Of a stretch of 64,000 nucleotides of DNA, positions 1 to 64,000 are shown piece by piece (position 1 is the first letter of the stretch; each line of letters starts with the position of its first letter). Made by a program: the position numbers and the translations under genes. The stretch is from Macrostomum lignano (taxonomy: Eukaryota), in NCBI GenBank assembly GCA_002269645.1, contig NIVC01002583.1:35031-99030 (forward strand), read 5' to 3'. Below the pieces are notes generated by a model. The model was not told where the DNA came from. It saw nothing but the letters and a program-made list of their open reading frames with translations, and did not search any database.

Positions 1-1069
1 TCAACTAGCGGATCACTACAGAAGACTTTTAGAATCCTTTTCCGAGCAAATATTCAGAAGGGACAGGGCCTGTACTTTATATTGACAGGGGTAGCTCTTC
101 AACCTCGGAGTATTTGTTCTATACAGCTTGAGCGAATTCTCACAAGAAAATTCTCTTATAGAAACTGCTCATCACAGAATCAACCTTTATGTACAGACCT
201 GAGGAAGTCCTTGAGTCGGAGCAAATCCTCATTGTATCCATACGGCCTTGAAATCACAGGAAAAGAATTCGAGCAAACAAGATTCCTGACCTGCTGGTGT
301 CATGATTTCTGGAATGCTAATGGCATAGCCATATCAGTTGAAACAAGCGAGTTGATAACAAGGCATCAACGTAAAAAAATAAAATAAGAATGAAACAGCA
401 GCAGTCAGCAAAAATGTGTCTGACCTGTCAATTTCACTCTCCACATCCTCTTAACGCAAGGGAGCGCAGAGTATTATGGCCCAGGGCTCAGTTTCAGAGC
501 TGTGACTGCCTTGAGTCTGCCGAGCGTTCCACTTTGCTAATCATTTTTTTCAAAGAAGCATTTTAGGGATGAGAAGCTACAATGCAAGATCGGATCGTCA
601 AAAAGCTAAATGTTATATGGCTGTGGATTTTTATCATTGCTACCCTACGCTCGTGCTTGTACCTTCCAACCAAGCTATCCAACAAGGCTTCTAGGCTTCT
701 AATCCAACAAAAGCATTCTCTAAGCATTTTACCAACGTGTCATATAGCTGGACGCCAGATAGAGAACGAAGCCGGTGCACCTCTATTAGACTATAGCGCA
801 CTTCTATAGTGTACTCGCTCCCCGAAATTCAGCTATGGGCAACAGTTTGTTAAAATGCATAATTTTTTTCATTATGGTCAACACACTGTCCACGCTTCGC
901 CACGCCCTAATTTGCTTGATTGCCAGTCTCATGAAGCATTTGATGAAAGAATGGTTTTAGAAACTTGTGAGTGCACCATGTAGAGAGCACATGGATGATT
1001 GTGAGTGCACCATGTAGAGAGCACATGGATGATTTTTGGAGTTTGGAAGTCCAGCAAGTACTTTACTAG

Positions 1070-2655
1070 TCCATGATGTCGCTGCTGCTGGTTTTGTGAG
1101 ACAATTGAACATGATCGCTGCCGTCTTAGTCTCAGAGAGCTTTAGACCACAACGATCCGCTTATTGCTCAGCGAAATTGGAATTCTGAAGAAGGTCCCTA
1201 ATGGTATCAGGGGACGGACCAGAAGCCACTGCGGTGACATCGTCGGCATATATCCTACTTTCAGAATGGGGTCAGGCCAAGCATCTTGAAGGAGCTCATC
1301 GATGATCATATTCACAGAACTGGAAACAGCACCCCATCTTGCGGGCTACCTTTGCAGACAGGGACCGTCCTCTGGAAACCCAGCAAGCTGGCGGTGGCCG
1401 TGCGATGGCTGATCATGTACATGATTCACCTGGTGAGATGTGAGTGCGTTTGCCTCTCACAGAGGGCTCTCCGGAACGCCTCGAAGAGGACGTTATCGAA
1501 GGCGCCAATGATGTCCAAGAAGATCCCCAGAGCGAAGCCGTTACCAAGCACGGCCTTCTCTAGTTTATCGACCAGGACATGAAGCGCGCTTTCGGTGGAT
1601 CGACCCAGCCCGAAAAGCGTGCTGGTTTTCGCTGAGAGGCTTGTTCCTTCGCTGGTCTCTTGGTTTTAATTGCTCTGCGGTTGGAGTCTCTTAGCTCTGC
1701 GACGGAGGTTGCCGAGCTCGGGATTCCACCACAGCGAAGATTTTTCCCTAATTTCGGCAGAAGCTCGCGTAGACTCCGGCGGGTGTCCTCCGAGTTGCAC
1801 CAGATGAAGATGCAGCCGTCGGTCTTTGCTGATCTGACCACGCTCAGGGGGCGGACTGCCAGGTCAATGAGGTCTTGCTTTTCCCCGAAGACGATGACCG
1901 CCGGTTAGAGCTTGACCTTTGTGGCGTAGTTGCGGTGGCTCCCGAAAGCCCGGCCTCGCTGATGGTAGGTTTGCCGGGTGGCATACCAGCGGGGGTTGTT
2001 TCCTGTGGGGCAGGGGTCACTGTGGCTTCTTTCGGCCCAACAGCAGCCTCGCCCTCCCAAGGTTTTCCCTCCGCAGGTGGCCGGCCCGCAGCCTCGCTAT
2101 AGCGTTGTCGCTGTCGTCGCTCGTTGCGGCGTAAATTGCGGGCACGTCGAGCCTCCGCGGAGGGCCCGGGTACGCGTGCGGGTTCGTCACCGGACGATCA
2201 GGCGGCAAGCCCAATTGCCCCTGGTGGGGCGGCGCTGCGGCCGGAGTTGCAGGGATCCCGACTTCAGCGGGATTTTTAGAGGCGGAGGATGCCATAGCTG
2301 AAAGCGGGAAGGAGTGGGCAGAGTCACAAGGAAGAAGGTAGAAAGAAAAATCGGGGACCGCTAGCGACTGGACTACTCCCCAGTCTTCCAGCCCATCGGT
2401 GCGTTCAAACACCTTAGGCATTAGAGGGTACGTTAATCAGTACCACGGCCTGCGGACTGGATGGGTGGCCAGCGTCGGAGCCCAGTCTGTTCAGCAGCCC
2501 TAAGGACTGCCTTGAACACTCGCGGGGACGAGTACCCCTGGGTCGACTTGCGAGCAGCGTGGGCGAGTCTGCAGCTGCCAGAGGCAGATAGATCGTGCAG
2601 ACCTCCCACCAGCGTGCACCTGCTGAAGATAGGGGCAGGCGTGAAGCATCGCAGA
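1070..2655 (-). mobile_element. Internally deleted non-LTR retrotransposon (R1/LOA-like), same family as 57564-62647
   Basis: 1070-1640 is the reverse complement of RT sequence at ~60460-61000. 1640-1740 matches ~59730-59830 and 1750-2090 matches ORF1 at ~57600-57980. It extends further 5' (MASSASKNPAE start near 2295, putative UTR to ~2655). Ends are approximate. Confidence 0.88.
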
Positions 2656-2659
2656 CCAT

Positions 2660-2790
2660 AGCCTACAGTTGTAAGAAGTTACATAATTGTACCCCAGGTA
2701 CAAGCAGCCGATGGATTCGGGGTCTACGCCATAACTGCTCGGACGCGTCGAGAAGGTGCTGTTAATCTCCAGGCCGTTCACATTTATCTT
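2660..2790 (-). pseudogene. Fragment of last (LamG/ConA-like) exon of a third PAN-LamG paralogue
   Basis: Encodes VNGLEINSTFSTRPSSYGVDPESIGCLYLGYNY, nearly identical to the 8460-8928 exon. It is truncated where the LINE 5' end begins. Confidence 0.8.
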
Positions 2791-3392
2791 AACAATATTT
2801 ATGGTCTTCACAATTTTTTGATGCCGTTTCACGACGCCTTCAAAGTCGGTGACGAGCGATGCACTTATGCATGGCACTTCATTGCCGCGTCGGCTGGCCC
2901 GTCCAAGCGACCTGTTGCGCCGTCGGCGACTCCAGCTGGCGGGGCACATCATCCCTTTGCATGGGCACATCATCCCTTTGCATTGGCCAGAGTTGATTTC
3001 GGAGGTGCTGCTGCTTCTGCCGGTAAAGGTAGCCAACAGGCGAAGGCAGGTGGCCCTGTCTTATGCCCTGAGAAGAGCCGCGTGACGTTCTTTTGAGGGA
3101 CCTTCTGTGACAACGCGTATTGTTATTTTATTGTTAGCGGATTATTTAAATTGTTAGTTACGATAAGAACTTGACTGCATCTAGAATAAAAAAGTGGTTA
3201 GCTGAAGCTGAATTGAAGACGCGCTTTGCCGTCAACTTTAAAAGATATCAAGAATCACTATATTTTCTTTGATTCAAATGGCTGTCTTTACGACTTTAAA
3301 AATTGTGAACCATATCAAAATGTCTGTTCATATTTCAGTGTGTTCTTCAGTTGCTTAGAACAGTAATATTTTCCTATTTGCGTATCCCAAAA

Positions 3393-5094
3393 CTAAACCA
3401 GCTCCATAATCTGCTCAACAGTGAGCATTTCTTTGAAGATGCCGAGTACTTTGATTCGGCCGTACAAAAACTTTGTCGGCGAATCAGCCCAGTTGAAGCC
3501 AAGGTAGAGGCAGCCGATTCGCTCGGGATCCGTGCCGTACGTGCTGGCGGAGGTGTAGAAGGTGGTGTCCAGCTTCACGCCGTTCACCACAAAGTAGCCG
3601 GATGTCGGGCCGATGGCCATGGCAAAGTGGATTGCAGAGCCGCTGGGATAGGTGTAAGTCGATCCAGCAGCGACGGACGTTGCGACCTGCCAATCGCCAG
3701 TCAGGGAGTTCAGGAACCAGCCCTGGTTGCCGCTGGATCTCTCGTTAATGGCGCCGTTGTGGTTATTGTTGTTGAAGCAGCTGGCGAACATTGCGAGCTC
3801 GGATCGATCTTTTATAGTGTCCCGAACGAAGGTGACCAGGAAGGTGAATTGCGTCCCAGTCCTGAATTGCAATGATGGGATTTTTTTAGATTAGAATTGG
3901 AGGGTTTGTAAAAAAGAGAAATTCAAATTTAAAAAGTAGAAAAGAAAGAAGACGAACCTGACAAGCGAGTCGAAGCCAATGTGCGACAGGTTGAGCCTCA
4001 CGAACTGCGACATGCTCAACGGAATCTGGACGCCGTCGGGTCCGATGTCGATCGGTGTGTTGTTGACGGCCGGCATGACGGTCGGGTTGGCGAGGTTCAG
4101 CATGCTCGAGTTGAAGGTGTAGAAGGCGAGCATTGATGAGGCCCAGGTGCGCGCTTTGTGCCACATGCTGCAGCCTTGGACGCCGTGGAGGCGGCTGTTC
4201 AGGTAAAGGCTGAGCGATCCTCGAAGCAGCCGGACGCGTTGAAGACGAAGAACTCGCAGGTCGGACGCGACGCGCAGGCGTGGGCGCAAACGTCCAGGTG
4301 ATGCGGCTGCGACCAAGCGAGGTGGAGCACAGGCGGGACATTCGTGGCCGCAGTGTGGGTGCACCAGGTCTCGCTGGAGAAGTGGCTGCGCCAACGGACC
4401 GACACGGCGAGAGGCGAGAAGTAGGCGGCTGGGGCGGCGGCAGCGATGTGGGCGAAGTAGGCGGAGGCGTTGAGTGGCACGCAGCGGACGGCGGATCCGG
4501 CGGCTTCGGTAGCGGCGGCGGCGTCAAGAATCGGCGAGAACATCGAGCCGTCTGCCGCCAGCCGCGTGCACCAGCGGGAGCAGAGGAGCTCGGCCAGGTT
4601 TTCAGCCACGCTCGTAGAATTAAGGACCAGAAACGGCGCTACGAGTGTTTTGTTGTCTCCGCAGTTCTCTAACAGCAAATGTTTTTATTCGAAAAGCGGT
4701 TCTTTGGGTTCCTGCTTAGCACTAAATTTGTTTTCTGAATAAACAATCATGTATTACCCAAAGCAGTGTCCATCTTAGCGAGCAGTTTGCAACTTCCGGG
4801 CGTCAGCTGAGCCGATCCGTTTCGCAGAATCCGCCACTTATTGTCGGAAAGCGACTCGTTGCCGTGGCAGGCGATGCAGCCGCTGGTCCTGGCGCAGTGC
4901 GCTGCGCATTCGATTTTACTCGCCGCATCCGAGGCTTCAGCGAGCGGCTCCTCGGCGCTGCAGAGCCCGTTAGACACCGAGAGGTGAGCTGTGGCCGCCT
5001 GATCCACAGTTGCCGAGGCTGCACTGAGCGCCAGGAGCGTCAGAAGAAACGGCTGCACTAAGAGGTGCTGGCTGTCACAGTTAAAGATTTTCAT
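3393..5094 (-). CDS. Secreted multi-PAN/apple-like + LamG/concanavalin-A-like protein, paralogue A; exons 4758-5094, 3958-4668, 3393-3861; one -1 frameshift near 4219
   Basis: Hydrophobic signal (PFLLTLLALSAASA) and PAN-like Cys patterns (CAAHCARTSGCIAC; CAHACASRPTCEFFVF). GT-AG junctions are phase-compatible (1, 2). GATCC versus GATCCC in paralogue B explains the frameshift. The domain call is by motif recognition. Confidence 0.75.
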
Positions 5095-5957
5095 AGATAT
5101 TGGAAATGTTTTGCTTGTTACTACGAATTAATTGCTGCTGTCGATTCTCCTCAGCTCTTCACGGATGCGTCAAATAAATACACCTCGTCCATTGTTAGTC
5201 CAGAAAGCAGCAATCAACTTGAGTGCCGATGGTAGCAATTGTCCGAAATTGCGGTGTTGATTAATTTGATGGCTTTTGGCTTGATTTGTTAATTGCAGCC
5301 GAGCTGTTCAATTTTTCATTTATTCAATAATTTATTTTGTTTTTCCTGTTTGTGCAGTTATTCAGCTTTCAGTTGACAACCAAGGCTAACAAATTGACTC
5401 GGCTGAAAACTCCCTCAACAACGAGTTTTAATTATTTTTTAAAAATTCATAGATTTTCTAACGAAGCTTATAAGCAACGGTAGATTGCTTAACAATTGAA
5501 TTTTACAACAACAAAACAAACTACACGAGCCCTGGTCAAGCCAAGCTCGGCTGCTGTCAAAAAGCGCGCTCAGAGCAGCGAGTCCGCGAGGGTCAGAAAT
5601 CTCAGTGTCTCATAGAAGCAGCAGCACGTCCTGCAGTGGCTCAGGGCAGCACTGCTCTGCTCGGATGACGTAGGCGCCGGCAGCTGGCTGGGTCGGGAGA
5701 GTTGGGCCCATCGATATAGCTCATCATTGCTGGTGTTGGTGGTGGCGATCGGCGAGTATAGTGAAGGAGTAGGGAGTAGTGAACTGTACGCATATGTATT
5801 GTACCCAGTACGGATGTGATATCATCCGGCTACGTCCTTCTTCTACAGATCTACCGTATCCGCATGACCATATCCGGGTCAGCCGACTATGCCTGACTGC
5901 TTGCCCTCTCGCTGGCTGCGGGTCGACTGTCGCGTTCGTTGGCGTCAGTGCCCAGAG

Positions 5958-6635
5958 TGAGCACTCCGTGTGATTGGTAGAGTGAGCACTCCGTGTCCGT
6001 GTGATTGGTAGAGTGAGCACTCCGTGTGATTGGTAGAGTGAGCACTCCGTGTGATTGGTAGAGTGAGTACTCTGTGGTATTGGCAGAGTGAGCACTCTGT
6101 GTGATTGTTAGAGTGAGCACTGTGATTGCACTCTGTGGTATTGGCAGAGTGAGCACTCTGTGTGATTGTTAGAGTGAGCACTCTGTGGTATTGGCAGAGT
6201 GAGCACTCTGTGTGATTGTTAGAGTGAGCACTCTGTGGTATTGCAGAGTGAGCACTCTGTGTGATTGGCAGAGTGAGCACTCTGTGGTATTGGCAGAGTG
6301 AGCACTGTGTGATTGGCAGAGTAAGTACTCTGTGGTATTGGCAGAGTGAGCACTCTGTGTGATTGGCAGAGTGAGCACTCTGTGTATTGGCAGAGTGAGC
6401 ACTCTGTGTGATTGGCAGAGTGAGCACTCTGTGTGATTGGCAGAGTGAGCACTCTGTGTGATTGGCAGAGTGAGCACTCTGTGTGATTGGCAGAGTGAGC
6501 ACTCTGTGTGATTGGCAGAGTGAGCACTCTGTGTGATTGGCAGAGTGAGCACTCTGTGTGATTGGCAGAGTGAGCACTCACTCTGTGTGATTGGCAGAGT
6601 GAGCACTCACTCTGTGTGATTGGCAGAGTGAGCAG
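5958..6635. repeat. Minisatellite, ~22-24 bp unit GTGATTGGCAGAGTGAGCACTCTGT
   Basis: Direct tandem copies are visible. The ORFs here are repeat translations. Confidence 0.95.
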
Positions 6636-8459
6636 AATTTCTAATTAATGCGAGAGCCTGCATGAGCTGGACAGGCTGATGGGTGCAATCAATTAATTTA
6701 GAACGCTCAAAATTGATGAATAAAAGCTTCCATAATTGCTGATAAAAAGCGGCCTGTTTGATCTGCGTGAGTTTTTTGCTGATAAATAAAATTTTTCCCC
6801 CAAAACTTTTTGCATAAAGTAACGAAGTACGTGTGAAAGGATTCCTTTGCAAGCATTCACTACTCGAGATACGTGTACCTGCGCAATATCACTTATCAGT
6901 TAGGGTTTCTCTGGCATTGTTTTGGGCATGACGTGTCAAAAATCAAAGTGGCGTACTTTTCCTCGTATTGCAGAGAAAATCATTTATGGCAAATATGAAT
7001 GAGGATATAAATTTCAGAAAAGCAGCGGACTCTGGGTCTTGAAGGTGGTCGGTGGTCGGAGAACAAACTTTGGTACTGCTTATTGTGCCCTCTGTTCACA
7101 GTGCTCGATGGGCTGAAACCAGAGATCAGGATCCGATTGCTAAAGTGCCTCCCTTCTGGTTTGGGGCAGTTTTGCGGTTTGATTTTGATCGGAAACCTTA
7201 TTCGCGGCTTTCAGATCGACTTTGGATGAATAATAATCGGCTAAAACTTAGAGATAGAGACCTTTCCAAGTCCAAGGAAGCAGCCCAGCTGACTGACTCC
7301 ACGGTGGCCGTCAGAGAACCGACCAACTCAGCTCGCAGATCCGGCCGCTGCTATCAAAAGCCTCTCAAGTGAATTGGTTCCGAGGCTAAAAGACCGTCCA
7401 ATTCTGGCAATTTTGATGAAGCTCAGAAAACTTGGCTCGAATGCAAAAAATGCACAAACAGACGTGACGAAGGGACCGAGCTGATGTACAACAACAACAA
7501 CAACAACAACAACAAACAACAAAGTACGCTGCCAGGTGGAAAAAAGCAGCGTCACAGGGTGATGAAGCGAACGGCTCCTGCGACCTGTGACCAGACGCGC
7601 AGGCCCTGCGGTTGCCACTGCAGCTGCTGAGGCTGTGAAGCAACGGCGCACCATCTGGCCAACTTTTAAGAAAGCTGCTTCGGGAGCAGCCTTTGCGACA
7701 AAGATCCTGGGAATGACTACCGAAAGACCAAGACCAGCTGCGAAAGTGTGGAGTGCTATTGACTTCTATCTGATGGGACTGGCTGTCTGATTGGAAGTTC
7801 GTTGAATAGCCATTAGTTAGGGTTAATTTGGTGGATAGATAACTTTTTTGCTGCAAAGTTAACGGCTGCCACGTGGCCAGTTATTTCCAATAGCAGAGAA
7901 TCACCACCGGGGATTCATTGGCGGATTTGAAGACCAGTGAATGCGGAGTGCAAAACGACTTTTATAATCTGATGGACAACTAAATTTGAACACGGAGTGC
8001 AAAATGACGCAGTTACAGTTGCACAATGCACTGCACCTACCTACGTGTAAATCTAAATGTTATCAATACTCATTATTGCATATAGGGACAGCGAAACCTT
8101 TCTATTAAGTATGGTGGGTTACCATCGAATTCGTCAACAGACCTAAAATGTCAGAAATTGGAGGAAATCGAACTCGTCAACAGTTAAAACAAGCAGACCG
8201 AATTTGTCAACAAGATTGACTAACCTAATGTTGTTCTTTAACGCAATAATGTAAATTTCTGTAACTCAATCAGCAAAATTCCCATGGCTTGCTTCATTTC
8301 GTGCTGGTTTCCTAAGACAATAAATTTGAATACGTCAAATTAATTTGCAATGCCGGCACGAACATTTATTTTAGCATAAATGATCTTCAGTGTATTTGTC
8401 GATATTTTTTTTATCAATCCTGCGATTTGCAAGCAGCGTTCAGCTTTAACGCTCAATAT

Positions 8460-10330
8460 TCAAACAAGCTCCATGATTTCGTCGCGTGTGAGAAACTTGT
8501 CGAATATGCCGAAAACCTTGATGCGGCCAATCAGATACCGGTTGTAAGTAGCTATATAATTGTACCCCAGGTACAAGCAGCCGATGGATTCGGGGTCAAC
8601 GCCATAACTGCTCGGATACTTCGAGAACGTGCTGTTAACCTCCAGGCCGTTCACAATGATCTGACCAGAATTTGGTCCGATGGACAGAGCGAGATGGTTC
8701 ACTGAGCTGCGGGAGTAGTTATACGAAGAGTTCTCAGGTATCGACGTCACCACATGCCAGTTTCCTGTCAGGGAGTTCAGGTACCAGCCCGTGTTTCCAA
8801 CCGACTGCTCATTGATTGCGCCGTTGTGTCTGTGCGAGTCCGAGCAGCTGGCCAGCATCGCCAGCTCCGAGCGAGCTTTCAGGGTGGTGCGGCTGAACGA
8901 TACAAAGAAAGTAAAGGAGGCGTTCGACCTGCAGCAGTAGGTGGAGGGAATCGGACGATTTCGGATGGCCAACCGTCTGCATCAGTTTGTAACGCGGCTT
9001 GAATAAAAAACTGCCAACTGAATGCTACTCACCTGACGAGCGAGTTGAAGCCGATGTGCGACAGGTTGAGCCTCACGAACTGCGTCTCAATTGTCGGAAT
9101 CTGGACGCCGTCGGGTCCGATGTCGATCGGTGTGTTGTTGAGGGCCGGCATGACGGTCGGGTTGGCGAGGTTCAGCATGCTCGAGTTGAAGGTGTAGAAG
9201 GCGAGCATTGATGAGGCCCAGGTGCGCGCTTTGTGCCACATGCTGCAGCCTTGGACGCCGTGGAGGCGGATGTTCAGGTAGAGGCTGAGCGATCCCTCGA
9301 AGCAGCCGGACGCGTTGAAGACGAAGAACTCGCAGGTCGGACGCGACGCGCAGGCGTGGGCGCAAACGTCCAGGTGATGCGGCTGCGACCAAGCGAGGCG
9401 GAGCACAGGCGGAACATTGGCGGCCGCAGTGTGGGTGCACCAGGTCTCGCTGGAGAAGTGGCTTCGCCAACGGACCGACACGGCGAGAGGCGAGAAGTCG
9501 TCGGCTGGGTAGTCGGCGGCAGCGATGTGGGCGAAGTAGGCGGAGGCGTTGAGCGGCAGGCAGCGGACGGCGGATCCGGCGGCTTCGGGAGCGGCGGCCG
9601 CGTCGAGAATCGGCGCGAACATTGAGCCGTCCGCCGCCAGCCGCGTGCACCAGCGGGAGCAGAGGAGCTCGGCCAGACTGACCGCTGCTCCAGTTGAGTT
9701 TGGCATCACTAGAAGCGGTGCATTGAGCGTGTCGTTCATCGGGCAGGTCTCTGCAAAGTGAAGGGAACGATTGGGGGTGTGCGATCAGTTTGCGCATTTC
9801 TAAGCTTTATTTGGTAGCTTGCAATGCATTCTAATCAGCACCATGTGTGTGCATGAGCGAGTACATCAATGTGGGTTACTTCATTTCGTTGGTAAGTGGA
9901 GTACATTACTGAGGGTGAGTACATCATCCAGCTATCGTAGAGAGTTTAAACACCTGTCAAAAGGAACAGCAACGCATTGCATGGCCACGAAGTGGCTGCT
10001 CACCTTGTAGCAGCTCGAACACCCGGCCGCTTCTCACAGCGGTGTTGCAGTTTCCCGCAGTCAGCGCAGCTGAGCTGCTCCCAGTCAGCACCAGCTGCCC
10101 TCGCCAGCCGCTGCTTGCCGCGCTGCATGCCAGGCAGCTCGGTGACTTTGAGCACTCGAAGGCGCAGGAAGCTTCGCTTCGCTCAGAGTCGTCTGCAGCA
10201 GCTCGGCGCTCTCGTTCGCGATGCAGGTGCCGCTGAGCTGCTCGAACTGCTCGCACTGCGGCTGCCGCGGCGGGGAGTCGCTGGCTGCAGCCTGCAGGAC
10301 CAGCGGCAGCAGAAGCAGCAGCAGCAGCAT
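8460..10330 (-). CDS. Secreted multi-PAN + LamG/ConA-like protein, paralogue B; exons 10004-10330, 9033-9750, 8460-8928; frameshift in exon 1 near 10170
   Basis: Poly-Leu signal peptide and CAFECSKSPSCLAC PAN motif. The middle exon is near-identical to paralogue A with the same intron phases. The AGCGA-AGCGA 5-bp duplication shifts the frame in exon 1. Confidence 0.75.
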
Positions 10331-11890
10331 CTCAGAGGGCAGGTTGATGGAGACGGACTTTTCAGTTTTGATCCATAAAAAGATTGGACTCGGCTCTGAG
10401 AGACGGTTGTCGCCTGCAGGCTTCCTATTTTTATGCGTCTGCTGCTCAGCAGTGAGGCCGGCGGTGAATTTAATTTGAATAATTAGTTTTCCACCGCTTC
10501 TGGTGCATTTCGGCAGAAATTAAAAAAATTGTTTATCGATAAAATTTCCGAGCAATTTAATTTGAGTTTTCCGCGGCATTGTCGAACTCGATGGCAATCA
10601 AAGTAATGAATGACGCATTTAATTTTATTACCTTAATATTTTTTGACTGGGACAATGCCACTGTCATTTCAGGATCCCAAAATCCAGCAGAAGCGTGCGA
10701 AAACTGGAAGAAAACAAGAAACGCTAGTCATAAAATATTTTTATGAAAAATGATGGGTTAGAATGGCTTTCACTTGCAGCTCTCGACAAGAGCGCTTGGA
10801 GATGTCTATTATACTGGAATTACTCAAGAGGACAGAGCTCCTGGTTGTGCAGAGGACCTCAGAGAGAGCTGACGTTGTTGCCACCCGCCTATCGGGGAAA
10901 AATATATCAAAGCCAGCGTATTATAAAATTTCAGCAGTCTTTGGAAGCCCACATGCATTGTTGAGCTGCTTTTTAACTGAGTTCACCCCATGGATCTTAC
11001 ATACACCAGATAGGCCACTCAGTGGCACCCAGCCAAACTATGAGTCTACGGGAAGCTTTCAAAGATGCAGTGGGTATGCAAATGAAAATAATTTTCCTTT
11101 ATGCATCCATACACTACTGACGATTAGTTTTCAGTAGTGCAAGCGAGCATTTTTTCGTCCCCGATTCATTTTTGGGTGCCATTTTCTATGAACTGGCTGA
11201 ATGGGGACTGGCCTATCTAGTGTATATAGTATCTGTGGTTCAGGCCCTTTGTGCCTGCTCTCTGAGGCTTAAGGAATCACCTGACGTTGATTGATAGTCA
11301 AATGCACATCACATTTAATGATTTGGAAACAGAAAACACTCGTTAGTGAAATCTTGTCGAGTTTTATTTTGGTTATGAGGCTGGCACTGATTCGTGCTCA
11401 GATTGTCAACCCGCTAGGCACATTTACGACACTATATTTAGCTGGGGGTGGACGGAATGAGGGGGGATTATCAAAAGTTGCAAAGTCAACATAAACTGCA
11501 GTGAGAAGCTGTAGTGTGACGAGAGTACAATAGACATCCAAGAATCGTAAGAAACGCAGTCAGGCTCTAGAAGAGTTTATATTGCATGGAAAGCTTCAGT
11601 AAGGTAGGAAACTTAAGTTTAGTTTGTTAGTTTAGTGATCAACAAACCAAAAAACAACAATAATGACAAAAAATGTAGTGTGTCACGAGTATTTTGGGTA
11701 TTTGGACATTTTGGGTAGTTTTGTATCCAAGAGCGATTAACAAACAGTTGTAAAATACGCACACAGAAACTGTGTGAAACATAGTCCAGGAACTAAAAGT
11801 CCAGATTCAAAGAAAAAACATGGATTCCTACTCTCGATTTACAATGAAAGTTTCAAACAATTCATCGCTCTGTAGCTAGGCCAAAATAGT

Positions 11891-14191
11891 TCAGGCCAGC
11901 TGGAGCATGAGCCGAATGCTCTTCAGTGCCTCATTGGACCCAGATGTGGCGCCAGTCCAGTAAACTGAATGCATGTCAGTTGAAGCGGTGTCGCGGTAGA
12001 GTCCGTTCGGGTTCGACCTGGAGCAGGCTTTGAACCACCAGCCAGCGTTGCCACGGCTAACAGAGCATGAAGCGGAATGGCCGTCATTGTCGCGATCCAT
12101 TGTCGAGAATTGCATTCCATTGTTATGAGCGAGTGAGTCGCTTGTCATGTTGGAGCTGCTGCTCAGGTAAGAACCGTAATTCATTGTGTAGCTGTTGATG
12201 GCACTGCCCACACTAAATCCAGAGTACTCGCCCACGTACAGGACATCCGACCAGGTCGTGGCCTCAACTCGCAGAGTCTTTGGAGAGCTTCCAGTGAGCT
12301 GGTGGATTTTGTGCAGACCTGAAATGTCCAGATACTTTTTAACATACTTCCAACCGTTCTTTTCATCCGTATGTGATCTCTCCTTGATTTACAGACATCT
12401 GAGATATGCATTCGTATTCTCAATGAGAAATTTAGTACCCAAACGATTTATGTAAGTTGTAATAAACGTCAAAATCTAAGTTAGCCCAGACTCTGTCGTT
12501 TATTAATATGTATTTGATTTTTTAACTTTGTACGTGTGCTTAATCTGTGTGAACCCTCACCCTAAAGACACGGAAAATCCTGGCTCCTGGTTTGAGTCCC
12601 GTTCGTTAGCAACTGTCCATGCATGTCTCACCAGTCCAGAAGTCGGTGTCGTCACTGAAGCCGCGCACATACTCGACCCAGCCCCGGGCAAAGCTCAGGC
12701 AGCCCTTCGATCGGTGCTGGATGACTTGGAAAGTTCGGCCGTCAGCCTGGACAAGTCGGACTGGAAAGAAGCACAAGATTGACCACAAGCTTTCAGACAG
12801 GGGCGTCTTGAAACTCAGCATTTTAATTAAAGGAATTGAATATGACGCTACTCTCGTATGCGATGCTTGCCTTTAATTAACTAAATACGCTTTCCGAAAA
12901 TACAATTTCGGAATTATAGAGGGTTCATATTGCGGATTCCAAACCATCTGATCCAGTCGGTTTCGAACTTTTTATTTTTGTTCTTCTGTGATTCTGCTTA
13001 TGCGTTGTTAAGGAAAGCTGCAACGAAGTTGTTATGGATTTAACAGGTGCCGATCTTCTCACTAGGAATCATTAAATCAAAAGATGGCCTTTACATATCC
13101 CTACCCGTTTCTTCTGTTTCTGTAATCTGAATTATTCTGCTTCAGGGTTTCCACTTTGAGTTGGAATAGTACGCTGAAGTACGCTGAAATAAATTAGATT
13201 CTTACACCGCACTTTTGAAATTCTTTGTTTTTGAAAGAATGCTCGTCTACACTACAGTGAATGAACGTGAGTTCGAGAAGCATTTCAAGAGAAGCAGTGA
13301 CCACAGCGATGCTTTTTATTCTTTAGAGGCAGGGGCTATGTGCACCTTGGTGCACTTAAAAGACATTGTCACACAACGGGCGAGAGGCATTACTATTCCT
13401 GGATACGTTCGCAGTCATACGCATCTAGGCACACACTCCCACAGCGGCCCTAACTTTATTAATCATGTACGAGTACACTTCACTGTGCCTTGGGGGTTGG
13501 CCCTCAAAGGCGATAATTTCACGAGCAGAGCCAAGCCGAGATTCCAATTTAGCCCCAACTTAATGTGACTGCACTTGGAATCGAGCCCGGACCGCGGGTA
13601 CATCAGAGCGCCATCTGGACTACTAGGCTACGCCCCCCCCCAACGAATCTTGACTACAACAACGATGTTGTCAAGAGTCGCAGAAATGCAAGGATTTTTA
13701 AATTGCGTTGGACCAACACGAGGCAATAAGCGGTGTCGGATAAAATTAGCCATATTGGTCAGTGACTTCACCAGCGCACTTACACGTGCCTGCATCGGGG
13801 CGTCGCTTGTCCTTTCGATAGACAGAGCCTCCAGGAACGAGGCTAGAAAAGTCAGCATTGCCCTCGGCCGAGAAGATGCAAGTCTTCGTCTCGGACACGA
13901 AGGCGGCAGCGGAGCAGCACCGGACAAACTGCAGCTCGCATTTCAGTGCGCACTCCGCGCCGCTGCCACCAGCCGCTGATGCCATCGAAGCAGTTGTCGT
14001 TCGCTGAGGTTCGTCGATTGAAAAAACTGAAAATAGATGTAAGAGCTAGATCAGTCTGATTCACTAAAGAGTGGCTCTGACTGAGCCGCGTGTGTGAAAT
14101 ACTACAGACCAGTTTCGGAGACCACTGGCGTCCAAAGCAGAGACCCGGAGCAAAGGCTAGCAACGGCAATGCTCAGAAGAATGACAGACAT
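11891..14191 (-). CDS. Secreted PAN/apple + fibrinogen-related domain (FReD) protein; exons 14110-14191, 13784-14026, 12632-12760, 11891-12318
   Basis: Signal peptide MSVILLSIAVASLCSG and PAN motif ECALKCELQFVRCCSAAAF. FReD motifs VIQHRSKG..F.RGW.EY..GF...DFWTGLHKIHQLT, FSTMDRDND and GWWFKACSRSNPNG are present. All three introns are phase 1 and keep the frame open. Confidence 0.9.
13325..13630 (-). mobile_element. tRNA-derived SINE (family copy 1), in intron of the PAN-FReD gene
   Basis: The minus strand starts GTAGCCTAGTAG (A-box-like) and later has GGGCTCGATTCC (B-box-like). The body is shared with 32640-32960 and the split copy at 22460-25670. Confidence 0.75.
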
Positions 14192-15345
14192 GCTGCAGAG
14201 TGAATTTCTAACAAAAAGCAAGTATTGAGCATGCAAGCAAGAAAGTATATCTTACTTTTGGGTATAGCTCCTTTTTATTCGTTTTAGAACCTTTTCCTGC
14301 CTTGCTTAGACCGAGAAAAGCTTCTCTTGTTGTTTTCACGTTGCCATGGAAGATGGAGGCGAATAAACAGGAGTTGGATGGAAGTAATTGACTGTCTCTC
14401 AAACCGGAACTTTTTCTCTTCCTCTAAAAAAGTTGTCTTTTGCCTGAATGGTTTGCTTTTACTTTGGTATATCGATCTCTGCTGGCAAACTCTGCTTTCT
14501 CGCATTGACGCGCTGAAAGAAGGCAGTTGCCAGGCAAATCGAGAGTTTGACTGACGCGTGCCGAATGCATTAGAAATGCAGCCGACTAATGGGAGTAAGA
14601 GAGCTTTTCGCAGGCGGCGTCAACAGCGGCTGGGTTTCTCATCGCCCTAAAAGACGTTTATTGTGTACGTGGGTATCGCTTCATCCAGGGTTGTCGTTGC
14701 TTTTCGGAGTCCTTAAACGCTTAAAATAACGCATCAAAAGCATTTTTTAAAGAGAGAAAAGCGAGCTAAGACTATTATTTCGTTGGTAGCTGGGTTACAA
14801 TTATTCCTAAATTGTGGCTAATTGAAACACTGCAGATATAAAAGAGTGCAAGAGTTGCAAAGTCAGTTTAATGTAAGTATATGATGACCGGCAATTCCAA
14901 GAAAAGCTTTAGTTGTTCCTATTCTTGGTGTAGTTAGTCAAAACCTACAGGTAGTCTATTCAAAATTTTAAATTTCTTTTTTGTTGCTTACTTCCTTAAC
15001 AGAGGCCGAAAATGGCTAGTCCACTATACTAAAATGAATTGTCGGTATCTAGGGGTATGCGATATGATTGATTTTCAGAATTAATGCGGCTCAACCGTTT
15101 TTCGGGAAATTTGCACCGCTCGATCGGAAATATTTCGTGAAAATGACCAGTTTTTTATTAAAACTTTCACTTCCACTTGAGTATAAAGCTTAATATCGTA
15201 ATAAATTCGTTATACTACTCAACTAGTACACTTATTTACACAATGATCTATAAATTGTAAGCCCAAAATTTCTAATTATTTCTCGAAAATCAATAAAAAA
15301 TATATTAAACTACGCGAAATCATTTATCTATGTATACATATTTTT

Positions 15346-15366
15346 ATCTATCTATCTATCTATCTA

Positions 15367-15462
<96 letters not shown>

Positions 15463-15470
15463 GATCTATC
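15346..15470. repeat. (TATC)n microsatellite
   Basis: Direct observation. Confidence 0.97.
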
Positions 15471-16483
15471 TGTTTGGCTGTGCTATAATTGCTGTTGTGA
15501 AAAAAATTAAAATATTAGACCCTATTTGATAGTAATATCTTGGTCGCATTTCATCTCTTTGGAATCGGTGTCACTGAGTATGCTAGTCGCTTTTGTGGAA
15601 AAATTAAAATTTTCTCCTGTCATTGTGAAATCATACATGAAATGATGGCTTCATCGCCTTCTACAATTTAATATTAGCCATTTGAAATGATTGCATAAAT
15701 CCGAAAAAAAACTATACGAATAGGTCACTTAAACAAACAAACCGCTGCATTATACAGCGTGGTGACAAAAATATGTAAAAAGCGATCCAATAATTATTTA
15801 GAATAAAAAATATTAAAAAATTTTTTGTGAATGCTCGACAAATGTGACTAAATTATTTTTCGAAATTTAAATATCTACTTCAGGGTGCTCACACTCGAGA
15901 TTTCTGAAAAAAACTTTGCAGTTGTTTAAATAATTCCGTAAAAATCTCTTAAATAATTGCAAAAAAGCTTTAATATAGCAATCAAGCAAATTACTTCTGC
16001 CTTCGGATCAGTCAAACAGGTCTGTGTCCCGTTCATATGTAATAAATGTTCTTCGATCATTTACACATGTAGGTTAATTGACGGAGACTTGATTTGTATG
16101 CTATATACTTTGTATAAAAAAGCAATTTTTTATACGAGTATTTAAGACTTTTTCTCAAGCAATCTCAACTGACAATACGAGCTAAGAAATTATGATAGTT
16201 GAAAAACCAATTTTTAATGAAATTTTTACACTTTGTTGCTTGCTCATGGTTTGTTTATCTACGTTGACTGGCAACTTACTATAAGACAGTTGATTATTTG
16301 AAAAGACAAAAAATTTTCCTGAAAGTCGTTTTTTAAATTTAGTGAGAAACATTCATACACATGCATTATTTGCACTGCGGGTTGGAATTTGACGCTTTTG
16401 TCTACCGACGCCGTGCCAGCTTTTGTGGTTTTAAATTGCTGAGTATAAAACTTTAGGACTACGATCTCTGAAGGCCTACATTA

Positions 16484-17053
16484 ATGCCGCGTCTTTCATG
16501 CTCCTTCAGCAGCTCTCCCAACCCAATGTCTTCCGAAGCACCTGGAAACTCTGCCTGGAACGCCAGCAGGCACAAGAAGGGCATCTTGAAGACGCAGTTT
16601 GTCGGAGAAACCGCCGCCGCACTTCAGGGCGGCCAGTCGCCAGCCACGCTCCAGGCTCCGGACCCGGACTGGCCGGGTCCGACATCGCAGCAACACCGGC
16701 GCACCAGCTTCAGCGATATCGCCGTGGTTGCCGTCACGGACGCTGCCGATGCCGACCCTGCAGACGGCGGCAGCAGCAGCAGCAGCGGCGGCGACCCGCT
16801 CCCCGCGCCGGTGGTTCTTCAGCGGCAGCGGATGGACGATCCGCAGCACGACGCCGACATCGACGAGGAAGCGGCCGGACTCACCGAGGAGGAGCGGCAG
16901 CGCAGGCGGGAGTTCCTGGAGAAGCGGAGGCGGCACTGCCACCAGTACCAGGCCGCGGCGCTCCTGCAGGCCGCTGCCCGAGCCTCAGAGGAGGACGCCG
17001 CTGAGTCCGTCGAGATTGCTGATCGGGCAGCAGCGGGCGATCAGGAAAAGTGA
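16484..17053 (+). CDS. Protein phosphatase 1 inhibitor-2 (IPP-2/PPP1R2)-like protein, intronless and divergent
   Basis: N-terminal KKGILK (SILK-type) motif. The acidic stretch followed by EEERQRRREFLEKRRRHCHQY aligns with the I-2 helix EEREKKRQFEMKRKLHYNE. It is a GC-rich single ORF. Confidence 0.7.
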   Translation: MPRLSCSFSSSPNPMSSEAPGNSAWNASRHKKGILKTQFVGETAAALQGGQSPATLQAPDPDWPGPTSQQHRRTSFSDIAVVAVTDAADADPADGGSSSSSGGDPLPAPVVLQRQRMDDPQHDADIDEEAAGLTEEERQRRREFLEKRRRHCHQYQAAALLQAAARASEEDAAESVEIADRAAAGDQEK

Positions 17054-17334
17054 ACTCATGTCAAGTTGACACTTTTAAATGGATTTTTGGATAATTTGTT
17101 CGATAGACACAAAACTAAACTGCTTTTTTGCCCACACAGAGTAACGTGAGGATTTCTATCATTTGATATAAGCTGATGCTTGTTTTCTGTTTGTGATAGT
17201 CTTGGGCACAGAAATTCATAGGAGAGTATAGGAGATAGGAGATAGCGACCTTACACTTGGGCTAAGGGGCTGGGAGCGGGGAGACAGGAAAAGGGGGAGA
17301 TTAATCAAGGATAAAGACGAAGATATCTCAGATG

Positions 17335-18230
17335 AGACAGATCAGGGGTATAGAGGAGAGGGAGGGTAAGACAGATCAGGGGTAGAGGGGAGAGGGAGGG
17401 TGAGACAGATGAGGGTATAGAGGAGAGAGAGGGTAAAGCAGATGAGGGTAGAGAGGAGAGAGAGGGTGAAGTAGATGAGGGGTAGAGAGGAGAGAGAGAG
17501 GGTGAAGCAGATGAGGGGTAGAGAGGAGAGAGAGGGTGAAGCAGATGAGGGGTAGAGAGGAGAGAGAGAGGGTGAAGTAGATCAGGGGTAGAGAGGAGAG
17601 AGAGGGTGAAGCAGATGAGGGGTAGAGAGGAGAGAGAGAGGGTGAAGTAGATCAGGGGTAGAGAGGAGAGAGAGAGGGTGAAGTAGATCAGGGGTAGAGA
17701 GGAGAGAGAGGGTGAAGCAGATGAGGGGTAGAGAGGAGAGAGAGAGGGTGAAGCAGATCAGGGGTAGAGAGGAGAGAGAGGGTGAAGCAGATGAGGGGTA
17801 GAGAGGAGAGAGAGGGGTGAAGTAGATCAGGGGTAGAGAGGAGAGAGAGGGTGAAGCAGATCAGGGGTAGAGAGGAGAGAGAGGGTGAAGCAGATGAGGG
17901 GTAGAGAGGAGAGAGAGAGGGTGAAGCAGATCAGGGGTAGAGAGGAGAGAGAGGGTGAAGCAGATGAGGGGTAGAGAGGAGAGAGAGAGGGTGAAGTAGA
18001 TCAGGGGTAGAGAGGAGAGAGAGAGGGTGAAGCAGATCAGGGGTAGAGAGGAGAGAGAGGGTGAAGCAGATAGGGGTAGAGAGGTGAAGCAGATCAGGAG
18101 AGAGGAGAGAGAGGGTGAGACAGATCAAGAGTAGAGGGAAGGAGAGGGAGAATGAGACAGACCAGGAGTAGAGGGAAGGAGAGGGAGAATGAGACAGACC
18201 AGGAGTAGAGGGAAGGAGAGGGAGGGTGAG
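17335..18230. repeat. Purine-rich minisatellite, ~32-34 bp unit (GAGGGTGAAGCAGATGAGGGGTAGAGAGGAGAGA)
   Basis: Direct tandem copies with variable (GA)n. Confidence 0.95.
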
Positions 18231-19069
18231 CCGGCAATAGAGTCTAACCGGCAGTAGACCAGAGCAGATTGTGGTCAGAGCTCAGCTCAAAGCGATCTGT
18301 TTGCTTTGTGCAGCGCCTAGAATTCGAGTATTTCAATCACTTTTTATGGCTATTCGGGCTGAAATCCCACAGGAGATTCCCTATAGTTAGCCTAAGCCTT
18401 CTCACTTACAGGAGCTTAATTAGTAATCCTGCTTGTAGACTTGCCTTTAGCCGACAGAAGTCAGAGTGTTTAGGATTCGATCCCCGAGGGTGAGCGCTGC
18501 GGCTTCCCTTAGCCGAAAATTGTTGCCGCTGCTGTTGTCAAATTGGAGCTCAGCAAGTCCCGAATATCCCCATCCGATATTCCAGCATGAAGTTGAAAAA
18601 CTCGCATCTTATCTTGAGCTCATGAGATCTGCAACACTCTCTGATGCGCTACCCAGCTTGCTGTAAAGTGGAAAAAGCAAGCGAAAAAAATGAGCTGCAC
18701 GCGGCTCTGATGGTGAATCCGCGGCTCCCATGGGGGTGGCAGCCGGAGTGAGCAGGAGCCACCAAGATCATAAATTTGCCAATCCAGTAAAAATCCAGTC
18801 TCCATCCTCTTTATTGAAGAAACCGGATCTTGCATCTCAACCCGTCCGGTATGAAATTTCTCGTTTCCAAAGCTCTGGTAGGACTATTAATGCAGACTGA
18901 ACTGTGTCTTGAATAGTATGGTTTCTAACGCGTGGCGGAGAATCGAAACAGATTGAGATAGGTGGATGCTCAACATGTGGAAATTTCTTGTGGGGCAGAG
19001 GCACACGCAGCAAATTCATTTGGAGGTGGCAGCAACTCTGAGGGGGGCGCCGGTACTTGGTGTCTTGAT

Positions 19070-19460
19070 GGGCGCCCCTATCTCCTTGTAGGGCACCCCT
19101 ACATGTATCTACTAGTAGGGCACCCCTATCTACTAGGAGGGCACCCCTATCTACTAGGAGGGCACCCCTATCTTCTAGGTGGGCACCCCTATCTACTAGG
19201 AGGGCACCCCTATCTACTAGGAGGGCACCCCTATCTACTAGGAGGGCACCCCTACATGTATCTACTAGTAGGGCACCCCTATCTACTAGGAGGGCACCCC
19301 TATCTTCTAGGTGGGCACCCCTATCTACTAGGAGGGCACCCCTATCTACCAGGACGGCACCCCTATCTCCTAGGAGGGCACCCCTATCTACTAGGACGGC
19401 ACCCCTATCTACTAGGACGGCACCCCTATCTACTAGGACGGCACCCCTATCTACTTGGTA
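19070..19460. repeat. 21-bp minisatellite GGGCACCCCTATCTACTAGGA
   Basis: About 18 tandem units. Two units carry a 6-bp insertion. Confidence 0.95.
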
Positions 19461-21114
19461 GGCAGGCAATGGGTAGTCGCCATGCATAGGCCGATGACTT
19501 GAACGCCACGTCCACAGGCGGCATAAGTTGAGCTGCTGTGATTCGTCCAGCTTGATTACCTCCTTAGTTTTAGTTTTTCAGAAGCGCAATTTTGCCTGGT
19601 GGTATTTTCTGGGAGCTGGGGGGGGGGGCGGCCCTGGGGTCGGGTTAGGCAAACAAAACTTTTCTATGGCAAAACCCCCAACTCTCGAATATGCATTCGC
19701 GTCCATCCCTTCAGATCATTGATGAGCTCAGCTAATCAATAAACCAATCAAGTCTCTCAGCTTCAGAGGCTTAACCGAATTCGCCATTGACATTGGACAT
19801 TGGACTCCTGAGCCAGTTTATTTTGATTACTCAATAAAATATTCCTGTGTCTGCGGTTCTGCATCGAGTGATACTAAGCAAAGTTACCCCCGCAGCCGAA
19901 ATGAAGCAGCGAACCCTCAAATGAAAGCAACAACAAAAGACGTGACAGGAAAACTAGGCCTAAGCAAGAAGCATCCTTCAGGCGGATGGAGAGACCATAG
20001 CTGATAATAACTGGGATAATGAAGAGGTTGAGCGGACGGAAAGGTTGAAGAACTGCTCACTCATTTGCTGTTGAGAGTCGCTGCATGGGAGCTTTGCTCT
20101 TTCATTCCCCCGGCTCATCCCATATTTCCTTACTTGTCCGCCTGCTCAGAACTCATTCCCCACAAAGTTGCAATTGTTGCTAGTGAATGACAGACAGGCT
20201 CCAAAGGAAGACTTAAAGGGAGGCCGACAGTCAAAGAGGGCTCCTTGAAGCAAAAGAAGTGCTTTTTGGCAAAACTCTTTGAAAGTGGCCCTGTGGGTTC
20301 ACGAGGTTCCGATTTTTAGCTGATACTACATCTTTTTTTAAAATATTCATTCGCCGTAACTGGCTATTGAGTTGAGCATATATGTGTAATACTCTTATGT
20401 ACTTTTCCGAGCTTTGATTTTCAAATACATTACGTGTACCTGATACACTTTTCTTATTTGTCATCGGCAGAGATACTGAATAAAAAATATCACGTACATT
20501 TAGCTACTGCATGTATAGACAGAGCCAGATCCATACTTTCATGCGCAATTTGTGTTTTTCAGTAGGAGCTCTATAAAGCACGTTTGTATGATTCTGTCGA
20601 AGCGAATAAATCATTAAACAGAACTTTCTTGAAAAGCGTACACGTTTAGCAACAGGGTGCCGAGTTTCATAAGAATCGTAAAAAATACAAGATCAATAAT
20701 ATAGTATCGAATAATTTGCTCTAAACCATGCACAGACACAGAGTGCGCATAATTATTAATTGATACAATGGTGTCGGGAAATTTTTAGATCCTTTGTATA
20801 AGTATATTGTTTAGAATTAGGAACATGTACTTTACTTAAAATGATTCCCCAAAGGTAATATACACTGAAGTCGTACCTGTTCTTGTTTGATGTATGATTG
20901 TGGCATTCTTTTAAAAAACGATTTATGCTAAGTATGTTTATCATAGAATTTAGCAATTCACTTATAAATAAACTATATGCATGATGACGGCTTTTTTCGG
21001 CAGCAATTTGCACTAAGTTGAAGCCGCGTAGTATTGCTACAATGTAGATAAGATTCAAATGGGGATGCCACTAATGCGTCTACTCTCTTTCTCTATAGAT
21101 CTGTCAATTCAGGC

Positions 21115-21291
21115 CAGGCGCGGATCCAGAAAATTTTTTTTGAGGGCAAGCTTTACCAAGCACTACAACCTAATATTGGAAAATAGACCTGGCATAGTTG
21201 CAGGCCAAAAAGTATGGCCTAAATTTTATTGGCCGCGGGTGAGGGGGAGTATGGCTCCTTTGGCCGCTCTCAGCTCTGGATCCGCGCCCCT
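21115..21291. mobile_element. Short MITE-like element
   Basis: GGCGCGGATCCAG at the left end and CTGGATCCGCGCC at the right end. ATTCAGGCC occurs on both flanks. Confidence 0.5.
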
Positions 21292-22459
21292 AGGATTCAG
21301 GCCTATTTTGAAAAATTCAGGAATATAACCCTAAAAACTCCTGATTTTTATCGAGTCATAAGATTTTGTACCGTGTTTCGTGTTTCAGAGTATAACGCGG
21401 TAATTTTACCTGGGTGAATTTTATTTTTAACCGCATTCGCGATAACAAAAATTTGAACTTTTTGACATTTGAACATTTGAACATTTTTTAACAAATACTA
21501 TACCTATAACTATAAAAATACCTTATAATCAAATAGCAGAATCGATGAGTGTGGTAAAATTGAAAAGTTAGGAGATTTTCACTAAAATAAATGAACTTTA
21601 AAGCCTTCCAATTTTATCATCAAGTTTTGTTGCCACATAATATTATTTCAAATCCGATCTTATAAACTGTTTACAATTGAGATTTGAGGGTCCAGGGTCC
21701 AAAGTATACTTCCGGATTAAGAAAATCTTTCGAGGGCAGGGAAACCTATATTAAGCATTTTCAAAATCAGTATCATATAGGTCCAAATGAAACGCGACAA
21801 AAGACATGGCAAAAAAATGGCCTCAGTACTCAGCGGGATGGGGCATGCACCGCCACCACCCTGGATCCACCACCATGGTCACTGGGTATACACATACACA
21901 GGCACAGGCAAAATCTTGATGCAAAAAGAAAGTGCCCCGTTAACTTCTTCATTTAATGCCTTGCTTACGTATCGTAGAAACAATTATTTAAGGAAAGAAT
22001 AGTAAAAATTTTACTATCGCTATTATCATTTGTAGGGACTATAGTCTAGATAGCTTAAAAATTTCGTCCTTTGAGAATACAATCTTTCTCATGGCGAACA
22101 TGACTCATTGCGTTTGATGGTTATTACAAAGTTCAACGATTGAATATTAAAATACAAAATCTTAATGAACCATAAGCAAAGCAAAAAGCTCTCTGCTCTG
22201 CTTAACCTGTCTTAGTATCATTTTTTCTGTAAAAATGTTTCGCACGTATAAATACATTAATATTTCATTTATATAGTTATATATTTTTCGTGTAAAAGTC
22301 TAACTTCTATAGGTTCATAGAAATTATTAAAAACGTATTCTTTAATTTTCCTAAAAATCAAAAATTTTCAAAAACCAATTAAAATGATTTGCTAAAGCTA
22401 AAAGGTCTATTTTAGTATAAGCATAAGTTCTTGCGATAGCAATGTCTATTGTTTGTTAT

Positions 22460-25400
22460 TAGAGGCAGGGACTGTGCACTTTGGTGTACTTTAAGCAGCA
22501 TTGTCTCACAACTAGCAAGAGACATTCTGTCTAGTCTATTCTGCTAGCTCCTCTATGGCTAAATAAATAGACACACAGGCATATAGATATCATATGCTGG
22601 GTTTTTTTTTTCGCCAGAGATAAGGTGCGAAATCGCACCTTGTGCCAAATTTCAAGGTGCGATTTTAAGGCTCAGAGTGCAATTTCTCTTGAGTCTTGTT
22701 TAGAATGTGAGGGTTTCACAAGAGATATTCAGACAGACATTCGAAACGATCGTCTGTAACTTTAAACAAAATTGACCCGCTTCAACCATCTTTTTGGCAA
22801 ATACTTACGCAAGTGTTGGGCGTCAAATAAGCTTTAATTTATTAACTGAAGTAAAAATCCTTCTGACATACATTGATTTAAAAATTGCTTAGCAACACTA
22901 GCTCTGATTAGAAATCGCTTTACTATTGACTAAAATTGTTTTGATCGTAGCAGCCTAAAAGCAGATACTGGATTTAAAAATGCTTCGATTTACTCTATAC
23001 GCATGTCTCAGCTTTAAAATGACACCTCAGGCATCGCAAAAGACAGCTTTGATGCTGAGATATTCGACACTAAACATGCATTGCTTTGCGCAATCTCACA
23101 TTCAGAGATTTCACTGATTTTTTGTCGATATTTGTGCAGCTGCCGTGTCCTTGTTTTTCATCAGAATCTTGTCAAATTCTAGTCATGTCCAGTTTAAACC
23201 TGGACTTCTCTTAAACTGTCTTAAGTATTTGATTTTTAATGATTCCTGCCTTTATATTGCATAGATTGTACCTGAGTCAGTGAGTCTGTGAGTGTACATT
23301 TGTACATATGGCAACCAATCATGACTTTTTCACCGCTTTGCGGTTCAAATAAATATACGAGTGTACAAGAAACATGTTCCAACTGTTATTGAGAGAAATT
23401 GACGTCGCGTTTATTAACAGTCAGTGGCAATTAATATGAAGCAAATAGTTTATTGTTATGTTTTTACTTTTTTTGCGTGGCAATTCTGCTATCCAAATCG
23501 GAATGAGGTAAGCGGTGGGAATAAAATAAAAAGGAAGAATTTTTTCTACTGTTGTTGCAACCCAATAGCTATATGTACTTCAAACTTTTTAGATTGAACA
23601 GGCGATTTCTAATGTACTGCTAAGCTTTCCAATCCCTACGGACTACAGTAGCAGTTCTTAACTTTTTTTCTGTCTTGACTTCTAGACTCGGAATTCGGAA
23701 CAACCTAAGGAGCCGCATGAAAATATTTAATTGGATAAAGATATTTTCTAAAAACAGCTCAAGTTGTGACACATCTTCTTCTCACCTCAGTCCATCAACT
23801 GCTGCTCCTTCTGAGACCAAAGCGATCGTGAAAGTAAAACAGATCAGTTTAGATCCCATGGCCATGAATACAACCATTTCAATTGTGAACCTGCTTCGCT
23901 TACAAGTACGAGCACTAGCCTTCCATTTGATGCCATTAGCTCACTTAACTCTGAAATAGTTCAAGGACGGTTCCAAATGTTGAGATCTGACGTAGAAGCA
24001 GTCCAATTTGTGGAAATTTATCAACTGGACTCCATGAATCACTCCAATGAAAGGCGGCGAATAGCTGTAGAATGCGTAAACAAGTTTAAGTGAGTCACAA
24101 AAACCCCATTTACTGTAACTACATACACTTGTACGTTAGCAAGGCTCCATGCGATGGTTAATAAATGGAGAAGTAGACAAGCATCTGAACAAATATTGAA
24201 TAAAAATCAGTGAAGTTTCCGAATGTGAGTTTGAGCAAAGCAATGTTTAGTGTCGAATATCTCAGCATCAAAGCTGTCTTTTGCAATGCCTGAGGTGTCA
24301 TTTTAAAGCTGAGACATGCGTATAGACATGACTAGAATTTGACAAGATTCTGATGAAAAACAAGGACATGGCAACTGCACAAATATCGACAAAAAATCAG
24401 TGAAATCTCTGAATGTGAGATTGCGCAAAGCAATGCATGTTTAGTGTCGAACATCTCAGCATCAAAGCTGTCCTCCGCGATGCCTGAGGTGTCATTTTAA
24501 AGCTGAGACATGCGTATAGAGTAAATCGAAGCATTTTTAAATCCAGTATCTGCTTTTAGGCTGCTACGATCAAAACAATTTTAGTCAACAGTAAAGCGAT
24601 TTCTAATCAGAGCTAGTGTTGCTAAGCAATTTTTAAATCAATGTATGTCAGAAGGATTTTTACTTCAGTTAATAAATTAAAGCTTATTTGACGCCCAACA
24701 CTTGCGTAAGTATTTGCCAAAAAGATGGTTGAAGCGGGTCAATTTTGTTTGAAGTTACAGACAATCATTTTGAATGTCTGTCTGAATGGGTCTCCCTAAA
24801 ACACGCCCTGCACCGCCCTGCAGTGCTACACATTAAAACAAATTGGACTATAACTAAAGACACTTCAGAATGCGTTTTCTGTTAAGCTTCAAGTTTTTAT
24901 TAAATTTAGTTTTTTTTACTTTGAAATATAAAATTCGGTGAACAATAAGTGATATTAATAATAATATTAATAAAATAATAATATTATAATTTAATAATGA
25001 AAATGAGAATATAAAAAATAATATTTAAAAAAAAATAAAGATATTTATTCCATTACTATTTTAACTTTTCCTTGCAATCAAATACTGCATTGACAAAAAA
25101 TGTTATAATGTGTAGCGGTTCGGGGCCCGGTGCGGGGCGCGTTTCAGGGAGCCTTTGTCTGAATATCTCTCGTGAAACCCTCACATTGCTCACATTTCAG
25201 ACAACTGGGAATGTATATTTTAATATCTTACATAAGGCTATAGCTATAGGCTATATCGCCTATATGACTTAATAGGATTTAAAGAGTTATTTTGTTTCAT
25301 ATTTTAAAATTTAAGGCAGTGCATAAAAAATAGCTTAAGCATGGTTAAGCCTTTAAAGAAAAATGGTTATAAGACCGCACCTAAACCGCACCTACTTTTT

Positions 25401-25670
25401 TAATTTCAGGGTGCGATTTTAAAATTTAGGGTGCATACGCACACTCTGCGCACAAAAAAAAACCCTGCATATGCATAAGCATAAGCACATACTTAATATA
25501 AAAGTACACATCATTGTACCCTAGGGTTTGGCTTTCAGGGGTTTTAATTGCACAAGTAGACCCAAGCAAAGATTCTAATCTAGCCCCAAATTAATGTGAC
25601 TGCACACTTACAATTGAGCCTAGGGCCATTATCATATAAGATTACCACATTAGACCACTAGGCTACAGCC
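22460..25670 (-). mobile_element. tRNA-derived SINE (family copy 2) split by a DNA-transposon insertion; halves ~22460-22590 and ~25470-25670
   Basis: The left half matches the SINE tail (TAGAGGCAGGG...CATTGTC.CACAAC). The right half matches the body and head (TTAGCCCCAAATTAATGTGACTGCAC...GACCACTAGGCTAC). Confidence 0.7.
22597..25468. mobile_element. Non-autonomous DNA transposon with C(A/T)GGGTTTTTTTTT termini and internal ~460-bp inverted repeats (22727-23190 / 24325-24787)
   Basis: Terminal inverted repeats are flanked by CATATG on both sides, with repeated GGTGCGA subterminal motifs. The long internal IR pair is near-identical. No transposase is recognised. Confidence 0.72.
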
Positions 25671-26272
25671 ACCTTAATAGCAATTAACTATTTTTGCATT
25701 GGAGTTTTTGGATTTCTCTGACTTTTTGGAAGGATAGAATACTTTTTATAAAATTTTAGTGCAATTTTACTTATAATAACATTTAAAAATGTTTGACATT
25801 AAAATATTGTATATTCTCACCGCAATATTAAATTTTTGTTGTCATTACTAGCTCTGGAGCAAAAAATTGCAGAAATTTTTAATATAAAAATCTTCATTAA
25901 TAATAATATTAGAATAAATAGATAGGCTACTTAGATTAAAATCCTTACTCTTATGTCACCACCTAGTTCTTATTTATTGCTCTCACTATATGCTCTAGCT
26001 CAAGCTACCATACATTTTAGTAGCAAGTTATTTATTTCTACAAACTCAGTTCTAAGCTTATGTATTCCCCCTTGCTACTAAACTGAAAGTAGTGAGACTG
26101 TTTTACGAAGCATGCACACCATCTCCAAGCTAGTTATCTCTATCCATGAAAAAATCAATGCACTTTTAAAGAAAAAACTTTGTTGTAGTTAAACTGCAGT
26201 TATTAGCAACAGCTATTGTTTATAACTTTTATTGTCATATTTTTTAAACACCCTTCAGCCGCACCCAGCAAC

Positions 26273-30501
<4,229 letters not shown>

Positions 30502-31732
30502 CAGCCCGAGCTGCATCAGAGCTTTACAGTTTCCCCACTAGAGCGACTCTGTGTGCCTAGATTTTCTCTTTATTAAAACAAATTATAACTAGCAAATATC
30601 TTTTTAGCCTTTTTTTCACTTTCATTCCTTAGTTGTTTTGCTGTTTTCACGTAGATTTATAAACTTTATTCAATTTAAGCTAGCTCTACGATTTGAAGCA
30701 TCATTTATTATGCTGTTTTGCGAACATTTTATCAACTCCGACTTGCCCAAGTCAGTCAGAAAATCATGTCAATTTGTTTTCAAAAACAGAAACCCAAATT
30801 TCATGTTCTTGTTTTTTAGACTTATTTAATAAAATGTGACATTTATAATATATATTTTGCACCTGATTTGCCCTATCATTTTTAAAATTGGACACAACTA
30901 CATTTAATCGACTTTTTGAAATAATACATTATCTCATATAGATATCTATTTAGTATCTCTTTTCTTGTTTTGTAATCATTTAGGAAATTTTTAAACCAAG
31001 TCTTAGCAGCAGTGGATAGCGGTATTTTCAAAGCAGCAGAAATCTAATTGAGTAGGGATAAGCTCTGGGCATCTTAGGTGAAGGTCAATTCCCTATATTG
31101 ATTTATGATTGTCAAGTCTTAAACAGCTGCCAAGTTGAGCTATTCTTAAACCTGCTGCTCGAGCTTCAGAGAACACCGGTCAAGCTTGTTTATCTGTGCG
31201 TCTCTTTATAGGAAACAAATGACACCATTTACCAAAAAAGAATACTTAATTTTATCAAAGTAAATGCGTCCTCTTGAGCAATAAATATTTTTACGCGTTG
31301 GCGAGAGCTTGTTTTTTGTTATTTCCATGTGATGATTACTCATGTTTACTCGAACTCGTTACTACTATAATCCGTCGAAAACAATTGAGCATTTATTCGT
31401 GTATAAAAAGGTTAATTGAGTCGAAATGTGATTTATATATTAGCTTAAGCTTGTAAATGCGAATTCCATTATTTGTAGGCAAGCCACAGTTAGAAACAGC
31501 TGAGAAAAGTTGTTCGCTGCCACACTGATCTGACTACTTCTAATGCATATAGTAGTGTGTTAGGCTTAGCTTTTTGTATTTTCCTCCCGGTATATCCTAG
31601 GAATTGCCGCGGATTGCCCTCCCATACTAACCAACATAAATGGAATCAACTTCGCCCGCAGTGTCTTTTTTTCTCCTGCCTAACTTCTCAAAGTACTTCG
31701 TCTTGAACTCCCAATGTACATGTAGCTGTAAA

Positions 31733-34700
31733 ATGCTGTCATCAAAAGCGCCAAAACTTATCTTCGACGTCCGCAGCTTCTCAGCCTCATCATCCGTCGC
31801 CTCAGCAGTAGCGGCGGTGGCGTCGGCGGCCGCATTCTGGAGGCACCAACCGCGGTCTGCCGCCTGTCGGAGCAGCCGCTCCCCGACGTTTCGCCGCTGC
31901 TGTCGCCAGTAGGCCGGTCGGCGAAGTCGCCGCAGCCGCTGGCCATCCTGACGGAGCCGTCGGCGAGCTTCGTGCGGTCGCTGGCCGCCTGCTGGGCCTT
32001 TAAGGACAGACCTCCGTGCCTGGCGGTGCCGCTGAGCCCCGCGCACTCGCTGCCAGAGCTGCTGCACGCCGTGCGGGACTCCGGCGCCCGGGCTGTGCTG
32101 ACCGACGGCGACTCGAGCGGCGACGTCCTGCGCAAAGCCGGGGAGCTCGCAGACGCCGCCAGCCTGCCGCTGTGCCGATTCGGCGACCTGCCGCTGCTGC
32201 CGTCGGCCTCTGGAGACGGGCGGCCGCTTCCGGCTTGGAAGCCGGAATCCGAGCCCGCGTGAGCAGCGATTTTGGAGAAGCTGGCATGGCATGTGTACTT
32301 AAGTATGGTAGAGAAGGTAGTGGAAGAACTTTGGTTCTCCTTAATTGGAGCTGACCAATCAAAAATGAGAATTCCTTGAAGTAACGAAATTTTTCGATGT
32401 ACATGTGTAGCAATAAGATTTAGAGTTTATTTATAGACACATGTACATGTAATAAATCCTACTATGTAAATAGCCGTTGTACTGTCCTGCGCGGTGAGAG
32501 AACATGGTGACGCGGTGTCAAGTACTGAAAATGTAGACGTTATTACGAGCATATGTACCTGCTTAGAAGAAGCCTGTTGCTTAAGAGTCGGTAGAAATCT
32601 GTGACCACTCTAATGCATAACCGGGGTTTTGTACTAAACGCAGAGGCGCACTTTAAGCAACATTTTCACACAACCGGCGAGGGGCATTACTGCCCACTCC
32701 GCCGACTCCCCTGAGCAGGCATACAAGCGCGCGGATACGTACGCAGGCACACACTCACACAGGAGTGTACAGTGGCCCTAACTTTATTTATCGTTAGGCA
32801 TGTACACTTCACTTTGCCTTGGGGGTTGGCCCTCAAGGACGTTAATTGTACGAGCAGAGCCAAGCCGAAATTCAAATTTAGCCCCAAATTAATGTGACTG
32901 CACTTGGAATCGAGCCTGGGCCGCTGGAACTCAGAGCGCCGCACCAGACCACTGGTCTGTGGCCCAAAGCATAAATCGATACACAATATGTACTTGTATG
33001 TTATTCAGATAGTTGATTTGGTGATTGTTGACTTTTACGTCAAGACTAGAGTGAGTCATCTGCTACCAGTTATTGTCTTCTGGTTGCTTATGGTACAACC
33101 GGGATTTTTTACTCCTTGTACACTGTATGACGGATGTGGAATTCTCAATTATTTATATCTATTACGCATAAAGTAAATATTTGCAGCTGACTGCCCCACC
33201 CCAATGCAGCTACATCGTTTACACCAGCGGCACAACAGGCCGCCCCAAAGGAGTCGTGGTAACCCATGGCAACGCGCGAGCCCGGTGCCGGGCGGTGGCC
33301 TCGGCCTGGCGGCTGGGCCCTTCAGACCTGACGCTGAACTGCCTGCCGCTGCACCACGTGCACGGGCTGGAGAACTGCCTGCTGGCACCGCTGCAGGCCG
33401 GAGGCAGTGTGCTCATCAACCGCAGCTTCCAGCCTGAGCAGGTGTGGCAGCAGCTGACTGGCGCTGGCGCCTGGCCCCGGGTCTCAGTGTTCATGGCGGT
33501 GCCCACCATGTACGGCAGGCTGCTGGACCACCTGGAGAAGCGACCGGACTCGCAGCGGGCAGCCGTGAGGCGAGCCTGCGAGACCGGAGTTCGGTGAGCT
33601 GCATGTGAGATCGCTGTGTGAGGCTGAGGTGGAGGTGAAGTTAGTAGTGTCTGAGACGAGGGCTCAGGGTGCGTGTACGGTTTAAGCATTCTGCATTTCT
33701 GGTGTGTAGCATAGTAGTTTTAAGTCACAGTTATTATTCACAGTGTGTGAATAGCTACGAATTTCCGTGGAATTGCCTTCTTTATCATGTCTAAGATTAG
33801 CTCAGGTGAAAAGTGCGTTTATGGTTCAAGAATTCTCATTTCTGATGTTTCTCATAAACAAAATTAAATCAAAACTTTTATATGAAAGTAATATGAGGTC
33901 TTATAGAATGTGTTTTAGTTTTGAAAATAGCCATGGAATTTCCGTGGAGTTGCCTTTCTTTACAAGGTACTACCTTATGAATAGTTCTGCTAATCTGCCG
34001 ATCATTACAAAAGGAAAATATGACATGATTTCCAATGTCGCTATATAGCTATATTGAGAATAACTAAATGTTCAGAAAAATTTGTCCCTCCCATTTTTAC
34101 GGCTATGCTCAATCCTCAGTAATATAAGACACTGCAGCAACCTTGGCTACCAGCAATAAGCTTACAGTTGTAGAAGCTTTGCGGTAAAAAATTTAATTAC
34201 AAAGCCCAAATTTCGTGTCATTGCACACAGTTTCTGTTGATGCTGTCTACTCTACTTATCAGACTAAGTTTTCTGGACGAAACTTGATTTACATTAACTT
34301 CTTGCACTTTTAGGTGCAAAATTTTCGAATATGGGCTGATTTTGTGGGTTTAAAATTAGGCCGCAACGTAATCATGGAATTGCCACGGGTTTTCTGTTTT
34401 GTGACTATAGACTGAACTACGAGCTATGAGGTACTATCCTGTCTGGTTGGTGTGCGTTGAATTCTATACTCCTATGCTATTAGAGTGCACTTGTTCTTGG
34501 ACTTCTGGCTACTAGTTGTGCATTATTAAATTTAGCAAATCAATATTCGACTATCTGAACGATGAGTGTGGCCAAAATTTAAATGACGTTTTTTGAGGTA
34601 AACCCAAAGTAATGTGGCCGTCCATGTAATGAAATCTACATCCAGATAATTTGACGCTGCAGTCAGGCGCATTTACCGCCTTAATGAATTTTTTGATGGA

Positions 34701-37700
34701 GAAGAAGATTTGATAGACCTGTAATGCATAATTCATATAATTTACAGCTAAACTAAACTTTATTACAGATACTTAGTTGCGTTCTTCCTTTCTATAAACA
34801 AGAATCGCCTGATACGAGGAGATTCTGTCTATGGCTCATCTCCTAGTATCAGGCGATTCTTTGTATGTAATCCACGGCATGTGCGACCCGAATATAACGC
34901 CTTATCTCCGCCGGAGATAATGGATAAATAATCAGCGGTCCCAGTGCGTGACAACGATTGTCTATCGTTGTCACGCACTGGGACCGCCTACCGGCGCTCG
35001 CCAGACAATCGTTGTCACGCGCTGGGACCGCTGATTCTTTGCATTGTTTTTCTGTTTGACGATCCTACAGACAATGCATTGTTTGTAGTAATGGATTGCT
35101 CTGCATTAAAAATGTGAATAATGATCGTCAAATTGCTAAACAATGAGTTATCTCCGCTAGCCATGTATGGCACGGATGTCTATGGTCTATGGTAGCGGAG
35201 TTACGCTACTGATTATCTCCGCTCATTTAACACTGGGGGAATAGACGAGGCGCACAGGCAAAGTGGATTACATTGTATGTATCCCACGGATCAGCCCAAG
35301 GGAGCTGCGCAGCCAGCTGGGGTAGGGGACCGCCTAGCTGGGAGACGCCCAAGTAGCGAGATGGAAATCCCGACTCTAACTAACTAACTAACTAAGATAA
35401 GTGCTTCCGGCGCCTCAGCCAATGAATTAGGCTCTTACGCCACTAGTGAAAAAAAGCTTCCAGGTTGGGAGTGTACTAATGTACACTTAAATCCTAATTA
35501 GAACTAAGAGGACTGTACATCGAGCCGGGCAAGCGGCGCCAGTCAGGCCGAGAGCGGGCCCTACCCCCGACCCTCAGAGCGTACGCCTACCCCAAACCAA
35601 ATTGGCTTATCTAAACCTCCCCGAAGACAGCGAGGGTTCGACATACCAGTCAGGAAGCCCGTGCACAAAAAATCCGGTTAGTTGGCCCCTTAGCCTATTA
35701 GGGTTGGTCCGAAGACCGAGAGCCGTGGCTACCAGCTGGGGCCGACCGCCCACCACCCCCGGGTACTCTTGCCAAGACAGTCTCTTATCTTTGAAGCGGC
35801 AGGAGGGCTAATCGCCGGGACTGTTTCACCCTTTGCTTCGCCAACCCACCATTTCTATAGTGACCGTGCCAACGGTCTCGTCCTGTTCAGACTCAGTCCT
35901 GGTTCTGGCACACTCCAGCTTTAATAGGGTCGCTGGCTGTTCGCTCAGAGGGCACTCCGAGGGGGGACCGTCAGAGCACCAACTGGAACAGGTATAGGCC
36001 TGCCTTCCTATACAGCTACCCACAGCCCTTCCTGATCCACTATTACCCTCCAACCCAGCCTACTAACTCATTACAAGCTTTCGGCCAGGCAGAGACAAGT
36101 TTCACAGGGGTACTGCGGTTAGGCGCCTCTATGCGAGACAAAACCAGATGGAAATCCCGACTCGTTGAACGGTGCGCTTTAAATAGTAGAGGGCAGAGGG
36201 GAAAGAGGGTGAAGGACATGGGACCGGCAGTCAGAGGGCAGCCACGACACCCCAACCCGCCGGCCAGCCAATGAGGAGCCGCCAGGGGGAGAGGTAAAGG
36301 GCAGAGAAACTGGCGTGGGCAGAGCGTACATATAGCCATGGTGAAGCTTAAACCCCGAACCCGGCCTGACCTACCGGCTCAACTGAAACAAAAGGAGAAA
36401 GAGAGACACAGCATAGCACAACACCATCTTATGAGACAGAAGCAGAGCCTGTGGCCCCACATTTGTCCATAGTCCATAGTCAGTACCGCTATCCATCCGT
36501 TCAGATTTCAGCTTAGTTCGGGTCTATGAGAATTTCCCGCAGGAAATTTTACCGCCGGGGTTTGCCTGCGCGATTTTTTCCCGCAGCGAGGTTTTTCCCG
36601 CAGCGAGGTTTTCCCACAGCGAGGTTTTCCCGCACGGTTTTTACAGTCGGAATTTCAAGTCAAATCCAATCGGATTTGAAATCTAGTCTGGTTCTAATCT
36701 AGTTTATTTTTTAATCTAGTCTAGTTTATGTCTAGTCTAGCCTAGCCTAGCCTAGTCTAGTCTAGTCTAGGCCAGTTCTAATCTAGCCCAGCACTGTCTA
36801 TAGACTGGAGTTGACTTTAAATTCCAAATGTAAAAACCCTGCGGGAAAATCTCGAGTCGGGAAAATTTCGCGCAGGCAAACCTAGGCGGAAAAACTTCCT
36901 TCGAGAAATTCTCGTGCTCCCCTTAGTTCACGTATAAAGAAATCAGAAATTGGACGGAATTGCAAGAAATACAAGATATTACTGTCCAAAACATTGTTCC
37001 AGGCGCTATGGCTACTACTGTGCACTTTTAGCTTTCTGATGGCTGTGGTGTGCTGAGAGCTTTTTAATGGGTTTAATTAAGGGTGCCCGTTTATTTCGTC
37101 TGGTTTTCGCCCGAGTTCATCCGAATCGGTCAGATTTTTTTGGGTGGGGGCAAAAAAGGCAGCAGCTCAGCGGTAAACGTGTCTGACTCTTGCGCCACGA
37201 CTCCTGGTTTGACTCCGTGCGTGGCCACAATTAATTTGGAGCTTGTGCACGAAAATTGGCTCGGGGTTTGTCGTGCGGTTCTCACACTTATGACTAGCCC
37301 CCAAGTTACAGAGAGTGTACTTAGATGCCTGACGATTAGAAACTCGGGGTCGTTTTACACCCTGTTTCAGCGTGTGGACCTGCTTGTATGGGTTCGTGCT
37401 TGCGAACAGCATCCAATGCGCTCCTATGTGCTCAGGAGTGGTCAAAATTGAGTCATCGTTTGTTGCGGGATGACGTCACCGAAGGCGTTGTGCCAGGATT
37501 CCCACAACCCTCTTGCACATACAACACCCAGACACCCAGATCGAACATACCTAAAACGGTAAAAAAAACTCCCAACAACTCCGCGCAGGCTGATGGTGAG
37601 CGGGTCCGCCTCCCTGTCGGAGTCGGTGATGCGGCGCTGGCACGAGGCCACCGGCCACTGGCTGCTGGAGCGCTACGGCATGACGGAGATCGGCATGGCG

Positions 37701-38870
37701 CTGGGCAACCCGCTTGATGGGCCGCGACTACCCGGCCGGGTTGGCCAACCGTTCCCGGATGTCCGGGTGCGTCTGCGAGACCCGGACAGTGGCCGGTTGC
37801 TGCTGACGGCCGGCCACGGCGAACCAGTTCAGAGGCTGGTCGATTGTGATGAAGCTGCCGGAGGTGAGAGTTCCAAGTAGTCTCAGAAATTTTTACAGCT
37901 TATCCGGTGACTGTTGGGACCAGTGGAATGAAAATAGTGAGACATCTCATCCCCCCACTGTTCCCTTTGTGTGCACTCAAGCTTTTTACTTGGCAAGTTA
38001 TCTACTGTAATTAGTTTGACAGACAATCCCTTTTAAGAATTTAAAAGTATTGGACTAACGTCTGTTGCGATGTCAAACCTTATAATATGCACCTTGCCTC
38101 CAGACAGCAGTTCCGAAGTGTCGGGCATCCTGGAGGTCAGCGGTCCCCTCGTGTTCAAAGAATACTTCGGCCGGCCGGAGGACACAGCTAAGGAGTTCAC
38201 CGAGGACGGCTGGTTTCGCACCGGCGACTCGGCCGCCTGTGACCTCGGCGGCAGCTTCCGCATACTCGGCCGGACCTCGGTGGACATCATAAAATCCGGT
38301 GGCTACAAAATCAGCGCCCTGGAGGTCGAGGCCGCGTTCTTTGGCCATCCGGCATTGGCCGAGTGCGCGGTTGTGGCCGTCCCGGATGACACCTGGGGGG
38401 AGCGGCTGGTGCTGGTGGTTGTGCCGGCGCCTGGGCAGCCGCAGGCGGATCTGGCCGGCCTGCAGACGTGGGCGGCGCAGCGCTTAGCCAAGTACAAGTG
38501 GCCCAGGGAGCTGCGGGTGAGAGCGTTTTACCCCCAGATATTTTTAATTGATTTGGTCTGACTAACAGCTGTTAGAGAGAGGCCATTATTGTAATTTTTG
38601 GTGGTTCATATCTTAATAGTCAGGTAAGTTCCTAGATGGATTAGCTAAAAATCGAAGTAATAAATAGACCCGCAGTCATCCAGAAGGCAAGCACTGACCA
38701 TTTTTATGCTTATAATTTCATAATTTAGTTATCATCCTGCGCCACTTTTTATCCAGTTTGCATTGCTTCTGCGCTTCCAGATTTTGGACAGCCTGCCCAG
38801 AAATGCCATGGGCAAAGTTAACAAGAAGCAGCTCAAACTGATGGTGCAGTCTGCGACTGACGGCTCTTGA
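31733..38870 (+). CDS. ACSF3: Acyl-CoA synthetase family member 3 (malonyl-CoA synthetase)-like, copy A; exons ~31733-32258, 33210-33593, 37589-37863, 38104-38516, 38781-38870; ATG is out of frame by 1 nt with the body
   Basis: ANL motifs [76 protein letters not shown] and [12 protein letters not shown]. Splice phases are consistent (2, 2, 1, 0). The N-terminus resembles a transit peptide. Confidence 0.88.
32640..32960 (-). mobile_element. tRNA-derived SINE (family copy 3), ACSF3 intron 1
   Basis: Shares CCTTGGGGGTTGGCCCTCAA...GAGCAGAGCCAAGCCGA...AATGTGACTGCACTTGGAATCGAGCC with 13325-13630. Confidence 0.75.
35278..36461 (-). mobile_element. Probable solo LTR interrupted by a retro-insertion
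   Basis: TG...CA ends. On the minus strand ATTGG (CCAAT box) precedes TATTTAAA. No clean TSD was found. Confidence 0.45.
35377..36145 (-). mobile_element. Non-coding retro-insertion (LINE/SINE-like) with (TTAG)n tail and 18-bp TSD
   Basis: AGATGGAAATCCCGACTC occurs at 35359-35376 and 36146-36163. A (TAAC)4 tract lies directly inside the left copy. Confidence 0.75.
36520..36921. mobile_element. MITE with GGG...CCC termini and 8-bp TSD CTTAGTTC (Merlin/Mutator-like)
   Basis: TSD at 36512-36519 and 36922-36929. Imperfect long IRs (GAGAATTTC/GAAATTCTC) surround a central (CTAG)n tract. A related end, GGGAGCACGAGAATT, occurs at ~48465. Confidence 0.75.
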
Positions 38871-40124
38871 CTGATTTTTATTTGATTTGTCTTTGCCATT
38901 ATTTGTCTTTGATTAATGAGAAATCCGACTAGCTGAATTTATTGCCTCGGTGATTGTCTATAAAATCGTTATTTAAATTGTCTTTACTTATTTTGCTTGT
39001 TATTATCATCAGTTTGCAGTGTCTCAGATCGTAGCCAAGTCGCCAGCTGTTAGTTTGGTGTAGGAAAGTCCAACAGTCAAATAAATAGTTCGTAGATTCG
39101 TAGAATGAAGGTGAATTTCAAAGGACTCAGGCCAGCTTCACAGACCCGATATATTATAGAACCAACATCTCCAAGCACTCCTGTTGTTGAAGGTCCCATT
39201 AGGTCCCATTGTAATTAATGTAGACAGCTCTCCTGTAAGTTTTAGACATCATACTCGTAGGTGTTTGTGAATTTTTGGCACTGCAAAATGGCGTTGATTT
39301 CGTAATGCATAGCAACTGAATGATTTATTGCACCCCTCCTCAATGCAATTTCAGCACTGCTGTTGCCGCAGCTGTTCTCACTGGAGGCTTTGGAACTAAT
39401 TTTTGTCAAGCGTAAATTGGTCAGAAAAGAAGCAGCGAATCACCACAGGCTCAACGCATTCATTTTATGCCTTGTATCATCATTCCTGTCAGAGCTTCAG
39501 TTTTCTTTGTCTTCTTCCCTACTGTCAGCATGTGCTGCTAAAGCGCCAACTGCACGGCGGACTAGTGCCACTATTTTGTGGGCAAATTTGTCTAACATTT
39601 TTTCATTTTCACAATTGTCATGTGTCCGTGGCCTGTCTGTCAGTGCAAGAGAGTAATGAAGCCTTCTGCCAGTTATCAAAGTGCCGCCTACCGTTCGCCA
39701 AACATTCCTTCATTAAAATTGCCAGCCATCCCTCAAACCGCAGCACAAATGGCATCCCTGATGGCCCTGACAGAAGATTCCTGCAAAGCCGCTAAAGTTT
39801 CGAAAATCCCTGAAACTCTCCAGCTGAGGTCCCTTAGAAGTGACGTCGTTTACCCAAACTACCGATTTTGCTCTGTCGCCTTAAATTGTTGCTTCGAATC
39901 GAATCGAAAGGAAAGTGAAAGCACTTATATTGCGTATCATCTAACACCGATATCAACAATGAGGAAGCTGCTCCTTTGGCAGGTTTATCCGCAATTAGTG
40001 GGTACTAGTCCGCCGTGCAGTTTTTCTCTCCTATTTTGTGCCGCTTTCTGCAGTGTTATTGATTCACAACAAATCATATACTTGAATTATATTCTTCTAC
40101 TCCAAAAACGTCTTAAAAAACACG

Positions 40125-41694
40125 ATGGCAGTCATCCAGGCTGCTCACCAACAGTCGCTCTGTTTAGCCCTCGATGCCGTGTCCACCACCCTGTCCAGAC
40201 GCCTGTCCCCGCTCGCCCGCTCCGACTCGGTGATGGACATCTACGAGGCGCTGACGGCGGCCGTGTACCTCATGTCCAGCGCCTCCAACCCGTTGAAAGT
40301 CAGCCGCGAGTCGCGCCGACTGTCATTCGAGCAGGGCGCCTGGGTACACATGGGCAGGACGCAGACGGTTGAGGACATGGTCGAGAGTGGCTTCTTTTAC
40401 CTTCAGGTGAGCTAAAGGTGATAGTTAAGAAGCAAACGTTTAGGAGCTAAATAGATTATCCTCAGCGCCTGGTCTGAGGTCTATGATCTATTATATGGAG
40501 GGCTTAAGCAGCCGACTCCGCAGTTTACAAAGTACGAGCGTATTCACAATCAGACTCAGACCCACTAGGCTTCACTACTGAGCAGGATCTAACGGTGTAT
40601 CATTTATTCTGCTGTCTTGTCAAAGTGCAACTGATATGTGGTAGTAACCATAGGAAGTGTTTTGTAAGGCCAACACGGAAGCTGCATTCTGCAGACAATC
40701 ATCGATTGGCAGGACAGCACAAAGACCTAAAGATCAGTGAGACAGCCACCCGCAAAGCTAAGAGACATGGCTATTGCATGGAATCAATTCAGTAATATCT
40801 TTTTAGTATTACTTAGAAGCTGGTGGATTTCTAGCAATATCTGGCAATATCACCTAGCTGGCAATATCTAGTTTAAGCTATCACCTTTATTAGTACGAGT
40901 TATTGAATTAAACCCGAATGTCTCTTTAGATCACGGGGTTTTGACGAAGAAGTTGATTTACAGCATGCTTCATCGTTACAGCATGTATTTAACCGCAGGA
41001 GGACGATCACGTGAAATGCTTCTTCTGCGACCTCGGCCTCAAAGACTGGGACGCTGGCGACGTCCCCGAGATGGAGCACGCCAAGTTCAGCCCGCTCTGC
41101 TTCTTCCTCAAGAGCTCGCGCGGTCTGGAATGGCTGCGCAGGTCGAGTCCCCGACCTCCTAACTACCCGACGTCCTACACCCGACAGGACCACAACCAGC
41201 TGCTGCGGATTCTGTCGGACGAGCTGCTCAGCGAGCCGGTGGACATTGTGTGCAAGCTGGGATTCTGCGACACCAAAGTGCTGCTCTGCATCGCCAGGAA
41301 GTTCATCCGGTTCAGGCAGAAGTTCACCAGACAAGAGCTGCTGCAAGAGATGCACAAGGAGTGGGACCGCGAGATGGCGGGCGAGCCCGAGCACTTCATC
41401 GGCAAGTTCGACCTCGCAGCCGTGCTCAGACAGTTCCGCGACTCCATGGCCTCGGTTCCCGGACCTCCGCCCGGCTCCCAGCGACAGCCGCTGACCCAGC
41501 AGCAGCAGCTGCAGCAACAGGGCGGCTCTGTCGGTAACCGCTGCCGGAACTGCAACATTCGGGATGTGGAGATCGTGTGTCTCCCCTGCGGTCACCTGAG
41601 TCTCTGCTTGCAGTGCAGCCGGTCCGTCCGAGTGTGTCCCGCCATCGGCTGCGGACAGCAGGTAGACAACTTTGTCCGCGCGTTCGTGTCCTAA
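40125..41694 (+). CDS. Inhibitor of apoptosis (single BIR + UBA-like + RING), copy A; exons 40125-40406, 40999-41694
   Basis: BIR: RRLSF...GFFY|...CFFC-x16-H-x6-C. UBA-like segment: PVDIVCKLGF. The RING is C3HC4 (CRNC...CGHLSLCLQC...CPAIGC) and ends VRAFVS*. The intron is phase 0. The true start could lie further 5'. Confidence 0.92.
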
Positions 41695-44600
41695 GAATTG
41701 ACGCTAACAATATTACTACTAAAATACCACGCTCGTACCACTGGGTTGTCTGGTACTGTGGTTATTAAGCATTATAAATGTGTTGCAGATTCTAGTGTAA
41801 GATAAGTGTATTGATTGTTGGTGTTTCAGTTCGCTGTCGCTTTATTTTCTTCTACTTGTTCATAAGAGTTTTATACAGTTTTATGATTCCCTTTCTAGAT
41901 GTGTTTAAAGTTTGAGCTGAAGTTTTTTTCTGTAAATATTTTTGCTAATTTTCTACTTGTTAAATATAAAAAATCACATAAATCAATGCCTACTCACCGA
42001 TAAATCGCTGCGCGTCACACCTCTTCTGTCTTATTTTGTTTTATACTGGATTCTTTCATTCTTATGCATGCAGGTGGCTCTCTAGTCAAAATCTTTATAT
42101 TGCACTCCTGTGGTTTAACTATGGACAGTCTGTGGCACTACCGTGGCAAGTCCACGGCAACACTGTATGTAGCTCGTAGTACATGTACTCTACTTTCCCT
42201 TTGCAAGCATTAGTTACTGTTACTACAACTGTTCATTTTGGCGAACAAAACAGGTGTCTACCATAACAAGATTAACTGTTTTTAAAAGGACAGTGTGACT
42301 TTTTACTAAGGCATGCTGCTACCCTGACCGAAAGTTGGACAACCTTGCGTCATTGCAGTGTAGGGAGTTGAAGTCAATCGCACTGCCTGTCAATGCTTTT
42401 TTTGTGGCTGTTTTCAAAATTGCTGAATAATATATCTACAATCATCGGGTTTTGCAAAAACTAACAAGGTCACTTGCTTAGTTATCAAGGCTTTCAGGGA
42501 ATTCGCTAAATTTTCAAGGCTCACGGGGGAATTGCTGAGTTGTCAAGGCTGAGAGGTCAGAAGCTACATGTAGTTTATTCAATTTTTTGTTGCCTCCCCA
42601 ACCGAGGCGCTGATTGCTAGTTCCCACAGTAGTCAAAGTTGTTAAACGTCGGAGGCTTTGCTGCAAGTCTAAAAATAGCACTGACGCCTGATGCAAATAT
42701 AATCATTATTGTTCCTTCTGTTAGGACTGCAAAAAACATCACATGGTGCTGAATATTAACGCTTACTGTTGAGTAAACAGAAGACTATGCAGCTAGCTGC
42801 GCAAATTGCAGTACCTACCGAGCCAGATATTTTCTATATAGAAGCAAAGATATTATTTTCTCTTAACTCAACTCGATTCTTGTTTATTCACGCCAGCGTG
42901 GTTATCCAACACAGCTGAATATCATGTCTGTGTATACTTAATACCTACTAATCCATTCTCATTCATTAATATTTTTGGATGAAACTATTATGAAAAATCG
43001 TTTTCCTCTATGGTGGGGTATTCTATTCAGTAATGCTGTGGCATACCTAATATATGAGGAACCCTCAATTAAAGTGTTGTCAGACACGCGCGATGGAATC
43101 GAACCCCGTTTACCCGAGAGTCGGACAAGGGCAAGGACTTTCCGCGGCTTTTCCATGGAATAGCCAAAATCCAGAAAAATGCAGCTACGTGAATGCGCAT
43201 GTAATTTGGTGAACTGACGCCATGGATATTTAAGGAATTTGCGTAGGGTCTGTTTTGCTTATTAGATAGAGTTCTGCTTATGGTTTTTTAAGCCCCCGCA
43301 CCTGGTTGCCTCGCGCAGAAATCCCCAGCACTGGTGCTGCTGCAGCTTCTTGCAACATCGTCCGGCTGACGCAGCAGCTCGACGCCATGTGCAGGATCTG
43401 TCGCCAAACAGCTGTGTCCCAGCAGCAGCGGTTGTTTCCCTTCTGTCTGCGAACGTGCACTGTAATATAGTACACAAGCATACATATGTTAAATGTTGCT
43501 ATAGTCCAAAATTCAAAAGAATTTGTATATATATTTGCATGTACCATTGAATATAGAAGCACACAATAGGCATAACGAAGAAGGAGTGTATGACCAAGTA
43601 CACAGTAGTCAAGGCACCGCTTACCTTTGAAGTGCGTGGCTCCATCATGCAGTGCAGCTTCCCCTGGCGAATGTACATGTACGCTCGTAGGCATTCGAAT
43701 CAGGCCAGAAAGGATCAATTTCACGAACCAATCATCGGCTAGAAAAGTAAGCATTTTTTCGAGATTTTCCAAAGTGCAAAATATGCCAATAGATAATGAT
43801 CTATCTACAGGTACATTAATTAATTGTATAATTTTGTACAATTACATCCAATTCAGGACAAAAAAAATATAAAGTAAACAGAATAAAAAGAGGAAGAGAG
43901 AAAAGCTTCTCAAAGGCAAAGGGGGTCTTACATAAATAGTTTCGTTACGGATTTCCCGCGGCAATTCCGCGGCAATTCCGGGGTAATTCGGTGGCATTTC
44001 TGAGGCAACTCCGCATTAATTTTTTTAAAGTAGAAACACACGGCTGAAAAAAACAATCAGACAATAAGCTTGCACTTAACTCAAAGAGTATCTGTGTTAG
44101 AAAAATGCACAGTACGTCTCTTTAGTGTTTTACAAATATGGAATGTATACAATCAAGCCGAAATTTTTACATCTTTAAGGCAACTCCAAGGCCATCCCAT
44201 GGTAATTCCGCGGAAATTCCTGGAAGATAAAGCTATAACAGTCCGAAATTATTTTATTCTAGGAGTCGTCGGCTCAGTACAGAAAATTATTTGACTAGAA
44301 AAAAGCAGAATAGATTATAAATTTTGAGTTCCTTTCAGAAAATTTGAGCAACCAACTGGATTAATTTAAGCTGCATGTTTTCTCGATTGTTCGAACACTT
44401 TAAACTAGCTATGGCAATGGTAGGCTAGCAGTAAAAGATTTCAATTGAAAACTGGATGGAAAACAAAACGTCTGAAAATTCCTGAACACACGCTTCTCAA
44501 AAAGCCAACATAATTGTTACAATAATGTGATGAGAGTTTTGACGATATTTTAAGCGTAAAAATGAATACCTAAAGTTTTAAAATCATATCAAGAGCAACT

Positions 44601-44949
44601 CCGCATGTAACTTAACAGATGCAACCAGCTATGTACCGGCCGGATCACATGTACATTACTGAAGAGAACTCAAACACACTCGAGGGTGTATACTGTCTAA
44701 CCTAAACTGCCCTTGTGTACAAGAAAAGCACAACGCATAGTCCCATTAACTTACGAAACTCGAAGGAGAGGAAAGGTGACAGCTGTAACTCATAAGATGA
44801 CTCAGGTCACTTGCTTAGGGACCACAGGGGATCACAGCAGGACTGGAGGACATCATCTATAACTGTTTTTAGTCTTATCTTACCCTTCAGTGTCAACCAA
44901 ACAACCAATCGCATATTTATTCAGTAGGTAATTTTTTTACGAACTGCGT

Positions 44950-46590
44950 TTAAAAGAGCCCACTCTCGCCTAAACGTAAAACGCGCATTCGGCCAAATGA
45001 AAATCCGTTGTAGCGAGGTGTGCTGTGCACTCGATTACGGATGTCATTCCGCTCAACCGAAAGAACGCCAGTTCCCTGGACGTTGTCCACCTGCTGTCCG
45101 CAGCCGATGGCGGGACACACTCGGACGGACCGGCTGCACTGCAAGCAGAGGCTCAGGTGACCGCAGGGGAGACACACGATCTCCACATCCCGAATGTTGC
45201 AGTTCCGGCAACGGTTACCGTCAGAGCCGCCCTGCTGCTGCAGCTGCTGCTGCTGGGTCAGCGGCTGTCGCTGAGAGCCGGGCGGAGGTCCGGGAACGGA
45301 GGCCATGGAGTCGCGGAACTGTCTGAGCACGGCTGCGAGGTCGAACTTGGCGATGAAGTGCTCAGGCTCGCCCGCCATCTCGCGGTCCCACTCCTTGTGC
45401 ATCTCTTGCAGCAGCTCTTGTCTGGTGAACTTCTGCCTGAACCGGATGAACTTCCTGGCGATGCAGAGCAGCACTTTGGTGTCGCAGAATCCCAGCTTGC
45501 ACACAATGTCCACCGGCTCGCTGAGCAGCTCGTCCGACAGAATCCGCAGCAGCTGGTTGTGGTCCTGTCGGGTGTAGGACGTCGGGTAGTTAGGAGGTCG
45601 GGGACTCGACCTGCGCAGCCATTCCAGACCGCGCGAGCTCTTGAGGAAGAAGCACAGGGGGCTGAACTTGGCGTGCTCCATCTCGGGGACGTCGCCAGCG
45701 TCCCAGTCTTTGAGGCCGAGGTCGCAGAAGAAGCATTTCACGTGATCGTCCTCCTGCGGTTAAATACATGCTGTAACGATGAATGCATGCTGTAAATCAA
45801 CTTCTTCGTCAAAACCCCGTGATCTGAAGAGACATTCGGCCTTCGTTCAATAACTAGTACTAATAAAGGTGATAGCTTAAACCAGATAGTGAAAAACTAA
45901 TTATTATAACACTAAGAAGACACTGCTGAATTGATTTCATGCAATAGCCATGTCTCTTAGCTTTGCGGGTGGCTGTCTCACTGATCTTTAGGTCTTTGTG
46001 CTGTCCTGCCAATCGATGATTGTCTGCAGAATGCAGCTTCCGTGTTGGCCTTACAAAACACTTCCTATGGTTACTACATATCAGTTGCACTTTGACAAGA
46101 CAGCAGAATAAATGATACACCGTTAGATCCTGCTCAGTAGTGAAGCCTAGTGGGTCTGAGTCTGATTGTGAATACGCTCGTACTTTGTAAACTGCAGAGT
46201 CGACTGCTTAAGCCCTCCATATAATAGATCATAGACCTCAGACCAGGCGCTGAGGATAATCTATTTAGCTCCTAAACGTTTGCTTCTTAACTATCACCTT
46301 TAGCTCACCTGAAGGTAAAAGAAGCCACTCTCGACCATGTCCTCAACCGTCTGCGTCCTGCCCATGTGTACCCAGGCGCCCTGCTCGAATGACAGTCGGC
46401 GCGACTCGCGGCTGACTTTCAACGGGTTGGAGGCGCTGGACATGAGGTACACGGCCGCCGTCAGCGCCTCGTAGATGTCCATCACCGAGTCGGAGCGGGC
46501 GAGCGGGGACAGGCGTCTGGACAGGGTGGTGGACACGGCATCGAGAGCTAAACAGAGCGATTCTTGTTGATCAGCCTGGATGATGAACAT
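44950..46590 (-). CDS. IAP copy B (BIR + UBA-like + RING) with replaced C-terminus; exons 46309-46590, 44950-45753
   Basis: Near-identical inverted copy of A. It diverges after ...GQQVDN (~45081) into a novel 43-aa tail and also has a different N-terminus (MFIIQADQQES). Confidence 0.88.
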
Positions 46591-49539
46591 TGTAGTTGAG
46601 TTCGTACTGTAAGAGAATAAATGCAGAAAATGTGGAGAATATATCAGTCTAAGAAGCGGCGTTTGCATCATTTATTTTCTAACTTAGAATAGGTTTGCAA
46701 AAATGATACTAGTTTCATCTGGCATCTTTGCAAAATTTCAATATTTTTAGGGTTAAAACGCAAATAAGTAAACAAAAAATACAAATCCACAACTATACTA
46801 AAACAACACTTAAAAATATGGGACATTGGGTAGTGCTATTTAATTGATTATACAAAAATGAATAAAACGCCTGTCACTTGCAAGTAAAGTTAAGTAAGAA
46901 TCAGCAAACCAAAATCTAAGAAAGCGAGTATGAGCTAGACGAATGCAAAGAAAGTTTTCCAAAATTATTTCATAAATAGAAGCCCATGGGCTGCGCTTAG
47001 GATACTTTAAATAATTAGGGCTGTTTCTTAACATGCTTCAGGCATTTTATATGCCAAGTGTACTCAACAAAATCAGCGATTTTCCACAAAAGTGTGGAGT
47101 CTGAGACAGCGCCATCAGTTTCAGCTGGGCATTTCTTAGCCGGCTGTCCAAAACCTGAAAGCAAGGGAGGAAAACAATCTGGATATAAATTCTGCATACG
47201 AGTATCGAGAATCTCGTATGTTTTTTTACATTCCTGAAAATACTATACTGGCCACTGAGACTAGTAGGGTTGCAGGAATGCTCATCTACTCACTAACAAA
47301 TATGCGGTACAAGACTTATGCTCTAGCTTCATGCAGGTAGGTAGTACCTCGAAGCCAAGGAAATTCCGTGGAAATACCGATTTTCGAGAGTACTACAATA
47401 AACTCATTGCTTTCCATAACCCTTTCAATTACAATTTACGGAAAGGAGCAGAGTACGTAGCTAGGATTGGACAACGAAAGGACTGAGTAGGATAATGTTG
47501 GGGTTCAGCCTTGAAAGTCTTTGACTGTCGGGCGTTCGAGCAAAGAAACTATCGCTTAAGTTCTCACTTTCCTTTCACTGGCTTCGTGCACTCGTGGCCA
47601 AGACATTTTATACGCCCTCAAAACTGGATGTCAATCCTACACGGACAGAGAGAAGCTTTCTAGGGATCATTAAATGCACTTGATCTCTACTGAGTTTTAT
47701 GGTTGATAAGCAAAGTTTTTGGCCTGAAATGTCTTAACGAACTTATCGTAGCGCTGATGTAGAATAATTAGACTCAGAGGTCAAAGCTATGAATTAAAAG
47801 TACATTTGTTCGTCGCCGGCTGCCTGGCGTGGTTTATAAGTGCAAAATTTGACTAGAAATAGCAGAATTGAGATACTTGAATGAATTATTTCGCTTTCTA
47901 GTCCCACTAAAACTTTACATTTTTATATTATCCCGAGGCCCTAGAACGAGTGCACTCTACAATAATAGTACATGTATGAGAGAGTAAACAGGACGGTATC
48001 TTATACGCGGTACTTTAGCCTATAATCACGAAACAGAAAACCCGCAGCAATTCCATGACTATGCGTTGCGACCTAATTTTAAACCATGAATATAGCCCAT
48101 TTTTGCACATAAAAGTGCCAGAAATTTACGTTTTAACTTGGTCTGATAAGTAGAGTCGAAAATGCGCTCAAACAACAACAGAAACTGTGTTGCGATGACA
48201 CGAACTTTGGATTTTGTAATTTATTTATTTCTGCAAATATTCTGCGGATGGTCAACTTGTTCTGAATTTTTTTATTATTAACATGGCTGCTTAGCGACAC
48301 TGAAAATTAGAACACGTGTCATATGTTCCCCTCTAATAATCAGAACATTAGCAGAACAAGGTAGTACTTTGTAAATAATAAAGGAGGCAATTCCACGGAA
48401 ATTCCACGGCCATTCCATTCAACATTTCAAACACACTCCTCATACTCTTCAATATAAAAACTGAGGGAGCACGAGAATTGCCCTCAGACGAATTGCCCGC
48501 CGAGATTGGCCCGCAGATCTGGGGCAGATTTTGTCTGAATTGCCACCTAATGCTTAGTAATTCTTAGTAAAGAGATCCGGGCTCGTCTTACGAGGCTCGT
48601 AAAGAGATGCAATTTACTATCGAAATGTTTTGATTGGGTAAATCTCTTTATGAAGACTTCTAAGCAGTGAGGTCATGTAGAGACTGTCTCGCGCTGCAGG
48701 AATGCGCTGCAGGAAAAAGCATTGCGGGCAAAACTCGGCGGGCACCTCTCACCCGAGCTCATCACAGACCTCGTAAAGAAGGCAATTCCACGGAAATTCC
48801 ATGGCTATTCAACACATCAACACTGTATAAAAACTGTGACCTAAAATTGCTAATACAAAACAACAGAAATGCAGAATGCCCGAATTATACACACACCTCT
48901 CACCCGAGCTCATCACAGGCCTTGTAAAGAAGGCAATTCCACGGAAATTCCACGGAAATTCCATGGCTATCTAACAACTCCAACATACTTTAATATAAAA
49001 ATTGTGATTATACATTTGCTTATGCAAAACAGCAGAAATACAGAACGCCCGAACCCTACGCACTTCTCATCCGAGGTAATCTCCGACCTTTGTAAGAAGG
49101 CGTACCCGAGAAATTCCAAAGCAATCTAACACTCCGACACTGAATAATAACTGATTTAAAACTACCAATGCAAAACATCAGAAATGCAGAATGCCAGAAC
49201 CATACACGCACTTCTCACCCGAACTCATCTAACCTGACTAACACCACCTCCACCTCAGCCTAACAGCAATTTTATTTATGCAAAACATCAGAAATGAGAA
49301 TGCTTGAACCATCAACGCACTTGTTACCTCAGCTAATCTTAGACTTGTAAAGAAGGCAATTCCACGGAAATTCCATAGCTATTCACACACTGTGAATAAT
49401 AACTGTGACTTAAAACTACTATGCTACACACCAGAAATGCAGAATGCTTAAACCGTACACGCACCCTGAGCCCTCGTCTCAGACACTACTAACTTCACCT
49501 CCACCTCAGCCTCACACAGCGATCTCACATGCAGCTCAC

Positions 49540-51753
<2,214 letters not shown>

Positions 51754-54469
51754 TTGACAGCTACATTGGGAGTTCAAGACAAATTACTTTAATTAGGCGG
51801 AAGAAAAAAAGGGAAAAAACATTGCGGGCGAAGTTGATTCTATTTATGTGGTTAGTATGGAGGCAAATCCGCGGCAATTCCTCGGGTATTCCTGGAGGAC
51901 AATACAAATACAACAGTGCTGTGTCAGACCATAATTGGCAGCGAAAAAAACTTTTATCAATTGTTTTGCAACTGTGGTTTGCTACAAATGATGAAAGTTA
52001 CATTTAAAAGCTTACTGAGTTCATAAGAAGCACAATTTCCGCTTATTCAATCCTTTTATACATGAACGAATGCTCTTATTCTCAACAGATTATAGCTAGT
52101 TAGAGTAAGTTAAGTTATTCCATTTGGGAATTAGACTATCCACCTATTAACCTCTGAGATTCTGCAGAGTTCAATGTGCATTTAGACGGACTCCAGACGG
52201 ATTTATGTAAGCTCATGATTTTTTAAATATAATTTCTGTGGAAATTCCATGGCAATTCCATGGATTAGCCAAAATATACTATAGTAAATGTTCCAATTCT
52301 ATCACATTCAGGATTGCAACCGTTTTTTTCTATAGGCCCCTGTCGAATAATTGCACTGTATAAACGTGACTAATGCTGCACGTGAAAGACTCAGTGTAAA
52401 GCACCTGAGCTTAGACTCAGTGTAAAGCACCTGAGCTTACATGTGATACGTATTTAATTAACCAGTTAATTCCTTACCCTCTAGGATCATTAAGAGTTGA
52501 AAATTGCTGAAACTATGCAGAATAAGTGTCTTAAAAAATTATCATTACTCTTAATCTGACTTTCATTTAGAAAAAAAATTGCGAGTACTTGGTTAGAGTG
52601 CAGGTGAAAGAATAGTGACTTTTTTTGCCTAAAACGAAACTCCAGAATAAAAGTTGTTTTGTATCTCCTGCCTGACCAAGTCGGTCCACGTGGTTGTACC
52701 TTGTATAGGTAAATCCACGGAAAAGCCGTGCAATTGGTGGGTTAGGATTGTACAGCGGCGGCCTTATGGCTGTCGCGTCTGCGAGTCTTCACCATAGCTA
52801 CTACCTAGCACCAACGGTAGTTTTCAAGCTACGCATTTTTGTTTGCAGGTTGACTTGTAGCGATAAACAGAAGTCCACACTTTTATAACTTGTATTCGTT
52901 TGAGCTGTCAATTACAGCGATTTCAACGTACGCGAGATGTTGGCAAAGCTATTGTACTAATGGAATTCACTGCGATTCTTTCGAATTTCTTCTACTTGCT
53001 CCGCTATGACTGCGCTCACTACTTTTAAGTAGGAGAATAAGAAGATTAAGTTCAAAACATCTTCTAGACTTCCGACAACTTCGATCTGACCATTGGGGGC
53101 GGTAATCTGATCCTAATTTGGAAGGCAATTTTATGACGAGACAATCGGTTGTCTAAAGACTATTATTTCATTAACTGGCCTCTTTTAACTAGTCTTTTAA
53201 CTACTCCTAATTACGGAAAATCAAGAAGATTGAAGTGGCTCTCTGTATAAATTTTGTTTATCTCAAATTTGGCTGCCTTGTTGAAGCAAATTTTCGTCAT
53301 TACTTGCATTCATCTCTCTTTTACCGCGTCACAGTCCCAGACAGGCTGGCAGTGAAATGAGCTGCTTGGTTGTATTAACAGCGCCTGTGGGCAAAAGGTG
53401 CGAATTGCGATGGTTTATAAAACGACCTACCGCTCCCTTCAAACCCCTGAGCTCTCGGCTCGGACGGGTTGGAGAGCAGCGCGATGTTGAACTCAACTCC
53501 GGTGTCGCCGCTTCCGCAGTACGCATTCTATGAGAGGCTGGTTTCCCTGCTGCAGCTGAAATGCTTGAGCAAGGGCCGAACAGCTCGGTAGCCTGCGCAG
53601 TCTCCAGCATTATCGGTGTCTTCTGCGGCTGTCTGGTCCCTCTCGAGCAGGCAATTGCAGGGTTGGGATAAAATTGCATGGAAATAGGGAGCAGCTTCGG
53701 GAGCACCAGAATGCATGATGCGGACAAAACTACATGCAAAAATAATTCAGAATTTCTCGGTTGATATTTGATATGCCAAAAAACTACTAGTAGTATTATG
53801 CATCGTGTTTAAAATTTTCTGATTCGGCTAAACACACAGCAGGTGAGAATTGCATACAAATTGCTCACAGTACTGCTTACACATTCCCTATGATTTGGAA
53901 ACAGCTCAAGAAATAAAAACCCGAGAGCCTTGCCCCGACCGTACACGTTATTTTTACACGTTTTTTGTAGTCAACAAAATTACTAAAAATTTAGAGGACT
54001 GTGTCTGTTGGAGTGCTCGTTTGCTCGATAACTTCTGAACAGCTGGCTGGTTCAAACTTGACCTGGTGGGCTCTGTGCGGTGTAACAAACTCGGGCATGT
54101 TATTATAAGCTATTAAATTTCATCTGGGATCTTTAAATACCGGTATGTTTTAACTGAGTCAGACATCTGAGACTTCAAAATTTATTCAATGGACACTAGA
54201 CAAAGGGGAGGCAGGGTGCTCAAAATTTGATCATTAAAATTCAAACTTGCTTACGAAGAACTTGCTAAATAACAGAGCTTATATTAGGGTCTACCTCACT
54301 GATCTTACATGTAAACTAATCACTAATGTCCATTTCACTTTTTAAATACATTGCATTGTTGCTAACTTGCTACACCTTTAAAGTACAAATTTGAAGGTTG
54401 ACATCCATGTCATCAAGGGATACTGAAACTTGAGTGTATCCTGGAAAAAGATACCACTTAATCTGGACA

Positions 54470-54755
54470 CTATTACTACAGCCTGCCCATCTAGTCGGAC
54501 ACTATTACATGCACTTTGCTCCAATATAGCTGGCCCATCTATTCGGACACTATTACATGCACTTTGCTCCAATATAGCTGGCCCATCTATTCAGACACTA
54601 TTACATGCACTTTGCTCCAATATAGCTGGCCCATCTATTCGGACACTATTACATGCACTTTGCTCCAATATAGCTGGCCCATCTATTCAGACACTATTAC
54701 ATGCACTTTGCTCCAATATAGCTGGCCCATCTATTCGGACACTATTACATGCACT
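54470..54755. repeat. 48-bp tandem repeat, ~6 copies
   Basis: Unit GCTGGCCCATCTATTCGGACACTATTACATGCACTTTGCTCCAATATA. Confidence 0.95.
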
Positions 54756-55378
54756 TAATATTTGTTAAATGATAAGAACTATGAACAGGTCGTATTTGAA
54801 CTATTCATTCTGGGCTTTCTATTTCGCATGTATTGTAAGAGATTTTATTCTTATTTGACACAAGAGTTTTTTCATTCTTTTAATGTGTTTGTATCGAAGC
54901 TGTACAGTACAAATAATAAAAAATAAAAGTTTCAAATATTTACATAGCGAAAAGCAATAGAGATAGGCAGAAAGATAAATGAAAAACAAAAAATTGGAAA
55001 GAGCAAAAGCAAGCAAACAGAAAAGCAAAAATGCAAAAACTAAGTAAGAAAGAGAGCAAAAGGATAGACCGTTTGTAGGAAGAAAATTTTACAATGCTTT
55101 GCAAACACTGAAGCAAAATTTAGTGATCAGGGGCAGGTAAAATTTAGTTATTTACAGTGAGCTAAAAATTAAACGGACAATTGAAAAGTTTATAGAAAAT
55201 TCGAAAAGGTTCATTAGTTAAGTAGTAATCTAAATAGTTAGATTATTTAAAATACAAATTTTTAAAAGCTATTATACGTACTTTATGTGACTATGGTATG
55301 TAAAACTATTATACGCACACGTATATTATTATATCATTATAACCCGAAGAGTCTTAAAAACTGAAAAACTTACTCTTT

Positions 55379-58300
55379 TTATAGCGGCCGAAACGATTTT
55401 ATCAACGATACGGGCCCGGCACGCCGATACGCATCCGTGTGAACCTGGTAGTGTGCCATGGCAACCTCGGTGCTGTGGTTCAGGCGGTTACCAAGGACTT
55501 TCAGGTCGTGTCCTTCCAGTAGACCCTATAATTTTTTATTGTTTCATTAAAGAAACTTATAAACTGTCGCCTTTTTTCTTCAAGATAAATAAGTGACCTG
55601 ATGACGCTAAATGTGACTGAATTGCTGAATGAGTGAACAGGGGGATCGGCAGAGTGAACGCATTGCTGAATGAGTGAACAGGTGATCGGGAGAGTGAACA
55701 GGTGATCGGGAGAGTGAACGCATTGCTGAATGAGTGAACAGGTGATCGGGAGAGTGAGTGCATTGCTGAATGAGTGAACAGGTGATCGGGAGAGTGAGTG
55801 CATTGCTGAATGAGTGAACAGGTGATCGGGAGAGTGAGTGCATTGCTGAATGAGTGAACAGGTGATCGGGAGAGTGAACGCATTGCTGAATGAGTGAACA
55901 GGTGATCGGTAGAGTGAACGCTTTGCTGAATGAGTGAACAGGTGATCGGGAGAGTGAACGCATTGCTGAATGAGTGAACAGGTGATCGGGAGAGTGAACG
56001 CTTTGCTGAATGAGTGAACAGGTGATCGGGAGAGTGAACGCATTGCTGAATGAGTGAACAGGTGATCGGTAGAGTGAACAGGTGATCGGGAGAGTGAGTG
56101 CATTGCTGAATGAGTGAACAGGTGATCGGGAGAGTGAGTGCATTGCTGAATGAGTGAACAGGTGATCGGGAGAGTGAGTGCATTGCTGAATGAGTGAATA
56201 GGTGATCGGGAGAGTGAACAGGTGATCGGGAGAGTGAGTGCATTGCTGAATGAGTGAATAGGTGATCGGGAGAGTGAACAGGTGATCGGGAGAGTGAGTG
56301 CATTGCTAAATGAGTGAATAGATGACTGGGAAAGTGAATGCATTGTTGAATGAGTGAACCCTTATTGCCTAAGAATGTGACTAAGTCAGAGAATAGGCAA
56401 AATTATATTGTCGTTTAGACGAAAGTGTAGAAACTTACCCTAGTCTCGACAAATTTGCGGAAGTCTGTGTGTGTGACGCCACTGAGAATCGGGTTGAACT
56501 TTTCTCTGTAAGCCGCAAATAGTCTGCCGAAATCGCCATAGGGAATTCGAAGCAGAGGCTCCGTAGGGCCTTCTTTGACACGTTCTTCAACGACCCGCTG
56601 GAGCAGCTGGCGACACTCGCTCACGTTTATCTTGGCGGAGCCGTATTCGGAGTCCGTCTTGTGGCTTTCCACCTGAAGAAAGGGACGTTTTGCTGTCGTT
56701 ACAATTTCGAAATAATGTAACTTAATTAGGTTTGTTACTGATATAGAACAGTTTGTCGTCATTAACAATGAATGGTTTTTTATTAGTTAGGTTGATGACT
56801 GAGTACACGGTTAGAGGTAAAGACAGTAGGCCTGAATAAAGTCAGTGGGAAGATGGCGGCAGGATGCTAATTGGTTTTCTGGTCATTCCTAACGGAAGTT
56901 TAGCACTTGATAAAAATTCTGGTCATTATTTCCACTCACCTTTAGTTCCTTGTCGGGATCCTCGAGCCATCTGATGCCGTCCGCGACCGTACAATTAACA
57001 ACGTCTTTAAGTTTGCTCTTAAAAGTCTAAAAATGTTTAATAAATACTTTAGTGAAACCCTACGAGGACATCGCTAGCTCCAGTGTAGTGTACTTCTTTA
57101 AAAATAATTTTTTGCACTTTAATGCGAGTGATTGTAACATGTTAAATTTGCTTACCCTGCGGCGAGCCTCGTAAACTTTCTTTCTTCGAAGGTAGTATTT
57201 CATCCACAGGGTGCAGCACGCGCCGAAACTTTCTAAATCAAGTTGGAGCCCAGAAGCAGCAACGTCTTGCAACCTATAGGCTCGCAGAAACGTAGCCACC
57301 TTCTGCAGGACGCTGACTGTTTCCTTCAGCGGACCGAAGCTCTGAGCCGGCAAATATTCGTTGATCTAACAACAATTAGGTAATAAAAATAACTATTTGA
57401 ATCACAAAACAAAAATGCACTGCTGAAAAACCACATAACCGTGATAGCTGGCTAGTTATGACAAAATATATGAACAGGTGACTGGGACAGTGAATGAATT
57501 GGTGAATGAGTGAACAGGTGACTGGGACAGTGAATGAATTGGTGAATGAGTGAACAGGTGACTACGGGGTACTGCGGGCCGGCCACCGGCGGAGGGGGAA
57601 CCTAGGGAGGGCGAGGCTGCTGTTGGGCCGAAAGGAACCACAGCAACCCCTGCCCCCCAGGATACAACCCCCGCTGGTGAGCCACCCAGTATACCTGCTA
57701 CAAGCGCGGCCGGGCCTTCGGGAACCGCCGCCACCAACTACGCCTCAAAGGTCAAGCTCCAACCGGCGGTCATCGTCTTCGGGGAAGAGCAGGACCTCAC
57801 GGCCGACGAGCTCGACAGTGCCTGGTGCACCATCGATGCTGCGCTCATCGACCAGCTCCTGGCGGGCCGCCCTGTGAGCGTGGTCAAGTCTGCCAAGACC
57901 GACGGCTGCATCTTCATCTGGTGCAGCTCGGAGGAGAGCAGCCGCAATCTACGCGAGCTTCTGCCAAAGCTGAACTGGCCCAAGAAGCTCGGCAAGCTCG
58001 TCTTCGCTAGCGAGGGCGAACGACAAAAGACCCAGCGCTTTCGCGTCTGGATCCCGGCCGGCAGTGCCATTAAGTCCGGAGATCAGCTTAGGCAAAAATT
58101 GCTAAAGCTGCACCCCACCTTGAGGTCAACGGGCTCCTACACCACGCCACTTCCCGCAAGGAGAAGGGGGCTACGGTGATCCTAGGGCTCTCTGATGACT
58201 GGGCTAAGCGCTTTCCGCCTAAGCCCACAATTCATATTGGTCTGACTCAGCTGACCATCCTCCGCTGCGAGGAGCGGAAAGCTGATGAAGCCAAGAATGC

Positions 58301-61300
58301 CAAGGCTTCCGAAACCGGAACTGGGGCCCGGGCTCCTCCGGCAAAGAAGCCGAGGCAAACGGCCGATCCTATGCCCGGTAAGGCAGTTCGCGCTGCTGAA
58401 ACCGGAAATCGCAATCGCAGACCCGCCAGGAGCACCCGGAGGTCCGGCCTGATCCAGCGCGCGCTGGACCAGGCCAAGAACCTTCGTGCGCATCGTGAGC
58501 GGGCCCGCGCTTCTCGCGCTCCACCCCAACAGCCAGAAGGCCAGACTCTAAGCGGGGAGGCTCCGACCGACTGGTTCGAGTCTGTGACTCACCAGGAGGC
58601 TGGCGCCACCCGCATCGACCTGACCGACGAGGCAAAGGGGACGGGCAGTGACAGCACCGAAGCACGCAGGGGAGGCGACGGTAACGTCCACGCTGGGCTC
58701 ACGTCCGCGGAGGACTCCACAGCCACCCTAACTGCTGAGGACGCTGAAACTCCCATGGAGGTCTGCGGGTCACCCACCACTGAAAAGGAGGAGGATGACC
58801 TGCTCAACGATTCCCCAACTGCGTGATAATGATCAGCAACCAGGGAATCCATTGCCTGCAGATTAATCTGCAGCACTGCGTCGCAGCCTCGGTCAACCTT
58901 ATGCGTTACGCCGAGCTCGACAAGCCGGGGCTCATCCTCGTCCAGGAACCCTGGACTCTCAGAGGTAAGCCTCAAAACGCCCCTGCTGGCTACAATTGTT
59001 TTTTTTTTACTTACCCTCGCGAGGCCAACCAGCCTCCCAGAGCTTGCATCTTTGCGAGCAAAACGCTCAGTGGTGGCTCAGATCGGACCTGTCCAACAGG
59101 GACATCTGCGTCATCCAATCCGAGGACCTTCTTCCTGGGAAGACCACCCTCATTGCCTCGGTTTACCTACCAGGCGATGCTGCGGTCGTCCCCAGAGCCC
59201 TCGCTACGCTGGTAGAGCTTTGCTCTGCCAAAAACTACGAGCTAATGGTTGCCGGCGACATCAACGCCCACCATACTCACTGGGGCAGCACTGGCATTAA
59301 TCAGAGAGGCGAAGACCTCCTAGCCTACGTTGCCTCTACGACCCTCGAGTTCTGCAACTCTGGGTCCACCCCTACCTTTGACAACGGACGGTGGTCGGAG
59401 GTGATCGACGCTACGCTCGCAACGCCCAGACTCTACCAGAGTATTGGGGCGTGGCGGGTGCTTCCAGTGTCCTCACTCTCGGATCACAAGTTCATCTCCT
59501 TCAACCTAATGGCCGCGCGTAGCGCAACTCGTGCTACGTGGAGACGGAACGCCAGAAATACTGATTGGGAAACCTTCGGGCTCGCCCTGAATTAATTCCA
59601 TCGGTCTCCTGGCCAACCATCCACGATCACGTCGTGCCGAGAGGCGGATGAGTGCGCGACTGTTTTGAAAGAGACGCTAACCGCCGCCTTTGAGGCGTCC
59701 TGCCCTTTAAAAGCCTAGAAAGGGAAAAAATCGGCGCCGTGGTGGAATCCCGAGCTCGGCAACCTCCGTCGCAGGGCTAAGAGACTCCACCGCAGAGCAA
59801 CTAAAACTAAGAGCCCTGCAGACCAAACCGCCTATCATGAAGCAATCCATGAGTTTAAAAGGCAGGTTAGGAATGCAAAGGCTCAAAAATGGCGACAATA
59901 CTGTGAGGAGCTAGAGGGCTCACGCCCCACCTCCAGAGTTGTGAAAGCGCTCACGCTGGACAAAATGTCTAAGCTCTCCTCGGTCAAACGCACCGACGGT
60001 ACGTCCACGGACAACCCAGAGGAAACGCTTGATGTAATGCTCACTGCGTTTTTCCCCCAACGAGCCAGCTAACCAGACCACTCCGGATCACTCGGAGGGA
60101 GGTCACGCGCTGGCTGCCTCTATCATCACGGAGGACCGCATCGTGAGAGCGGCAAATTCCTTCAAGCCTTTCAAAGCCCCAGGACCCGACGGCATTGTAC
60201 CGGCCCTCCTAAGAGAGGCGGTTGAATGCCCAGGCTTCCTGCGCAAACTTTGCAGCCTTCTTCGGGCATGCATCACGCTTGGTTATGTCCCACAGGCATG
60301 GACCGAGGCAAAGGTGATCTTAATCCCTAAGCCAGGCCGCCCGGACTACCATTCTATCAAATCCTTCAGACCGATCAGCTTGACCTCCTCCCTGGTCAAG
60401 CTGATGGAGAGACTGGTGCTTTGGCGCCTTCTCTCTGTTGAGCTGAAGAACAAACCTCTCAGCGAGAACCAGCACGCTTTTCGGGCGGGTCGCTCCACTG
60501 AAAGCGCGCTGCACGTCCTGGTCGATAAACTCGAGAAGGCCGTGCTTGGTAATGGCTTTGCTCTGGGGATCTTCCTGGACATCATTGGCGCCTTCGATAA
60601 CGTCCTCTTTGAGGCGTTCCGAAGAGCTCTTTGTGAGAGGCAAACGCACTCACATCTCACCAGATGGATCATGTACATGATCAGCCATCGCACGGCCACC
60701 GCCAGTCTGCTGGGCTACCAGAGGACGGTCCCCGTCTGCAAAGGTAGCCCGCAAGGTGGGGTGCTGTCTCCAGTTCTCTGGAATATGGTCATCAATGAGC
60801 TCCTCCGGGATGTTCGGCCTGACCCCATTCTGAAAGTTGGATATGCGGACGATGTCACCGCGGTGGCATCTGGTCCGTCCCCTGATACCCTCAGGGACCT
60901 TCTTCAGAACTTTATCTACGCCGCTGAGCAATGGGCGGAGCGCTGTGGTTTAAGGCTCTCTGAGACTAAGACCGCAGCGATCATGTTCACCAGCAGGACC
61001 AAGTGGCGGATTCGGCCGCTCACGCTTTACGGAAGGGAAATCCCCTTCTGCAAGTAGACTAAATGTCTGGGTATTACCCTGGACCACAGGCTGAACTGGT
61101 CACCCCACGTTCAAACAAAAGCCAAAAAGGCCTTCGCAGTCCTCGCGCAATTGCGCAGGGCTGTCGGCACCACCTGGGGGCTCACCCCCAAGCGCCTCTG
61201 GTGGATCTACACTGCAATGGTTAGGCCCGCTATCTCGTATGGCGGCCTGATCTGGGCTAGCGCCCTGCAGATAAAGACCTGTCTAGAGGCTCTCAGGAGA

Positions 61301-63950
61301 GCGCAAGGGCGCGCATGTCGCACGATCATGAGCGCCCCTCCGTCTGCTCCTTACGATGGCCTCAACGCCTTCCTTAACATTCCTCCGCTGGACATCTTTG
61401 TCCGCAGGGAAGCGGCTAAGACTGCCCGCCGTCTAGCTGACGCTGGCACTCGAATCCAGCCCCATAGGGCCATGGCTAAGCGCAAGCTTCTGCCCCACGC
61501 TGACCTCTGCCTCAAGGACTTGAGAGACAGCAGCGGGCTCCACGTCCTATCTGACGGCGAACCCCGCACTCTCAATCTCTTTCAGCGCTACAAGGTCACC
61601 ATCCCCTCTAGGGATGCTGCCAATGACCACTGGAATTTCCAGGAGGTCCATTGCTACACGGACGGATCCATCAAAGACGGTCGCGCCGGCTTTGGGGTCT
61701 GCATCATCATCAACGGCCGCGTAATTGCCACGCATGCCCAGCACACTGGTAGACTCTCCACAGTCTTCCAGAACGAAGTCCTGGCCATCAGCTCCTGAGC
61801 TGCAGAGCTGAACGCCAAGGTTACGAGAGGAAAGACTATTGTCATCCACTCCGACAGCCAAGCGGCCTTACAGGCCCTTTGCCACACCACAACGAACTCC
61901 CGGACAGTCGCCGACTGCGCCCGGCAGCTCAACCTCCTGGCCAGAAGCAATACTGTCAGGCTGAAGTGGATCCCAGGGCACGCAGGGTTTCCGGGGAACG
62001 AGCTGGCAGACACCCTCGCCAAGAGGGGCGGCTCTGGCTCTTTCTTCGGCCCTGCCCCCCTGGTCCCTATGCCCTTGACAGTCATCAATCGTCAGATCGA
62101 CGACTGGGCTGACTCCCTCCACAGGGACAGATGGGCGGGCACCCAAAACTGCCGGCAATCTCGTGCCGCGGTTCCTTGCCCGTCTCGCAGGCTCAGAAAC
62201 ATCCTTCTGAACCAGAATCGGAAGGATATTCGAGCCCTTGTCATGACCCTTACCGGCCATGGCTACCTCGCCAGGCACTGCTTCCTCCGAGGCGACCTCG
62301 AGAGCGAAATTTGCCCCTTTTGCGAGTGCGACAATGAAGATGCTCAGCACTTTGTTTGTCACTGCCCCTTCTTTAACAGAGACCGGCTACGCTACCTCGG
62401 GCCGAACCCGTCCATTGACGAGGTCTGCCAGCCCGACAGCATCCCACGGCTCATCCAGTTCCTTCGGGCGACTAGACGAGCCAGTTTCTTCCCCACGGAA
62501 GATCACGCTGCAGGACGGACCGGCGGACCACCCTGACCGGCCCCACGCCTCTGCCTGTCTGCGGGCCTTCAGGGGCTGGCGGAATGGGCGACCCTCGCCT
62601 CCCCGCTGTGTCTACGGACCACCCTGCAGCTAAGTCAAGTAAGTCAAGAACAGGTGACTGGGACAGTGAATGAATTGGTGAATGAGTGAACAGGTGACTG
62701 GGACAGTGAATGAATTGCAGAATGAGTGAACTGGTGACTGGGACAGTGAATGAATTGGTGAATGAGTGAACAGGTGACTGGGACAGTGAATGAATTGGTG
62801 AATGAGTGAACAGGTGACTGGGACAGTGAATGAATTGGTGAATGAGTGAACTGGTGACTGGGACAGTGAATGAATTGCAGAATGAGTGAACTGGTGACTG
62901 GGACAGTGAATGAATTGGTGAATGAGTGAACAGGTGACTGGGACAGTGAATGAATTGGTGAATGAGTGAACAGGTGACTGGGACAGTGAATGAATTGTGT
63001 GAATGAGTGAACAGGTGACTGGGACAGTGAATGAATTGGTGAATGAGTGAACAGGTGACTGGGACAGTGAATGAATTGGTGAATGAGTGAACAGGTGACG
63101 AAGATTGCAAAATAAATATGGAGGAAATTTGCATATTGAATCGGTATGCTGCTCACTTTTTCACGAGCGTCCTGTCGGATGAGTTCGTTGAAGGTTGCCG
63201 ATCCTGTCGCGTCCATCACGCGGACTAAGCAGCGGTCCATCTTGCCGATGGTGCTTTTGGCAAGAGTTCCGCCGGACGCACCACCAAGATGTTTCTGTGA
63301 AGGAAATCAGAAGATAAATATTTTTGCTACGAGCGTAGATATCGTAAATTATCACTTTTTCAATTATCAATTGTCATGTTTAATTGCGAGGGGTGCATAA
63401 ATTCCCTAAACTAAAATACTAAAATACTAAAATGAGATATATTTATAGTATATTACTGATTCAAGAAACAAGCGATTTAAAACGATTTTCATGAGATTTG
63501 CACTATTCGGTCAATTTTTTTCTCGGACCATACATATCTCCTGGTGGGTCGCCATAACTCCGAAAACTAAAATAGCATTATACATTGCTAGAACTTTCGT
63601 TGCTATGAAATTTCGGGTTTGTGATGCCCCCCACACTCTTAATTTTGTTTCGAAATTGTTTATTTAGAAGGGGATTATATAGGCCCTAATCGTCGAAAGA
63701 ATCTTAATAATTCAAAGGGCATTGAAAAAAAGTTTTTTTCTCACCAGAAAGTCGGCCATTTCAGGATTAGAATCTTTCATGCCGTCGAGTTTTGCCTTTT
63801 GGTCGGCCAAAACCTCCGGCTTAATAATTCTGAAAGGCATTGAAAAAAAGTTTTTTCTCTGTCTTTGCCAGAAGTCGGCCATTTCAGGATTAGAATCTTT
63901 CATGCCGTCGAGTTTTGCCTTTTGGTCGGCCAAAACGGTCTTTATGTCCA
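55379..63950 (-). CDS. Spliced tyrosine-recombinase (Crypton-like) gene, 5' end beyond window; exons ...-63745, 63157-63294, 57156-57365, 56940-57026, 56439-56672, 55379-55525
   Basis: Phase-0 GT-AG junctions give one open frame: MADFL|KHLGGASGG...|INEYL...W.KYYLRRKK...|...|VESHKTDSEYGSAKINV...THTDFRKFVETR|GLLEGHDLKVLGNRLNHSTEVAMAHY. This supplies the YR catalytic K, (H)xxR, H and Y positions. The region around the first catalytic Arg is unresolved. Confidence 0.7.
55620..56360. repeat. 40-bp satellite A (GAACAGGTGATCGGGAGAGTGAGTGCATTGCTGAATGAGT) in last intron of the YR gene
   Basis: Direct tandem copies, some with 20-bp half units. Confidence 0.95.
57470..63100. repeat. 40-bp satellite B (GAACAGGTGACTGGGACAGTGAATGAATTGGTGAATGAGT), split into 57470-57563 and 62648-63100 by a LINE
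   Basis: The same unit lies on both sides of the LINE. It is related to satellite A. Confidence 0.93.
57564..62647 (+). mobile_element. Near-full-length, 5'-truncated non-LTR retrotransposon (R1/LOA group): ORF1 + ORF2 (AP endonuclease, RT, RNase H, CCHC); inactivated
   Basis: APE: LQINLQH...LILVQEPW, GDINAHH, SDH. RT: KAPGPDGI, FRPISL, QHAFR, GSPQGGVLSP, YADD. RNase H: YTDGS, VFQNE, SDS, WIPGH, GNELAD. The C-terminus has CPFC...H..C. The tail is (TAAGTCAAG)2 and the TSD is GAACAGGTGACT. There are several in-frame stops and frameshifts. Confidence 0.96.
63710..63950. repeat. ~120-bp tandem duplication of an exon end + intron start of the YR gene
   Basis: VLADQKAKLDGMKDSNPEMADF is encoded twice. 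Only the downstream copy keeps the CTG|GTGAG donor. Confidence 0.85.
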
Positions 63951-64000
63951 AGACTCAGGCTCCGGCTCCGACTTCTGAACCTCAGTCTCCGGCTTCTGAT

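Follow-up and report, generated by a model that had tools for sequence, protein, structure and literature searches.

A Spliced Tyrosine Recombinase-Derived Gene in Macrostomum lignano and Its Intronless Relatives on Mobile DNA Elements

We found that the minus strand of positions 55379-64000 in the window (the whole 64-kb stretch of Macrostomum lignano DNA analyzed here) holds the 3′ two-thirds of a genuine spliced gene of several exons that descends from a tyrosine recombinase (YR). Its product comprises the helical N-terminal and catalytic domains of a very divergent YR, belonging to a zinc-finger-YR family whose members are intronless on two mobile elements of the same animal, E1 and E2. 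We lean, by a modest margin over even, toward an overall account in which this spliced YR-derived gene is a stationary third lineage beside the mobile, intronless E1 and E2.

YR-driven DNA transposons in animals are rare and poorly understood, and we know of no animal Crypton whose mobility has been demonstrated. What is reported here is a YR family that is invisible to Pfam, with 99% identical copies, insertion sites in both the filled and the empty state, and a lox-like site formed by the joined ends; a new site-specific recombinase is a possible yield. The window gene might in addition represent a young recombinase domestication, in which introns were gained and one catalytic segment was lost in frame, beside relatives that are still mobile. 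Since culture and transgenesis are both available for M. lignano (PMC7053086), the excision-circle-integration model set out below is directly testable.

Gene Model and Its Support

The gene is made up of six minus-strand exons (63813-55379), which five phase-0 GT-AG introns join into a single open frame of 294 codons with no stops, closing with a TAA at 55381-55379. The length of each exon is divisible by three, and all introns begin with GT(A/G)AG and end with AG, leaving five of five splice-site pairs intact. This exon structure and its stop-free frame had been proposed in an earlier note made from the sequence, and they held up in several respects. First, the spliced protein scored 147.6 bits against an HMM built from seven homologs only, with an alignment unbroken over the A/B, B/C, D/E and E/F junctions. 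Second, a six-frame scan of the entire 64 kb with the same HMM recovered exons B-F in the correct order on the minus strand and gave no other match. Third, the GC content switches between exons (0.46-0.56) and introns (0.28-0.37) at the predicted splice sites. At third codon positions it is 0.59 in the exons versus about 0.31 in the adjoining introns; together with the 294 open codons this is a hint of constraint, even though 0.59 lies below the value of most nearby host-gene ORFs (0.60-0.84).

Exon A (63745-63813; 23 amino acids, VLADQKAKLDGMKDSNPEMADFL; donor GTGAG) is copy 2 of an in-frame 123-bp tandem duplication on the minus strand (63703-63936; 1.9 copies, 90% match) that spans the exon and the beginning of intron A-B; in the upstream copy the GT donor is gone, and the frame is still open on read-through. 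Exon B (63157-63294; 46 amino acids) encodes an N-terminal helical, core-binding-like domain (family HMM positions 296-344), and exon C (57156-57365; 70 amino acids) supplies the end of that domain and the linker (…YYLRRKKVYEARRR; family HMM positions 358-415). Exon D (56940-57026; 29 amino acids) places KSKLKDVV opposite the NASRPDV of homologs. The catalytic residues follow in exon E (56439-56672; 78 amino acids), with the Lys of HKT (56663-56655) and the Arg II codon of THTDFRK (56459-56457), and in exon F (55379-55525; 48 amino acids plus TAA), where RLNHSTEVAMAHY supplies both the nucleophilic Tyr (55450-55448) and the His (55477-55475). At its 5′ end the gene extends past the window edge, and the zinc-finger N-terminus known from its relatives would be expected past position 64000. 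The earlier note had overlooked this, along with the duplication around exon A and the absence of the box I arginine with about 50 residues, described below. Because nothing closer than about 30% identity was recovered among 1.8 billion cluster representatives, the M. lignano annotation included, the gene is taken to be unannotated, with no transcript support seen.

Introns, LINE and Satellites

Intron B-C (57366-63156, minus strand; 5791 nt) contains a 40-bp satellite (57470-57563 and 62648-63099) that is interrupted by a 5.1-kb LINE on the plus strand (57564-62647), antisense to the gene. The LINE has endonuclease and reverse-transcriptase Pfam matches in broken frames and a 12-bp target duplication, GAACAGGTGACT, at 57552-57563 and 62648-62659; its portion 61491-62648 is 98.5% identical to M. 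lignano NIVC01001526.1. A related 40-bp satellite (55621-56359) occupies intron E-F (55526-56438, minus strand; 913 nt). The gene thus carries a LINE and satellites in its introns with all splice sites and the frame intact, as had been read from the sequence at the outset. The satellites were not found in the M. lignano loci retrieved.

Fold and Family Identity

The window protein had no match in Pfam, among PDB sequences or in a word-index homolog search. Neither it nor the family profile matched Pfam Phage_integrase, DUF3504 or DUF3435; the profile likewise matched no PDB sequence, and NCBIfam gave nothing relevant. Searching the word-index database with the family profile returned its own members and P0010 only, and a narrower family alignment recovered one additional locus from metagenome and viral collections.

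The YR assignment is instead supported at the level of the predicted fold of a homolog, P0004, with which the window protein is collinear in alignment. The AlphaFold model of P0004 (mean pLDDT 71.6, about 80-96 in the core) finds its best PDB matches in XerA (E = 5e-4), Cre and poxvirus topoisomerase IB, and its best viral ones in phage integrases and baculovirus VLF-1; the matches to XerA, Cre and phage integrases cover both domains, over about 350 aligned columns, with a probability of 1.0. Modeled from its single sequence, the window protein reached a pLDDT of 36, which is unusable; the fold evidence is the homolog's. The comparison with Cre/XerD-type proteins suggested in the earlier note thus yielded XerA and Cre, and its reading of a YR-derived multi-exon gene is upheld by the homolog's fold and by a weak match of window protein residues 186-281 to the PHROG integrase family phrog_1 (E = 2.7e-4).

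A likeness to animal Crypton-type proteins, also claimed there, found no support: there is no Pfam match to Phage_integrase or DUF3504, and hhalign comparison of the family catalytic domain with CryptonA, CryptonI and CryptonF gave P = 0.24, 0.025 and 0.35, using shallow alignments machine-read from the PDF of Additional file 4 of PMC3212892. The values were P = 0.3 for DIRS and P = 0.47 for DUF3504, and over all the sets compared, including the prokaryotic YRs, P was 0.025 or worse. As a control, CryptonA against CryptonI gave 6.5e-13, and most pairs of known groups fell between 1e-7 and 1e-28.

Catalytic Residues and the Missing Box I

The three motifs first read as HKTxxxxG, THTDFRK and RLNHSxxVAxxHY are all present, as HKTDSEYG at 56663-56640, THTDFRK at 56474-56454 and RLNHSTEVAMAHY at 55486-55448. 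Of the five residues of the R-K-R-H-Y pentad found in intact homologs, the window protein thereby retains four (Lys, Arg II, His and Tyr), and the family alignment shows no variation in its H, K, T, G, R, H and Y columns. The catalytic Lys of the beta-hairpin lies in an HKT shared by every family member, the window protein included. In the hhalign match to CryptonI, which is not significant, HKT stands opposite T-K-N/T. Arg II is invariant, and the residue three before it is Thr family-wide (TNTxYR); the THTDFR of the window protein has a His four residues before the Arg (H-x-x-x-R). Thus, of the K, HxxR, H and Y positions assigned in the earlier note, the lysine, second arginine, histidine and tyrosine stand as family-conserved residues, and the HxxR histidine does not. 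Poxvirus topoisomerase IB likewise lacks the HxxR His. The His and Tyr of RLNHSTEVAMAHY are invariant, and the stretch falls inside the PHROG integrase match. The motifs follow in the correct order, with 23 residues from Arg II to His and 9 from His to Tyr.

The fifth residue is lost: the Arg I column has Leu in the window protein (KSKLKD) versus Arg in homologs (GNA(S/H)RPD), and about 50 residues preceding this site, modeled as two helices in P0004, are missing. Where homologs encode these ~50 residues, including box I (GNAsRPD, Arg I), the window gene has intron C-D (57027-57155, minus strand; 129 nt, an in-frame length of 43 codons; GC 0.31, in line with the remaining introns). Nowhere in the six frames of the 64-kb window did the homolog HMM scan detect coding sequence resembling box I.

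We considered and rejected intron C-D as decayed coding sequence: reading through it gave 147.4 versus 147.6 bits, the intron peptide alone scored -2.8, and it has two stops. Its 43 codons come close to the ~49 missing HMM positions, a near-equality of length that hints at intronization.

The box I loss is not fresh, as intron C-D matches the other introns in AT-richness. With about 50 residues and the box I arginine missing, the window copy is unlikely to be an element's working enzyme. Judging from its sequence, the window gene is probably unable to catalyze recombination and would be an immobile descendant of the recombinase gene of an element.

The Mobile Relatives E1 and E2

Both E1 (7.5-8.4 kb) and E2 (9.4-10.5 kb) have a zinc-finger-YR protein with two N-terminal zinc fingers as their only large ORF, and no cargo ORF of at least 100 amino acids was found in either. 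Their copies are about 99% identical at unrelated loci, with sharp boundaries and unrelated flanks in three copies of E1 and two of E2. A constant 4-bp repeat flanks the elements, CCAT at E1 and CCCC at E2. For one E2 copy the empty site is present in the LINE of the window itself, where CCCC at 61493-61496 (plus strand) is the counterpart of the E2 insertion point in another M. lignano LINE copy (locus L005). If joined as a circle, the element ends would set inverted arms on either side of an asymmetric 6-bp spacer, a lox-like arrangement that for E2 reads GTCATAAACGTGCC-CCTATA-GGCACGTTTATGAC.

We infer that E1 and E2 transpose in the manner of Cryptons. They would excise to a circle, as Cryptons are thought to, and the YR would recombine the joined circle site with 4-6 bp of microhomology in the target. 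E1 and E2 are a kind of element without earlier description. The undescribed YR-mobilized element envisaged in the earlier note is thus found in these paralogues; the idea is unlikely to carry over to the window copy as a working enzyme, since this copy lacks the box I segment. The window gene represents a third lineage, with about 26% identity to both E1 and E2, which share 25% with each other. The only trace of E1/E2 terminal arms in the window is a 15/17 match to the E2 arm at 53124-53140, correctly oriented and 2.2 kb 3′ of the stop; in a wider blast this 17-mer did not reach significance.

What the Window Gene Is Now

The window gene is most likely a derivative that neither moves nor catalyzes recombination and that has either been domesticated or died recently. 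That it is still under selection as a domesticated gene, probably for a DNA- or recombinase-binding protein and not an enzyme, falls slightly short of an even chance in our estimate. The missing ~50 residues could leave the product misfolded, a condition that fits a pseudogene and domestication equally. More speculatively, the zinc-finger-YR family may be an unrecognized superfamily of animal YR DNA transposons, currently mobile in M. lignano, of which the window gene would be a domesticated offshoot that gained introns, dropped the segment with Arg I and was put to use by the host, perhaps as a binding protein without catalytic activity that regulates or blocks E1- or E2-type recombination. 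Counted against our main account are the position of exon A within the tandem duplication, the third-position GC below that of most host ORFs, and a gene that is unannotated with no transcripts seen.

These same features, the duplication at exon A and the unannotated gene with no close protein recorded, together with the missing box I, the LINE and satellites accumulated in the introns and the active relatives in the same genome, would also suit a third element lineage with introns, of which this would be an ordinary copy that died only recently, its frame still open through the shortness of time and the loss of box I as the killing lesion. We regard this as possible but doubtful: the AT-richness of intron C-D argues that the lesion is not fresh, third-position GC is 0.59 beside introns at 0.31 with every other invariant family residue kept, five of five splice-site pairs are intact, and the known mobile relatives are intronless. 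A good deal less probable is a working recombinase of a larger element whose ends fall at the window edge or beyond it, its Arg I replaced by a neighboring lysine (KSKLKD) or encoded by an exon absent from the assembly. While four of five pentad residues and the correctly oriented 15/17-base arm-like 17-mer 2.2 kb beyond the stop speak for it, no window frame offers a box I-like coding sequence, two catalytic-domain helices are gone along with the arginine, the arm-like motif is not significant in the wider search, and the introns hold a LINE and satellites. Finally, it is very improbable that the gene is unrelated to recombinases and its motifs arose by chance, as the lack of Pfam or PDB sequence matches for the window protein or family profile and the non-significant hhalign comparisons with known YR groups might suggest, given the XerA, Cre and phage integrase fold matches across both domains, the PHROG match, the correct motif order and spacing, and relatives on elements with lox-like ends.

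Comparison with Known Systems

Prokaryotic and phage YRs (XerA, XerD, Cre and phage integrases) provide the best fold matches to P0004 over both domains. The R-K-R-H-Y pentad of intact homologs and the PHROG match of the window protein point the same way; its His-Tyr gap of 9 residues is also that of XerD, and the ends of E2, once joined, make up a 14-6-14 site comparable to lox, FRT and dif. In contrast to these enzymes, the zinc-finger-YR family is eukaryotic and fused to zinc fingers, has the HxxR histidine replaced and is without a Pfam Phage_integrase match. The DIRS, Ngaro and PAT retrotransposons are likewise eukaryotic elements encoding a YR; however, the window gene lacks a reverse transcriptase or RNase H of its own, the only reverse transcriptase nearby being that of the antisense intronic LINE with its own target duplication, and hhalign gave no significant relation (P = 0.3). 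Starships are giant, cargo-carrying elements of fungi. Their 'Captain' YRs (DUF3435) resemble the present family as divergent eukaryotic YRs that mobilize a DNA element, whereas E1 and E2 measure only 7.5-10.5 kb, have no cargo ORF of at least 100 amino acids, and yield no DUF3435 match in Pfam.

The DUF3504 genes KCTD1, ZMYM2-4, QRICH1, KIAA1958 and WOC are domesticated Crypton recombinases. Like them, the window gene is YR-derived, intron-containing and host-resident, and has lost part of the catalytic set. It differs in having no Pfam DUF3504 match (hhalign P = 0.47) and in the extent of the loss, which is confined to Arg I and its segment; in DUF3504 most of the catalytic tetrad is missing (PMC3212892).

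The Cryptons are a probable parallel in mechanism for E1 and E2. These DNA transposons, reportedly the subject of work by Goodwin in 2003, were treated further by Kojima and Jurka (2011; PMC3212892). CryptonA, I and F have no detectable sequence relation to the zinc-finger-YR family (P 0.025 or worse), which also differs in its two N-terminal zinc fingers and in T-x-x-R instead of H-x-x-R; moreover, animal Cryptons are reported to lack terminal repeats, while both E1 and E2 end in short inverted arms. On the side of likeness, E1 and E2 are DNA elements with the YR as their only large ORF, without reverse transcriptase or long terminal repeats, and the brief constant repeat found at either junction is consistent with a circle recombining with a microhomologous target; the window gene would itself derive from an enzyme of such an element. 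The features of the Crypton mechanism, namely defined ends, a YR as sole enzyme, several copies and a constant junction repeat, are seen both for E1, in three copies, and for E2, in two copies and an empty site.

A spliced tyrosine recombinase-like gene

Joining six minus-strand exons, namely A (63813-63745), B (63294-63157), C (57365-57156), D (57026-56940), E (56672-56439) and F (55525-55379), rebuilds the multi-exon frame proposed in the earlier note. Every exon has a length divisible by three and is bounded by AG before it and GT(A/G)AG after it, and the resulting 294-codon frame terminates at the TAA that closes exon F, while its 5′ end extends past the window edge. Three independent checks show that this gene call exceeds chance. 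First, the spliced product scores 147.6 bits against a profile HMM built from seven relatives only, with the alignment unbroken across the A/B, B/C, D/E and E/F junctions. Second, when all six frames of the 64 kb are searched with the HMM, the minus strand yields exons B to F in their correct order and nothing else scores credibly. Third, the GC content is 46-56% in the exons (59% at third codon positions) and 28-37% in the introns, with the shift falling at the predicted splice sites. The three motifs quoted in the earlier note are all in the spliced product; one of them, THTDFRK, had been read as HxxR and in fact has the spacing H-x-x-x-R.

At the 5′ side, a 123-bp (41-codon) in-frame tandem duplication (63703-63936) covers exon A and the start of its intron. 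In its upstream copy GCAAAG replaces the GTGAG donor, and the frame is open through both copies.

Intron contents and the rest of the window

The LINE and satellites described earlier within the introns match what we found. Intron B-C holds a 5.1 kb antisense LINE (57564-62647) with endonuclease and reverse-transcriptase Pfam matches and a 12-bp target duplication, inserted into a 40-bp satellite (57470-57563 and 62648-63099); over its 3′ 1.16 kb this LINE shares 98.5% identity with NIVC01001526.1 of M. lignano, which places the window in that species or one very near to it. Intron E-F also holds a related 40-bp satellite (55621-56359), and both contain the core GAGTGAACAGGTGAYYGGGA and run in the same direction. 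This satellite type was found nowhere else in the 64 kb and is absent from the M. lignano loci of the homologs; the two introns may have a shared origin. A plus-strand ORF at 49781-50341 resembles the C-terminal cysteine-rich part of the LINE (compare 62069-62536) and probably represents a piece of another LINE that has diverged further.

Elsewhere, the window carries ordinary host genes with BIR-RING, LamG-like, macro, AMP-binding and IPP-2 products. Two inverted ORFs at 41011-41694 (+) and 44950-45741 (-), with near-identical translations comprising the end of a BIR domain and a RING finger, suggest that an IAP-like gene was recently duplicated in inverted orientation. On the minus strand, genes at 3393-4678 and 8460-9739 form a tandem duplicate pair; one ORF, in its copy at 8460-8972, matches Pfam Laminin_G_3, and the ORF next to it, which translates similarly in the two copies (…SLAELLCSRWCTRLAADGSMF…), matches no Pfam family. 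At 26216-30464 (+), an ORF that by eye is H2A-like is followed by one matching the Pfam Macro domain, a possible macroH2A-like gene, with a tandem-array-like run of repetitive ORFs between the two (~28.7-29.6 kb). Inverted GC-rich ORFs about 19 kb apart, at 31627-32413 (-) and 51123-51777 (+), have near-identical translations and form another repeated block.

An apparently rare family with a tyrosine recombinase fold

The window protein matches no Pfam family, neither Phage_integrase nor DUF3504, and has no PDB sequence match and no word-index homolog. A HMMER pass over 1.84 billion cluster representatives returned six relatives (E = 1e-17 to 5e-8), namely two clusters of M. lignano hypothetical proteins and four individual ORFs, each from a short ENA or Logan contig. 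None has a Pfam domain above threshold. The family appears to be rare. Members from metagenome or read-archive assemblies (L001, Logan SRR23867507; L002, ENA ERZ23491819; L003, Logan SRR25569785; L008, JGI Ga0193947_1003596) occur as ORFs without introns, on contigs that are short and AT-rich. The relatives, 464-1109 aa in length, display from N to C terminus a pair of finger-like Cys/His motifs, then a helical domain of ~120 residues and finally a domain bearing the conserved motifs GNA(S/H)RPD, HKTxxxYG, TNTxYRK(F/Y)IET and RLxHxxxVA(R/K)QxYxA. Intact members of the family possess the R-K-R-H-Y pentad.

Several lines of evidence bear out the earlier assignment of the gene to the tyrosine recombinases (YRs). 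We ran the AlphaFold and Foldseek comparison that had been suggested for it on one homolog, P0004, whose model, based on an eight-sequence alignment, has a mean pLDDT of 71.6 (~80-96 across residues 180-470). Its matches in the PDB are XerA (E = 5e-4, probability 1.0), many Cre chains and poxvirus topoisomerase IB, and in BFVD phage integrases (5.7e-5 and 4e-4) and baculovirus VLF-1; they span ~350 columns, that is, both YR domains. The window protein itself weakly but directly matches the integrase family phrog_1 of PHROG (E = 2.7e-4) over residues 186-281, which carry the second catalytic arginine (Arg II), the histidine and the tyrosine. The spacing of these residues (Arg II-His, 23 residues; His-Tyr, 9) fits a YR when set against that in XerD. 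Given the structural matches, the PHROG match and the motif spacing, the family has the tyrosine recombinase fold.

Loss of the box I segment

In the homologs, ~50 residues separate the end of exon C (…ARRR) from the start of exon D, and in the P0004 model they form two helices followed by box I, which carries the first catalytic arginine (Arg I). In the window this segment is replaced by the 129-nt intron C-D (43 codons, in frame), and exon D begins with KSKLKDVV, aligned to NASRPDV with a leucine in the arginine column. Reading through the intron gives no gain in HMM score and meets two in-frame stops, and no box I-like sequence is present in any frame of the 64-kb window. As the GC content of this intron (0.31) is in line with that of the other introns, it is not freshly decayed coding sequence. 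Since all introns are in phase 0, either exon deletion or intronisation would have preserved the frame, and the segment could have been lost by either route. The product retains Lys, Arg II, His and Tyr and lacks Arg I together with part of the catalytic-domain core; it probably could not catalyse recombination.

Mobile relatives in M. lignano

The earlier suggestion of an undescribed YR-mobilised element appears to hold for two intronless relatives, E1 and E2, which lie in repeated blocks at unrelated M. lignano loci and each encode one of the two M. lignano protein clusters. E1 is a 7.5-8.4 kb block, 99.2-99.8% identical across NIVC01000217.1 (locus L004, 7692-15640), NIVC01000073.1 (L006, 8481-16903) and NIVC01000033.1 (L009, 4399-11902). 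The similarity ends sharply at both boundaries and the surrounding sequence is unrelated from copy to copy, one lying in an intron of a UQ_con gene, one close to a Miff gene and one within the span of a TRAM_LAG1_CLN8 gene. E1 opens with CCATACTTTCC… and closes with …GGAAAAGCC; it is flanked by CCAT on either side, and its inverted arms (GGAAAAG and CTTTCC) are imperfect. The ends are clean in two copies and offset by 2 nt in the third. The copies also vary in the number of 444-bp repeats. E2 is a 9.4-10.5 kb block, ~99% identical between NIVC01001526.1 (L005, 7187-17691) and NIVC01000359.1 (L007, 7203-16586), again with unrelated flanks. It starts with CCCCTATAGGCACGTTTATGAC and ends with GTCATAAACGTGCCCC, and CCCC lies beside both copies. 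The L005 copy sits within a LINE of a family also present in the window, where the LINE reads …aagcttctgCCCCacgctgacc… at the matching point and has a single CCCC (61493-61496), i.e., an empty site.

In both elements the YR-like ORF, in E1 a zinc-finger-YR protein, is the only large one and has an intronless conserved core, the remainder being non-coding sequence and internal tandem arrays. Closing E2 into a circle would place inverted arms of 14 bp on either side of the spacer CCTATA (14-6-14), with the predicted junction GTCATAAACGTGCC-CC(CC)TATA-GGCACGTTTATGAC. The constant short junction repeat, the lack of a variable target duplication and of a DDE transposase, the YR as sole enzyme and the palindromic joined site together point to a mechanism in which the element would excise as a circle and the YR would then integrate it at a target microhomology. 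E1 and E2 offer a testable animal YR transposon.

Lineage and fate of the window gene

Across the conserved core, the window gene is 26% identical to E1 and 26% to E2, which are 25% identical to each other. These values rule out a decayed copy of E1 or E2, and the window gene instead represents a third lineage of equal depth. Such divergence is too deep to have built up neutrally with the frame still open, implying that for most of its history selection maintained the gene, whether it belonged to an element or to the host. We tentatively read it as domesticated. Continuing constraint is favoured by the ten intact splice signals, the 294 open codons, the retention of all invariant family residues outside box I, and a third-position GC of 0.59 in the exons beside introns with a GC of 0.31; the exon value exceeds those of E1 (0.49) and E2 (0.43) and nears those of neighbouring host genes (0.60-0.84). 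Against constraint, no annotated or clustered protein among the 1.84 billion representatives matches the window gene itself, the deletion takes out structural helices and exon A is duplicated, features that would suit a recently dead copy of the third lineage, which we consider less likely than domestication given the intact splicing and frame. That the gene still encodes an active enzyme is highly doubtful with Arg I gone. The window copy is of interest chiefly as a possible young domestication beside still-mobile relatives.

Downstream, 2.2 kb 3′ of the stop, the sequence GGCAATTTTATGACGAG at 53124-53140 (+) agrees with the E2 terminal arm GGCACGTTTATGACGAG at 15 of 17 bases, and is oriented as the right end should be in an element with a minus-strand gene. 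The match was not significant in a wider search, and we treat this putative element end only as a lead.

Comparison with known tyrosine recombinase systems

Pfam has no model for the window-gene family, and our literature search returned no paper that connects Cryptons or tyrosine recombinases with Macrostomum. For a profile-against-profile comparison we used alignments of animal Cryptons, DIRS, prokaryotic YRs and DUF3504 published by Kojima & Jurka 2011 (PMC3212892, Additional file 4), aligning every group anew beforehand. Most pairs of known groups match strongly, e.g., CryptonA with CryptonI (6.5e-13), CryptonA with DUF3504 (1.8e-28) and DIRS with prokaryotic YRs (1.1e-16). In this test, which is rough as the alignments are shallow and were machine-read from a PDF, the best value for the window-gene family is a non-significant P = 0.025 (CryptonI), many orders of magnitude from the control pairs; that alignment pairs the two Arg I residues and matches HKT with TK(N/T). 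Membership by sequence in the tested Crypton groups (CryptonA, CryptonI and CryptonF), DIRS or DUF3504, whose Pfam model likewise finds no match in the window protein, is rejected on this value. By sequence comparison, the family is a separate, very divergent YR lineage, and we place the window gene with E1 and E2 among the eukaryotic DNA elements that carry a YR and the genes derived from them. The term Crypton-like, applied to the gene in the earlier note, may stand for the probable mechanism of its relatives and fails for sequence membership. The joined E2 ends are akin to lox, FRT and dif sites in having inverted arms around a spacer. Cryptons are proposed to excise as circles that the YR then integrates at a microhomology, and the movement suggested here for E1 and E2 would be the same.
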